From an uncultured delta proteobacterium (GTDB lineage Bacteria; Desulfobacterota; Binatia; Binatales; Binataceae): DNA of 64,000 nucleotides. Shown one piece after another: positions 1 to 64,000 of the stretch. The position numbers were made by a program, and so were the translations under genes. The stretch covers positions 384,001 to 448,000 of the forward strand of contig CAWEEQ010000004.1 in NCBI GenBank assembly GCA_963808235.1, given 5' to 3'. Numbering within the stretch: the stretch's first letter is position 1; every line of letters begins with the position of its first letter. The notes below the pieces were generated by a model that saw only the letters and a list, made by a program, of their open reading frames with translations, searched no databases and was not told where the DNA came from.

Positions 1-151
1 CGGAGGAAGAGTCGGCCCAGAGTAACCCCTTTTCCAAGAGGCTGTCCCAAAGCGTTGCCTCCAGGGCGCCGTCGATGACCGTATCGCGAAGCCGCTTACG
101 TGGCGGGCGCTCATGCCGTGAACCACGAATACGGAACTGAAATGCCCCCAT
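1..151 (-). CDS. possible 5' end of a gene running off the window (MGAFQFRIRGSRHERPPRKRLRDTVIDGALEATLWDSLLEKG...)
   Basis: ATG at 151 preceded by GGAGA; frame open to window edge; no recognisable motif. Confidence 0.3.
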   Translation of the reverse strand, partial: MGAFQFRIRGSRHERPPRKRLRDTVIDGALEATLWDSLLEKGLLWADSSS

Positions 152-330
152 CGTCTCGTCTCCAGTCCGGGATCCTCTCGTCGTTTGGCAGCCGTGAAAG
201 TAGCTCTATGGCGCTCGAAAGACAACGCGCGCTCATTGACTTCCGGTTGACACACCCCACGCCTCTCCTTGGCCTCGTTCTGGATCCGCTTGGATCAGGA
301 AGCTCGCTCGCCCCACCGTACCCTGCTATC

Positions 331-686
331 CGGCCCCTGCCCAAGGAAGTGTGAAACCCATGGGGGGTTTCACTACAATCAAGTTCTTCTCTCTCACGGC
401 TGATCTCTGGACAGCTGAAGGCGCCGGCATCGAGCTGACTTACGCGCAGGGCAGGGTGGACACCGGGGTGGTCCTTCGACTCCGCAGACTTCGCTCAGGA
501 TGACTCAATAATCGGAACACAAACTAACAAGAAATCACCGGCACAAAGCAGAACCCGCAAACAGCAACTTTCCTCCTCTAAACCCCTTCGAACAGGCGCT
601 CCGCGCCGCATCTTCATTCCTCACTCAGGTGCAGGGGCTGGCCCCTGCCGAAGGAAGCCACCGTGGGTTTCACTACAATGAGTTCC
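331..686. repeat. degenerate direct repeat, two copies (~331-386 and ~639-686)
   Basis: GGCCCCTGCC(C/G)AAGGAAG...GGGTTTCACTACAAT..AGTTC present twice; copy 1 has a GTGAAACCC/GGGTTTCAC hairpin. Confidence 0.6.
471..504. repeat. REP-like interspersed element
   Basis: GTCCTTCGACTCCG...TTCGCTCAGGATGAC; reverse complement GTCATCCTGAGCGAAG...GTCGAAGGAC resembles a widespread small intergenic repeat. Confidence 0.45.
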
Positions 687-1002
687 GATCTCTCCGACCC
701 CGTCTCACGCTCTTTGTTCTCTGTGGAACATCGCTGAAATTTAAATCGCGATCCCTTGTAGCGCACGGCACCGGTATCCTGTAGTGTCGAAGTTCGCGAC
801 GGCAGCACATTGCGCTCCCCGCCTCCGACTCTGACGGAATCCCAGTAAAAAAAGGGAAAAGTGAAAATGTGCTGATGCTGGCGGTTGCCTGACGACGCTT
901 GCGGGTCCTTAGGCGAGCTGAAGCATCATCCCCCCGTGCAGCCAATCAGGCATGGCAGCGGCGGTGTGCCACGAAAACGAATATGACCGGTGGGAGAGGC
1001 GA

Positions 1003-1932
1003 ATGGCAGCAGCTTTCAGGACGTCGAGCACGATTGAAAACACAAAGACCGCGCCGTGGGAGATGCCGTGGTGGCATGCCTTTCCCGCCCGCGATGCGTC
1101 CATACTGTTCTGGGTCTTACTGATACACATCACGGCCGCCGTCGGGCTCGTCCTCTATCCGCTCCCCGGATGGCGCGTGCTTCTCGGCGCGATTGCGCTG
1201 GTCTTCATCGGCGGACTCGGCACCACGGTCGGTTATCATCGCGCGATTGCGCATCGCTCGGTCACGCTCAATCCATGGGCGCGCGGAGTGCTGATTTTCT
1301 TCGCGATGTTCAACGGCTCGGGCGCGCCGACTACGTGGGCCGCCGGCCATCGCCTGCATCACGCCAAGGCTGATACTCCGGACGACATCTCGAGCCCCAT
1401 TTGGGGCGGTTTCTGGTGGGCGCATCTGCGATGGCTATGGCAGGCAGGCGAGCCGCCGGTCGATCGCTACTGCCCCGATCTCAACGGTCTTTCGTATCGC
1501 GCCTGGCGATGGTTCCAGGTTCCGATTCTGACGCTTTCATATCTGGGCGGTTTGTATTTCAGCCCGGTCGCGTTTTTCTGGCTCGGCGCGATCCGCCTAT
1601 GCTTCGGGCTGCACGCGCAATGTTTCGTCAATAGTGTGTGCCACACCGAACCGGGAATCGCGATCGGCCAGGATTCCAGCCGCAACGTAAAATGGCTCGC
1701 GCTGATGCATTTGTTCCAGGGCGAAAACTGGCATCGCAACCATCACGCGCGGCCCGGCTCAGCGCGTCTCGGATGGACCTGGCGCCAGCCCGACGCCGGC
1801 TACCTGCTGATCCTGGCGTTGGAGAAATTCGGACTTGCGACCGACGTCCGCCACGGCACTCCGCACGGCAAGAGTCGGCAAGGCTCGATGGAACCGGTAG
1901 ATCCCGCAGAAATCCTCGATCCCGCTGCCTGA
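1003..1932 (+). CDS. fatty acid (acyl-CoA delta-9 type) desaturase
   Basis: His boxes HRAIAH, HRLHH, HRNHH; TM segments; GGGAGAGG before ATG 1003. Confidence 0.9.
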   Translation: MAAAFRTSSTIENTKTAPWEMPWWHAFPARDASILFWVLLIHITAAVGLVLYPLPGWRVLLGAIALVFIGGLGTTVGYHRAIAHRSVTLNPWARGVLIFFAMFNGSGAPTTWAAGHRLHHAKADTPDDISSPIWGGFWWAHLRWLWQAGEPPVDRYCPDLNGLSYRAWRWFQVPILTLSYLGGLYFSPVAFFWLGAIRLCFGLHAQCFVNSVCHTEPGIAIGQDSSRNVKWLALMHLFQGENWHRNHHARPGSARLGWTWRQPDAGYLLILALEKFGLATDVRHGTPHGKSRQGSMEPVDPAEILDPAA

Positions 1933-2022
1933 TCGCGAACCTTTCCGGACGTTCACTTTCTGCTCAAGAAAAGAGCGTAACCCGCTCCGCCTGCCTGCGT
2001 ATTCCATGATTAGGGGAACACA

Positions 2023-2139
2023 ATGAACACTGTGGGCTTTGCATTCGCGGCGATCATCTCAACGATCATAATGTTCGGGACCGTGATGGCGGCGCATGCG
2101 AATGCCGTCTCGTCGGTCCTGGGCGTGTGGATCTTTTGA
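2023..2139 (+). CDS. 38-aa hydrophobic small protein
   Basis: AGGGGA RBS then MNTVGFAFAAIISTIIMFGTVMAAHANAVSSVLGVWIF; below ORF-track cutoff. Confidence 0.55.
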   Translation: MNTVGFAFAAIISTIIMFGTVMAAHANAVSSVLGVWIF

Positions 2140-2154
2140 TCTGTTCGCGACGCT

Positions 2155-2595
2155 TTAGTCAGGGACTTTCGCGGCGAGGTTCAGCAGTTCCTGCAAAGTC
2201 TGATTGAAGCGGTAGAACTTGTCCTCGCGCAATTGATCGGTCGATTCGAGCCACAACTCCTCGCCCACCAGAGCAAGCGAACTCAACGTATGCCGCAGTT
2301 GCGGGCGGCCGTTCGCGGTGATCTCGCCGAGCATTCGATCCCAGATCTCGCGCTTGCCGCAAATGACGAAGTCAGGGTCGTACTCGTTCAGATCTTCGAC
2401 CGGTTTCGCCTCGGTTAGTTGATAGCCGTCGATCACCAGGCCAACGATTTGATCGCCGCCGTTCGACATGTTGTTGGGAACGACTCGCACCGCAAATCGC
2501 GTCTCGGCGTAACCGAGCCGTCGGAAGAGTTCACCCTCGGCCTGCATCAGTTGGCCGAGGGTGATGAACCAGCGTGAATCAGGAAATGAGGGCAT
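2155..2595 (-). CDS. hypothetical protein, SCP2-like fold suspected
   Basis: N-terminal FPDSRWF and DFVICG..W pattern; overlaps upstream gene. Confidence 0.6.
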   Translation of the reverse strand: MPSFPDSRWFITLGQLMQAEGELFRRLGYAETRFAVRVVPNNMSNGGDQIVGLVIDGYQLTEAKPVEDLNEYDPDFVICGKREIWDRMLGEITANGRPQLRHTLSSLALVGEELWLESTDQLREDKFYRFNQTLQELLNLAAKVPD

Positions 2596-3712
2596 CGGGT
2601 GCTTCGAAGAGTTTGTTGAAGTCAGTCGGCAGGATGCATCGCGGACGCCGGTCGAGTCCGGCCGAGTCGCATCGCTGCAGATATTCGTGGACGATTCGGC
2701 GCCACAACTGTCCCTGCAATTCCATCCCCTTGTCGAAGTTTTTGATTCCGCCGCCCATCAGGATCGCCATCGGCTCGACCGCCTCGGGCACGCTGAAGGT
2801 CTCGAGCAAAATCCGCTCGGCGTCGTCGAGCTGTTCGTGGAGTTCTTCGGCGACAGCGGGATTTGCCTTGAGCTGCGCGCGCAGATGCATCGTGCCGAAT
2901 CCGACGTGGCGCGATTCGTCCTGCATGCATCGCCGGAAGATTTCCTGATCGACACGGCTCGGCGCGATGAACTCGCCCTGGCGGAACATCGTGAGCACGA
3001 ATCCTTCGCCGAGCAATTGGAGGCGGCCGGTCTGCGCGGAGAAGCTCGGGCAATCGAAGATTCGTTTCAGCGAGAGCTCGCTCAGCACGCTGGCTTTGCC
3101 GAGACCGCCGCCGTTGGCGAGTGCGCGCTTGCGGAACACGTCCATGTGCCGCGCCTCGTCCATCGCCTGCGTGGCGAGAAACATTTTCACTTCGAAGTAG
3201 TCGTGATTCATCTGACCCATCCATCGCGTCGGCGCGTCGGCCGCGATGAACTCGACCTCGGTCAGAAAAGTGCATAGCTGGCACATCGCGCGCTCGAGGT
3301 CGTCGGGCAACGGCTTCAGCTCCGTCCACGGGATGTCGCGCGCCGAGCTCCATTGCCGCGCGACCGCCTCTTCGTACAACTCGGAAACGTTGTCGGCCCA
3401 GCACTCGGCCTTTTCGTTGATCGTAAATCCGAGCGAGGGCAGGCCGTCGGGAATCATCGCGCCGCGCGGCGCCATCGAGCGATGCGCTCCGCCGTGCTCG
3501 GGCACGATTCCGTAGCTGCCGATCTCGATGTCCTTCAGTCGGAGTCCGAGGTTGCCGGGCTTGGCGCGCACGCCCCATTCGCCCATCTGGTCCATCCAGC
3601 CGAGGTCAGGAGTGCCTGACTGGTAGAGCTTTTGCAGATAGACCGAAGGTTCAAGCTTTACTTTAGCTTCCGAACCGACCCGTTCTTCATCCTTGATGTG
3701 CACCGCACCCAT
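2579..3712 (-). CDS. ferritin-like di-iron oxygenase/hydroxylase family protein
   Basis: paired DEARH and DESRH motifs with preceding Glu helices; GGAGG RBS. Confidence 0.8.
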   Translation of the reverse strand: MGAVHIKDEERVGSEAKVKLEPSVYLQKLYQSGTPDLGWMDQMGEWGVRAKPGNLGLRLKDIEIGSYGIVPEHGGAHRSMAPRGAMIPDGLPSLGFTINEKAECWADNVSELYEEAVARQWSSARDIPWTELKPLPDDLERAMCQLCTFLTEVEFIAADAPTRWMGQMNHDYFEVKMFLATQAMDEARHMDVFRKRALANGGGLGKASVLSELSLKRIFDCPSFSAQTGRLQLLGEGFVLTMFRQGEFIAPSRVDQEIFRRCMQDESRHVGFGTMHLRAQLKANPAVAEELHEQLDDAERILLETFSVPEAVEPMAILMGGGIKNFDKGMELQGQLWRRIVHEYLQRCDSAGLDRRPRCILPTDFNKLFEAPDALIS

Positions 3713-3915
3713 CGAGTGGCCTCCTGACTCGCGATCGCGCCGCGAGCCGATATCAAACGGGCTATCAGAAGCATTTCCAGATTGTCAATCCGTGCCGGTT
3801 GCGGGCAGCGAAAATCGCTGGAGTTTTACTTAGTCGCGCCGCGATGCTTTTGTAAAACCGTCAAACCAACTCGCGCACGGGGGGAGCGCCTCACCGCTCG
3901 GATGGAGGACGCATC

Positions 3916-4359
3916 GTGTCGATACTTTCGGAGTTCAAGCAGTTCGCAATCAAGGGGAACGTGATCGATCTCGCGGTTGGATTCGTCGTCGGCGCGGCGT
4001 TTGGGAAAATCGTGACGTCGTTCACCACCGACATCCTGATGCCGCCGATTGGGCTCGCGCTGGGCGCGGTTGATTTCTCAAACCTGTTCATTAATCTTTC
4101 GTCGAAGAGTTATCCGACCATTGCGGCGGCGAAGGCGGCTGGCGCGCCGACGCTGAACGTCGGATTGTTCATCAATACGATCATCGACTTTGTGATAATC
4201 GCATTCGCGGTTTTTTTACTCGTGAAGTGGGTAAATCATTTGACCGGCGCCGACAAGCCCGCACCGGTCAGGACCAAGGACTGCCCGTATTGTCTGAGCG
4301 CGATTCCGCTCGGCGCGACGCGCTGCCCGCATTGCACTTCTGAGCTGCAGGCGGCGTAG
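3916..4359 (+). CDS. mscL: large-conductance mechanosensitive channel with C-terminal Zn-ribbon
   Basis: [17 protein letters not shown] motif; CPYC...CPHC tail. Confidence 0.95.
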
Positions 4360-4391
4360 TCCCGGCCAGAGTTCATCGCGGACGAAAGGAA

Positions 4392-4418
4392 GCGGGCGCG
4401 TGCATCGCACGCGCCCGC
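4392..4418. terminator. hairpin between convergent genes, probable terminator
   Basis: GCGGGCGCGTGC-ATC-GCACGCGCCCGC, 12-bp perfect stem. Confidence 0.65.
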
Positions 4419-4443
4419 CTTCGATCCGTATCTAACGATCGCT

Positions 4444-6081
4444 TTACTTGTGGCTGCCGGTCACCAATCCAGTATCTGGATCCAGGAATACCTGGTGGCG
4501 ATGGCCCGGGTTTACCTTCTGTGTAAAGTCGAACATGTTCTCGATCGATCCCGAAATTGCGTCAAAGGAACCGTTGCCGATCCCACCGAGCGCCCAATTT
4601 TCCTCGATGAAGTGAATGATCGAGCTCTGGTCGGTCAGAGTGTTATCGACGAAGTTCGTCTTCGCGTACGGCGAGATCACCAGCATCGGGATTCGCGGAC
4701 CATAGCCGCAGCGGCCGTTGATGCCACCCAGGGGAGTGCCGTTGCCGCACTTGCCGACTCCGTTGAGCTCATCGCTGTCGGCGGCGGTGGTCTGTGAGAC
4801 CGCGGACGAATTGATAATCGGACCGATCTGATGGTCGTACCATCCGTCGGAATCATCCCAGGTGATCACGACCGCCGTGCTGTCCCAGAACTCGGAGCTC
4901 TGGACCGCGTTGATGACGCTGACCACGAATTGCTGCTCCATCAGCGGATCGGAGTAGCCCGCGTGACCGTCCATATTGGCCGGGGCCTTGAGGAAACTGA
5001 CCGCAGGCAAGTTGTTTGCATTGAGCGCGTCGAAGAAGTCGTGGGTGTCGTAATTGTGGTTGGCGGTATCAGTGGGTGAACCGAACATGCCGTACTGGCT
5101 GGGCGAAACGCTCGGACGGGTATGATTCGGGTTCGCGGTGCTGGGCCAATAATTGAAGAAAGAATGATGCGGGATGTAGTCGGCGGTAAAATTGTCCGGA
5201 CCTGGAGGAATCGTGAGGCTGTTCGCAGCAGTTGCGAGACTCGAGCGCGCGCATCCGGATGTTCCATTGGGATTGGTGACGGTCAAATCGAAACCGCCCA
5301 TGAACGAAGCCCAACTCAACCCCGCCGCGGTCAACAGGTCGCCGATGTTCTGCCCGCCCATCTGAACCGTGAGAGTCTTGCTCGAGCACACGTCGCCCGC
5401 AGGATCGATGTCGCCGACTAGTGTACCGTCCACTACCTTTTGCGATGACCCGATGACGAGCGTCGCGGGATGGGTGTTGCCGGAGATCAGGTTCATCACG
5501 CCGGGCGTTGACGGCCCGAAAGTGGTGCCGTAGAAATTGTCGTTCAGCGCGTAGTTCTGCGCGTAGTTCCACATCGCGGTGACGGTGTTGCCGTCGAAGT
5601 ATCCCATCACGAGGCCATTGCCCTTGCCGTACGAGTAGTTGTCGAGGCAGAACGGGCCGTCGCCGTCTCCGACTTTCAGCGGGAACAGATCCATCAGCCC
5701 CATGTCGAAGGCCGCCTGCTCGTCGCCGTAGTTGTGATCCTGGTCGCAGGTCGACGCCTGGTTACGGCCGAGAAGAAATGGATTGATGGCGTTGGTGCCG
5801 TTGGCGGCGTTGAGAAAGTTCGGATTGTTGGTCAGGAGCGAGCTGGTCAGTCCGTTGACGGTCGGGGTTCCGGGTTGCGCGACGAACTGCGGGTCGCCCG
5901 GCGGCGGTTAGTCGCGTTTGGATAGCTCCCGAAGTAATGATCGAACGAGACGTTTTCCTGAAAGATCACCACGACGTGCTGGATGGGTGTGGCCGGCCCC
6001 GCCGCCAGTCACCGTACCACAGCAGATCGCGATGATCGCGAGCGCACCGGTGGCGCGCGCGAGCAACTTTCTTCCTCGCAT
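4444..6081 (-). CDS. secreted phospholipase C / acid phosphatase (phosphoesterase family); two frameshifts near 6009 and 5906
   Basis: signal peptide from ATG 6081; IQHVVVIFQENVSFDHYFG in a shifted frame; GPSTPG, DGH, WDDSDGWYDH and GPRIPMLVISPY in the main ORF. Confidence 0.85.
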
Positions 6082-6255
6082 ATTGAGTGTTCCTCCGTTT
6101 AGTGATGTTTGCGCGCGGACGAAATTGATCCGCGAGGTGCGCACACTAACCGGGGTATGTGACGGTGCGATGAATGAGATTTTTCGACACGATCAATTTC
6201 GTGTGAAGCGTGCGCTTCTTTTTGACGTTCGTCTCAACACGAACGCGCAGCGATG

Positions 6256-7515
6256 CTAGAAGCCGGCGTGCGCGACGTCGGCGATCGCTTTCGCGGCTCG
6301 CTCGCATATCTCGCTCAACATCTCGTCGGTGATCACGGTGGACAGAGCGATCATCCCGCGCGGCGCGAGGAAGAGACCGTTGTTGAGCGCGGCTAGGTGG
6401 AAGCTCGAGATTGTGCGCGAGTCTTCGCGCGCGACGGTCGGGGGCGGCGGCTCCTTCAGAAAAAATACATTCAGCAACGATCCGTAAGCGCGCACTGAGA
6501 ACGGCAGCTCGGCATGACGCGCCGCTCGTGAGAGCTCGGCGCCGAGGCGCTCGGCCTGCGCAGCCATCTTGTCGATGCGCGCCTGGGTCAGTTCGCGCAC
6601 CGATACGATTCCGGCGGCGCAGGTGATCGGATTGCCGTTGAAGGTGCCCGCATGGAACATCGAGCCGCGGTTGCGCGGATCGAAAGATGACATCACTTCC
6701 TCGGAGCCGCCGAGCGCACCAACGGGAAAACCGCCGCCGACGATCTTGCCAAGCATCGTGAGGTCGGGCTTGACGTCGAAGATCCGTTGCGCGCCGCCTT
6801 CGTTCAGGCGCAGCGTGATCACTTCATCGAGGATGAACAGTGCGCCCGCGCGGTGCGCCGCTTCGGCGACCCGGGAGAGAAATCCTTCCTGCGGCTCGAC
6901 GATGCCCGCGGAACCCAGGATCGGCTCGAGGAAGACTGCGGCAATTTCCGAGCCGCGTTCCGAGAGCAGCGCCTCGAACGCAGTCGCCTCGCCAAAGTCG
7001 GCGAGCATCGTGCGCTCGCCGTCCTGGCCGCCGAGGCCGACTTCCAGATCATCGTAAGAGCCGTGATATCCGTAGCGCGCCATCAAGATGAGCTTGCGGC
7101 CGGTGAGCCGTCGCGCGACTTGCACCGCGAGCATCCCGGCTTCGGTTCCCGAATTGCAGAATCGTACCCGATCGATCGACTCGACCCGTTCGCAAATGAG
7201 CGACGCGAGTTCGACCTGCGCCTGCGAACGCGCCGGCCATGCACTGCCGTCGCGCACGGCCCTGGTGACCGCCTCGACGATCGGCGGATACGCGTTGCCG
7301 TGAACGAGGCTCGTGTAGTTGCCGAGCAGATCGATGTACTGATTGCCGTCAACGTCCCAGACGAACGCGCCTTCGCCGCGCGCAATGGTCAGCGGATAAG
7401 GCCGATAGTAAGTAGTGGTGCGGGTGTCGCCGCCGGGCATGACGCGCTCGGCGCGCTTGCAGAGCTCCGCCGACTTCGCTGTCGCCGCGCGGTAGCGTTC
7501 CTCAACAGCATTCAT
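6256..7515 (-). CDS. class III PLP aminotransferase (glutamate-1-semialdehyde aminomutase-like)
   Basis: DVDGNQYID, NSGTEA, DEVIT, GKIVGGGFP, HAGTFNGNP; RBS before ATG 7515. Confidence 0.9.
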   Translation of the reverse strand: MNAVEERYRAATAKSAELCKRAERVMPGGDTRTTTYYRPYPLTIARGEGAFVWDVDGNQYIDLLGNYTSLVHGNAYPPIVEAVTRAVRDGSAWPARSQAQVELASLICERVESIDRVRFCNSGTEAGMLAVQVARRLTGRKLILMARYGYHGSYDDLEVGLGGQDGERTMLADFGEATAFEALLSERGSEIAAVFLEPILGSAGIVEPQEGFLSRVAEAAHRAGALFILDEVITLRLNEGGAQRIFDVKPDLTMLGKIVGGGFPVGALGGSEEVMSSFDPRNRGSMFHAGTFNGNPITCAAGIVSVRELTQARIDKMAAQAERLGAELSRAARHAELPFSVRAYGSLLNVFFLKEPPPPTVAREDSRTISSFHLAALNNGLFLAPRGMIALSTVITDEMLSEICERAAKAIADVAHAGF

Positions 7516-7604
7516 CGTCTTATCCCCCCGAATCTCACCGGCTCCAACACGCCCGTGGTAATTATTACCCGGCCCATCATTTCCGCCCATCCGGCGGACA
7601 CGAG

Positions 7605-8405
7605 TCAAGCACCCCTACGTTTGGTTGATTTTCCCTTCGATTTGTCAGGCAAAGAGTTCACGGGAATCAACTCGTAGAGCGAAACGTGAAGCCCGCTCGC
7701 CGCGTCGAACAGTTCACGATTCCATCCCGAATATCGCGCGCGCAAGCGCATTCCGGCAAGGCGCGCCATCAGGTCGAGCTCGGCGGGAAACGCGTAGCGA
7801 ATCTTCAGCGGATATATGTCGATGCCGTTTTTGCCAATCAGGACATGAGCGGCGCGCGTGGTCTGCGTCGCGCGATCATGCATCGCGGTGTCGAGCTTGA
7901 CGCGATCGTTCTCGATTGACGAGACCGATACGCGCTGGCCGCGGTCGAAGAGCGCCTGGTCGGGGACGAACGCCTCGATGACAAAAACGCCGTCGTCGGT
8001 GAGATGACGCGCGACCCGCGAGAAGCATCGGAGCTGCTCATCCTGACTGTTCAGCATGAACAAGGTGTTGAAGATTACGTAAATGAGAGAGAATTTCCCG
8101 CCGATTTTCACATCGGCGAAGTCGCCGATCTCGACTGCGATCGCTTCGCCACCGGGCTTGGCGCGCATCTTTTTGGCCATCTTTGGCGACGCTTCGATTC
8201 CGAAAACCTTGAATCCGCGCGCCGCCAGCGGTATCGCGACACGTCCGGTACCTACTCCGAGCTCGAGGACTCGGCGCTTGCCCGCGACCGAGGCGAGAAA
8301 TTGGACAGCCTGCGCGGCTGACGTGGTCGGAGCCGTGATCTCGTCGTAAACGTCGGCGATTCGATCGCCGTAAGTGGACGAGTCGTACTCGGGCACGCGG
8401 GTCAC
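7605..8405 (-). CDS. class I SAM-dependent methyltransferase
   Basis: VLELGVGTGR motif I. Confidence 0.9.
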   Translation of the reverse strand: MTRVPEYDSSTYGDRIADVYDEITAPTTSAAQAVQFLASVAGKRRVLELGVGTGRVAIPLAARGFKVFGIEASPKMAKKMRAKPGGEAIAVEIGDFADVKIGGKFSLIYVIFNTLFMLNSQDEQLRCFSRVARHLTDDGVFVIEAFVPDQALFDRGQRVSVSSIENDRVKLDTAMHDRATQTTRAAHVLIGKNGIDIYPLKIRYAFPAELDLMARLAGMRLRARYSGWNRELFDAASGLHVSLYELIPVNSLPDKSKGKSTKRRGA

Positions 8406-8803
8406 TTCACGGCCGCGATCGCTTCCATCTCGACCATCAGGCCGTCGACCGCAAGCGAGGTCACGCCGACCAGCGTCGAGGCGGGCGGCTCTCCGTCGGG
8501 AAACAGCTCGCCGCGCGCCTCGCGCATCGCGGAATAGTCAGACTGCTTGTAGTTAACGATGTAGGTATTCGTTTTGACTATGTCGGCGGGAGTGGCGCCG
8601 GCGGACGCGAGCGCGAGTTTCAAATTCGACGCGGCCTGCCGAATCTGGGCTTTGAGATCGCCCGGGCCGACCAGCTTGCCCTCTTTGTCGATCGAGACCT
8701 GTCCCGAGATGAAAATCAGTTTAGCCGGGCCGGCGATCGTCACGATATGCGTATAGCCGCGCGGGGTGAGCAGGGTGTCGGGGTTGATGTATTTTTTATC
8801 CAT
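8402..8803 (-). CDS. RidA/YjgF family protein
   Basis: FISGQV, PPASTLVGV, VEMEAIA. Confidence 0.9.
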   Translation of the reverse strand: MDKKYINPDTLLTPRGYTHIVTIAGPAKLIFISGQVSIDKEGKLVGPGDLKAQIRQAASNLKLALASAGATPADIVKTNTYIVNYKQSDYSAMREARGELFPDGEPPASTLVGVTSLAVDGLMVEMEAIAAVK

Positions 8804-8852
8804 TGTATTTTCCCTCGCTGGAATTTTTCCTGTCGAAAGTCGTAAACAGAAA

Positions 8853-9191
8853 TCAAGGTTTCGCGGCGCCGTATTGAAGCACCTGGACCTTCTCGACCGT
8901 GATTAGCCCCGAGCCCATCATCTTGTCGAGGATCGGGATGAACGCGTCGATCTTTTCCTGGCTGTCGACTATTTCGATCACCATCGGCAGATCTTCCGAC
9001 AGGCGCAGGATCTTTGCGGAGTGGAGATGACTCGATTTGCCGAAGCCCATCGGGCCGCGCAGCACGGTTGCGCCGCCCATATTGAGCTCGCGGGCCTTGA
9101 GAACGATCGCTTCGTAGAGAGGCTTGTGATCGAATCGTTCACTTTCGCCGATGAAAATTCGGAGCAACACCGCATCGCGTGGAATTTGCAT
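8853..9191 (-). CDS. DUF190 (PII-like) protein
   Basis: LLRIFIGES, GATVLRG, LSEDLP; typical crcB neighbour. Confidence 0.85.
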   Translation of the reverse strand: MQIPRDAVLLRIFIGESERFDHKPLYEAIVLKARELNMGGATVLRGPMGFGKSSHLHSAKILRLSEDLPMVIEIVDSQEKIDAFIPILDKMMGSGLITVEKVQVLQYGAAKP

Positions 9192-9193
9192 AA

Positions 9194-9586
9194 CTAAACT
9201 CCCCGATTGAGTATCGTCGCGACCACGAATCCGAGCCACACTGAGAGAAGGCAAAGCAGAACCGAGCCGCCGGCGTTGGCGGCGGCGGGGACCCATTCAC
9301 CGGCACGCATCAGGTATAGCGTCTCGAGGGAGAAACTGGAGAACGTCGTGTACCCGCCGCAAATGCCGACCATGACGAACTGGCGGGCGGGAGTTCCGAC
9401 CAGCAGGCGTCCGTCGGGGCCGGTCAGGGTCGCGAAGAATCCGATCACCAGGCATCCGCTGATGTTCACGAGCATCGTGCCGTAGGGAAAGGTGCCGCCG
9501 GTGAGAGTGGTGATAACGCCGGAAACAAAGTAGCGGCCCATGCCGCCGAGCGCGCTGCCAATCGCAATCAGGAAATACGCAAGCAA
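9194..9586 (-). CDS. crcB: fluoride efflux channel Fluc
   Basis: GSALGGMGRY, FPYGTMLVN, GICGGYTTFSSF. Confidence 0.95.
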   Translation of the reverse strand: MLAYFLIAIGSALGGMGRYFVSGVITTLTGGTFPYGTMLVNISGCLVIGFFATLTGPDGRLLVGTPARQFVMVGICGGYTTFSSFSLETLYLMRAGEWVPAAANAGGSVLLCLLSVWLGFVVATILNRGV

Positions 9587-9629
9587 CCGGGACCTCCGAT
9601 CAGTTCAACGGCGCGACGCCGACGCGCGA

Positions 9630-10550
9630 TCACGCGATGCCCAAGTCGACGAGTCCGTTGACCAGCAAATGAAGATAGATGAGACCGCCGTAAGGATGCC
9701 ACCGGTCGGTGAGTCGGCGGACGCCTTGGTAGTCGGGCGCGCTGGTCTCGCCGAGGAATTCGTAGAGCTTGTTGCGGCCGCCAACGTCGTCGCCGGGGAA
9801 GACGTTGATGCGGCCGAAGCCACGCAGGAGCACATACTCGGCGGTCCATCGTCCGACCCCGCGAATCTCGGAAAGACGCGCGATCGCGGCCTCGTCGTCG
9901 AGCGCATCGATAGAACTGAAGTCGCGATCTTTCGGACTGGATGCGAGACGCGCGAGTGCGATCAAATATTCGCCTTTCTGGCGGCTGAGCCCGAGCGCCC
10001 GGAGAGCGTCGGGGTCTGCGTGCGCTATCGCGGCGGCGGGCGCGAACGATCGCATCGTGACGCCAGTTGAAGACATCTTTTTTCCGAATGCCTCCGTGAG
10101 CCGGTTCAGCACGTGCATCCCCGCGCTCAGCGAGACGAGCTGGCACGCGACCGCATTCGCGAACGCCTCGAAAGCGGTCGGGTAGCGCACCGGTTTCATC
10201 CCGCGCAAACGCTCGGCGAGCGGACGTAGCGCAACGTCCTCACGCGCGAGGCGATAGAAGCCCGAGAGATCGCGCTCGAGCCCCAGTATGCGCGTGACGG
10301 AAGCGGCGGCCTCGTCTTTGACATCGCGCGGCCGCGCCGCTGACATCCGCACTTCGATCTCGGGACGGACGCCGCTACGAGTTTGTGTGATCGCCAATCC
10401 GACCGGCGAGCGGCCGATCATCAGCACTCGACGCCAGACTCCGTCGTCAAAGAGGTCGACTTTGTTGTGCGGGCGGCGTCGGAGCGCCCACACCGTCAAG
10501 TCGAGTCTGAATGGCGGACGCGGCCGAAGGGTGAACGTGATCTCTGGCAC
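9630..10550 (-). CDS. alkA: DNA-3-methyladenine glycosylase II family
   Basis: HhH-GPD motif IRGVGRWTAEY...FPGDD; WHPY. Confidence 0.85.
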   Translation of the reverse strand: MPEITFTLRPRPPFRLDLTVWALRRRPHNKVDLFDDGVWRRVLMIGRSPVGLAITQTRSGVRPEIEVRMSAARPRDVKDEAAASVTRILGLERDLSGFYRLAREDVALRPLAERLRGMKPVRYPTAFEAFANAVACQLVSLSAGMHVLNRLTEAFGKKMSSTGVTMRSFAPAAAIAHADPDALRALGLSRQKGEYLIALARLASSPKDRDFSSIDALDDEAAIARLSEIRGVGRWTAEYVLLRGFGRINVFPGDDVGGRNKLYEFLGETSAPDYQGVRRLTDRWHPYGGLIYLHLLVNGLVDLGIA

Positions 10551-10571
10551 TGAACGACGGCGGGCGTCTTG

Positions 10572-10841
10572 CTACTCGATATCGCTGTCGGGAATCTTCT
10601 TCTGCGACGAGGCCGTAGACTTGGTGCTCTGCGTGCTCGATGCGGTGGCAGTGGTCTTTTTGGTCTGCCCGCTCGATGCGGTTGCCGTCGGCTGATCCTT
10701 TTTGTGCTCGTATTTGTAGCCTTCGTAGGCGGCACTCCCGGCGCTACTTGCAATCATCAAGGGGCATCCGGTGGATACCAGCGCGGCGACAATCAGCGCG
10801 ACTGTTCGAACTGATCGGAAAATCAGGGTACATCTCGGCAT
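10572..10841 (-). CDS. small putative lipoprotein
   Basis: hydrophobic stretch ending LVSTGC; S/T/K-rich tail. Confidence 0.55.
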   Translation of the reverse strand: MPRCTLIFRSVRTVALIVAALVSTGCPLMIASSAGSAAYEGYKYEHKKDQPTATASSGQTKKTTATASSTQSTKSTASSQKKIPDSDIE

Positions 10842-10856
10842 ACCTTCTATTGTACA

Positions 10857-11873
10857 TCAATCGCCGTCATCGACGCCGACGTGACGCTCGAGCGCGCGCA
10901 TCCGCCGTATCAGTTCGGGCAGTCGCGTAATCACCGCCGAGTAGCGGCGCCACTGGCGAATTTCCACGGCGGGGCTGCCGCCGACCACAACGTCGTCTTT
11001 CAAATCGTTGTGGATGCCGGACTTTGCCGCGACCATCACGCGGTCGCCGATCTTCGCATGATCGGCGCATCCGGATTGTCCGCCGAACTGGCACCATTTG
11101 CCGATTTTCACTGAGCCGGCGATTCCGACCTGCGCCGCAAATCGCGAGAACTCGCCGATCTCGCATCCGTGGCCGATATGGACATGGTCATCGAGCTTGA
11201 CGCCTCGATGCAAGATGGTTGCGCCCATCATCGCGCGATCGACGGTCGAGTTCGCGCCGATTTCGACGTCGTCTTCGAGCGTTACTCCTCCAACTTGCGG
11301 AATCTTGACCAGGCCGCCGTTTTGCTCGACGAAGCCAAAGCCGTCGGCGCCAATCACTGCGCCGTTGAGCACCGTCACGCGGTTGCCGATGCTCGAGCCT
11401 TCGCGAATCGAAGCATGGCTGTGTGCGGTGAAGCGATCGCCGATGGTAACGTTCGGATAAATGGTGACGTGCGGATGAACGACCGCGTCCCGGCCGATCC
11501 TAACACCGGCGCCGATCACTGCGTACGCGCCGATCGACGCGTTCTCCCCGATTTGTGCATCGGGCGCGACGAGGGCGGTCCGATCCGTTCCGGGGGCGGG
11601 ACGATAGGGTGGAAAAAAGATTTCCAGCGCGCGCGCGAAGTCGGCGTATGGGTTGGCGCTGATAAGCGTCGGACACTTTGCGCGCCCGGCGAGCTCACGG
11701 GTGGTGATCGCGGCCGACACGCTCGAAGCCAGGGCGGCTGCGTACTTTTCGCCGGCGACAAAGATGATCATTCCGGGACCGGCGGCCTCGACGGGCGCGG
11801 GCGCAAAAATTTCGACGCCGCCATCGCCGCGCAATTCCAGACCGAGCTTCGACGCAAGTTCGTTTAGTTTCAT
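10857..11873 (-). CDS. lpxD: UDP-3-O-acylglucosamine N-acyltransferase
   Basis: hexapeptide repeats; GADGFGF, KIPQVGGV, EIGANSTVDR. Confidence 0.95.
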   Translation of the reverse strand: MKLNELASKLGLELRGDGGVEIFAPAPVEAAGPGMIIFVAGEKYAAALASSVSAAITTRELAGRAKCPTLISANPYADFARALEIFFPPYRPAPGTDRTALVAPDAQIGENASIGAYAVIGAGVRIGRDAVVHPHVTIYPNVTIGDRFTAHSHASIREGSSIGNRVTVLNGAVIGADGFGFVEQNGGLVKIPQVGGVTLEDDVEIGANSTVDRAMMGATILHRGVKLDDHVHIGHGCEIGEFSRFAAQVGIAGSVKIGKWCQFGGQSGCADHAKIGDRVMVAAKSGIHNDLKDDVVVGGSPAVEIRQWRRYSAVITRLPELIRRMRALERHVGVDDGD

Positions 11874-11912
11874 TCGCGTGCCTTTGGGTTGCGGCGTGAC
11901 GTGCTTCAGTCC

Positions 11913-13037
11913 TTATGTTGCGCTGCGCGAGAGCATGAGCGCGTCGAGCAGTTCCGGGGGATTCACCTGGTTGAGGCAATTGTAATGTCCGAAGCGGCAG
12001 GTGCGCGCCAGACATGGGCTGCATTCGAGTTTGTGGTAGATGACGCGTGTCTTCGAGCCGAGCGGGCGGGTTCGATCGGGATTGGTCGATCCGAAAATCA
12101 CTACTGTTGGAAGCTCCAATGCTCCCGCAATATGCGCGCATCCCGAATCGTTCCCGATGAATCCGTCGCACAACGACAGCAGTGCGATCAGCTCGCCGAT
12201 ATTGGTGGCGCCGGCGGCGACGATCGCGCCGGATTTGCTCATGGCAACTACTTCGTCGCACTTTGCGCGCTCGGACGGCGCGCCGACCAGGCAGACCTCA
12301 GCATCGTCGCGTTGTGCGATCAGATCGATGAGCGCGGCGTAGCGCGCGGCGGGCCATTCCTTGGCCGGGCCGTAAGCGGCAGCCGGAGCGATCGCGAAGA
12401 TTGGCGACTCGACCCGTCTGCGATTTGCGGCCAGCCACTTGAGCATCCGTTCGCGATTCGGTACGTGCACGTCTAGCTTGATCGCGAAATCGCCATCTTC
12501 AGTCCCGCTGGTGACACCCGTCTCGCGAAGCATCGATAGCCAATAATTTACCTGGTGACGCTCCAACGACTCGGGTGGCGGCGATGCTTTGAGCGTCAGC
12601 AATGCGCCGCGCGCGTCAGCGACAAATCCGGCGCGTCGCTTGATCCCCGCCATCGCAATCCATAGCGCGGATTCGAAACTGTTCGGAAAGAGCACCCCCA
12701 AGTCGAATTTTCGCCGACGGATTTCGGCGACGATTCTGCGCCGGTCCATGAAGCCGGAGAGTCCCCGTCCGACCGAGTAGGGGATCACTTCATCGAGCCA
12801 GGACGCACCGTCGAAGAAGCTGGCAAGCTCTTTTTTGATCAGCACCGCAAGATGCGCGTCGGGCCACGACCGGCGGATTGCGCGAAGCGCGGGGAGACTC
12901 ATCACGAGGTCGCCGAGCCAGTTGACCTCTTTGACCAGGATGCGATCCGGCGGCGGATCGAGTGCGAGCGCAGTCCGGTGCGCGTCGGGCGCGTCCGAAT
13001 CCAGCGGACTAAACTGCCGCGTATTTCCCGATTCCAC
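11913..13037 (-). CDS. waaF: LPS heptosyltransferase II (GT9)
   Basis: NWLGDLVM, FPNSFESA, AAYGPAKEWP, GNDSG..H. Confidence 0.9.
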   Translation of the reverse strand: MESGNTRQFSPLDSDAPDAHRTALALDPPPDRILVKEVNWLGDLVMSLPALRAIRRSWPDAHLAVLIKKELASFFDGASWLDEVIPYSVGRGLSGFMDRRRIVAEIRRRKFDLGVLFPNSFESALWIAMAGIKRRAGFVADARGALLTLKASPPPESLERHQVNYWLSMLRETGVTSGTEDGDFAIKLDVHVPNRERMLKWLAANRRRVESPIFAIAPAAAYGPAKEWPAARYAALIDLIAQRDDAEVCLVGAPSERAKCDEVVAMSKSGAIVAAGATNIGELIALLSLCDGFIGNDSGCAHIAGALELPTVVIFGSTNPDRTRPLGSKTRVIYHKLECSPCLARTCRFGHYNCLNQVNPPELLDALMLSRSAT

Positions 13038-13194
13038 CTTGCGATTCTCCCGGCGCGTCTCGACTTACCGCTCGAAGATTTCATCACGCGCGCGTTGCCA
13101 AATAAACACACCTAATCGCGAAGACGTTTTCCTTTCTCATCAGCAACATTCGTACTAGTATGGGCAAAGGGCCGGGGGAGACCTCGAGGTAAGC

Positions 13195-14874
13195 TTGGTG
13201 CATGGAGAGAAAGACCGGCCTCTGACAAGTATTGCGCTGTTCGCGAGTGCGGCAGTCGCCACAGTGTTCGCAGTCGGGCTGTTCGCGGTAGATAAGAGAC
13301 CGCGCGCGCATCCTTATAGGGTGGGCAGCTTCGTCACGGCACATGCCGTCGCCGAGCGATGGAAGTCGGCGCCGCCGCCGCCCGAGCGCAGTCACGAACA
13401 GCGCGCGGTCGCGATCGCCAAGCTCGCGTCTCAACCCACCGCCGCTGCCTCGCCGCATCCCAGGAACAGGAAAGCAGATGACGCGACGCCGGTTGTCACG
13501 GTTCCGGATCCTCCGGACGAAATTGCGACGACCACCGAGTCAGCCGGCATCTGGAGTGACCAGGGAAGTCCGGCCGGTACCGGCAACGGCAACACGAACG
13601 GCAACGCTTTTATTACGATGGCATCAACCGGAGGGGTTTCACTTCCATTGACGTCGCCAACCGGGACGTCGCCAACCGGCGCGTCTTCGCAAGCTTCGAG
13701 TACAACCCCGGAATCGACGGGCACGGGCGTCAACGCTGCTGCGAGTCCAGGCCCGGCCGCCATTTCGGGGAAGATAGAACACCGCGATGCGACACAGTCG
13801 CATTTCGGATTTGTGCTGCTGGCTGGTGGGCAGGGCGGCGGGAAATTAGCGCTCCCGAGTGCGCAACTCTTTGACCCGATGACGACCGCGTTTGCACCAT
13901 CGACGCCGATGAAAGTGCCGCGCACAGATCACACGGCGACGGTTTTGCAGAGCGGAAAAATATTTGTTGCGGGCGGCGACGACGCTTTGGGCCGCGCGCT
14001 GTCGTCCGCTGAACTTTTCGATCCCGTGAGCGGAGCGTTCTCGCTGGTGGGATCGAAGATGAGCACGGCCCGCGCCGAACATTCGGCGACGCTCATTTCC
14101 GGATGCAATTGCCCTGCGGACGGACAAGTGCTGATCGCAGGCGGTATCGCGAAGAAGCAGGGAGCGTCGACCGCAAGCGCGGAGCTGTACGATCCGGTAA
14201 CCAGCAAGTTTACGCCGACCGGTTCGATGAAGGCTGCTCGTGCGATGCATACGGCGACGCTCATCTCGAGCGGTCCGCTGGCAGGAGAAATACTGATCGC
14301 CGGCGGTATCGACCAGAGTGGCGGTAATCTGTCGTCGGCGGAACTCTACGATCCGGCGTCCGGGCAGTTCACATCCACGGGTGCGATGAGCATTCCGCGC
14401 CAGGGTCATTCTGCGACGTGGCTCGATCCGGGCAATGTAACCGGCGCGCTCGCGGGCCAAGTGCTGATCGCCGGCGGTGGAGATATCCACGCGCCGAGCA
14501 ATGGCGCCGAGGTTTTCAATCCGCAGAATGGAACCTTTGCGCGGGTCGGAGCTATGTCCGATGCGCGGATTTTTCAAGCGGCTGTGCTGCTCTGCAACGG
14601 CCAGGTGCTGGTCGCGGGCGGACAGAGCAGCGAAACAAAATTTCTGACCAGTGCGGAGTTGTTCAATCCGGCGACGGCTTCTTTTTCTCCTACCGGCAGC
14701 ATGACCAACGTCCACGTTGGCGCGAGCGCGACGCTGCTCGAAAGCGGCAGTGTGCTGGTCGCGGGCGGCAAATCGCAGCTCGCCGATCTTTACGATCCTG
14801 CAGTTGGAACTTTTTCAGCGACGGGCAAGATGGTTACCGATCTTGCCGAATCGACGGCGACGTTAATCCGTTAG
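13195..14874 (+). CDS. membrane-anchored Kelch/galactose-oxidase-type beta-propeller protein
   Basis: N-terminal hydrophobic helix, S/T/G linker, about 7 repeats of R..HTAT.L..G.VL.AGG...SAEL(F/Y)DP. Confidence 0.85.
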   Translation: MVHGEKDRPLTSIALFASAAVATVFAVGLFAVDKRPRAHPYRVGSFVTAHAVAERWKSAPPPPERSHEQRAVAIAKLASQPTAAASPHPRNRKADDATPVVTVPDPPDEIATTTESAGIWSDQGSPAGTGNGNTNGNAFITMASTGGVSLPLTSPTGTSPTGASSQASSTTPESTGTGVNAAASPGPAAISGKIEHRDATQSHFGFVLLAGGQGGGKLALPSAQLFDPMTTAFAPSTPMKVPRTDHTATVLQSGKIFVAGGDDALGRALSSAELFDPVSGAFSLVGSKMSTARAEHSATLISGCNCPADGQVLIAGGIAKKQGASTASAELYDPVTSKFTPTGSMKAARAMHTATLISSGPLAGEILIAGGIDQSGGNLSSAELYDPASGQFTSTGAMSIPRQGHSATWLDPGNVTGALAGQVLIAGGGDIHAPSNGAEVFNPQNGTFARVGAMSDARIFQAAVLLCNGQVLVAGGQSSETKFLTSAELFNPATASFSPTGSMTNVHVGASATLLESGSVLVAGGKSQLADLYDPAVGTFSATGKMVTDLAESTATLIR

Positions 14875-14904
14875 AGCAGATCGATCGCGAAGTAACGCGC
14901 GGCG

Positions 14905-15426
14905 CTAATTCTTGAGCGCGGCGATCACGTCATTGACGATCGCGTCGGCCTTTGCGCGCATCTCGGCGTCGGTCGCGTCCTGAATCGGATGGGGCACGAA
15001 AACTCGCCGGACCTCCGGCAATCCCAACGCGTCGGCTTGGCTCTGCGCAGCGTCCACGAAAACGTCGGACGCGATCATCACCGCGGGCTTCTTATTGGTC
15101 TCGAACCAGATTGAGTCGTGCACACTGCACGTTGTGCACGACCCTCAATCGGCCAGCGCTTCGATAACGAAGTCGCTTTCCTCCGCGATGCGGCGGCGCA
15201 GATCGTCGGGCGCCGGTTTGGTGAAAGTTGGTTTACGATAACGCTTGATTTCGACGCCGGGCAGGCGGTCCTGCAGATGTTCGGCGAGCCGATCGATCAG
15301 GACGTTGCCGCGCGGCTTGGCAATATCAAGAAGCGCGATGCGGCCGACGATTGTGTCAGAGCGTGCGGCAAGCGTTCGCCTGATCGGCACGCGCTCGTCG
15401 GTAGGATCGATGATCACCTGTTTCAT
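14905..15426 (-). CDS. UGSC-family selenoprotein (in-frame TGA 15145-15147 = Sec), 173 aa
   Basis: ALAD-TGA-GSCTTCSVHD; the two ORF fragments are in one frame; ATGA overlap with upstream gene; hairpin follows TGA. Confidence 0.85.
15113..15144 (-). promoter_or_regulatory. candidate SECIS hairpin of UGSC gene
   Basis: mRNA GGGUCGUGCACA-ACGUGCAG-UGUGCACGACUC immediately after UGA. Confidence 0.65.
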
Positions 15427-17027
15427 ATTGCCTCCTCGATTCGCCGGCTGACGCTGGACGAGCCCATCGGTCCCGATACCCATCCTGCGAACACGGCCGA
15501 GAATTTCCCGGCGTCGCCGCCTGCGACAATGATATTGATATTTTCCGGTTTGCGAAACTTCGGAATTTTCTGCGCGAGCTGCTCGGCCGTCGGATTGATC
15601 AGGCCGAGCGTTTTGAGCGTCAAGCCTTCGCCGCTGTCGTCGTCTTGAAGGAGGTCGCGAATCGGCCGCGCCGTCACGTGCTGGATTCGCGCGCGCACAT
15701 CCGCCTTGCTCCATTTGTCGCGCGCAACCGTGTCGGCATGCTCGGGCGAAATGATCAACAAAATCTCGCCGGAGCCGTGCTGCTTGGGATGCCAGCAAGC
15801 CTCCAGTCCCAGCCCGAGACTGCCGACCAGCGCCCGCGCCGTGCGTGAAGTCTGATCGGCAATCTGGCGCGAGCCCGCCTCGAGCCCGAACACGGTCACG
15901 ACGCTCTCCTCTTTCTTGAAGCCGCGCTCGACGTGCAGCGGTTCCCACGGACTGCGTTCCTCCCATTCGGCGAAGCAGGTCGTGAACTTGCCGATCGCGC
16001 CGAGCGTGGACCGCTCTATCTCGCCGGGCCGCGCGCCGCCGATGTTACGCAAGACGAGTTTCACTGCGCGGCCGATGGTCGCGTTGGATCGAGTGCCGTA
16101 ACCGAGCGCCATCATGCCCATGTTCATCGCGAGCCGATGACGAATCGGGCCGTTCACGACAATTACCGGAGTCGCGCCCCAAGTCGTTGCCATGATGCCG
16201 TGAATATTGAACTGATCGGTGCAGACCGCTTCCAGAGCCGCGATCACGACCGGCAGATACTCGGGCCTGCATCCGGCCATCACCGCGTTGACGGCGACTT
16301 TCTCCACCGTCACCGGTGCGAGATTTGGCGGCGCGATCGCAACCAACTCGCGAGGATCGCGCCGGGTGCCGGTCAACATCCACATGACGCGCTCGGGCGT
16401 TGGGGGAACGACGGGCAGTCCATCGGTCAGACCTCGCTCGAACATGAATTCGAAAACGTCTTCCGCGTCGCCAAGCTCGATTCGCCGCGCGGTGAGCTTG
16501 TCGCCGCGCGACTCCGCTTCGAGCCGCTCCGCAATCCCCGGCTCGACCGACTTGGAACCGCATCCGGGCCGCGACTCTGGATACGATTTCCAGTCGATTG
16601 ATGGCGAATCGACGCCGGACAAGCGCGCCAGTTCAGCGAACATCTCGCGCCAATCGTCGCGTCCGAAACCGACAAAGCGGCGCAGCTCAGCGCCGCGCGA
16701 ATCCGCGAGGATTATCGTCGGCACGGTATCGAGTTCGAATGCGAACGAAACCTTGAGCGCCGAGTCGTCGAGCATCGGCACCGTCAAACTGTGACGCTGG
16801 ACCAGCTTTGCGTTGCCTTCGGCGTCCTGGCCGATCGCCAGGACCCCCACCGACAAGCCGAAACTGCTATGCGCCGCTTCGATAAGCGGCATCGTGAGCC
16901 CGCAAGTCGGACAGTCTTCCTTGACGAAGCAGAGCAGCATCGGTCGCGCGGACGGAAACGCATGCGCAATTCCGCTCGAGTCGTGCAGCTCAAACGTCGG
17001 CAGAGAATTTGTGGACACGTCGGCCAT
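15423..17027 (-). CDS. thioredoxin-like (CPTC) domain fused to UGSC-partner domain
   Basis: FVKEDCPTC, VPTIIL, RPGCGS, then GLTDGLPVVPPT, NAVMAGC, NATIGRA. Confidence 0.8.
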   Translation of the reverse strand: MADVSTNSLPTFELHDSSGIAHAFPSARPMLLCFVKEDCPTCGLTMPLIEAAHSSFGLSVGVLAIGQDAEGNAKLVQRHSLTVPMLDDSALKVSFAFELDTVPTIILADSRGAELRRFVGFGRDDWREMFAELARLSGVDSPSIDWKSYPESRPGCGSKSVEPGIAERLEAESRGDKLTARRIELGDAEDVFEFMFERGLTDGLPVVPPTPERVMWMLTGTRRDPRELVAIAPPNLAPVTVEKVAVNAVMAGCRPEYLPVVIAALEAVCTDQFNIHGIMATTWGATPVIVVNGPIRHRLAMNMGMMALGYGTRSNATIGRAVKLVLRNIGGARPGEIERSTLGAIGKFTTCFAEWEERSPWEPLHVERGFKKEESVVTVFGLEAGSRQIADQTSRTARALVGSLGLGLEACWHPKQHGSGEILLIISPEHADTVARDKWSKADVRARIQHVTARPIRDLLQDDDSGEGLTLKTLGLINPTAEQLAQKIPKFRKPENINIIVAGGDAGKFSAVFAGWVSGPMGSSSVSRRIEEAI

Positions 17028-17051
17028 CGGTCATGTTACTCAGTCCTCCCG

Positions 17052-18302
17052 CTACTCAGTACCCGCGACAGGTTCAGGAAGCATCAGGAACCTATGCTGC
17101 TTTGGCGAATAGAATTCCACCGAAGCGCTGACGTTCGATTTCTCATCGATTCCGCCGGCGATCAACACTTGACCATCGGCGAGCAGGGTCGCGGTATTTT
17201 CGAGTCGCGCGATGGCGGTGCGTCCGGGGCTGAAAAACCGATTCGCTTCGGGTTGATAAAGGTCCGCATCGCGCATCCCGACCACGACGAAACCCTGCAT
17301 CTTCCATCCTCCCACTACCAGGACCTGCCCGTTGATGAGCATGGTCGCAGTCGGCAGGTAATGCGGGGCGCTCATGTCGCCGGTTCTGATGAAAGTGCCG
17401 GATTCAGGATCGTAAATTTCCGCGGTGTTAAGCGGCGTCAGTGAAGACAGGCTCGGATGCGCCCGCCCCATCAAGATTCTGCCGCTCTTGCCGCCAACGA
17501 TCAGCACGCGTCCATCGAGCAGCCGCACCGCAGCGCCGCCGACCCGGTCTAAATTCATGTGGGCGCGCATCGTTGCGAACTTTCCAGTGGCCGGATCAAA
17601 TAATTCAGCGGTGTCGTAGGAGATGTAACCGCCGGGCCTTCCGCCGCGGCCGCCGCCTGCGATCAACACTTTGCCGCTCAGCAGCGCCGTCGCGGTGTGC
17701 GCTATCCGAGGCTGATTTAAGTGCCCGACGCGTCGGAATGTGCCGGTGGCCGGATCGTAAATTTCAGCGGAGTCGAGCGTATGGGTTCCGTTGTCGCTGC
17801 CACCGACGACCAGCACGCGTCCGTCGCGAAGTAAGGTAGCGGTGTGACCTTCGCGCGGCACCGACATTGAGCCGGTGGCGGTGAAGGTGCCGGTGGAAGG
17901 ATTGTAAATCTCGGCGCTGGCGAGTTCCGAGCGAAAACCGATGTTGCGCGCGCCGCCGGTCAGTAGCACGCGTCCGTCTCGCAGCATGGTGATCGTGTGT
18001 CCCTGGCGCGGGACGGTCATGGGCCCGGTAGGCGTGAATTGATGCGAGACGGGATCGTACAGCTCTGCGCTCGAGAGGACGCCGCCGACCTTAGCCGTCG
18101 CGGTGCCTCCGCAGATCAGCACCCGTCCGTCAGCAAGCCGGATCGATGCGGCGTCGGCGCGCGGCGAAGTCATCGCGAGAGATTCGGCGCGCTGCGCTTC
18201 CGGATTCGCGTGGTAAACCGGGGCTTCGGCCACTGGAGCAGCCGAGCAGCCACATAGAGCGGCCGCGAGAATCAACAAAAAGACAATACCCCGGCGAAAC
18301 AT
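17052..18302 (-). CDS. Kelch-repeat lipoprotein
   Basis: lipobox LCGC; about 7 Kelch repeats (DGRVL..GG...AEIYDP). Confidence 0.85.
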   Translation of the reverse strand: MFRRGIVFLLILAAALCGCSAAPVAEAPVYHANPEAQRAESLAMTSPRADAASIRLADGRVLICGGTATAKVGGVLSSAELYDPVSHQFTPTGPMTVPRQGHTITMLRDGRVLLTGGARNIGFRSELASAEIYNPSTGTFTATGSMSVPREGHTATLLRDGRVLVVGGSDNGTHTLDSAEIYDPATGTFRRVGHLNQPRIAHTATALLSGKVLIAGGGRGGRPGGYISYDTAELFDPATGKFATMRAHMNLDRVGGAAVRLLDGRVLIVGGKSGRILMGRAHPSLSSLTPLNTAEIYDPESGTFIRTGDMSAPHYLPTATMLINGQVLVVGGWKMQGFVVVGMRDADLYQPEANRFFSPGRTAIARLENTATLLADGQVLIAGGIDEKSNVSASVEFYSPKQHRFLMLPEPVAGTE

Positions 18303-18305
18303 AGA

Positions 18306-18890
18306 TCACTCTGCGGGGACGCGAACGCCGCGCAGTATCGCATTCATCGTTGCGCGAATGAACATCGCGCCGGGCCACACGCCGCGGCGTCGCGGCGCGA
18401 CTGGCGATTCGCCGCCCCGGGTAAGAGCGCGCACGAAACCAAGCAACTCGTCCACACCGACTCGGGATGCGACCTCCTCGAGCGCGCGGAAACGGACGAT
18501 TCGATTGCGATCGATCACGAACGCGGCCGGAAAAGAGATCCCGCCATTTTCCCGCGCGTTGAGCAGTCCATACGATTTCACGACCTCGCGTCGAGTGTCG
18601 CCGAGCAGCGGGAACTTAATTCCCAGCTCACTACGCAGAGGTTCGGCGCGCGCGGCGTCGTCGACCGAGATGGCGGCCATGCTGGCTCCGGCAGCGCGGA
18701 AGTCGTCGAGTCGTGCCGAGTAATCCGCCAACTGGCGGAGGCAGAACGGTCACCAATGCCCGCGATAAAAAACGATGACGCCGAGACCGGTCGAGACCAG
18801 CTCGGAGAGCCGGCGAACCGCGCCGGTCGAGTCGGCAAGCTCAAACTCGGGAGCGGATTCGCCAACCGCTGGAATATGGCGTTCATCCAT
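18306..18890 (-). CDS. AhpC/TSA peroxiredoxin-like selenoprotein (in-frame TGA 18750-18752 = Sec, UxxC)
   Basis: VGESAPEFEL..., FYRGHW-TGA-PFCLRQL, AISVD, FPLLGD, PAAFVID in one frame. Confidence 0.85.
18714..18743 (-). promoter_or_regulatory. candidate SECIS hairpin of peroxiredoxin-like gene
   Basis: UCCGCC-AGUU-GGCGGA starts 11 nt after UGA; lower UGCC/GGCA stem. Confidence 0.65.
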
Positions 18891-19003
18891 GAGCATCACA
18901 ATAGCGTCCGCGCCCGCATTGCGAAAAGGCCATTTCGCTTGCACCGCAAGCGCCGGGCAGCCTAATCATTTCCGAACGCAAGACAATTCATCTGGAGGAA
19001 ACG

Positions 19004-19370
19004 ATGAAACCATTCGTCGTCAATCGCGGGATTCGTTGCACTGATAGCACTATGCGCGCCGGCTGCTCGCGCACAGGATCCGGCGAAGACTGATCCCGCG
19101 CACTTCAAGGTCGAGCTCGACAACGACCGCGTCCGCGTCCTTCATGTCACGGTTGCCCCGAACAGCAAAGTCGATCTGCACGACCTCGACGATGCGGTCG
19201 TAGTACCGCTCGCCGACTACGAATCGACCCTGAAGAAGGATGGCCAAGCCACCAAGGTGGAGCGCGTCACCGGGAAAGCGGCGTGGGTTCCCGCGGGTGG
19301 CCGCGAAATCGAGGTCGGCGCGAAGGGCGTCGATGCGCTATTGATCGAGATCAAGCACGCGCCGAAGTAG
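19004..19370 (+). CDS. secreted cupin-like protein, +1 frameshift near 19022
   Basis: GGAGGA RBS; MKPFVV/IAGFVALIALCAPAARA-QDPAKTDPAHFKVELDNDRVRVL...AAWVP...IEIK. Confidence 0.7.
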
Positions 19371-20295
19371 CGGCACTGTCGAGGAATATCGCACCTTCGC
19401 CGACGATCACGCATCGTCCGCCGATGCGGATTCCGAATGCGCCGCCGTCTTTGCGCACAACCTCGACGTGAATTTCGCTCGGCCGTCCCATCTCGACGCC
19501 CTGGTTGATCAGGAACGAAGCCTCGGGCGCGGGGTTGATTAACCCATACGTGGCGGCGTACGCGCCGAACGGAGCTGCAGCGCTTCCGGTGGCGGGGTCT
19601 TCGGCGATGCCGTCGTGCGGCGCGAACATCCGCGAGCGAACCGAGAACTCGCCCGACTGGTTCGCGACAAACATGTATATGAGAGGCGCCCACGCGCCCG
19701 GCTCGAACAGAGCCGCGATTGGAGCCGCGCTGGGAGTGCATTTCGCGAGCGCGTCCAAATTGCGCAGCGGGACAAAAACGAACGGAAAACCCGTCGAGAC
19801 AATTTGGATCGGAAGATCGTCGCGAATGTCCGCGGCAGTGATTCCCAGCGCCTTCGCGATGCGCCCACGATCGCGCCGCTTCGCGCCGAACTCCGCCTCG
19901 CGATGCGCCATCCACACGAACTCCGGCTTCGCGTCGGCGCCTTCGATCGACATCGTTACAGGTCCGATTCCGAGCTCCAGAGTCGCCTCGGCCACGACGC
20001 GCTCCGACCTGAGCGGTATCTGTCCGTGACTCGCGAGCACCCAGGTGGTGCCGACTGTCGGATGCCCGGCCATCGGAACTTCGCGGGCGGGCGTGAAAAT
20101 CCTCACCCGGCGCACGACGCCCGGCACCTCGGACGCGGTCACGAATGTCGACTCGCTGAAATTCATCTCATGCGCGAGCGATTGCATCTCGGCGTCGCTG
20201 AGTCCGGCCGCGTCGCTGAAGACCGCGAGCTGGTTGCCGCCGAACGGCCGCGAGGTGAAGACATCGACGAGTGTGAATTTTGCCTGGCGTTGCAT
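19351..20295 (-). CDS. PhzF family isomerase
   Basis: VDVFT..PFGGNQLAV, NFSESTF, AGHPTVG, EDPATGSA, QGVEMGRPS. Confidence 0.9.
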   Translation of the reverse strand: MQRQAKFTLVDVFTSRPFGGNQLAVFSDAAGLSDAEMQSLAHEMNFSESTFVTASEVPGVVRRVRIFTPAREVPMAGHPTVGTTWVLASHGQIPLRSERVVAEATLELGIGPVTMSIEGADAKPEFVWMAHREAEFGAKRRDRGRIAKALGITAADIRDDLPIQIVSTGFPFVFVPLRNLDALAKCTPSAAPIAALFEPGAWAPLIYMFVANQSGEFSVRSRMFAPHDGIAEDPATGSAAAPFGAYAATYGLINPAPEASFLINQGVEMGRPSEIHVEVVRKDGGAFGIRIGGRCVIVGEGAIFLDSAATSARA

Positions 20296-20402
20296 CGCGC
20301 AAATTTATCTTCGCTCGACAGTCGAGCCAAGCCATTAGCGCGACAAATGAAAGCGGCGATCCGGAATCCGGACCGCCGCTCGATGCGTCAAGAAGTGTCC
20401 GC

Positions 20403-21638
20403 CTACTTGCCGACGATAAACACGCAGCTCGTGGTGCCGCTGCCGCCGATGTTCAGCATCGCAAACTTTTTCGCGTCGTCGACCTGGTAGTCGCCGGCGC
20501 TATTGGTTACCTGGCGATGGCAATCGAGCATCTGGCGCACTCCGGTCGCGCCGACCGGATGTCCGGCGCCGATCAGCCCGCCGCTCGGATTGATCGGCAG
20601 CTTGCCGCCGAGCTCGATTACGCCTTCCTCGACCGCCTTCCACGATTCGCCGGGCTTGGTGATTCCGAAGTGATCGATCGCCATGTATTCCGAAGTCGTG
20701 AAGCAGTCGTGCGTCTCGATTCCGGATAGCTCGGACGCCGACCCGATCTCGGCGCGCTTGAACGCGTCGACAATCGCCTGGCGCGTATGCGGGAGTACGT
20801 AAGTATTGTCCTTGCTCTCGGCAACCTTGGTCGCGAACTCGAGCGGCGCCGTATGATGCCCCCATCCGAGGATTCGTGGAATGTCGGCGAGCTTCTTGCC
20901 GTTGCGCTTGGCCCATGCGCTCGCAAATTTTTCCGAGGCGAGAAAGATCGCGACCGAGCCGTCGGTTACCTGCGAGCAATCGCTGACCTTGATCCGTCCG
21001 CCGATTATTCCATTGAACTTGCTCTCGCGCAGCGCGTGGCTCTCGCTCATGAACCAGTTGCGGGTCTGCGCGTTCGGATTGCGTTTCGCGTTCGAGTAGT
21101 TCACCGCCGAGATATGCGCGAGATGCTCATCCTTCAAGCCGTAGCGCTTGTCGTACTCGTCGCCGAGCCGGCCGAAAAGTTTCGGGAAGGGGAACTCGAT
21201 TCCCTTGGCCTCGCGCTCGTACCATGCCGCGGTGCCCAGATAATCGCCGCCGGTCGTTGAGTCCACGGTCTTCATCTGCTCGACGCCGACCACGCATGCG
21301 AGGTCGTAGCGAGCGGCTTCGATTTCCGCCGACGCCGCAATCAGCGCGATCGAGCCCGAGGCGCATGCGGCCTCATGCCGGCTGGTCGGAAGTCCCGAGA
21401 ACTCGGGATCGATCTCGATGAAGAACGCGCCGATATGGCCTTGCTTCGCGTAGAGCTCGGCGGCGAAGTTGCCGACGTGCGCGGTTTCGACTTCCTTCGG
21501 CTCGATACGCGTCGCTTCGAGCGCGCCCAGGGTCGCCTCGCGCATCATCGCGACGAAATGTTTGCCTTCTTTGGACCAGTTGCGGGCAAAGTCGGTCTGC
21601 GCTCCGCCCAGAATGTACACCGGCGCTGGCTTAGTCAT
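20403..21638 (-). CDS. thiolase (acetyl-CoA acetyltransferase, SCP2-thiolase type)
   Basis: EAACASG, ETHDCF, NPSGG..GHPVGATG. Confidence 0.9.
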   Translation of the reverse strand: MTKPAPVYILGGAQTDFARNWSKEGKHFVAMMREATLGALEATRIEPKEVETAHVGNFAAELYAKQGHIGAFFIEIDPEFSGLPTSRHEAACASGSIALIAASAEIEAARYDLACVVGVEQMKTVDSTTGGDYLGTAAWYEREAKGIEFPFPKLFGRLGDEYDKRYGLKDEHLAHISAVNYSNAKRNPNAQTRNWFMSESHALRESKFNGIIGGRIKVSDCSQVTDGSVAIFLASEKFASAWAKRNGKKLADIPRILGWGHHTAPLEFATKVAESKDNTYVLPHTRQAIVDAFKRAEIGSASELSGIETHDCFTTSEYMAIDHFGITKPGESWKAVEEGVIELGGKLPINPSGGLIGAGHPVGATGVRQMLDCHRQVTNSAGDYQVDDAKKFAMLNIGGSGTTSCVFIVGK

Positions 21639-21707
21639 CGTGCGTTCCTCATGTCGATCATAACCATTGATTTCATTTGATCAGAATATATTTTGCGATT
21701 CCAGCGC

Positions 21708-22995
21708 CTATCCTACAAAAGTTCGGCCGTATTTCAGTACGCCGCCCGAAAACATTTTAGCATTGCCCGACGCGGCTTGCTCGACGGTCGCGGGGACCGG
21801 CAATTTGAGTTTTTCCAGCATCGCCACCGTGTTTTTCGCGCCGAGCAGATCGACAATCGCGGTCGGCGGCGCCCAGTTGAAGCCATACGACATGATACTA
21901 GTCAACGTCGGCCGCACTCGCGGCGACCTCGCCGACCCGATTCAGCCCGTAGCTTACGTAACCGAGCACGACGCGCCGGCACAACTCTGCCTCGGCGCCC
22001 TTGGCATCGGCGAGAACTTTCAGAGCGTCGGCGTAACGGCCCACGTGATGCAGAAATTTCATTTTTTCGACAAACTCGATCGGCGCGGGTTTCTGGAACG
22101 CCTGGTGGCGTCCGGTCTTTGGATCGAGGACGGAAACCTCCGCGCCGTTGCGCAGGTAGAAACCGCCGCGCTCCGGAGTCTTGTCTCCGAGGCATCCATC
22201 TCTGAGCGCCTTCTCCATAAACGACGGCATTTTGAAGCAGTCGTGCGCCTCGTCTTCGCAGTTCGCATAGACATTGTCGACGATCGCCTTGTGCACGTCC
22301 CATCCGACCAGGTCGACGGTCTGCAGCGGCGGCATCGCGCGACCGGTATGAGGTCCGATCAGGTAGTCGATAAACGCGACTCCATGCTCGGCCGCGAGCT
22401 GCGCGGTTTCGTTAAGGACCTTGAAGCCGACTCGATTGCCGACGAACGCCGGCATGTCTTTAGTCACGATCACCTTGCGCCCGAGCCGCTTCGTGAGCAT
22501 CGTGACGACGCGGTCAAGCACGGCAGGATCGGTGTCAGGCCCCGGAATAACTTCGGTGCCGACGATCACATGAGGCGGATTGAAAAGATGGATGCCGAGA
22601 AAGTTGCGCCGGAACGATTCGCTTCGTCCGCGCGCCATCTCCGCGATCGAAAGGCCCGACGAGCCGGTCGCGACGATCGAATCGGGGCGCCGGCTCTTGT
22701 CAACCATCTCGAAGAACTGTTTCTTGAGCGGCAGATCTTCCGCCAGCGCCTCGAAGGTAAGCGCCGCCTCGCCGACCGTCCTGGCGAGATCGCCGTCGTA
22801 GCTGCCGAGCGCGATTCGCTCTCCGATTGCCTCCGCGCGCGCGTCGTTCTGCACGTCGACGAGGCCCGCCGCCGCCTTGTCGCGCGATCGTGCCAGCATC
22901 GTGACGCGATATCCCGCGCCGGCGAGAACGCATCCCGCACCTGAGCCCATCGTGCCATTGGCGCCGATAATTACGACCTTGTTATTCTCGCCCAA
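21708..22995 (-). CDS. 3-hydroxyacyl-CoA dehydrogenase family, +1 frameshift near 21900
   Basis: IIGANGTMGSG, EALAEDLPLK, GIHLFNPP; C-terminus SIMSYGFNWAPP continues in another frame. Confidence 0.85.
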
Positions 22996-23280
22996 CTAGT
23001 TCTCCGGTCTCCTTCAGAATTACGATTCAGTCAGCGGCTTCCGACGCGCGATTTTTAACCCGCGATTTATCCAGATGAAGCGCGGGCCATCAAGCAAAGA
23101 ATCTAATCATCAAGGCTGCTTTCGGCCACGCGACTGGCGGGCCGCAGGCCGCGGGAAATGTTAGCCGAGAGCCTTAAGGTATGCCACCGCCGCGAAGTAT
23201 CTTCCGCGCTAACACATTTGCTTATTCTGGCGCCTGCGAATCAGCTAGCGTTGAGCCCTACCGTGCGAGCGAGCTGACTT

Positions 23281-24186
23281 ATGAAACGTGATGTGAATCG
23301 CCGTTACTATGCGGGTCCTGCCGATCTGCGCGCGATGCAGGCGTTGGCGCAGTCGATTTGGAGCAAGCGGAGCCGCTTTCATGTGGGTGATCTGGCGTGG
23401 GGCCGCTTTCAGCATCAAGGACGCGAACCTGAATGGCCGACGACGCTCTGGGAAACCGACGGCTCGGTGCTCGCTTGGGGATGGGTGCAATTGCCGGACG
23501 CTCTCGATTTCATGGTCCATCCAACGCGTTCACAGCTTGCCGATGAGGTCCTGGATTGGTTTGGTAGAGTCGCCACTGGTGACCAGTTGAGTGTTACGGT
23601 GCTCGACGTGGAGACTCATCTGATCGACGCGCTGATTCGAAACGGTTATGCGGAGTCAGCCGGCGCTCCTTTTGATCTGTATATGGAACGCAACCTCGAC
23701 GGACTTCCGGAACCGCAGCTACCGGCAGGATTTACCGCTCGTCACGTTCGCGGAGATGCAGATCTGGCCCGCCGTGCCGAGGTTCACCGCGCGGCATGGA
23801 GCGCGACGCTGGTGCCTTCGCCGCGCCCGTCGCGAGTGACCGCAGCGAGCTATCGCAACGTGATGGTCGCATGGCCGTACGCGCCGGAACTGGACTGGAT
23901 AGTCGAAGCGCCAGGCGGCCAGTTCGCGGCCTGCTGTATAGCGTGGCTCGACGAAGCTAATCGCGTAGGCGAACTGGAACCGGTCGGCACTCATCCTGAG
24001 TATCGGCGTCTCGGCCTTGCCCGTGCCATCTGTCTATACGGGCTGCATGCACTCAGACGGCACGGCGCGAAAAACGCAGTCGTCTATCCGCGCGGTGACG
24101 ACGCTTATCCCGTTCCGGCGAAGGTATATGGGAGCCTGGGTTTTCGGCCGTACGCTCGAACGCTCAACTACAGTCGCTCACGCTAA
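23281..24186 (+). CDS. GNAT family N-acetyltransferase
   Basis: EPVGTHPEYRRLGLARA; YGSLGF. Confidence 0.85.
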   Translation: MKRDVNRRYYAGPADLRAMQALAQSIWSKRSRFHVGDLAWGRFQHQGREPEWPTTLWETDGSVLAWGWVQLPDALDFMVHPTRSQLADEVLDWFGRVATGDQLSVTVLDVETHLIDALIRNGYAESAGAPFDLYMERNLDGLPEPQLPAGFTARHVRGDADLARRAEVHRAAWSATLVPSPRPSRVTAASYRNVMVAWPYAPELDWIVEAPGGQFAACCIAWLDEANRVGELEPVGTHPEYRRLGLARAICLYGLHALRRHGAKNAVVYPRGDDAYPVPAKVYGSLGFRPYARTLNYSRSR

Positions 24187-24515
24187 CGCGCAAAAGCTGC
24201 GGCGAGGAATTCCTTGACGCCGGCGCGTCCGGTCATGCTGAGCCATACCGGGCCTGATCCCGGCGCGAGGTCGATTCTGAACTCGAAGAAGGGGCAACAC
24301 TTGCGCTCGAAGGAGATCCATTCGGCCAGTTGCGACAGCGCAATTCGACCAGTGTCGATTTGCGCCGCGAGGCCATTGGGCAGATCGCGCTTGCCGACGA
24401 TCGCGGCTCCTACCATGCGGCGAAGTTCGTTGTAGCGCGGGCGATCGTTCGCAGAGATCGCGGTAAGGTCGCAGGCCAGCGCCGATTCGGAAGTGCAGCA
24501 TTCATCGCTCGTCAT
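24183..24515 (-). CDS. small Cys-rich hypothetical protein (ACDL / ERKCCPFF)
   Basis: ORF with conserved-looking Cys motifs. Confidence 0.65.
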   Translation of the reverse strand: MTSDECCTSESALACDLTAISANDRPRYNELRRMVGAAIVGKRDLPNGLAAQIDTGRIALSQLAEWISFERKCCPFFEFRIDLAPGSGPVWLSMTGRAGVKEFLAAAFAR

Positions 24516-24524
24516 GAAAAATCC

Positions 24525-26048
24525 TCAAGGTTCATGCCATACTCGTCCCGCCGAACGAATCAACTGCTCGGCCGCCGGAGGACCCCAGCTTCCCGCGGGA
24601 TACTCGTCGAGCGGCACTCGCGCGCCATCGCTCCACGAATCCAGAATGCTCTGTACGAACTCCCACGACTTCTCGACGAACGGTGCGCTGATGAACAGCG
24701 TATGGTCGCCGTCAATCACGTCGAGCAGCAGCCGCTCGTAGCCATCGGGTGAGACGCCTCCGCCGAACGCGGCGTCATAGCTTAGATTCATCCGCACCGG
24801 CTGCAGCACCAGGTCCAGCCCCGGCCGCTTGGTCATCACGTCGAATGAAAATCCCTCGTCGGGCTGAATTCGAATCATAAGCGCGTTGGCGGGAACGGAC
24901 TGATTGCGGTTGAACAGGATCTGCGGCACGTCCTTGAACTGGACGTAAATCGCGCTCGCTCGCCGCGGCATCCGCTTGCCGGTGCGGATATAAAACGGCA
25001 CCCCCGACCATCGCCAGTTGTCGATGTAAGTCTTCAGCGCGACGAAAGTCTCGGTCCGCGAGTTGTCGGCGATACCCTGCTCGTCCATATAGCCGACGAC
25101 TTGCTTGCCGTCCGAGTCGGTTCCCGCCGCATACCTGGCGCGCACCGTATTCGCCCGCGCCTGGTCGGGCGTGATTGGCCGCAGCGCGCGCAGCACGTTG
25201 AGCTTGGATTCCCTGATTGCAGCCGCGTCGAGCGACACCGGCGGTTCCATCGCGAGCAGCGCGAGCACCTGCAGAACGTGATTCTGCACGATGTCGCGCA
25301 GCGCGCCGGCATGGTCGTAGAACAGCGCGCGCGTGCCGAGCCCTTCGGCCTCCGCCACCGTGATCTGCACGTGATCGACATTGCGGCTGCCCCACAGGCG
25401 CTCGAAGATGTTGTTCGAGAAGCGCAGCACCAGCAAATTCTGCACGGTCTCTTTGCCGAGATAATGGTCAATTCGAAAAATCTGCGATTCGGCCAGATAC
25501 TTGACCAGCTCGCGATTGATCTCGAGCGCGCTCGCCAGATCGTGGCCGATGGGCTTCTCGACGACGACCCGGGTGAAGTTCGCTGCGTCGGGCCGCGCGA
25601 TCAATCCCGCTTCGTGAAGGCGCTTGACGGAGTCGGTGATAGCTTCGGGCGGTATCGCGAGGTAGTAAACCCGATTGGGCGGAATGCCGCGCGCTTTTTC
25701 GATCGCTTCGAGTTTCGTCTTGAGCTTCTTGAATCCGTCGGGGTGATCGAGTCCCGACAAATAGTCGAGGCCTTCTGCAAACTTCGACCAGCACGCCTCC
25801 TCGACCTTCAAGCGCGAGTACTTCGCGGTCCAGTCGTGCGCACTCTTGCGGAACTCGTCGAGCGACATTTCGCGCCGCGCGAATCCCAGCACCGCGCTCT
25901 TCGCGGGCATCATGCCCTGTCCGCATGCGTTCAGGTTGTACAGCGCCGGGATCAGCTTGCGCTTGGCCAAGTCGCCGGACGCGCCGAATATCACGACGGT
26001 GCAAGGTGGGGCGGTTTGTGTATGCTGGATGGTGATCAGATTGTCCAT
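24525..26048 (-). CDS. zwf: glucose-6-phosphate 1-dehydrogenase
   Basis: GASGDLA, RIDHYLGKE, RWSGVPF; start ATG 26048. Confidence 0.97.
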   Translation of the reverse strand: MDNLITIQHTQTAPPCTVVIFGASGDLAKRKLIPALYNLNACGQGMMPAKSAVLGFARREMSLDEFRKSAHDWTAKYSRLKVEEACWSKFAEGLDYLSGLDHPDGFKKLKTKLEAIEKARGIPPNRVYYLAIPPEAITDSVKRLHEAGLIARPDAANFTRVVVEKPIGHDLASALEINRELVKYLAESQIFRIDHYLGKETVQNLLVLRFSNNIFERLWGSRNVDHVQITVAEAEGLGTRALFYDHAGALRDIVQNHVLQVLALLAMEPPVSLDAAAIRESKLNVLRALRPITPDQARANTVRARYAAGTDSDGKQVVGYMDEQGIADNSRTETFVALKTYIDNWRWSGVPFYIRTGKRMPRRASAIYVQFKDVPQILFNRNQSVPANALMIRIQPDEGFSFDVMTKRPGLDLVLQPVRMNLSYDAAFGGGVSPDGYERLLLDVIDGDHTLFISAPFVEKSWEFVQSILDSWSDGARVPLDEYPAGSWGPPAAEQLIRSAGRVWHEP

Positions 26049-26186
26049 GACGCGGCCTTCCTGTGGCTTGGCGGCTGCGAGCGATGCCGCTGGAATAGCG
26101 ATGCAATCATTGATAAGTGTGACACGTTCCCATCGCCATGAAAAAGCTCGTCTTGTCTCGATGATAAAAGCATTGGCCCGCGCATC

Positions 26187-26642
26187 ATGACGGCCGCAGT
26201 TCCTCGAATTCCGGCCGACGGCGACAGCGCTTCTCAGCAGGTGACGCTTCGCCAATGGATCCCCGTAATCGCATGGGGCGTGCTGATATTCTGTCTTTCG
26301 ACCTCCGCGTTTTCAGCCTCGAATACCGGGAAAATTATCGATCCCTTGCTTCGATGGTTGATTCCGGGAATTACCGCAGCGGCGATTGACGTCGGCCACA
26401 TGCTGATCCGCAAGAGCGCGCATTTTACCGAATACGGCGTGCTCTTCTGGCTGCTAATCCGCGGTCCGATGGCCGAGCGGCCATACATGGCGTTGATGCT
26501 ATGCGTTGCGTACGCGCTCACCGACGAGGGCCACCAGGTCTTTGTGCCCGGGCGCAGTGCTTCGCTATACGACGTCGCACTCGACTCGAGTGGCGCACTT
26601 TTCAGCCACTTCCTGATCTCGGCAATCACCGAAATCGTCTAA
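26187..26642 (+). CDS. VanZ family membrane protein
   Basis: IRKSAHFTEY, DEGHQVFVPGR. Confidence 0.85.
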   Translation: MTAAVPRIPADGDSASQQVTLRQWIPVIAWGVLIFCLSTSAFSASNTGKIIDPLLRWLIPGITAAAIDVGHMLIRKSAHFTEYGVLFWLLIRGPMAERPYMALMLCVAYALTDEGHQVFVPGRSASLYDVALDSSGALFSHFLISAITEIV

Positions 26643-27310
26643 GTCGGTTCCTCAATCGTCGAAGTGATCCGATCGACTCGATCGAAAAACGCGCGCAGAT
26701 TTTTCATCTCCGCGGGAATTTTCTGCTCGCCGGTGAATGCAAAGTAGAACAGCTGACCATAGAGCGCGAAATCCGCGAGCCCGATCCTGCCGGTCAGAAA
26801 CGGAAGATTCGCGAGCTGCTCCTCGAACGGCGCGAGCGCAGTCCGCGCGCGTTCCCAGTTGGCAGCGTGGTTGGCAATCGTGCGCTCGACGAAGCCCGCA
26901 CCGTACTTGCGCTCGCGGATAAGACGCCATAGCGCGGAGCGATCCGCACCTTGTTTTGCGTAGTGCGCGAGTTCGTCAGCGAGTGCAACTGCGTACACGG
27001 CGTCCTCGAGCTGGTTGTCTATATAGTCGGCCAGCGCGATGTGAACCCCGCGCCATCCAGCCGGAAATATAGTCGGCTCGGGAAAAAGTTCCTCGAGACG
27101 CATCGCGATCCGCGCCGAATCGACGATCGTCTCGCCGCTCTCGAGCGTAAGCGCCGGCACCATCATCTGCCCGGAGGCGAGCACCAGTTCCCTGCGCTCG
27201 AGGTAGTCGAGCTCCACGACTTCGAACTCGACGCCCTTGAACGCGAGCAGCTTGCGCACCTTCGCGCAGAACGGACTGCCGATAAACTGGTAGAGCTTCG
27301 CTGGCATCAA
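26639..27310 (-). CDS. glutathione S-transferase family protein
   Basis: SPFCAKVR, VPAL, DSARI, LADFALYG. Confidence 0.85.
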   Translation of the reverse strand: MMPAKLYQFIGSPFCAKVRKLLAFKGVEFEVVELDYLERRELVLASGQMMVPALTLESGETIVDSARIAMRLEELFPEPTIFPAGWRGVHIALADYIDNQLEDAVYAVALADELAHYAKQGADRSALWRLIRERKYGAGFVERTIANHAANWERARTALAPFEEQLANLPFLTGRIGLADFALYGQLFYFAFTGEQKIPAEMKNLRAFFDRVDRITSTIEEPT

Positions 27311-27996
27311 TGTCCTCGCAGGGCGTGAATTACGTCGTCAAGGTCCAGGTCGAGAATCGACGCGCGCACAACGTCGGCGGCCGCGAGATCGGAGGCTGAC
27401 GCGCTATGGCATAGCGCCAGCACCTTCATGCCTGCGCGATGCGCGCCCTCGATTCCTGCCGGCGTGTCCTCGATCACCAGGCATTCTTCGGCCAGGACCG
27501 GATCTCGTTGCCGCAGGATGAATCCGATTCGGCCCAGCGCCGCGATAAAGCCGTCGGGCCAAGGCTTCCCGCGCTCGACGTCTTCCGCCGCGATTATATC
27601 GAGAAACAGATCGCGCAATTTCGCGCCGCGAAGAATCGTTTCGGCCTCGGCGCGCAACGTGCCGGTCACGATCATCAAGGGGAATCGCTTCGCGCAATCG
27701 CGTGCAAACTTCTCCGCGCCCGGGTAAAGGACCTCGCGCTCCGCAACAATCGCTTGATAGACGGAGGTTTTGCGCTCGATCAAGTCGGCGATCAGCGCTT
27801 CGTCCGCGTCTTTGCGATTCTCCCATAGCACGGCCGCGAAACAATCGTGATCGTTGAATCCAATCAGGCGCGCATAGTAGTCGGCGCTCGCGATCTCGAT
27901 TCCTGAAGCGCCCAGGACCTTGTTGAAGGCCGCAAAATGAATCGGCTCCGTATCGACGAGCGTCCCGTCGAGATCGAATATGATGGCGCGAATCAT
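27307..27996 (-). CDS. HAD family phosphatase
   Basis: FDLDGTLVDT, GKPWPD, IEDTPAG. Confidence 0.9.
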   Translation of the reverse strand: MIRAIIFDLDGTLVDTEPIHFAAFNKVLGASGIEIASADYYARLIGFNDHDCFAAVLWENRKDADEALIADLIERKTSVYQAIVAEREVLYPGAEKFARDCAKRFPLMIVTGTLRAEAETILRGAKLRDLFLDIIAAEDVERGKPWPDGFIAALGRIGFILRQRDPVLAEECLVIEDTPAGIEGAHRAGMKVLALCHSASASDLAAADVVRASILDLDLDDVIHALRGH

Positions 27997-28035
27997 GTTC
28001 GGGCAAAATTTACGGTTAAGACTTACCGGCTCGGC

Positions 28036-29238
28036 TCAAGCTTTGGAAGCAGACGCGGCGAGGATCGCGAAAATCTCGCGCTGGCGCGGCTCGCCACTCA
28101 CCATCGCGCGTCCGTTTTCGATAGTCATGTCGAGTTCGCTGCGTACCCCGAATTTGTTGGGCTGATAAATTCCCGGCTCGACCGAGAAACAGGTGTTGTC
28201 GATAAGCCGCCTGTCGTCGAGCGTTTCCAGCGAGTCGAGATTGGCGCCTGCGCCATGCACTTCGCGGCCGATCGAGTGTCCTGTGCGATGCACAAACGCC
28301 TCGCCGAAGCCGGCCGCCTCGATTACGGCGCGCGCTGCGCGATCGGCCTCGCGGCCGCTGACCGGTTCGCGGGCTGCTACTCGCGACTCCACGAGATCCA
28401 CCGCGGCATCGCGCGCCTGCATCACAATTTTGAACACCTGCGCGTGCTCGTCGGGAATCTTGTCGCCAACGTACGCGACCCAGGTGAAGTCGGCATAGAT
28501 ACTGTCGGGGCCAGCTTCCTTGGCCCACAGATCGAGCAGGATAAAGTCGCCTCGACGAATCGCGCGGTCACGTTCGCGCGACGGCGCAAAGTGCGGATCG
28601 GCGCTGTGCTCATTGACCGCGACGATTGGCGGCGCGTAGGTGGTGAGTCCTTGCGCCGCAAATCTCGACATGACGAATTCCTGAACCGACACTTCGCTGA
28701 CCGGCCGCCCGCCCGATATCGATCGTCCGATTTCAGCAAATGTCGCGTCCACGATCGCGCGTAGCGCCTGCGCCGCGCGATGATGACTGGCCAGTTGCTC
28801 GCGCGTCAGCGCCGCCTCAAAGCGCTGAATCAGGTCGGCCGCCGAGACGATCTCGACGCCGGTCGCGCGCACCATCTCAATCGTGCCCGCATCGACGCGC
28901 GAAACGTACGGAATCGCGCACCCGGGCGAATAGTCCATCGCGATTCGCCGCGTTCCTTTGAGCGTGGTGCCGAGCGCGGCAAGCATCTCATCATGCGACC
29001 GATAGACGATCTTGTCTGCGCAGAGCGCGTCGAGCCGATGCGCCTCGACGGCCGAGACGATCGCAGTCGGCTTTCCTGTCGCCGGCACCAGGCAGAACCA
29101 TCGCCGCGTCGCGATACCGTTTTCGGGAAGCTCAAGGATTCTATACGCTAGCGGGTCGCTCATCCGGAAATCGTAGAAGAGCCATCCATCGAGACTCGCG
29201 CTGCGAAGCGCGCCTGAAATTTCCTCGAGTCGCGTCAC
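28036..29238 (-). CDS. Xaa-Pro aminopeptidase (M24 family)
   Basis: DPHF, YADFT, HRTGHSIG, EPGIY, GVRSE; GTGA overlap. Confidence 0.9.
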   Translation of the reverse strand: MTRLEEISGALRSASLDGWLFYDFRMSDPLAYRILELPENGIATRRWFCLVPATGKPTAIVSAVEAHRLDALCADKIVYRSHDEMLAALGTTLKGTRRIAMDYSPGCAIPYVSRVDAGTIEMVRATGVEIVSAADLIQRFEAALTREQLASHHRAAQALRAIVDATFAEIGRSISGGRPVSEVSVQEFVMSRFAAQGLTTYAPPIVAVNEHSADPHFAPSRERDRAIRRGDFILLDLWAKEAGPDSIYADFTWVAYVGDKIPDEHAQVFKIVMQARDAAVDLVESRVAAREPVSGREADRAARAVIEAAGFGEAFVHRTGHSIGREVHGAGANLDSLETLDDRRLIDNTCFSVEPGIYQPNKFGVRSELDMTIENGRAMVSGEPRQREIFAILAASASKA

Positions 29239-29735
29239 GCCGGCTTGAAGCGGTCGCCCCACACGTGAACATGATGCGGTTCGATTTTCACAATCGGATT
29301 CTGCTCCGGAGTGAACGTCATCCCGCGGTATTGCAGGTACTTTTCGCGGAGCGCGCGCAGCGCCACCATGTACTCCTGCGGGTCTTCGACCACTCGCGCG
29401 GTTCCACGAATTAGCACGTATGCGAGTTGCGCCCAGTCTTCTTCGTAGTGATCGATCACCACCGCCACGCGTGGATTCTCGGCGATATTGCGCATCCGCT
29501 TGAGCCGCATCCCGGTCTCGCGCTTGGGCTTCTCGTCAATCGCGAAATAGACGCGCTCGCCGTCGAACCAGTAACAGAGCGGAACGTTGTGCGGCGCGCC
29601 CGAGGCGTCGGCGGTTGCGAGCCGCGCAACTCGTTTGCCTGCGATAAACTCGCGCACGTGCGGATCGCTCAAGAGCGCGAGTTGCTTGTTCGACGCGGTG
29701 CCCTGTTCTTTCGAAGCGGATTCCTTGATGGACAT
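29235..29735 (-). CDS. PPOX-class (probably F420-dependent) oxidoreductase
   Basis: RVARLATAD..PHNVP, DEKPK, RNIAENP, DHYEEDW. Confidence 0.85.
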   Translation of the reverse strand: MSIKESASKEQGTASNKQLALLSDPHVREFIAGKRVARLATADASGAPHNVPLCYWFDGERVYFAIDEKPKRETGMRLKRMRNIAENPRVAVVIDHYEEDWAQLAYVLIRGTARVVEDPQEYMVALRALREKYLQYRGMTFTPEQNPIVKIEPHHVHVWGDRFKPA

Positions 29736-30559
29736 TATCGTTTCTCCAGACGCTCCAGCGCGCCACGCGCCGCGCGCGAAAGCGATTCGTCTGACTCGTC
29801 TGCTGCTGCGGTTCTGAGTGCCGCCGCCGCGAGCGGCGAACTGTTTTGAAAATTTCCGAGCGCGACCGCCGCCGCGCGGCGCACGCCCGGATCGGGATCC
29901 GATTCGAGGAATCTTAGCGCGAGCTCCGCGGCCGCATCGCTCGCGTCGGTAAGGCCCGTCAGCACCGCGAGCGACGCGAGCCGAACATGAACGTCGGGGT
30001 CTCTGACTGCGCGTTGCAAGACTGCGAGCAGTTCTGCGCCGCGGATACCCAGGTCGCGGATACAATAGAGCGCCATCTTCCGCGCGTTTCGATCGCTATC
30101 GGCGCCGAGCGCAATCAACCGCCCGCGAATTTCATCGGGAAAGTCCCGGCCGAGGCGAACGATCAAATTCGCCGCCGCCCACCGGATATCGCCGTCGTCA
30201 TCGGAGAGCGCCTCGCAGAGCGCGTCTGCGAGGTGCATCGTAAACGCCGCCCCGCCGATTTGCGCGAGAGCGTACGCCGCGCCCCACCGGATACGACGAT
30301 CGTCGCCACCCATCGAGCTGCGCAGTCGTTCGACAATACGCACGTCGCCCGATTCCGCCACCGCCGCGAGCGCATCGATTGCGCGCCGCTGTATCGTCTT
30401 TTGCGGCGCGCCGACGCATCTGAGAAGCCCGTCGAGCACGTTATCGGAGAGCGGCTCGGCTGGCGCCGACAAGATCAGATCGATCGCGCGCAGCCGGCGC
30501 CCGGGATCACTGTCGTTGAGCTCGTCCGCAACTCGCCCATCTTTCAACGCGATGCTCAA
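29735..30559 (-). CDS. HEAT-repeat protein
   Basis: repeated D.D..(V/I)R..AA..L helices. Confidence 0.85.
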   Translation of the reverse strand: MSIALKDGRVADELNDSDPGRRLRAIDLILSAPAEPLSDNVLDGLLRCVGAPQKTIQRRAIDALAAVAESGDVRIVERLRSSMGGDDRRIRWGAAYALAQIGGAAFTMHLADALCEALSDDDGDIRWAAANLIVRLGRDFPDEIRGRLIALGADSDRNARKMALYCIRDLGIRGAELLAVLQRAVRDPDVHVRLASLAVLTGLTDASDAAAELALRFLESDPDPGVRRAAAVALGNFQNSSPLAAAALRTAAADESDESLSRAARGALERLEKR

Positions 30560-31614
30560 TCCACACCCGCGATGAGATTCACCAGGTTCGAGAGCTCACC
30601 AGCACCGAGAAAAAAATTGTCGCTGCGTCCAAAAATCTTCGTGACCGCATGCGCCACCGATCCGAGGTCAAGCCGTTTGCCGCGGAGTTCAGTTTCGAGT
30701 TCCGCGATCGCCGACGAATTCGCGATGAAATCTCCACTCAAAGTGGCGGCCGCAATAGTGCCGCCGGGTTCAAACCCAACTTCAGCTTCGATCGTACCGA
30801 GCTGCGCCGCAATGCGATTTTTCTTGATTGCTTTCGACCGAAGGGCGAGTGAGATCCGGCAATTGAGCCATCCCGAGGCGACCAGCTCGCGCCCGCTACG
30901 TTCCGCCTGCGCCATCTCGCCGGGATTCAACTCTCGCGTCCGAGTCTCGCCGAGCAGGCCCTGGTAACCGGTCGCGATCGCGTCGGCGAGCTTATCGAAT
31001 ACAATCTCCCGGCCGAGCTCGCGCGCCAGTTTCGTCGCCGACTCGGGCGTATACATCCGGCACGGCACCGCGCCGTCGGGATCGATCTGCTCTAAATCAT
31101 GAACCACGTCTTCCATCCCGCGATTCACCGCGAGCATCGATTCGAAAAGCATCGCACCAGACGCGTCGGTTTCGAAGCTGCACATGGCGACCTCGCGATG
31201 CTCAAATGTTATCGCGTCGCGCCCGGGGTAGAAACAATCGAGTCCGAGCGAGCGCAGGCCGCCGAGTAGCCCGCGCGCGTAACGGTTCAGGATTTGGTCG
31301 GGCTTCAGGGGTGCATTGTCAACCTTCAGCAAAGCGGTGCGATTCGGGAGGATCAGCGCGAGCCCGAGCCATCCATCGCCGGCGCCGACGACGCGGCCTC
31401 CGGTTAACCTCCGAAACGCGCCGATTCCCGCCCGTTCCGCGCCGCCGGCATATAGATGATAGCGGCCGATCGAGATGTAGCGCCCCGGCGACGAATAGAT
31501 GAGCAGGGCCGGCGGCGTCTGCCGGGTGACGACTTGTTCGAGAAGATACAGCTCCAGGCCGACAAGTGAGATCGGTGCAAGCGCGGGCGCAAGGATCACA
31601 TCGAGGGCGGCCAT
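30556..31614 (-). CDS. lipoate-protein ligase A-like protein (degenerate active site)
   Basis: ISIGRYH, RRLTGG, C-terminal LSGDF domain. Confidence 0.7.
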   Translation of the reverse strand: MAALDVILAPALAPISLVGLELYLLEQVVTRQTPPALLIYSSPGRYISIGRYHLYAGGAERAGIGAFRRLTGGRVVGAGDGWLGLALILPNRTALLKVDNAPLKPDQILNRYARGLLGGLRSLGLDCFYPGRDAITFEHREVAMCSFETDASGAMLFESMLAVNRGMEDVVHDLEQIDPDGAVPCRMYTPESATKLARELGREIVFDKLADAIATGYQGLLGETRTRELNPGEMAQAERSGRELVASGWLNCRISLALRSKAIKKNRIAAQLGTIEAEVGFEPGGTIAAATLSGDFIANSSAIAELETELRGKRLDLGSVAHAVTKIFGRSDNFFLGAGELSNLVNLIAGVD

Positions 31615-31658
31615 CCTTCGATGCTATCCGCGCGAATTGCGGATCGGAAGGCGCGCCC

Positions 31659-32762
31659 TCAGCGCTCTTCGCCGAACAGAAAAATCGAAAACGCGATCAT
31701 GGTAAACATGAAGTTGGGCAGCCATGCCGCGATCATCGCGGGTAGCAGCCCCGATCGGCCGAGCGACGACGTGATTCCGAGCGACAGCCAGTAGCCGAAA
31801 CCGATCACGATCGCCAGGCCGAAGCTGCGCCCGAGACTCAAGTTGCGCGGCAAAGGATCGAGGCTGAGCGCCATCCCGAGAGCGACCATTATCAGGCACG
31901 CCAGCGGCATCGCGTATTTCAAATCGCGATCGACTACGTAGCCGCCCGGGTCGAGTCCCATGCTGCGCAAATCCGCTATATATCGATCGAGTTCCCAGAG
32001 GCTGAACTCCTCGGGATCGAACCGCAGCAAACCGAAGTCGGCCGGACTCAAGTCGAGATTGAGGTGCGGCGCTTCCGTGGTGGTAACTGCACCGCCCTCG
32101 GCGAGTTGGAACGAGCTCAGCCCGGTCGGAATCCACTGCCGCCCGTCCCACTTCGCGCTCTTGGCGTGGGCCAGGTCCTTCAGCCCAAATTGATCGTCGA
32201 GCTGATAATGCGTAACGCCCCCGATTCGGCCCTGCGTCTTGTCGTAGTTCTCGACCGAGATAAATCCGTCGCGCACCCGCACCCAGATTCGCCGGTTCGC
32301 AAACACAGCTCGTAGCTGGCGCTTCTTGAGCTCCACCGAGTAGATATATTTCGCCTGGCGGGTCGCGGCGGGAACGATCGTCTCGCTGACTATAAAATCG
32401 AATCCCGAAATCAGGACCGCGACCACCAGCACCGGCACCGCCATCTCGAGCCGGCTGATGCCGAGTTGCTGGCACGCAAGCACTTCGCCCGAGCGATTGA
32501 GCAGCGCGAAGCCGAGCAACACGCCGGCCAGGCTCGCGACCGGCAGAACCTGCGAAACGATTAGCGGCAGCTTGAGCGCGAAGTACTCGAGACCGAGCAG
32601 TCCGAGTCCTCCGTAGTGAATCAGGTCGTCGAAACGATCGAACATGTCGCCGAGCAGGTATGCTGCCGTGAACGCCGCCAGGCAAACCATGAACGGGCCG
32701 AAAAATTGCCCTGCGATAAAACGATCCATCACCGGCGAGAGGCGGGGGCGTAGTCTGCTCAT
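31659..32762 (-). CDS. lptG: LPS export ABC permease LptG
   Basis: LNRSGEVLACQQLGIS, AAWLPN; follows lptF. Confidence 0.9.
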   Translation of the reverse strand: MSRLRPRLSPVMDRFIAGQFFGPFMVCLAAFTAAYLLGDMFDRFDDLIHYGGLGLLGLEYFALKLPLIVSQVLPVASLAGVLLGFALLNRSGEVLACQQLGISRLEMAVPVLVVAVLISGFDFIVSETIVPAATRQAKYIYSVELKKRQLRAVFANRRIWVRVRDGFISVENYDKTQGRIGGVTHYQLDDQFGLKDLAHAKSAKWDGRQWIPTGLSSFQLAEGGAVTTTEAPHLNLDLSPADFGLLRFDPEEFSLWELDRYIADLRSMGLDPGGYVVDRDLKYAMPLACLIMVALGMALSLDPLPRNLSLGRSFGLAIVIGFGYWLSLGITSSLGRSGLLPAMIAAWLPNFMFTMIAFSIFLFGEER

Positions 32763-33955
32763 GCGGCCTGCCGGCTGCGCTCGTAGCGCTCAACGAGATC
32801 CCAAATCAGGTCGCCCGGACCGCGGCCCTGGTTACCTCGGTCCGTGGCGGCGCGATAGAAGAGCCAAATCGCCAGCACGGTGAACACGATGTCCGGGATG
32901 CTCATCGCGGCGAATGCGTTCAGCTTCCCGCGCTGCGCCAGCGTCTCGCCCACTCGCATCAGCGAGTAATAGAGAAAGAACAGCGCGACGCTGACCCCGA
33001 AGCGCTCCGAATGTCCGCCGCGCGCCGGTTTCAGACCGAGCGAAACGCCTAGCAGCGCAAACAGCATCGTCGCGAATGGAACCGTGAACTTGCCCGCGAG
33101 TTCGGTCTCGGCCTCGTAGTCGCGCTTCCCCGACGCGAGTGCCACCGCGATCGTCTTGCGCAACTCCGCGTACGTCATCTCGCCCGGATCCTGGTCGCTG
33201 ACGCCGAGCGACTCCTCGGGATTCACGCTCAGATCGTACGTCTTGAAGCTCGTCACGTGGGTCGCATCGTTGCCTTGCTCGGTCCCGAAGACCGAACCGT
33301 CGTACAATCTGAGCGTGATCGAAGTACCGTGCGCCTCGGGCAGAATAACTCCATGCTTGGCGATTATCGTGTTCTGTTGATGCGGATCGCGCGCGTCGGA
33401 AATCATCACGCCTTTCAGACTCGAATCCACGTCGGACATCTCGTCGATATACACGATCAGTCCGGGAAAATTGTCGTTGAAAATTTTTTCCTTGAGACCG
33501 GCGCTGGTGCGGGTCTGGCTGAGCTCGTACAGCTTCTGGCGCAGATGCCCATTCGCCCACGGCCGCAGCGAGAACGCGAAGTAACTCGAAATCGCGTACA
33601 CCATCAACGCCACCCACATCACCGGAATCGCCAGCCGGTAGAGGCTGACTCCGCAGGCGCGCGCCGCGATCATCTCCTGGTCGCTCGACATCCGCCCGAA
33701 TCCCATCAACACGCCCAGCAATACCGCCATCGGAAACGTGAGTTCGAGGAACGCGGGCATGATGTAGCCGATTATCCGCGTCACCTCACCCAGGCTCACG
33801 CCGTGATTCACCACCATGTCCGAGAGCTTCAGCAGCCGGCCCGTCACCAGCGCAAACGTGAGCAGGCCGACTCCGACCGCGAACGGCGCAAGAACTTCGC
33901 GCGCGACGTAACGGTCGATTATCGCAAAACCCGGTATCGCGAGTGTGAGTCTCAA
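32759..33955 (-). CDS. lptF: LPS export ABC permease LptF
   Basis: IDRYVAREV, GRMSSDQEMIAARACGVS. Confidence 0.9.
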   Translation of the reverse strand: MRLTLAIPGFAIIDRYVAREVLAPFAVGVGLLTFALVTGRLLKLSDMVVNHGVSLGEVTRIIGYIMPAFLELTFPMAVLLGVLMGFGRMSSDQEMIAARACGVSLYRLAIPVMWVALMVYAISSYFAFSLRPWANGHLRQKLYELSQTRTSAGLKEKIFNDNFPGLIVYIDEMSDVDSSLKGVMISDARDPHQQNTIIAKHGVILPEAHGTSITLRLYDGSVFGTEQGNDATHVTSFKTYDLSVNPEESLGVSDQDPGEMTYAELRKTIAVALASGKRDYEAETELAGKFTVPFATMLFALLGVSLGLKPARGGHSERFGVSVALFFLYYSLMRVGETLAQRGKLNAFAAMSIPDIVFTVLAIWLFYRAATDRGNQGRGPGDLIWDLVERYERSRQAA

Positions 33956-34110
33956 TGCGGTCGCAACCAGCCTCGATCGATATGAGGCGCCGCTTAAGTC
34001 TAGACGCTGGAATGCTCGATTGAAACTTGTCGATTGAAACTTGTGGACTGCGGAAATTGCGTCTGGTCATGAAGTCGCAAGCCGCGCGCTCTGATAGTAT
34101 CGCTGCTGCG

Positions 34111-34974
34111 ATGAAAGATTTTCGGGACAAGGACCGCAGTCCGCGCTTCAATCGTAACGCGCCGAAATCGCCGCGTCGCGCGATGCCGCAAACATCGGCA
34201 CACCCCGCGCCACTTCCTCACGCGGATCGCGCCGCCGCCAACGAGCGCGAAATAGTTTACGGTGTCGAGCCGATTCGCGAGCTGATCGCGGCCGCGCCCG
34301 CCTCGATTCGAGTGCTGTACGTGAAGTCTGGGGACGAGCGCCGCTTCGCCGCCGAGATCGATCGCGTCCGCACCGGCGGCGGACGCGTCGAATTTGCCGA
34401 CGACAGCGGCCTCGAGCGACTTGCCGGCTCGACCGCGCGCCATCAGGGTATAGCGGCCTTGATGCGCGAGTACGAGTACGCGCCGCTGGGAACTCTCCTC
34501 GCCGAAAAACCCGATCCGATTGTGCTGGTCGACGGCGTTACCGATCCGCGCAACCTGGGCGCCCTGATGCGCTCGGCGGAAGGCGCAGGCGTCACTGCAC
34601 TGGTACTCGCGCGCGACCGGACCGCCGGCGTCACGCCGGCAGCGGTCAAGTCGTCTTCGGGTGCGTGGATACATTTGAAGATCGCGCGATGCGGCAACGT
34701 GGCGCGAACTATCGAGCAATTGAAGGAGGCCGGCTACTGGACTGCGGCGCTCGCTCCGGGCGGCGCAACTTCAATCTACGACCTCGACGCCACGCGCAGA
34801 CTCGCGCTCATCGTGGGTTCGGAAGGCCGCGGCGTCCGCCACATTGTCGAGAAGACCGCCGACTTCGTAGTCGACATCCCGATGCGCGGTAAAGTCGGCT
34901 CGCTAAACGTCTCGGTCGCCGCGGCAGTGGCTCTATTCGAGATCGCCCGCCGCCGCGCATCTGTCAACCAGTAG
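34111..34974 (+). CDS. rlmB: 23S rRNA Gm2251 2'-O-methyltransferase (TrmH family)
   Basis: HQGI, DPRNLGA..RSA, GSEGRG, IPM.G.VGSLNVSVA. Confidence 0.9.
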   Translation: MKDFRDKDRSPRFNRNAPKSPRRAMPQTSAHPAPLPHADRAAANEREIVYGVEPIRELIAAAPASIRVLYVKSGDERRFAAEIDRVRTGGGRVEFADDSGLERLAGSTARHQGIAALMREYEYAPLGTLLAEKPDPIVLVDGVTDPRNLGALMRSAEGAGVTALVLARDRTAGVTPAAVKSSSGAWIHLKIARCGNVARTIEQLKEAGYWTAALAPGGATSIYDLDATRRLALIVGSEGRGVRHIVEKTADFVVDIPMRGKVGSLNVSVAAAVALFEIARRRASVNQ

Positions 34975-36247
34975 CGCCGAGCTTGTATCGAATCGGCATA
35001 TGCTTGATTCCGCCCACGAAGCTCGAGCGCAATCGCTCGACCGGGCCGGCCAGTTCCGCACTCTCGAGCCGCTTTGCGAGGCGGGCGAAAACTGCCTCCA
35101 GCTCCAGCCGCGCCAGATGCGAGCCCAGGCAAAAATGTTCGCCGATTCCGAACCCGAGATGAGAATTAGGATCGCGTGCGAGGTCGAACTTGAACGGCTC
35201 CGCAAATAGATCCTGGTCGCGATTCGCCGACGGATAGAAAAGGCATACCGACTCGCCGGCGCGAATCTTCTCGCCGCGAACCTCGGTGTCCGCGGCGGCG
35301 GTGCGTGCGAACTGGATCACCGGCGAAGTCCAGCGCACGATTTCCTCGATCGCGGATTTAATCAGTTCCGGATTTTTCTTCAGCCGCTGGAATTGTTGCG
35401 GATGTTCGATCATCGCCAGCAGCCCGCCGGTGGTCGCGTTGCGGGTGGTCTCGTTGCCAGCCACCACCAGGATCAAAAGGTACGACAACAGTTCAAGCGT
35501 CGGGATCGGTTCTCCGTTGATCTTCGCGTTCGCGACGATACTGGTGACATCGTTGCCGGGAGTTTTCTTTTTCTGCGCGACCATGTCGGTGAAATACTGA
35601 AACATCTCCATTCGCGCCTGCGCGAATGTCTCCAGAGTCTTGTCACTTCGCTGAAACTCGGGATCCTCGCCGCCGATAAGCTCGTTGGTCCATCTGAACA
35701 GCCGTGGCCAATCCGGGCGCGGCACCCCGAGCATCTTCGCGATCACCGCGACCGGAATTTTCGATGAGATCTCGGTCACGAAATCGCATTGCCTCCGATC
35801 CATCGCGTCGTCGAGAACCTGGTCGGTGATCCCGTAAACCTCCGCCTCGAGTTCCCGAATCGAACGCGGCGTGAAATAGCGATTCAATATCGCCCGGTAC
35901 TCGCCATGCTGCGGCGGATCCATGTTCAACAGATGGCGCAGGGTGAGCGCCTCCTGCGGCAGGCCGCCGTTACCCTCGCCCTCGCCAAACGTGAAAACCG
36001 CCAGGCGCGGCCGGTTCAGCCAGAGTCGCGGCTGCTTGCTGATTTCCATGATGTCGGCAGCCCGGGTAATCGCATAAAACGGCTCGACGCTTGTGCGCTC
36101 AACCTTGAAGACAGGTTTGTTGCGGCGCAGGTACGTCCATTCCGCGTGGGGATAGCCGTGCTTCTGGTAACGGTCCGGGCTAATTATGTCGATCGTGTCG
36201 AGTGAGAAATCGGAGCCGCCAACAGCAGGGTTGTTTGTCGCTTCCAT
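34964..36247 (-). CDS. cytochrome P450
   Basis: AGNETT, EEIVR, FGIGEHFCLG heme ligand. Confidence 0.95.
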   Translation of the reverse strand: MEATNNPAVGGSDFSLDTIDIISPDRYQKHGYPHAEWTYLRRNKPVFKVERTSVEPFYAITRAADIMEISKQPRLWLNRPRLAVFTFGEGEGNGGLPQEALTLRHLLNMDPPQHGEYRAILNRYFTPRSIRELEAEVYGITDQVLDDAMDRRQCDFVTEISSKIPVAVIAKMLGVPRPDWPRLFRWTNELIGGEDPEFQRSDKTLETFAQARMEMFQYFTDMVAQKKKTPGNDVTSIVANAKINGEPIPTLELLSYLLILVVAGNETTRNATTGGLLAMIEHPQQFQRLKKNPELIKSAIEEIVRWTSPVIQFARTAAADTEVRGEKIRAGESVCLFYPSANRDQDLFAEPFKFDLARDPNSHLGFGIGEHFCLGSHLARLELEAVFARLAKRLESAELAGPVERLRSSFVGGIKHMPIRYKLGATG

Positions 36248-36363
36248 GTGACCGGCGTTAATCCTCGACGATTGAAGCTTCGATGACGCGGAAACGTATC
36301 TACCGCTATTTTGCTCGAACGTTCAAATGCAACGGAGACGGGCGGAGGATTTGGAAGAATCTA

Positions 36364-36657
36364 TTAGGGTTTTCGATGGTTGGCGTACTTGGTCTGAAGT
36401 GCTTTCTTGATCGTGTTCATCCAGTTTTTTTCCGACTGCTTCGCGATTTTGCCAACCCCGCCAACCTGCTGGCTGGCCTGCTTCATCTGAGCTTTCAGCA
36501 GATGGGCGCCCTTGGCCAGTTCAGCGTTCATGATATGGGCGTTATGATCCGCGAGCGTCCCGGCAATGAGTTTCAGCTCATGCTGAATCCGATCTGCGTA
36601 AACCCGGGCCCATTCAAGATCGATTAAGACGCTGCTCAGCGAGTTATTCTTGGGCAT
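36364..36657 (-). CDS. hypothetical helical protein
   Basis: 97-aa ORF, no motif recognised. Confidence 0.45.
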   Translation of the reverse strand: MPKNNSLSSVLIDLEWARVYADRIQHELKLIAGTLADHNAHIMNAELAKGAHLLKAQMKQASQQVGGVGKIAKQSEKNWMNTIKKALQTKYANHRKP

Positions 36658-36775
36658 GGTTCATTAGATTGTAGAATCCGGGTCGATCCGGCAACCCCGT
36701 TGAGGGAAATCCGGTTCTCTGAGGAACTCTGGAGACCGTCGGGAAAAGCACAATCGCCATAGCGTCGAAACGCCC

Positions 36776-36808
36776 CAAGAATCATCTATTCCGCAAGAAT
36801 CATCTATT
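36776..36808. repeat. 15-bp direct repeat CAAGAATCATCTATT x2
   Basis: exact copies at 36776-36790 and 36794-36808 in a divergent intergenic region. Confidence 0.8.
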
Positions 36809-36914
36809 AAGGAGCGGTTGCACTCGAAAACGCGAGCCCTAGCATCATCGCAGCGTTTGCGCTAAATAACGTCGGTCAGAAATTTACAAATTTGTCGCTC
36901 GGGGGAGGGATACG

Positions 36915-37406
36915 ATGTTAAGGAAATCAGGTCTCGTGATTGCCTGCACCGCGCTGGCGATGTTCGCGATCGGACGAGTCGAGAGCCTCGCCGCGCACCG
37001 CGGCTTTGCCGGCTCCACGGCTTGTGCTCAGAGTTGGGACGATCCGGCCGACGATACCGCCGCCGGTTCTCCATCGACACTGCCGAATATCGCCGGGAGT
37101 TACACGGGGAACGTGAGCGATCACCGGTTCGGTGACGGAACAATTTCGGCGACCATCAGTCAGGGAGGGCCGAGCGGGGGTGTGCTCTCCGGATCTTGGG
37201 ATACGGACATTGGTGGCGGGGTAACCGGAGCTCCCTTGAAGGGGAAAGTCAAACCAAACAACGCTGTTACCCTGAAATTGAAGATACACGGTAACTGCGG
37301 CCTCATTGCCCACGGCACTTTTGAGAACGGGGACGAAATCAAGGGCGTTTACCATGCGTTCGGATGCGGCGGGCCCGACCACGGCAATTTCGACATCTTT
37401 GACTAA
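36915..37406 (+). CDS. secreted hypothetical beta-rich protein
   Basis: GGGGGAGG RBS, signal peptide, IAGSYTG...LSGSW pattern. Confidence 0.7.
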   Translation: MLRKSGLVIACTALAMFAIGRVESLAAHRGFAGSTACAQSWDDPADDTAAGSPSTLPNIAGSYTGNVSDHRFGDGTISATISQGGPSGGVLSGSWDTDIGGGVTGAPLKGKVKPNNAVTLKLKIHGNCGLIAHGTFENGDEIKGVYHAFGCGGPDHGNFDIFD

Positions 37407-37540
37407 GGGCTCTGATCCTTCGACGGCGCAGTTTCCGGCCTCGGCTCTATCGCTGGCAGCATTTCGCCGCGCGACTCTGATCGCGCGGGGGAAAGGCCCC
37501 GCTCAGCTAAATCGCCTCGGCTCTTAATACTCACCGGAGG

Positions 37541-38149
37541 TCACTTTGCTGACGGGAACGGAAGCAAATCCTCCCGCCACCAGATCAGGAACGAATCGCC
37601 GTCGAATATGTCCACGGCGACGCCAATCAAATTTTGGGCTAAATCCTCGACATCTCCGTCGGTTAGAAGTTTCTTTCGTTCTGAAGGCGAGGAAACGCAA
37701 AAGAACGCGGAGACTGGGAAGTAAGCCGACCAATGTGAGATGAGATCGTCAATTTCATTCTGAGGGATGTCAGATCCCTTGAGTTCCCAGCAGAGTTCTT
37801 TGTCGTAAAAAATCGCTCGGTCCTTATACTCGTACTCTTCCCATCCGGGACGCGAAAAGAAATTGACATGATCATGCAGTAGGACTGTGCAATTTGGATT
37901 CCTTGTGAATTTCTTTACAATTTTACCTAGGAGCTGAGTCGCACCAGAGGGATCGACTAGCGGAATTTCCGATCCGAAATCCGAAAGTTGATCCGCGTCG
38001 ACGGAGTCTGGCGCGATAACGAAAAAGCTTCCGCGCAGAAAACCGCCGGTTTTTGCTAGAAGTTTCGTGACGATCTCGTAACCGGGCGAGAGTTGGTAAA
38101 CTATGTACTTTTTAGCGTACGAGCCATCTCGAAGCTTTTGCACCTTCAT
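37541..38149 (-). CDS. candidate immunity protein of the RHS toxin
   Basis: low GC, directly downstream of toxin tip, aromatic-rich, start ATG 38149. Confidence 0.6.
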   Translation of the reverse strand: MKVQKLRDGSYAKKYIVYQLSPGYEIVTKLLAKTGGFLRGSFFVIAPDSVDADQLSDFGSEIPLVDPSGATQLLGKIVKKFTRNPNCTVLLHDHVNFFSRPGWEEYEYKDRAIFYDKELCWELKGSDIPQNEIDDLISHWSAYFPVSAFFCVSSPSERKKLLTDGDVEDLAQNLIGVAVDIFDGDSFLIWWREDLLPFPSAK

Positions 38150-38175
38150 CGTCCAACCCCTAAGGCAGTGCCAAA

Positions 38176-41100
38176 TCAGAATAGAGATTCTAAGATTTCG
38201 AAATCGAAGATCGTAGTCCAGCTTTGCGTTCCCTCCGACCATAGCTGAATTTTGCTTCCGTTCATCGTGAGACCGTATTTCTGTTTTCGTCCTCCCAGCA
38301 AATGCCGCTGCAAATCGTAGTGGTCTCCCTTTGGCAATCCGTGCGTTCCGAAGTCTGGATGAAGACCCCACCCTGTGACAGGGTCCAAGTAACTCCCCGA
38401 GTTAGATCCCTGCTTTCCACCTACCCAGAGCCACCCCGGTCCGGGTGGCACGCTCGGATCGGAGTTCAGAGGCGGAATTTCCACCATATTGTCGGTGTCG
38501 GCCGCCAGTAGAACGTCTCCGATCCGCTTGCCTTGTCCGAAGGACGGAATGTTGGAAACGCTAATAGCAGAAACGCTAATACCAGATAGGCCGGGAAGGT
38601 TTAGCGAAATTGATATGTCGCCAACATTTGCAAGTCCCTGTGGGAATTCGCAATCGATGCTTGCGCCAAGGAGGAACAAGCCGAGAGGATCGGTCCCATT
38701 CACCGGGTCATTGTTGGCATATCCGAAGATGTTGATGTCGCCGCCGCCAAGTCCAAGCGGATCCTCCGAGACGAAGCGCTGCAATCCGGGCGAGTAATAC
38801 CGCGCCCAGGTGTGATAGAGACCGCTGCTGTCGGATTCCATCCCTGCGAATTTGAACGGGTTAGCATTCGCCGCTCCACTTGTCGTGCTGCGGCCGAATG
38901 GCTCGTAGGTGTACTGCGTCGCGATCGTTCCCGTCGAGTCCACCAAACCGATCGTCGAGCCGATACCGTCAGTTAGAAGAACCACCAAACCCGATGAATC
39001 AGTTCGGGCAAAGATCTCGCCTGTGCCCGGCATTGCCAGTACGTCCGCAACTAACGTTCCATTGGTAGTCGTTCGCACTGGTATCACGCCATCGTACAGA
39101 TAGGAGCTAGTGGAGTTTGTCGACGGCGTTGATGAAGTCTCTCGCCTGCCGAGTGCATCGTAATTAAAGAACTCAGTCCTCATCAAAGATTCAAGCTGAT
39201 TCCGCTCATTCCAGTCCAGAGTACTAGGCGTGGGAATGGTCGGGTCGGCAAGCAGGTTGTTGGCCTGGTCAGAGTTCACGTTTGCACCATTCCAGACGGT
39301 CAATTGGTTACCACCGTTGTAGGTTGCGCTCACCGCGGCTGGCAGATTGACAGCGGCAAGACTGCCACCCACACCGACGATGCGGCCGTTCGGATCGTAG
39401 GTGTACGTCAGATTGCCCAGAGACCCCCCGAGCGTCGAGCTGTAGGCCAAGCTTGAGAGGTCCCACGCGGCATCATACGCATAAGCGACTGAGACGCCGT
39501 TAGGGAGCGTGAGATGTTTTCGCCGCCCGTCATTGTCGTATGTGATCGAAACGTTTGCACTTCCATTTGCCAACGTCAAAACATCGTCCGCGTTGTCGTA
39601 CGTATAGTTAACCTGCGGTTGCGATCCTGCCTGCATGCTGGTTCGCCGACCTGCCTTGTCGTACGTGTAAGTAACGGCGCCTTCGGTAGAAGTAAGCGAT
39701 GTGACTCGGTCGAGGCCATCGTATACGAACGTCTGCGTATTACCTGGCGTGCACTGCCACGAGGGCGGACAGCCTCCTCCACCCGTATCTACAAGCTGCG
39801 TGACCCGATCCGCACCGTCGTATGTATAAGTGACACTGGTCTGGAAAAAGGCATTATTGTTGCCGGAGTTGTATTTTATCTTGGTAAGGCGATTGAGCGC
39901 GTCGTAAGTAAATGAAGATACCAAACCTCGCTTATCGGTGTAGCTGGTAACGTTTCCTACAGGATCTAGAACATAGGTCTCGGTACCTCCAGCGCCAGAA
40001 GTTATCGAGACCGTAATCGGCGAAGAAAGCGAATAACCTATCCCTGATCCACCCGTCAGCCCGTACGGATAGGTGCCGAACCCGTAATTGATCAGTAAGC
40101 CAAGACCCTCATACTCAAAACTCCAGATGTCGCCGATTTCGTCTGTGACCACCGAAGGTTCATCGACACCGTTAAATGTTGTGTAAGTCCAGCTGCTCGT
40201 GTTCCGTAGCGGGTCCGTAGCTGAAATGACGCGTCCTATAGCGTCTTCGGCGACAGTCGAGACGTTGCCCAACGGATCGGTTAATGACGCAGGATCTTCG
40301 GACGAGTCGTACCCGAACTGCCAGGTATCAGGAGGCTGGTTTGGATCGGTTATCGATTTCAGCTGGCCCTGGTTGTTGTACGCGAGTGTCCAGTTATTTT
40401 GATTCGGATCGATGATGGTAGTGGCATTGCAGTTGGAGTCAAAGAGCATCGAAGGTCCGTGGCCTAGGGGGTCGGTCACGCTCGCAAGCTGACTGCACCG
40501 CGGCTCATAAGCATAGGTAGTCGTTACCGCATTCGACGTTCCGGACAACTTGGTCACACTCGTAAGATTGCCCAACGCGTCATAGGTATAACTCGTAACC
40601 CTGCCGATGTTATCCGTCACCGAGAGAATGTGATTGCTTGCGGTATCCCGCGTATATGTGGTCGTACTCGCAATGCTCGTACCGTTTGCTCTGATGTCGG
40701 ATGTCAAGTAGCCAGCATTATTGAAGGTATACTTTCGAACGTTCCCGTTGGGATCCGTCACCTTGTTGATCTGAATCTTCCCGCCCGCGAGGGTAATAGC
40801 GTATGACCAGGTTCCGGATGGAGTCACCATCTTAGACAAGCCGTGTTGACCACTCCAGGCGTTGGCGTAAGTCAGAGTCGTGCTGGTATTAACGAAGAGT
40901 GAAACCCACTGGGTCAGAGTCTGAATATCGCCAAGTTGGGCGGAACTGCCGTACGCAAAGGTCTCGCCACCTGAGTCTACGCTAGTCAAACGATGCTGAG
41001 AGTCATATGCGTAGGTATGAGACGTCCCGGAATTGTCGGTTGCTTCGGTGATCTGATGGGGGTTGGCTGAATCGGTGTAAGATAGATTTATGTAGCGGTT

Positions 41101-41766
41101 GTTCGACGAGTTGATTTGGGTAATATCTCCGCCCTGCCCGCCGGAGCGCACTAGCGTTATCTGATTGCCGTATCGATCGCGGATCGACTGTAGTGGAGCG
41201 CCCAGGCCGAAAGAATAAACAGTGAGGTCTCTACGAGTGACATCCCACCCGGGCGTGTTCGCGTTGTACGAAATCGTGGCGCCGAAGAATTCTGCATCGG
41301 GATTGGAGGTGCACTCGAAGATCGCGTCGGTATAGTCAGAGCAGTTTTGCTGCGTGCACGAACTCGTTCGGTTACAGACTATCTGGCCACCATCCGGGAC
41401 TACGATTTCTGCATCGGTATAGCCTGTGCCTGCGTGTTCACTTTGCGAGTACAGATACATGTCGTAGTTGAGATTGTTGCCAAGACCGAACGGTCGAGCG
41501 ATGAAGTTTCCGCCGCCATCTATATCGCCGGACCGATAAATTCGTTTCAGGACGATTGGGATCGGTCCAGCTATATAGAAATCGGTCCGAATATATTCGA
41601 ACAGATCCTGTCCGATATCCGTATCAGGTTCTCCAGGCGCCGGGGCGGCGATCGCCGGCGGCGTTCCTCCAATGATCACCGAGGCTATCGCGACGTTAGC
41701 GATCGATAGAATCGCCAAGATTGCCATCAGAACACACGGGACTCGGGTAGTCTTGAAACTTTTCAC
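38176..41766 (-). CDS. RHS/YD-repeat polymorphic toxin with signal peptide and Ntox37-like C-terminus
   Basis: many YD repeats; core ARYYSP...RFVSEDP; cleavage motif NNDPVNGTDPLG; tip PPGPGW...LHPD...HYD. Confidence 0.9.
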   Translation of the reverse strand: MKSFKTTRVPCVLMAILAILSIANVAIASVIIGGTPPAIAAPAPGEPDTDIGQDLFEYIRTDFYIAGPIPIVLKRIYRSGDIDGGGNFIARPFGLGNNLNYDMYLYSQSEHAGTGYTDAEIVVPDGGQIVCNRTSSCTQQNCSDYTDAIFECTSNPDAEFFGATISYNANTPGWDVTRRDLTVYSFGLGAPLQSIRDRYGNQITLVRSGGQGGDITQINSSNNRYINLSYTDSANPHQITEATDNSGTSHTYAYDSQHRLTSVDSGGETFAYGSSAQLGDIQTLTQWVSLFVNTSTTLTYANAWSGQHGLSKMVTPSGTWSYAITLAGGKIQINKVTDPNGNVRKYTFNNAGYLTSDIRANGTSIASTTTYTRDTASNHILSVTDNIGRVTSYTYDALGNLTSVTKLSGTSNAVTTTYAYEPRCSQLASVTDPLGHGPSMLFDSNCNATTIIDPNQNNWTLAYNNQGQLKSITDPNQPPDTWQFGYDSSEDPASLTDPLGNVSTVAEDAIGRVISATDPLRNTSSWTYTTFNGVDEPSVVTDEIGDIWSFEYEGLGLLINYGFGTYPYGLTGGSGIGYSLSSPITVSITSGAGGTETYVLDPVGNVTSYTDKRGLVSSFTYDALNRLTKIKYNSGNNNAFFQTSVTYTYDGADRVTQLVDTGGGGCPPSWQCTPGNTQTFVYDGLDRVTSLTSTEGAVTYTYDKAGRRTSMQAGSQPQVNYTYDNADDVLTLANGSANVSITYDNDGRRKHLTLPNGVSVAYAYDAAWDLSSLAYSSTLGGSLGNLTYTYDPNGRIVGVGGSLAAVNLPAAVSATYNGGNQLTVWNGANVNSDQANNLLADPTIPTPSTLDWNERNQLESLMRTEFFNYDALGRRETSSTPSTNSTSSYLYDGVIPVRTTTNGTLVADVLAMPGTGEIFARTDSSGLVVLLTDGIGSTIGLVDSTGTIATQYTYEPFGRSTTSGAANANPFKFAGMESDSSGLYHTWARYYSPGLQRFVSEDPLGLGGGDINIFGYANNDPVNGTDPLGLFLLGASIDCEFPQGLANVGDISISLNLPGLSGISVSAISVSNIPSFGQGKRIGDVLLAADTDNMVEIPPLNSDPSVPPGPGWLWVGGKQGSNSGSYLDPVTGWGLHPDFGTHGLPKGDHYDLQRHLLGGRKQKYGLTMNGSKIQLWSEGTQSWTTIFDFEILESLF

Positions 41767-41783
41767 GGCGTTGCCTCTTTCGA

Positions 41784-42341
41784 CTACTGAGTGACGGTGA
41801 AAGGTGCGCTGGCGGTACCTGCCGGCGCGGTGACGGAAACGTTCCCCGTGGTGGCGCCTGCGGGAACCTGGGTCGCGATTGTCGTTTGCGTAGACGAACT
41901 GACGGTGGCTGCCTGACCGTTGAACGTTACCGTGTTCTGACTCGGGGTGGTGCTGAATCCGTCACCGTAAATTGTAACGTTTGTCGAGATCGGCCCGTTA
42001 TTTGGCGACAGACTGAAGATCGAAACGTGCGAAGCGTTAGTCGTGGATATAGAGAGGAGATTTCCCGCGCTGTCGTATTGATAGCTCGCGGCGTTGCCAG
42101 AACCGTCCACGACGCCTACCAGTCTCCCGAGGGGATCGTAGACGTAAGTGATATTTCCGGCATATGCGATCCAGTTCAGTCCAGGAAAATATTCGACTGA
42201 AATCGCTAAAACGAACGTGATCAGCGCTAAACCAAACGCGATCACCAGCGACTTCTTCGGCGGGCGCGACCTGGAATGTTCGCTGAAGGCGCGCCTCGAC
42301 GAGGGCTTGCCGTTTGGGCAGGAATAGGATCGGTTGAGCAT
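41784..42341 (-). CDS. exported YD-repeat plus IPT/TIG domain protein
   Basis: TM/signal helix, YVYDPLGRL...YQYDSAGNL, SLSPNNGP..VTIYGDGF..NTVTFNG; GGAGG RBS (alternative start 42383). Confidence 0.8.
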   Translation of the reverse strand: MLNRSYSCPNGKPSSRRAFSEHSRSRPPKKSLVIAFGLALITFVLAISVEYFPGLNWIAYAGNITYVYDPLGRLVGVVDGSGNAASYQYDSAGNLLSISTTNASHVSIFSLSPNNGPISTNVTIYGDGFSTTPSQNTVTFNGQAATVSSSTQTTIATQVPAGATTGNVSVTAPAGTASAPFTVTQ

Positions 42342-42463
42342 CGTGCCATGCCTCCTTCCTAACTCGACCTTCGCTGCGACCATTGGGCGACGCGCAGCTT
42401 TTCGTCGATTATGTCTCTGAGCGCTCGACCAATTACTCTTGCGCTAACTTTGTGTCAATGCCA

Positions 42464-42484
42464 AAATCGATTATCAATCGATTT
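42464..42484. promoter_or_regulatory. perfect palindrome, candidate operator
   Basis: AAATCGATT-ATC-AATCGATTT next to a minus-strand TTGACA (42453-42458). Confidence 0.45.
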
Positions 42485-42579
42485 CCTACTTTTTGTATCG
42501 CGAAATAAAAGCGAGCGGGCCATTCCGCCTCGGAACCCACAGCCGAATGCAAGAAGTGGACCTCCGGTGAGCCTCAGTC

Positions 42580-42608
42580 TTGACAATGGCGGCAGCCGAG
42601 AATAACTT
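42580..42608 (+). promoter_or_regulatory. sigma70-type promoter of tRNA cluster
   Basis: TTGACA-17 nt-TAACTT, about 20 nt before first tRNA. Confidence 0.7.
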
Positions 42609-42627
42609 TCCCTTCTTAACGTCGTTT

Positions 42628-42699
42628 GCCGATGTAGCTCAACGGTAGAGCACCTGATTTGTAATCAGGATGTTGCGAGTTCGATTCTCGCCATCGGCT
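42628..42699 (+). tRNA. tRNA-Thr(TGT)
   Basis: cloverleaf; anticodon arm CCTGA-TTTGTAA-TCAGG. Confidence 0.95.
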
Positions 42700-42738
42700 C
42701 GGGATCGAAAAATTCCTTTGCGGGCAAATTTCCTCTGG

Positions 42739-42824
<86 letters not shown>

Positions 42825-42863
42825 CTATGATCTGTATGTATGATAATAAGATCGACGGGGAGA

Positions 42864-42939
42864 GCGGGAATAGCTCAGTTGGTAGAGCGCGAGCCTTCCA
42901 AGCTCGGGGTCGCGGGTTCGAGTCCCGTTTCCCGCTCCA
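42864..42939 (+). tRNA. tRNA-Gly(TCC)
   Basis: GCGGGAA acceptor, CTTCCAA loop, CCA end. Confidence 0.95.
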
Positions 42940-43012
42940 GATTTTTTTCGATGCGCGAGTTTCCGATCGCGAGGAGAGATGATTCGAGGGAATTGTTCCA
43001 ATGCGGACGGGC

Positions 43013-43085
<73 letters not shown>

Positions 43086-43153
43086 TTCCAGACTCTGTCG
43101 CACGCCGGAACGCCGGCATGGTTAGAATTACTTAGAACGCGGGGCATAGTACA

Positions 43154-43309
43154 ATGAGAGATCTGATTTCACTTTCATGCGACACCTGCAAGGCGCGCAA
43201 CTACACCACAACCAAGAACAAGAAAACGCAGACGGACAAGTTTTCGATCAAAAAGTTCTGCCCCAAATGCCGCTCGCATACAGTCCATCGCGAAGGCAAA
43301 ATTTCTTGA
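43154..43309 (+). CDS. rpmG: 50S ribosomal protein L33 (Zn-binding form)
   Basis: MRDLISLSCDTCKARNYTTTKNKK...KKFCPKCRSHTVHRE; not in ORF track. Confidence 0.95.
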   Translation: MRDLISLSCDTCKARNYTTTKNKKTQTDKFSIKKFCPKCRSHTVHREGKIS

Positions 43310-43345
43310 GCGGAAACGCGTTGCGACCGCGAAACTGTTATAAGC

Positions 43346-43422
43346 GGGTCAGTAGCTCCAATTGGCAGAGCATCGGACTCCAAATCCGAGGGTTCCAGGT
43401 TCGACCCCTGGCTGGCCCGCCA
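43346..43422 (+). tRNA. tRNA-Trp(CCA)
   Basis: TCGGA-CTCCAAA-TCCGA, CCA end. Confidence 0.95.
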
Positions 43423-43463
43423 AAATTTAACTATTTAACTGGATCTTGTGTTAGGCATGAAAA

Positions 43464-43667
43464 ATGGATAGTCTAAAAAGTTACCTCAATCAGGGCGTTA
43501 GTTTCGTTCAGGAAGCATGGACGGAGCTTTCAAAGGTCCATTACCCGTCGCCCAAGGAAACCATGCAGGCCACCATCGTCGTGGTCGGATTGTCGTTTGT
43601 GATGGCTCTATGGTTGGGCGTGATTGACTTCTTCGCGGTCCGCGGCGTCCAGATGCTGCTGCGCTAG
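43464..43667 (+). CDS. secE: preprotein translocase SecE
   Basis: ELSKVHYPSPKET plus one TM helix; gene order. Confidence 0.92.
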   Translation: MDSLKSYLNQGVSFVQEAWTELSKVHYPSPKETMQATIVVVGLSFVMALWLGVIDFFAVRGVQMLLR

Positions 43668-43703
43668 CGTTAACGATCGAACTTTTTAGGGCTCGTTGAG
43701 ACC

Positions 43704-44291
43704 ATGACTGAACCCGGCACCGAAAGCGACAAGACTGGCGTCGAAACCGCCGCCGCGCCTGCGATGAAATGGTATGTCGTCCATACCTATTCGGGCTACG
43801 AGCACAAGGCCAAGGCCGCGCTCGAGCAGCAGGTCCGCTCGCTTCACATGGAGGGCCGCATCGGCAAGGTGCTGGTCCCAATCGAGCGCGTGCAGGAACT
43901 CGGCAAGGGCGGCGCGCGCAAGGTCTCCAGCCGTAAATTCTTCCCCGGCTATATTTTCGTGCAGATGGTACTCGACGATGAGACCTGGCACGTCATCAAG
44001 AATACTCCGAAGATAACCGGCTTCGTCGGCCATTCAACCAATCCGCCCGAAGTGCCCGAGTCCGAAGTGGGCGAGATCGAACAGCAGATGGAGGAGGGCG
44101 CACTGCGACCCAAACCCAAAGTGCTGTTCGAAGTGGGCGAAGCGATCAAGGTCGTCGACGGTCCGTTCCAGGACTTCAACGGCACCGTCGAGGAAGTCAA
44201 GCCCGAGAAGGGCAAGGTGCGCGTTTTAATTTCGATCTTCGGGCGCGCAACGCCGGTAGAACTCGACTTCGTACAGGTAGAAAAGGCCTGA
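43704..44291 (+). CDS. nusG: transcription factor NusG
   Basis: WYVVHTYSGYE, FPGY, KOW domain. Confidence 0.97.
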   Translation: MTEPGTESDKTGVETAAAPAMKWYVVHTYSGYEHKAKAALEQQVRSLHMEGRIGKVLVPIERVQELGKGGARKVSSRKFFPGYIFVQMVLDDETWHVIKNTPKITGFVGHSTNPPEVPESEVGEIEQQMEEGALRPKPKVLFEVGEAIKVVDGPFQDFNGTVEEVKPEKGKVRVLISIFGRATPVELDFVQVEKA

Positions 44292-44398
44292 GCAAAAAAA
44301 GGGGCATCGGCACACTCCGCGAGCTCGCGGACCGAATTCTGTTAGTCGGGCGCGAATGAGACGCGCCGGAACCAGGGGCACGGGGACGCTGAAATCAA

Positions 44399-44824
44399 GT
44401 GGCTAAGAAAGTAGTCGGATCGATCAAATTGCAAATTCCAGCCGGCGCGGCTAATCCGTCGCCGCCGGTAGGCCCGGCGCTCGGCCAGCGCGGGGTCAAT
44501 ATCATGGAGTTCTGCAAGAGCTTCAACGCGCAGACCCAGAACATGCAGGGGATGACGATCCCGGTAGTCGTCACCGTATACGCAGACCGTTCGTTTACCT
44601 TCGTCACCAAGAGCCCGCCCGCTTCCAACCTTCTGCTGCGCGCGGCGGGAATCGAAAAGGGCTCTCCGATGCCCAACAAGAACAAGGTCGGCAAGGTCAC
44701 CCGCGCGCAGGTCGAGGAAATCGCCAAGACCAAGCTCAAAGACCTGACTGCGGCCGACCTCGCCGCGGCGATCAACACCGTCGCCGGCACCGCGCGCTCG
44801 ATGGGTATCGACGTCACCGACTAG
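44399..44824 (+). CDS. rplK: 50S ribosomal protein L11
   Basis: [23 protein letters not shown]. Confidence 0.98.
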
Positions 44825-44838
44825 GAATAAAAATCAAG

Positions 44839-45552
44839 ATGGCAGGCAAGAAATATAAGGAAGCGGCCAAGAAGATCGATCGGGAGCATCGCTACACGCT
44901 CGAAGAAGCGGTCAAGCTGGTGGTCGATAACAAGGTCGCCAAGTTCGACGAGACGGTCGAAATCGCGGTGCGACTAGGCGTCGATCCGCGCCAGGCCGAT
45001 CAGAATGTTCGCGGAACGATCGTCCTTCCGCACGGGACCGGAGCGGTCGCCCGCGTGCTGGTGGTCGCCAAGGGCGACAAGGAGCGCGAGGCACGCGAAG
45101 CGGGCGCGGACTTTGTCGGCGGCGAAGAGATCATCAAAAAAATTCAGGAAGAGAACTGGCTCGACTTCGACCGCGTGATCGCGACTCCGGACATGATGGG
45201 CCAGGTTGGGCGTATCGGAAAAATTCTCGGGCCGCGCGGCCTGATGCCCAATCCCAAAGTCGGCACCGTCACCTTCAACGTCGCCAAGGCGGTCGCGGAA
45301 ATCAAGGCTGGAAAAGTCGACTACCGGGTCGACAAAGCCGGCGTCGTCCACGCCCGCGTCGGCAAGATAAGTTTTGGAGACAGCAAGCTGCTCGAAAACG
45401 TCCGCGCGATCCTTGGCGCGATCGTTCGCTCCAAGCCGGCCAGCGCCAAGGGCAATTACGTGCGGAGCGTGGCGCTGTCCTCGACGATGGGTCCCGGAAT
45501 CAGGGTCGATACGGGCGTCGCGACGGCCAAGTCGCTCGCCGCGGCAGCATGA
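44839..45552 (+). CDS. rplA: 50S ribosomal protein L1
   Basis: [18 protein letters not shown]. Confidence 0.98.
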
Positions 45553-45588
45553 GGTTTTTGTTCGTAGCACTCGGGCTTGTATAATCAG

Positions 45589-46164
45589 ATGAAGAAAACA
45601 GAGAAAACCGCGCTGGTCGAAGATCTCGCGAGTAGTTTCGGCCGCGCCAGTATTGCACTTGTCTCGGAGTACCGCGGGATGACGGCGGCCGAATCAACCG
45701 AGATGCGCAAGCGGCTGCGCGCCGTGCGCGGCGAGATGCGCGTTGCGAAGAACACGCTCGTTCGCCGCGCGATCAAGGGCACCGCGTACGAGGCGCTCGA
45801 TTCAAACCTCGGCGGGCAGATCGGGCTAATCCTGAGCTACGAAGATCCTGTCGCGCTGGCGAAGACCTTCACCTCGTTTGGCCCGCTCGGCGACAAGCTG
45901 AAGCTGCGCGCCGCGGTCCTCGACGGCAAGACGCTGACCGTCGCGGAAATCCAGGCGCTGGCGAAGCTGCCCTCGCGCGAGGTCATCTTCGGGCAGTTGC
46001 TCGGACTCTTGAATGCGCCGGCGACGCAACTGGTCAGGCTGCTCAACGAGCCCGGCTCGTACCTGGCGCGCGTGATCGACGCGATCGGAAAGAAGAACGG
46101 CGCGGGCACCGCGACTCCCCCAGCCGCTGCCGGAAGAGGCGCCACCGGCGGCCGCGGCCCCTGA
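45589..46164 (+). CDS. rplJ: 50S ribosomal protein L10 (tail probably frameshifted; true stop may be 46189)
   Basis: EYRGMT, VAKNTL, LAKLPSRE. Confidence 0.93.
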   Translation: MKKTEKTALVEDLASSFGRASIALVSEYRGMTAAESTEMRKRLRAVRGEMRVAKNTLVRRAIKGTAYEALDSNLGGQIGLILSYEDPVALAKTFTSFGPLGDKLKLRAAVLDGKTLTVAEIQALAKLPSREVIFGQLLGLLNAPATQLVRLLNEPGSYLARVIDAIGKKNGAGTATPPAAAGRGATGGRGP

Positions 46165-46270
46165 GGCACCGCCGGCATCGGAAGGATAGTCACAATTTAG
46201 GCTTTAAAAGATTTTCCGGGGCGCTCCCACAATCTCCCCGGACGAAGTAGGACGAAGGAGAGCAGATACA

Positions 46271-46660
46271 ATGTCAGAAGCACAACTCAGCCGCGATCAG
46301 GTGAAGGATTATCTGAAGAACCTGAGCCTTATCGACGCGGCCGCTCTGGTCAAAGAACTCGAAGCCGAACTCGGCGTCTCAGCGGCGGCTCCAGTCGCGG
46401 CGGCGGCAGCGCCGGCGGCAGGCGGGGCAGCAGCGGCGGAGCCCGAGAAGGAAGAGTTCAACGTCGTGTTGACCGGCTCCGGCGACAAGAAGATCCAGGT
46501 GATCAAAGTCGTCCGCGAGCTGACCGGACTCGGCCTCAAGGAGGCCAAGGACCTGGTTGACGGCGCGCCCAAGGCGGTCAAGGAAGGCGTAAACAAGGCC
46601 GAGGCCGAAGAGATCAAGAAGAAGCTGGAAGCCGCGGGCGGCAGCGTGGAGTTGAAGTAG
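46271..46660 (+). CDS. rplL: 50S ribosomal protein L7/L12
   Basis: [23 protein letters not shown]. Confidence 0.98.
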
Positions 46661-46895
46661 GGAAGGGTCAGCTTTTTTGACGCACAATCAAGGGTCGGGG
46701 AATTCTACGCGCGCGGCGGCCGAAGCTCGTGCGCGAGGATTTCATCCGCTCTTTACCGATAAAGCCGTGGGCCCGGGGAAGACTCCGGCGTCCGCGGCCT
46801 TTATTGCTTCAGAGCCGCACCGTTCGCGGAGTGATCATCGCCGTCGCGGAGCGTCCAGTAAAGCACAAGGCGCATGGCAACGGTGAGGTAAGCAG

Positions 46896-51007
<4,112 letters not shown>

Positions 51008-51022
51008 GGAGTTATAAACGAG

Positions 51023-54000
51023 ATGGAAGATCTCTTTGGAATATTTGAGAAGCCCAAGAATCCACTGGCGTTCAACGCGATCCGCATTTCGATAGCGTCG
51101 CCGGAAATGATCCGCTCGTGGTCGCACGGCGAGGTCAAGAAGCCGGAGACGATCAACTACCGGACCTTCAAGCCGGAGCGCGACGGACTTTTCTGCGCGA
51201 AGATTTTCGGGCCGACCAAGGACTACGAATGCAATTGCGGCAAGTACAAACGCATGCGGCATCGCGGCGTGGTCTGCGAAAAGTGCGGAGTCGAAGTAAT
51301 CCAGTCGAAAGTGCGCCGCGAGCGGATGGGTCATATCGATCTGGCCGCGCCGGTCGCGCACATCTGGTTCCTGCGCTCGCTGCCCTCGCGTATCGGCACC
51401 CTGCTCGACATGACGCTGAAGGAACTCGAGAAGGTCCTCTACTTCGAGTGCTATGTCGTCACCGACGCCGGTGAGACGCCGCTCCAATACAAGGAACTCC
51501 TGACCGAGCGCAAATATCGCGAGAACCGCGAATTGTACGCCGACGGCTTCAAGGCCGAGATGGGTGCTGAAGCCGTCCGCTCACTGCTGGGACAGCTTGC
51601 ACTCGACAAGCTCGCCGAGGAACTTCGCGCCGAGATGAAGGCGACGGCGAGCGAGGCGCGGCGCAAGAAAGTTGCCAAGCGGCTGAAGGTCGTCAACGCA
51701 TTCCGCGACTCGGGCAACAAGCCCGAGTGGATGATCCTCACCATCCTTCCGGTGATTCCTCCCGACCTGCGGCCGCTGGTGCCACTCGACGGCGGGCGTT
51801 TCGCCACCTCCGATCTGAACGATCTCTATCGGCGCGTGATCAATCGCAACAACCGTTTGAAGCGGCTGATCGAACTGAACGCCCCGGACATCATTATCCG
51901 CAACGAAAAGCGGATGCTCCAGGAAGCCGTCGATGCGCTATTCGACAACGGGCGCCGCGGACGCGCGATCACTGGTCCTTCGAAGCGTCCGCTCAAGTCG
52001 CTCTCCGACATGCTCAAGGGCAAGTCGGGACGCTTCCGGCAGAACCTGCTCGGCAAGCGCGTCGACTACTCGGGCCGCTCGGTTATCGTGGTCGGCCCAG
52101 AGCTGCGCCTCCACCAGTGCGGCCTGCCGAAAAAGATGGCGCTCGAGCTGTTCAAGCCCTTCATCTACAACAAGCTCGAAGAAAAGGGTTACGTCACGAC
52201 TATCAAGAGCGCGAAAAAGATGGTCGAGAAAGAGGGCAAGGACGTTTGGGATATCCTCGATGAGGTTATCCGCGAGCATCCGGTGCTGCTCAACCGCGCG
52301 CCGACGTTGCATCGACTCGGCATCCAAGCGTTCGAGCCGGTGCTGATCGAGGGAAAAGCGATTCAGCTTCATCCACTGGTATGCGTCGCGTACAACGCCG
52401 ACTTCGACGGCGATCAGATGGCGGTCCACGTGCCGCTGTCGATCGAAGCGCAGGTCGAATCGCGCGCGCTCATGATGTCCACCAACAACATCCTGTCGCC
52501 GGCGTCAGGCAAGCCCGTGATCGTGCCGACTCAGGACATGGTGCTGGGACTCTATTACATGACGCGTGAGAAACCGCTGGCGCGTGGCGAGGGCAAGAAT
52601 TTCGCCAACGTCGAGGAAGTGCGAATCGCGTACGACCACGAGGAAATCGATCTGCACGCGAAGATCACGGTCCGGATGTCGCCGCTGCTGGCGACCGGAA
52701 TCGTGCCGGAGGCGGCAGAGACCAACGGCCGTCCGCGCGGCAAGGCCAAGGCGCGTGAAGCCGCGTCTGCTCACGCTGCGGCCCCGGCGCTCGAACGGGT
52801 TACGACTACCGTCGGCCGGGTGCTGCTCTACGAGATCGTTCCGCCCGAGGTTCCGTTCACCGAGCTCAACAAGACGATGAAGAAAAAGGAGCTCGGCAAC
52901 CTGATCGACATCGTCTATCGCCGCTCGGGCGACAAGGCGACGGTTATCTTCGCCGACCGGCTGAAGGATATCGGCTTTGAATTCGCGACCAAGGCGGGAA
53001 TCTCGATCTCTATTAAGGACATGACAATTCCGCCGCAGAAGGCGCATCTGCTCGAAGGCGCGCAGAAGCAGGTCAGCGAGATTCAGCAGCAGTACAACAA
53101 CGGCGTGATCACCGACGGCGAGCGCTACAACAAGGTCGTCGACATCTGGGCCGAAGTTCAGGATCAGATCGGCAGCGCCGTTATCAAGGGGCTGTCGACC
53201 CAGGTCTTCGGCAAGAACGACAAGGGCGAGACGATTACCGGCCCGTCGTTCAATCCGATCTTCATCATGGCCGACTCGGGCGCTCGAGGATCCGAGCAGC
53301 AGATTCGACAGCTGGCGGGACTCCGCGGCCTGATGGCGAAGCCGTCGGGAGAAATAATCGAGACTCCGATCACCGCGAACTTCCGCGAGGGGCTCACGGT
53401 GTTGCAGTACTTCATCTCGACTCACGGCGCGCGCAAGGGACTCGCCGACACCGCGCTCAAGACGGCAAACTCGGGCTACCTGACCCGCCGCCTGGTCGAC
53501 GTGGCGCAGGACTCGATCATCAGCGAAGACGATTGCGGCACGCTCGACGGAATCGAGATGGCGCCGCTGGTCGAAGGCGGCGAGATAATCGAAGGGCTCG
53601 GCGATCGCGTGCTCGGACGCGTCGCGCTCGAAGATATCCGCGACGCGTTCACCGGCGAAGTGCTGGTCCGCGCCAATGAGATGATCGACGAGGACAAGGT
53701 CAAGCGAATCGAAGATGCGGGCGTCGAGCGAATCAAGATTCGTTCGGTGCTCACCTGCCAGTCGCGCCAGGGCGTATGCGTCAAGTGCTACGGACGCGAT
53801 CTCGGCCGCGGGCATCTGGTGAATCTTGGCGAGTCGATCGGAATTATCGCCGCGCAGTCGATCGGAGAGCCGGGCACCCAGCTCACGATGCGTACCTTCC
53901 ATATCGGCGGCACCGCCAGCCGGCGCGCCGAGCAGACCACGCTCGAAGTCCGCAACGAAGGCGTGATCCGTCTCCATGCGGTCAACACCGTGAAAAGCCG

Positions 54001-55291
54001 CGACGGCAACCTGGTCGTCATGACTCGTCACGGCGAAGTCGTGATCGCAGCCCAGGTTACCGATGAAGGCGGCCGCGTGCGCGAGCGCGAACGCGAACGC
54101 TATCCGCTGGTCTACGGCGCCAAGCTCAAGAAGGCCGAGGGCGACAAGGTGAAGCCGGGCGAGCTGATCGCGGAATGGGATCCGTACACGACTCCGATCA
54201 TCACCGAAGTCGGCGGCACGATTAAGTACGGCGACATAATCGAAGGCAAGACGATGGAGGAGCGGGTCGACGAACGAACCGGCGCGCGCTCCAACGTGGT
54301 AGTCGAATTCAAGGACCTCGACGTGCGTCCGCGTATCTCGATCAAGGACGCGTCGGGCAAGACCGTAAAGCTGCCGAATTCGAACAACGTCGCGCGCTAC
54401 TTCCTGCCGGTCGGCGCCTACATCAACGTGCCCGAAGGCACCGCGGTGGAACCGGGCGACGTGATCGCGAAGATTCCGCGCGAGACGACCAAGACCAAGG
54501 ACATCACCGGCGGACTTCCTCGAGTCGCGGAACTGTTCGAAGCGCGCAAGCCAAAAGAGTTCGCGGTCATTTCCGAAATAGATGGGCAGGTATCATTCGG
54601 CAAAGACACCAAGGGCAAGCGCAAGGTCGAAGTGACGCCGGAAATCGGCGAGAAGCGCGAGTACCTGATTCCCAAGGGCAAGCATATCGCGGTCCACGAG
54701 GGCGATATCGTCAAGGCGGGCGAGCCGTTGATGGAAGGCTCGTCGAATCCGCATGACATCCTGACCATCCTCGGCGAGAAGGCGCTCGCGAAATACCTGG
54801 TCGACGAAATCCAGGAGATCTACCGGCTCCAGGGCGTGCGCATCAACGACAAGCATATCGAAGTGATCGTGCGGCAGATGCTGCGCCGGGTCCGAATCAA
54901 GGAAGTAGGCGACACCCCGTTCCTGGTCGGCGACCAGGTCGAGAAGTGGCGCTTCGACGAGGAGAACGGCCGCGTGCTGACTCGCGGCGGAGAGCCCGCG
55001 ATCGCGGAGCCACTGCTGCTCGGAATCACCAAGGCGTCGCTGTCGACGGAAAGTTTCATCTCGGCGGCCTCGTTCCAGGAGACCACGCGCGTGCTTACCG
55101 AGTCTGCGATCAACGGCAAGGTCGATCGCTTGGTCGGACTCAAGGAAAACGTGATCATGGGACGGCTGATTCCGGCCGGTACGGGGATGAACTCGTACAA
55201 CGCGATGGTAGTGAAGGTGGAAGGCACTTCGACCGAGGAAAACGTCGAAAAACCCGAGCTGGCGGCGGCTCCTGCACCGGGCGGAGATTGA
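51023..55291 (+). CDS. rpoC: RNA polymerase beta' subunit
   Basis: [11 protein letters not shown], Zn-finger. Confidence 0.99.
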
Positions 55292-55325
55292 CAGGAAGGG
55301 TCCCGTCCCATAAATACTTATATTT

Positions 55326-55361
55326 CCCCCAAGGGCATACGTGTCCTTGGGGGGTTTGTTT
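55326..55361 (+). terminator. intrinsic terminator after rpoC
   Basis: CCCCCAAGGGCAT/GTGTCCTTGGGGG stem followed by TTTGTTT. Confidence 0.7.
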
Positions 55362-55490
55362 GAACACCGCGTCTCCACCCGAGACAACCCGGCGAACCGG
55401 AGCGGCGCGAAGCGAGCGTCGTGGCTATGTTTAAGCCGTGAATGTTGAATTGGATACGCGATTCGAGGCGAAGCGAGAGACTTAAAGAAC

Positions 55491-55862
55491 GTGCCGACCA
55501 TAAACCAGTTGATCCGGCGAGCGCGCGTAAAGAAAACCTACAAGGTGAAAGCTCGCGCGCTCGAGGGCTCGCCGCAAAAGCGCGGCGTATGCACCCAGGT
55601 CAAGACCACGACCCCGAAGAAGCCCAACTCGGCGCTGCGCAAGGTCGCGCGCGTGCGGCTCTCCAACGGGATCGAGGTGAACACCTATATCCCCGGGGTC
55701 GGGCACAACCTGCAGGAGCATTCGGTGGTGCTGATTCGCGGCGGCCGCGTCCGCGATTTGCCCGGCGTCCGCTATCACGTGATTCGCGGCACGCTGGATT
55801 CCATAGGCGTACAGGAACGGCGCAAGGGCCGCTCCAAGTACGGGTCGAAAAAACCAAAGTAG
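55491..55862 (+). CDS. rpsL: 30S ribosomal protein S12
   Basis: [18 protein letters not shown]. Confidence 0.98.
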
Positions 55863-55868
55863 AGTTTT

Positions 55869-56339
55869 ATGTCGCGCAAAGGACAGATTCGCGTCCGCGA
55901 AGTTCCGGCGGACCCCAAGTATCACGACCAGACCGTCGCCAAGTTCATGAACATGGTGATGGAGCGGGGTAAGAAGTCGCTCGCCGAGCAGATCTTCTAC
56001 CACGCGCTCGACCTGGTCGCGACGCGCTCGAAGGAAGACGGGCTGGTGGTCTTCAAGCGCGCGCTCGACAACGTCCGCCCGGCGGTCGAGGTTCGCTCGC
56101 GCCGGGTCGGCGGCGCCAACTACCAGGTGCCGTCGGAAGTAAGGCCGGTCCGCCGCAATTCGCTTGCGATGCGATGGATGGTTGCGGCGGCGCGCGCACG
56201 CGGCGAGAAGTCGATGGAAGAACGGCTGGCGGCGGAGATACTCGACGCCGCGGCCAATCGTGGCGGCGGGGTCAAGAAGCGCGAAGATACTCATCGGATG
56301 GCGGATGCCAACAGGGCGTTCGCACACTATCGCTGGTAA
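55869..56339 (+). CDS. rpsG: 30S ribosomal protein S7
   Basis: [21 protein letters not shown]. Confidence 0.98.
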
Positions 56340-56356
56340 ATACCCGAGATTTTTAG

Positions 56357-58453
56357 ATGGCTCGTCAGACCCCAATAGAACGGGTGCGCAATATCGGCAT
56401 CATGGCCCATATCGATGCCGGTAAGACCACCACCACGGAGCGGGTGCTCTTCTACACCGGTATCAACTACAAGATCGGAGAGGTGCACGACGGCACTGCG
56501 ACGATGGACTGGATGGTGCAGGAGCAGGAGCGCGGAATCACGATCACGTCGGCGGCGACTACGTGTTTCTGGCGCGACAACCGCATCAATATTATCGATA
56601 CGCCGGGACACGTCGATTTCACCATCGAAGTCGAGCGCTCCCTGCGCGTGCTTGACGGGGCGGTCGCGGTCTTTTGCGCGGTCGGCGGCGTCGAGCCGCA
56701 GTCGGAGACCGTCTGGCGCCAGGCCGACAAGTACCGGGTCCCGCGGATTGCGTTCATCAACAAGATGGACCGCGTCGGCGCGGAATTCGAGCGCGTCGTG
56801 CAGGAGATGCGCGACAAGTTGAAGGCAACGCCGCTGCTGTTGCATCTGCCAATTGGCGCCGAAGAAAAATTCACTGGCCTTGTCGATCTGATCGAGCAGA
56901 AGGCGCTCATCTGGGACGAGGATCGTCTCGGCGCGAACTTCCGGGTCGAAGAGATTCCCGACAACCTCAAAGAGCAGGCGCACGGATATCGCGACAAGAT
57001 GATCGAGACGCTCGCCGATCACGACGAGCACATCATGGAGCTGTACCTTGAGGGCAAGCATCCGGACCCCGAAAAGATTCGCGCCGCGATTCGCGCCGCG
57101 ACGCTCAAGATCGCGATTACTCCGGTCCTCCTCGGCAGCGCGTTCCGCAATAAGGGCGTGCAGCCGATGCTCGACGCGGTGGTCGAGTATCTGCCCTCGC
57201 CGCTCGACTTGCCGCCGGTGGTTGGCAAGGTAGGCGACAAGACTGAAGAACGATGGCCGCGTGACGACGCTCCGTTCTCCGCGCTCGCGTTCAAGATAAT
57301 GAACGATCAGCACATGGGTACGCTGACCTTCGTGCGGGTATATTCGGGCACCCTGGAAAGCGGCTCGTCGCTGCTCAATTCGACTCGTGGCAAGCGCGAG
57401 CGAATCGGCCGGATGCTCAAGATGCACGCGAACAAGCGCGAAGACATCACCGAAGTCTACGCGGGCGACATCTGCGCGATCGGGCTTCGCGACACGACTA
57501 CGGGCGACACGCTCTGCGACCCGGCCCATCCGATCGTGCTCGAATCGATCGAATTTCCGGAGCCGGTCATCCAGATCGCAATCGAGCCCAAGACCAAGGC
57601 CGACCAGGAAAAACTCTCCGAGGCGCTCCAGAAGCTCGCCAAAGAGGATCCGTCTTTCCGGGTCAGTGTGAATAAGGAAACCGCGCAGACGCTTATCTCC
57701 GGGATGGGCGAGCTGCATCTCGAGATAATCGTCGATCGGATGCTGCGCGAATTTAAAGTCGACGCCAATATCGGCAAGCCGCAGGTCGCATACCGCGAGA
57801 CCGTCAAGCGGGCAGCGGAAGCCGAGGGCAAGCTGGTCCGGCAGAGCGGCGGTCACGGACAGTACGCTGTGGTCGAGCTTAGAATCGAGCCGCTCGCCAA
57901 GGGCCTAGGCTTCGAGTTCGAGGACGGCACCAAGGGCGGATCGATCTCGCGCAACTTTATTCCGGCAATCGAAGCCGGAGTCAAAGAGGCGATGGAGAAC
58001 GGAGTGCTCGCGGGCTATCCGATGGTCGACATCAAGGCCATCGTGATCGACGGCAAGGAACACGACGTCGACTCGTCGGAACTCGCATTCAAGATTGCGG
58101 GCTCGATGGCGTTCAAGGAAGCTTGCGAAAGAGCCGAGCCGATCCTGCTCGAACCGATCATGGAAGTCGAAGTCGTGACGCCGCAGGAGTTCATGGGCGA
58201 AGTGATCGGCGACTTGAGCGGACGGCGCGGCAAGATTCTCGACATGGAAAATCGCGCCGGCGCCCAGGTGATCGAGGCGCGGGTGCCGCTCGCGACGATG
58301 TTCGGTTACGCGACTCGGGTCCGTTCGATGACCCAGGGCCGCGCGACTTATACGATGCAGTTCGGCGCCTACGAACCGGTGCCGCGAAATATCCTCGAAG
58401 AATTGACAGCACACAACGGCGATGGCGACGACAAAAAGAAAAAGGCGTCGTAG
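56357..58453 (+). CDS. fusA: elongation factor G
   Basis: [17 protein letters not shown]. Confidence 0.98.
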
Positions 58454-58508
58454 TAGTTGCGCCGGCGCGCCTGAAGGACGGGCAAGGTCTCAACCGGAGG
58501 TTACTTAG

Positions 58509-59699
<1,191 letters not shown>

Positions 59700-59774
59700 G
59701 AGAGCGGGCAGTGTTTGTTTAATCGATCGGGTGATGGAGCGGAGCGCTTAGGAAAATCGGGCGCGGTATTTTAG

Positions 59775-60083
59775 ATGAACGACAAGATACGCATACGCCT
59801 CAAGGCGTACGACTACCGCCTGCTCGATCAGTCGGTGCGAGAAATCGTGGATACTATCCGGCGCACCGGAGGCCGCGTGGCCGGTCCGATTCCGCTGCCG
59901 ACCCGGATTGAACGTTTTACCGTTAACCGCTCGCCGCACGTGGACAAGAAGTCGCGCGAGCATTTTGAAATTCGTACCCATAAACGCCTGCTCGACGTGC
60001 TCGAGCCGACCCAGCAGACCATCGACGCGCTGGGCAAGCTCGACCTGGCCGCAGGCGTGGACGTCGAAATCAAGCTCGAGTAG
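59775..60083 (+). CDS. rpsJ: 30S ribosomal protein S10
   Basis: [16 protein letters not shown]. Confidence 0.98.
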
Positions 60084-60090
60084 TAGGCCG

Positions 60091-60762
60091 ATGCTGACCG
60101 GATTGATTGGAAAAAAAATCGGGATGACCCAGATGACCGACCCCAGCGGCCGCGTGCGCGCCGCCACGGTCGTGACGCTCGGTCCATGCACGGTCACCCA
60201 GTTGAAGACCGAACCGACCGACGGATACGACGCGGTGCAGGTGACCTTCGGCAAAAAGAAGCTCACCCGCGTGACCAGCGGCGAGCGAGGCCATTTCGCG
60301 CGCGCAAAGGTCGCGGCTGGAATCAAATCGGTCGAATTCGAGCGTCGCGGCGAGGGCGAGCTAAGCCTCGGACAGCCAATCGCGGCGAGCGACGTGTTCA
60401 AGGTCGGCGACCAGGTCGACGTGACCGGCATCTCCAAGGGTCACGGATACGCGGGCGTCATCAAGCGGCATCACTTTTCCGGTTTCCCGGGTTCGCACGG
60501 CACTCATGAGTACTTCCGCCATGGCGGTTCGATCGGCAACCGTTCGTATCCCGGTCGCGTGCGCAAGGGGATGCGGATGGCGGGACAGATGGGCAACGCG
60601 ACTGCGTCGATACTCAACCTCGAAGTGCTAGAGATACTCGCCGAGGACAACGCGGTGGTGATTTCCGGAGCGGTGCCGGGACCTGACGGAGCGATCGTGG
60701 TAGTTCATCATGCGGCCCGGCCGCGGCGTCGCTCGAATGTGAAGGTGGCGGCGAGTGCCTAA
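60091..60762 (+). CDS. rplC: 50S ribosomal protein L3
   Basis: [18 protein letters not shown]; start ATG 60091. Confidence 0.97.
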
Positions 60763-61426
60763 ATCAAGTGAAAAGCGTGCGTCGGACCTTCCGTCGGTGA
60801 AGCTGCCGTTGTACTCGGCGGCGCACGAAAAAATCGGCGAATTGGAAGTCGCGGGTGGAGTCTTCGGGCGCGAGGGCGATCTGTCGCTGCTGCACGAGGC
60901 AGTCCGGATGCAGCTTGCGAATCGTCGCGCCGGAACCGCGTCCACCAAGACCAAGGGACTGATTTCCGGCGGCGGACGCAAGCCCTGGCGGCAGAAGGGA
61001 ACCGGCCGCGCGCGTGCGGGCTCGACGCGTTCTCCAATATGGCGCAGCGGCGGAACGATCTTTGGTCCTCAGCCGCGCGACTATTCGTACAAGATGCCGA
61101 AAAAGGCGTGGCGCGCGGCGCTATGTCTTGCGATCTCCGACCGCGCCCGCAACGGCAAGTTGTTTATCGTCGAGTCGCTCGATCTTTCGGAGCCGAAAAC
61201 CAAAGTGGCGAAGGCGGCGCTCGACAAGCTGGGGCTCAAGCACGCGCTGATAATCCTCGGCGCAGACGACCACAAGTTTCTCCGCGCCGCGCGCAACCTC
61301 GCGGCGCACAAGATGCTCGCACTCGAAGGCCTTAACGTTTACGACCTGCTCAACTATCCGGAGCTCGTGATGACGACCAGCACCGCCAAGGCTCTCGAAG
61401 CGCGGTTCGCGGGAGAAAAGAAATGA
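60755..61426 (+). CDS. rplD: 50S ribosomal protein L4
   Basis: KPWRQKGTGRARAG. Confidence 0.97.
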   Translation: MPKSSEKRASDLPSVKLPLYSAAHEKIGELEVAGGVFGREGDLSLLHEAVRMQLANRRAGTASTKTKGLISGGGRKPWRQKGTGRARAGSTRSPIWRSGGTIFGPQPRDYSYKMPKKAWRAALCLAISDRARNGKLFIVESLDLSEPKTKVAKAALDKLGLKHALIILGADDHKFLRAARNLAAHKMLALEGLNVYDLLNYPELVMTTSTAKALEARFAGEKK

Positions 61427-61710
61427 GTCCCGAAGGGTTGATTATCGCGCCGATCATCACTGAGAAGGGCACGCTGGCCAACGAGAAGGCGGGCCAGGTG
61501 CTGTTCCGGGTTCGCGCGCAGGCGAGCAAGGACACAATTAAGGTCGCGATCGAGGAGCTGTTCAAGGTCACCGTCGTCAAAGTGCGCACCTCTAATTTCA
61601 TGGGCAAGGAACGCCGGCGCGGCGCGATGAAGGGCCGCCAGATGGATTGGAAGAAGGCCTACGTGACGCTGAAGGAAGGCGACAAGATCGAGTTCTTCGA
61701 AGGGATGTAA
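61423..61710 (+). CDS. rplW: 50S ribosomal protein L23
   Basis: PIITEK, WKKAYVTL. Confidence 0.97.
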   Translation: MSPEGLIIAPIITEKGTLANEKAGQVLFRVRAQASKDTIKVAIEELFKVTVVKVRTSNFMGKERRRGAMKGRQMDWKKAYVTLKEGDKIEFFEGM

Positions 61711-61730
61711 TTTAACGGGACGAAGCGAAG

Positions 61731-62561
61731 ATGGCAGTCATACAATTAAATCCGCGCACCCCGGGTCAGCGCTTCATGCAGATTGCGGATTTCTCCGAGC
61801 TCACCAAGAAGGAGCCGGAGAAGAATCTGCTGGTCCCGGTCAAGCGCACCGGCGGACGCAATAATCGCGGGCGCATGACCTCGCGCCATCGCGGCGGCGG
61901 CCACAAGCGCCGGCTCAGGCTGATCGATTTCAAGCGCACTCGCGATGGAATTCCGGCGGTCGTCTTTTCGCTCGAGTACGATCCCAATCGCTCCGCGAAT
62001 ATCGCGCTGCTGCACTACGCCGACGGCGTCAAGACGTACATCCTCGCTCCCGACGGGCTCAAGGTCGGCGCCAAGGTCGAGTCGGGCGAGAACGCGGATA
62101 TCAAGCCCGGCAACGCGCTGATGCTCAAAAATATTCCGGTCGGCACGATCGTACATGCAATCGAGATGAAGCCCGGCGCGGGCGCGCAGCTTGCGCGCGG
62201 CGCGGGCACGCAGGCGCAGTTGATGGCCAAAGAGGGAAAAATGGCGCTGCTCAAGCTGCCCTCGGGCGAGCAGCGGATGGTGCAGGCGCAGTGCCGCGCC
62301 ACTATCGGCCAGGTCGGCAATCTCGATCATGAGAATATTTCGATCGGCAAGGCGGGGCGCTCGCGATGGCTCGGCAAGCGCGGTCACGTGCGCGGGGTTG
62401 CGATGAACCCGGTCGACCATCCGCACGGCGGTGGCGAGGGCAAATCGAAAGGAAACCATCCGCAGTCGCCGTGGGGACAGCCGGCAAAAGGATACAAGAC
62501 GCGCAAGAAGAAACCGTCGGACAATCTGATCGTCAGCCGGCGCCCGCGCGGGAAGCATTAA
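61731..62561 (+). CDS. rplB: 50S ribosomal protein L2
   Basis: [21 protein letters not shown]. Confidence 0.98.
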
Positions 62562-62565
62562 TCAT

Positions 62566-62907
62566 ATGGCGAGGTCACTCAAAAAAGGCCCGTTCGTCGA
62601 TGGGCATCTGCTGAAGAAAGTGGGCGCGGCGTCGGCCAGCGGCGACAAACGGATCATCAAGACCTGGTCGCGCCGCTCGATGATAACGCCGGATATGATC
62701 GCGCTGACCTTCGCAGTCCACAACGGGCATAAGTTCATCCCGGTGTACTGCACGGAAAATATGGTCGGGCACAAGCTCGGCGAGTTCTCGCCGACGCGGA
62801 CCTTTCACGGTCACGCCGGCGATCGCAAGGGCGAAGTGAAGCAGGCCGCAGCCCCGGGCGCCGCGCCTGCCGCGCCCACACCGGCTCCTGCAGCGGCCAA
62901 GGCATAA
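62566..62907 (+). CDS. rpsS: 30S ribosomal protein S19
   Basis: [21 protein letters not shown]; Ala/Pro tail. Confidence 0.98.
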
Positions 62908-62943
62908 GCAGAAGAGAGAGAAGAGAGAACTGAGTAGAACGAA

Positions 62944-63282
62944 ATGGAATCCGTATCGCGAACCCGCTTTATCAGAATATCCCCGCGCAAGCTTAAGCTT
63001 GTGTGCGAGTTGATCGCGGGCAAGAAAGTCGATCACGCGCTGTCGATTCTTGAGTTCACGCCCAAGAAGGCGGCCCGGTTCGTCTCCAAGACCCTGCTCG
63101 CCGCGATCGCCAACGCGCGCGACCAGCAGAACGTCGACGAAGACAAGTTGTTCGTCAAACGCGCGACCGCCGACACCGGGCCGACCTGGAAGCGATCGCT
63201 GACGCGCTCACATATGCATGCGACGCCGATTCATAAACGCACCAGCCATCTCACGGTAATCGTGGACGAACGGGCGTCCTGA
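62944..63282 (+). CDS. rplV: 50S ribosomal protein L22
   Basis: [14 protein letters not shown]. Confidence 0.97.
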
Positions 63283-63292
63283 GGTCTTTTCG

Positions 63293-63970
63293 ATGGGACA
63301 GAAAGTACATCCGCGCGGATTTCGCCTCGGCATCATCGAGAGCTGGGATTCGCGATGGTACGCGAGCCACGACTACGCGAAATTGCTGCATGAGGATTTG
63401 AAGCTTCGCGATTTCATCAAGAAGCGGCTCTACCATGCGGGAATCTCGCGGATCGAAATCGAGCGGATGGCGAACAAGGCCAAAATAAATATTTATACCG
63501 CGCGCCCGGGAATCGTGATCGGCAAGAAGGGCGCCGAAATCGACAAGCTCAAGCTCGATATACAGAAGCTGATGAAGGGGCGCGATTCGTTCATTAACAT
63601 CCACGAAGTCCGCCGCCCGGACCTCGACCCGCAGCTGGTCGCCGAGAATATCGCGCTCCAACTCGAGCGCCGCGTCGCGTTTCGCCGTGCGATGAAAGAG
63701 GCGGTCACGCGTGCGATGCGAATGGGTGCGCAGGGAGTCAAGGTCCACGTCGCGGGACGCCTCGGCGGTGCGGAAATCGCGCGCCAGGAATGGTATCGCG
63801 AGGGCCGCGTGCCGCTGCAGACATTGCGCGCAGATGTGGCGTATGGATTTGCGGAGGCGCGCACGACTTACGGCCAGATCGGGGTGAAGGTCTGGATTTT
63901 CCGCGGTGAAGTGTTGACCCGCAAGGATGCGGATGCGAAACGCGCGGGCGCGCCTGCGCAGGCGAATTAG
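63293..63970 (+). CDS. rpsC: 30S ribosomal protein S3
   Basis: [21 protein letters not shown]. Confidence 0.98.
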
Positions 63971-63982
63971 CGAAGAAGGAAG

Positions 63983-64000
63983 ATGCTCGCACCAAAAAAA
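63983..64000 (+). CDS. rplP: 50S ribosomal protein L16, 5' end only
   Basis: AAGGA RBS, MLAPKK, gene order after rpsC. Confidence 0.85.

Follow-up and report, generated by a model that had tools for sequence, protein, structure and literature searches.

Two selenoprotein genes in a four-gene cluster of the Binataceae, and the conserved pairing of UGSC with an unnamed domain

Described systems and the layout of the cluster

The selenoprotein B reductases of the Grd and Prd systems depend on a dithiol or thioredoxin-type reductant, and the Trx-MsrA/B fusions are reductases with a fused thioredoxin-fold module. The family closest to the present locus is the UGSC-containing protein of Zhang and Gladyshev, the function of which is given as unknown in the available text of three papers (PMC1976440, PMC2398784, PMC13188914) and for which a 'likely Trx-like fold' was suggested in one of them (PMC2398784). 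The accessible part of that 2008 paper also describes a fusion of UGSC to a conserved unknown domain with a conserved Cys, 'UGSC/Unknown_1' (PMC2398784, Figure S1A), and calls Unknown_1 limited to a few aquatic organisms.

The window analysed here is a 64,000-nucleotide stretch of a Binataceae contig (CAWEEQ010000004.1), in which four closely spaced minus-strand open reading frames span 14905-18899 (Table 1). The first may start at GTG 18899, ATG 18896 or ATG 18890. The gaps are those given in the first-pass annotation, 3 nt between genes 1 and 2, 24 nt between genes 2 and 3, and an ATGA overlap that puts the ATG of the UGSC gene on the stop of gene 3. Gene 4 belongs to the UGSC family as a regular member: it carries the UGSC motif, and its in-frame TGA is followed by a hairpin. 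Read through the TGA, it passes the cut-off of 125 set for NCBIfam NF041046, 'UGSC family (seleno)protein', with 156.3 bits, and that of Pfam PF24696 with 157.1 bits. Compared with the family as described in the available published text, the protein itself is no different, and what is added here is a near-obligate partner, which we call domC, a flavodoxin-like model and an extended conserved motif, D-U-G-S-C-T-[ST]-C-S-x-H-D.

Table 1 Features of the four-gene cluster, in window positions
Feature	Positions	Strand	Motif or context
Gene 1, Prx-like (AhpC/TSA-fold) selenoprotein	18306..18899	-	W-U50-P-F-C53
Sec codon TGA of Prx-like gene	18750..18752	-	HW-U-PFC
SECIS-like hairpin of Prx-like gene	18724..18739	-	UCCGCC-AGUU-GGCGGA; begins 11 nt past UGA
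Gene 2, Kelch beta-propeller protein	17052..18302	-	lipoprotein-type N-terminus MFRRGIVFLLILAAALCGC...
Gene 3, 534-aa protein	15423..17027	-	CPTC at residues 39-42
Gene 3, N-terminal thioredoxin-fold (TlpA/ResA-like) domain	16623..17027	-	C39-P-T-C42 at 16902-16913
Gene 3, domC, ~350-aa domain without a name	15426..16496	-	DGLPVVPPT, NAVMAGC, RxNATIGRA, TTCFAEWEE
Gene 4, UGSC-family selenoprotein	14905..15426	-	D-U94-G-S-C97-T-T-C100
Sec codon TGA of UGSC	15145..15147	-	AD-U-GSCTTC
SECIS-like hairpin of UGSC, conserved	15117..15131	-	CGUGC-AGUKU-GCAYG; 13 nt past UGA

UGSC and its partner domC

The robust conserved unit of the cluster is gene 3 (Trx/domC) together with UGSC. In 76 of 80 loci UGSC is encoded immediately downstream of domC and on the same strand; these loci come from Binatia, Gamma-, Alpha- and Betaproteobacteria, Dehalococcoidia/Chloroflexota, Acidobacteriota, Actinomycetota, Myxococcota and others. 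The hit-to-hit gap is 3-228 nt in 74 of these loci and 689 and 1100 nt in two; the other four have no UGSC nearby. The motif D-U-G-[SAG]-C-[TI]-[ST]-C is present in 76/76 loci, and no other gene recurs near the pair in more than 13 of the 80. Among 61 genomes of the order, UGSC occurs in 41, domC in 42 and neither in 19. All 41 UGSC genomes carry domC, adjacent to it in 40 and 95 kb away in one (G007), and in the additional domC genome (G025) the contig ends inside domC.

The two are also found fused, in both orders. In a sample of 30 domC relatives, picked for odd lengths and therefore not random, 18 have a Pfam match to UGSC; five end exactly before U and five start after it. Some fused forms lack Sec or Cys at the U position. 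Cys forms of UGSC were very rare in our searches. Two of five full-length database forms, P0278 and P0311, have Cys at this position; P0275 has W, P0273 has G, and P0353 is diverged there and has no motif. These fusions resemble 'UGSC/Unknown_1', and a comparison with the available text description makes domC a possible identity for Unknown_1. In contrast to the few aquatic organisms mentioned there, the domC-UGSC pair is found in many phyla as separate adjacent genes.

Gene 3 had been labelled a Trx fusion, and a thioredoxin-fold domain is indeed present, but the label missed that most of the protein is domC, the real conserved partner of UGSC. The Trx domain scores 25.2 bits against Pfam AhpC-TSA, slightly below the cut-off of 26, and matches PDB 2l5o, a 'putative thioredoxin', at E = 3e-4. 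Its CxxC is conserved in 69 of the 70 loci possessing the domain; in the other 10 of 80 it was not detected, so that the electron donor is not fixed, and one relative has an FeThRed_B domain ahead of domC. For domC itself no Pfam or NCBIfam family was matched, no solved structural relative was found and no relation to GrdE/PrdA or any other family was detected. It is modelled by AF2 with a pLDDT of 91.6, and its Cys89 and Cys187 are conserved in 78 and 76 of the 80 loci, respectively. The whole 534-aa protein, which is probably cytoplasmic, has 1383 cluster representatives at E <= 1e-30. The AF2 model of UGSC (pLDDT 94.4) has a flavodoxin-like fold, its best structural matches being flavodoxin-like FMN reductases and flavodoxins (TM about 0.5), and a thioredoxin fold is rejected on this basis.

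One gene order, two separable pairs

With its TGA read through, gene 1 reaches 95.1 bits with Pfam AhpC-TSA, for which the cut-off is 26, and falls below the cut-offs of all named peroxiredoxin models. It resembles the Prx-like selenoproteins ('Prx-like 1', PF00578) in its AhpC/TSA fold, UxxC in place of CxxC, and TGA with a hairpin, and differs from them in a C-terminal tail of ~45 aa, in its strict pairing with a Kelch lipoprotein gene and in being known here from one family only, the Binataceae. It has 22 matches (E <= 5.8e-48) in 22 of the 61 genomes of the order, its own included, each with one TGA; a search of 150 other genomes of the phylum gave no close orthologue. Gene 2 scores 130.8 bits against Kelch_1 (Pfam) and, to judge from its sequence, has a lipoprotein-type signal and lipobox, unlike the other three proteins, on which no signal peptide was seen. 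Among the 18 Binataceae loci fetched that have the Prx gene, 17 show Kelch next after Prx(U), as does L022. The Kelch gene is absent from all 79 non-Binatus loci, and a Prx-like(U) gene is nearby in only one of them (L039, an unrelated member of the Pseudomonadota), where a Prx-like gene with a TGA lies ~280 nt downstream of UGSC. Genes 1 and 2 form a lineage-specific pair (B), a UxxC selenoprotein of the thiol:disulfide-oxidoreductase type and a Kelch lipoprotein.

The first-pass annotation had joined all four proteins in one selenium-dependent thiol relay, in which Prx-like(U), Trx(CPTC) and UGSC(U) would act in turn and the Kelch lipoprotein would serve the relay or be served by it. The close packing of the genes fits such a relay, as does the arrangement in L039, and the neighbourhood is a conserved one: the order Prx-Kelch-Trx/domC-UGSC is kept in 14 of the 18 relatives' genomes fetched, from six genera of one family, and also in L022. 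However, order conserved inside one family can equal inherited synteny, and every junction is broken somewhere. Prx(U)-Kelch occurs without the other pair in G045, G036 and G047, Trx/domC-UGSC alone in G047 and 22 other genomes of the order, and Kelch-Trx/domC-UGSC without Prx in G048; in G034 and G020, Kelch and gene 3 are set apart by 1.1-1.5 kb of inserted sequence. The Prx orthologue is missing from 23 of the 41 UGSC-bearing genomes of the order and was not found in the 150 searched elsewhere in the phylum, and Kelch looks exported where the other three proteins do not. Conservation therefore splits the order, and the cluster consists of two separable pairs, A (genes 3 and 4) and B (genes 1 and 2). 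That one relay runs through all four proteins is unlikely; the tight order in six genera would also be consistent with the two pairs being functionally linked, a reading we rate lower. In this genome pair B is probably transcribed together with pair A but is not needed by it. The claim that the combination was undescribed holds for Prx with UGSC, for which our literature searches found no description, but the 'UGSC/Unknown_1 fusion' is already in print in the accessible part of PMC2398784.

Selenoprotein B and the possible function of pair A

The similarity of UGSC to the Sec region of the glycine/proline-reductase selenoprotein B (GrdB, GrdF, GrdH, PrdB; TIGR01917, TIGR01918, TIGR04483, PF07355) is weak, recurrent and in register over ~90 residues around Sec. 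Among 39 UGSC sequences, 25 match TIGR01917 (best E 3.4e-5), 22 GrdF, 9 TIGR01918 and 7 GrdH, the next family being matched by 2, and UGSC residues ~76-165 always align to profile positions ~333-418 of 431. The genome also encodes a separate PrdB-like selenoprotein, and hhalign of UGSC against this family places U on U and C on C (E = 0.002, probability 13%); a local rerun gave a score of 31.7, where 100 column shuffles, a lenient control, reached at most 22.8. The profile matches lie far under every family cut-off (13-20 bits against 65-800), hhalign gives probabilities of only 13-29%, and the similarity could come in part from the common UxxC motif and a shared beta-alpha-beta pattern. Both proteins have Sec after a beta-strand in a UxxC(xxC) motif, GrdB also having UxxCxxC (PMC13188914, available text). 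UGSC is shorter (173 aa against about 240-435 aa), it is partnered by domC and not by a pyruvoyl proprotein (GrdE/PrdA), its neighbourhood lacks GrdA, GrdC and PrdC genes, and its carriers are largely aerobic soil and marine lineages. Since no relation of domC to GrdE/PrdA was detected, the analogy is limited to one subunit.

On balance we favour a reading of the locus as two Sec-encoding genes in a two-pair cluster, in which the gene 3 protein and UGSC would be subunits of one thiol/selenol-dependent reductase, forming a physical complex, with pair B separable. UGSC would be a small flavodoxin-fold protein, and its U-x-x-C-x-x-C segment would be distantly related, as a free-standing form, to the Sec-bearing C-terminal part of selenoprotein B. 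Sec94 would attack a substrate bound by domC, Cys97 or Cys100 would resolve the intermediate to a selenylsulfide, and the latter would be re-reduced by the fused CxxC domain; in some relatives a ferredoxin:thioredoxin-reductase domain is found at the domC N-terminus. A thioredoxin-type or dithiol reductant is thus proposed for UGSC as it is described for Grd/Prd (PMC13188914, available text). The fusion of a CxxC redoxin to a putative catalytic domain, as in redoxin-fused reductases with TlpA/ResA-like domains, suggests by analogy a built-in re-reduction, although in gene 3 the catalytic partner is an unnamed fold with a separate selenoprotein subunit.

Alternatively, Trx/domC-UGSC may have a general role as an antioxidant or in reducing disulfides or peroxides, being a thiol peroxidase or protein-disulfide reductase and not a substrate-specific reductase of the selenoprotein B type. 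Most bacterial UxxC selenoproteins are interpreted as thiol oxidoreductases (PMC2398784 and PMC13188914, in their available text), the module is fused to a redoxin domain and adjoins a Prx-like gene here, and its carriers come from oxic habitats (soil metagenome holders; GOS surface waters). We think this doubtful, as the UGSC model is flavodoxin-like, the sole recurrent remote similarity is to selenoprotein B, and substrate binding is suggested by the large size of the 350-aa partner, its strict co-inheritance and its own invariant motifs. Less likely still is a role of pair A in selenium handling itself, for example in delivery or recycling for SelD. The rarity of Cys forms would fit, as would the selB and selA genes that immediately precede the module in 8 of 80 loci, but such adjacency would be no less expected were UGSC simply the main selenoprotein there, selD and selB lie ~3.3 Mb from the cluster here, and a Sec-requiring protein that supplies Sec is circular.

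Both selenoprotein families were already known, and the useful additions are the domC partner rule and the link to selenoprotein B. Because UGSC nearly always accompanies one unnamed partner, the function of this poorly understood selenoprotein becomes testable.

Selenocysteine decoding

Both TGA-bearing genes are genuine selenoprotein genes of recognised families. Genes 1 and 4 each contain exactly one in-frame TGA, at the redox position as first noted, and in relatives the aligned codon is TGA in 20 of 20 Prx loci and 91 of 92 UGSC loci, the exception being a TAG in L071. The Sec machinery looked for is also in place: selA, selB and selD are found in the same genome, all above cut-offs (selD itself with one TGA), together with a tRNA-SeC with anticodon tca (ARAGORN). 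The stem-loops reported after the two TGAs are both conserved in relatives, but that of the Prx gene is unexceptional in the window RNA alone (z = +0.33, equalled by 118 of 200 shuffles). The RNA after the UGSC TGA folds at -26.4 kcal/mol (z = -4.0, equalled by 0 of 200 shuffles), the conserved hairpin sitting in this genome within a longer one at 15109-15150. Pairing is kept in 100% of 380 cells for UGSC (76 distinct sequences) and in 96.8% of 126 cells for Prx (21 sequences, covariation slight). At four synonymous third codon positions of the UGSC hairpin (columns 24, 27, 30 and 33), at least 76 of 77 sequences have the same base, whereas columns 12, 15 and 21 vary freely.

A reading of the TGAs as true stops, as errors of sequencing or as lesions in pseudogenes, with the four genes as fragments, can be dismissed with near certainty: the TAG in L071, a locus in G033 that appears frameshifted and the splitting of both genes under table 11 would fit, but independent assemblies agree on a TGA exactly at the redox position, with conserved sequence before and after it, and the conserved hairpins, the complete Sec machinery and the UGSC score above a curated family cut-off all contradict it. 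Fragmentary standard annotation had been foreseen: many public UGSC entries stop at the TGA, leaving fragments of ~95-114 aa, and public fusion entries end in '...AD' or '...GD' directly before U.

The cluster and its two in-frame TGA codons

Four genes lie head to tail at 14905–18899 on the minus strand of the window, which the names borne by close relatives (Candidatus Binatus, Binataceae) assign to the Binataceae. The first two junctions measure 3 and 24 nt and the third is an ATGA overlap, the same spacing as that reported in the first-pass annotation. From this spacing, co-transcription of the four genes in this genome is likely. A scan for promoters and terminators found sites no more numerous than in shuffled sequence, and a search of sequencing runs listed no RNA run for the stretch. 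The twelve runs sharing words with it are metagenomes, eleven of them labelled soil, the top run containing 0.40 of the sampled words; short, shallow read contigs from runs X1–X4 are uninformative, neither TGA codon being altered among the rows listed.

Around its TGA, gene 1 (Prx-like) has the sequence ...FYRGHW-TGA-PFCLRQL..., and its reading frame stays open for another 147 residues. Its AhpC/TSA domain scores 95.1 bits against 26, and the redox motif is W-U50-P-F-C53, the combination (PF00578 with UxxC) that characterises Prx-like thiol:disulfide oxidoreductase selenoproteins. It falls far short of the named peroxiredoxins: the best of the NCBIfam models for AhpC, PrxQ/BCP, PrxU and 1-Cys Prx reaches 50.1 bits against 211, with PrxU at 32.3 against 270 and AhpC at 25.4 against 272. 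Gene 2 matches Kelch_1 (130.8 bits) and Kelch_6 (115.9 bits) above the Pfam cut-off, and its N-terminus, MFRRGIVFLLILAAALCGC, resembles by eye a lipoprotein signal. By family score gene 2 is not supported as a radical copper oxidase (GlxA or galactose oxidase): NF052501 gives 88.5 bits against 800 with only the repeats matched. The role of this first pair is assignable only as a thiol:disulfide-type redox protein adjoining an apparently exported beta-propeller.

Positions of the cluster and of related or neighbouring features (window coordinates, or contigs C2 and C4 of the same genome, G000)
Feature	Position	Strand	Remarks
Gene 1, Prx-like(U)	18306–18899	-	start candidates 18899, 18896, 18890
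Gene 2, Kelch-repeat protein	17052–18302	-	416 aa, no interruption
Gene 3, thioredoxin-like start then domC	15423–17027	-	534 aa; C39-P-T-C42
Gene 4, UGSC(U)	14905–15426	-	...EALAD-TGA-GSCTTCSVHD...
Second Kelch protein	13195–14874	+	559 aa; hydrophobic N-terminus, low-complexity Pro/Thr/Ser-rich linker
ORF, PhzF-like by eye	19351–20295	-	314 aa
ORF, thiolase-like by eye	20403–21638	-	411 aa
tRNA cluster	42739–43420		
Long ORFs	~47700–59700	+	
EF-G- and EF-Tu-like ORFs	C4:440390 and C4:442548		also matched by the selB GTPase model
selD next to selB	G000:C4:3730297–3733447		
tRNA-SeC (ARAGORN)	C2:2375–2466		anticodon tca
PrdB-like selenoprotein	G000:C4:3805460–3806317 (locus L122, 1102–1962)	-	motif PA-U-PVC; TIGR04483 173.6 bits, cut-off 300

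With its TGA read through, gene 4 scores 156.3 bits on NF041046 (against 125) and 157.1 bits on PF24696 (against 25), and carries the motif AD-U94-GSC97 of the UGSC family. Since 2007–2008 this family has been listed with the commonest selenoprotein families of bacteria in ocean and freshwater metagenomes, and it is without an assigned function in the accessible parts of the three papers concerned (PMC1976440, PMC2398784, PMC13188914). Hyphomonas neptunium is a cultivable carrier named in PMC1976440. True Cys forms are rare (database proteins P0278 and P0311). Two database proteins entered as full-length UGSC, P0275 and P0273, have W or G, one each, at the Sec position, which is probably TGA translated with a different code, or else a variant call.

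The first-pass annotation had read both in-frame TGA codons as selenocysteine (Sec). The genome (4.59 Mb in 4 contigs, 93% complete) contains all four components of the Sec machinery that it had named as a check, with selD (378 bits), selA (570 bits) and selB (372 bits) each above cut-off, and the tRNA-Sec on a different contig from the adjoining selD and selB. There is one in-frame TGA in selD, so that it is itself a selenoprotein gene. Gene 1 has 22 strong matches (E ≤ 5.8e-48, own included) among 61 genomes from the same order, each with exactly one internal TGA; this is also true of 43 of the 44 matches to UGSC, the exception being a short fragment. The aligned Sec codon is TGA at all 20 Prx loci and at 91 of 92 UGSC loci. 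The remaining locus, on a Blastococcus sp. MAG contig (L071:1365–1433), has TAG at this position in an otherwise intact gene (236 bits to the UGSC profile), which may reflect misassembly, a pseudogene or some other cause.

Each TGA is also followed by a conserved SECIS-like hairpin. For UGSC, 77 sequences drawn from many phyla share a 5-bp stem (CGUGC/GCAYG) that closes the loop AGUKU 13 nt past the UGA and is paired in 100% of 380 cells. The same stretch codes for C-T-[ST]-C-S-[VL]-H-D, so that RNA and protein constraint are confounded; synonymous third positions within the hairpin (columns 24, 27, 30 and 33) are unchanged in 76 or more of the 77 sequences, and those just 5' of it (columns 12, 15 and 21) are freely variable. 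In the window the hairpin extends to a 42-nt structure of −26.4 kcal/mol (z = −4.0). In the Prx gene the hairpin begins 11 nt past the UGA; its 6-bp stem (UCCGCC/GGCGGA), closing a loop AGUU, is paired in 96.8% of 126 cells over 21 sequences, and by itself it is thermodynamically not unusual. For both hairpins the support is conservation, with slight covariation. On this sequence evidence we regard genes 1 and 4 as real selenoprotein genes; the first-pass observation was, overall, right and well read. For annotation, both are whole genes, and public gene calls often end UGSC genes, or UGSC–domC fusions, at the TGA.

Gene 3 and the UGSC gene share inheritance, loss and fusion

In the gene 3 product a putative thioredoxin fold of TlpA/ResA type is confined to the ~135 N-terminal residues (AhpC-TSA 25.2 bits against 26; PDB 2l5o, E = 3e-4). 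The other ~350 residues form a domain, here called domC, that was matched by no Pfam or NCBIfam model, and a protein atlas search with domC gave only unnamed or loosely named clusters. The whole 534-aa query has at least 8000 candidates in a word-indexed collection and, in an exhaustive search of cluster representatives, 5982 matches at E ≤ 0.001, of which 1383 reach E ≤ 1e-30; the weaker matches may reflect the thioredoxin part alone. Many relatives of domC are free-standing proteins of ~350 aa.

A pattern scan using one genome per species confirmed at least 610 loci, the best 80 of which were analysed. A UGSC gene lies directly downstream on the same strand in 76 of these 80, and all 76 have a stop codon at U within the motif D-U-G-[SAG]-C-[TI]-[ST]-C; the other four have no UGSC in their flanks, profile search included. 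Any other gene family is found near the pair in at most 13 of the 80: CoA-transferase III in 13, acyl-CoA dehydrogenase in 12, SDR in 10, enoyl-CoA hydratase in 8 and thiolase in 5. The link to CoA-metabolism genes is weak, and such neighbours are usual in these lineages, so that no substrate is named from it. The redox residues are conserved in the same best 80 loci: 70 have a recognisable thioredoxin domain, which in all but one carries CxxC (69), and domC Cys89 and Cys187 (gene 3 residues 253 and 351) are kept in 78 and 76 loci, respectively. In 8 of the 80, selB and selA stand directly upstream of the pair (e.g. L034:3948–7338), and UGSC may be the principal selenoprotein of such genomes.

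Within the order, UGSC is present in 41 of the 61 genomes, domC in those 41 plus G025, where the contig stops within domC, and neither in the other 19; leaving aside two unpublished genomes, G027 and G028, the counts are 39 (UGSC) and 40 (domC) of 59. The two are adjacent in 40 of the 41 genomes and 95 kb apart in one, G007.

Fusions were surveyed in 30 domC relatives picked for unusual length, which are thus not a random sample. A UGSC match was found in 18, with fusions in both orders. Seven have a whole UGSC domain N-terminal to domC; five start just past the Sec position, five stop exactly before it, at ...AD or ...GD, and one has a partial C-terminal match (profile 2–75) that also stops before it. 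In whole fused UGSC forms the U position is often Cys or a non-redox residue. One domC relative has the catalytic domain of ferredoxin:thioredoxin reductase N-terminal to domC. Inheritance, loss and fusion join gene 3 to the UGSC gene, and these two are the actual conserved unit of the cluster.

Additional copies of domC also occur. Two loci of Dehalococcoidia have extra free-standing domC genes after UGSC, two in L049:5134–9020 and one in L098:6721–10454, and four representatives of ~710–740 aa (P0149, P0170, P0187 and P0197) contain two domC repeats each. The domain may work as a dimer or hetero-oligomer.

One four-gene system or two pairs

Gene order was compared across 18 genomes of the order (20 loci). 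The arrangement Prx(U)–Kelch–gene 3–UGSC(U) is kept in 14 genomes of six genera, and in the Binatus locus L022 too. Each junction is broken elsewhere. In G045 and G036 the Prx and Kelch genes are present and searches found neither gene 3 nor UGSC; in G036 only ~1.1 kb lies between the two Kelch genes which in the window border the gene 3–UGSC module, the module seemingly cleanly absent. The two pairs are on separate contigs in G047, G048 has Kelch–gene 3–UGSC on one contig and Prx on a second, and in G020 and G034 an insertion of 1.1–1.5 kb separates Kelch from gene 3. Partners are also missing: 23 of the 41 UGSC-bearing genomes have no Prx orthologue, none was found in 150 additional genomes of the phylum (E ≤ 1e-25), and among the 79 non-Binatus loci of the best 80 (of at least 610) a Kelch gene beside the module occurs in none and a Prx-like(U) gene downstream of it in one (L039). 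With every junction broken and partners missing elsewhere, the juxtaposition is a family-level trait.

The first-pass annotation had proposed an operon acting as a selenium-dependent thiol relay. Its gene order stands, in 14 of the 18 genomes. A functional relay joining the four products may exist, but the evidence does not point to one, and the four-way reading overreaches. The accompanying claim of novelty also went too far, since the two selenoprotein families, as well as a fusion of UGSC, had been published before. The four-gene 'operon' is local to a single bacterial family, and its interest is modest.

The second Kelch protein is convergent with the UGSC gene across a 30-nt gap and has ~38% identity to gene 2; a convergent Kelch paralogue is present also in L022, L105, L106, L107, L109, L114, L119, L120 and L121. 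In L109 (G033:C4:56000–63500) the cluster looks degraded, the UGSC, domC and thioredoxin matches being split, with two TGA codons within domC, through either decay or assembly error. The two ORFs at 19351–21638 lie 5' of the cluster. Ordinary housekeeping surroundings are represented by the tRNA cluster, by ORFs of 1102 and 1422 aa taken for rpoB and rpoC from size and place only, and by the EF-G- and EF-Tu-like ORFs.

Remote likeness to selenoprotein B and a proposed reaction

Scores far under the family cut-offs (TIGR01918, TIGR01917, PF07355) exclude UGSC from membership of selenoprotein B: the UGSC relatives listed reach 12.6–19.7 bits on TIGR01917, where 602.2 are required, and 13.2 of the required 65.45 bits on TIGR01918, PF07355 (Pfam GRDB) is matched by none of 39 UGSC sequences, and the window's own protein matches no selenoprotein-B model at E ≤ 5. 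When the 39 sequences were scanned against NCBIfam at a lax threshold, the only recurrent secondary matches were selenoprotein-B models, namely TIGR01917 in 25 (best E 3.4e-5), GrdF in 22, TIGR01918 in 9 and GrdH in 7, with the next family in 2. The alignment always placed UGSC ~76–165 on ~333–418 of the 431 positions of the TIGR01917 profile.

A PrdB-like gene with one TGA occurs in 53 of the 61 genomes of the order, often as 2–4 paralogues; in the present genome the product encoded directly upstream of it appears GST-like by eye. Pairwise BLASTP finds no similarity between UGSC and the PrdB-like protein. By eye the two share the order strand, U-x-x-C, helix ending G-[IK]-P, strand, 'R-x-V-F-V-x-[HF]-P', and hhalign of 39 UGSC against 21 PrdB-like sequences places residues 67–158 on 134–220 (E = 0.002, probability 13%), with U over U and C over C. 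A local rerun scored 31.7 (probability 29%) against a maximum of 22.8 in 100 column-shuffled controls and 13.8 in a reversed control. GrdB has UxxCxxC according to the accessible part of PMC13188914, and UGSC has U-G-S-C-T-[ST]-C. Together these sequence comparisons make distant homology of the UGSC Sec region to selenoprotein B likely but unproven. The literature searched, with the accessible parts of PMC1976440, PMC2398784 and PMC13188914, yielded no UGSC–GrdB connection, and titles and abstracts on 'UxxCxxC' contained nothing on UGSC.

The partners differ. Those of selenoprotein B are a pyruvoyl proprotein (GrdE/PrdA) and GrdA/GrdC or PrdC, whereas the sole conserved neighbour of UGSC is domC; no evidence supports a pyruvoyl-type self-cleavage at an invariant domC Cys by analogy with GrdE/PrdA.

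The UGSC model (pLDDT 94.4) is a five-stranded alpha/beta/alpha sandwich, best matched by FMN-dependent azoreductases, FMN reductases and flavodoxins (E ~2e-5, TM ~0.5), with U94 between strand 86–92 and helix 95–110. The predicted fold is flavodoxin-like, in contrast to the thioredoxin-like fold proposed in 2008 in the accessible part of PMC2398784. A protein atlas search with the natural Cys form P0278 gave no usable match. For domC (pLDDT 91.6, pTM 0.91) Foldseek found no match in pdb at E ≤ 0.001, the weak rows being Toblerone-fold cyclic amide hydrolases and class I fumarate hydratase. A wide VIA-align search gave a top Z of 6.1 over residues 216–353 only, to chorismate-mutase/YjgF-like and capsid-like alpha+beta units, which is under the tool's advised trust level, so that neither novelty nor identity of the domC fold follows. 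PDB sequence searches with the domC, UGSC and PrdB-like profiles returned nothing relevant and no solved GrdB or PrdB.

We infer that the products of gene 3 and the UGSC gene make up one enzyme. Sec94 would be the nucleophile, Cys97 or Cys100 would resolve the intermediate into a selenylsulfide, and the fused CxxC domain would return the electrons; where that domain is absent, free thioredoxin or, in one relative, the ferredoxin-linked domain may do so. The substrate site would be supplied by domC, where a small molecule would be bound and, if selenoprotein B is a guide, reductively cleaved. A serious rival to this last step is that the pair is a general disulfide or peroxide reductase. Reductive cleavage can be carried further, to a reading that we put forward as speculative and, taken whole, unlikely: UGSC and domC as a widespread, mostly aerobic counterpart of the clostridial glycine/proline-reductase 'protein B', a two-subunit Sec-dependent enzyme in which UGSC, standing alone as a selenoprotein-B-like Sec domain, would reductively cleave a small molecule on a new-fold domC with built-in thioredoxin recycling, and which would be the main reason that Sec machinery is kept in some lineages where selA/selB adjoin the pair. 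One inherited partner, fusion in either order and a selenoprotein-B-like Sec region define a two-protein system to express, predict that electrons pass from CxxC to U/C, and suggest which class of chemistry to screen. The locus is a good entry to the long-standing question of the role of UGSC.

One further arrangement was seen at G049:C24:5190–7693 (L167). Here a divergent PrdB-like(U) paralogue lies ~150 nt from a domC gene that has no thioredoxin part and is followed by a divergent UGSC(U), such that two selenoprotein-B-like genes flank one domC.
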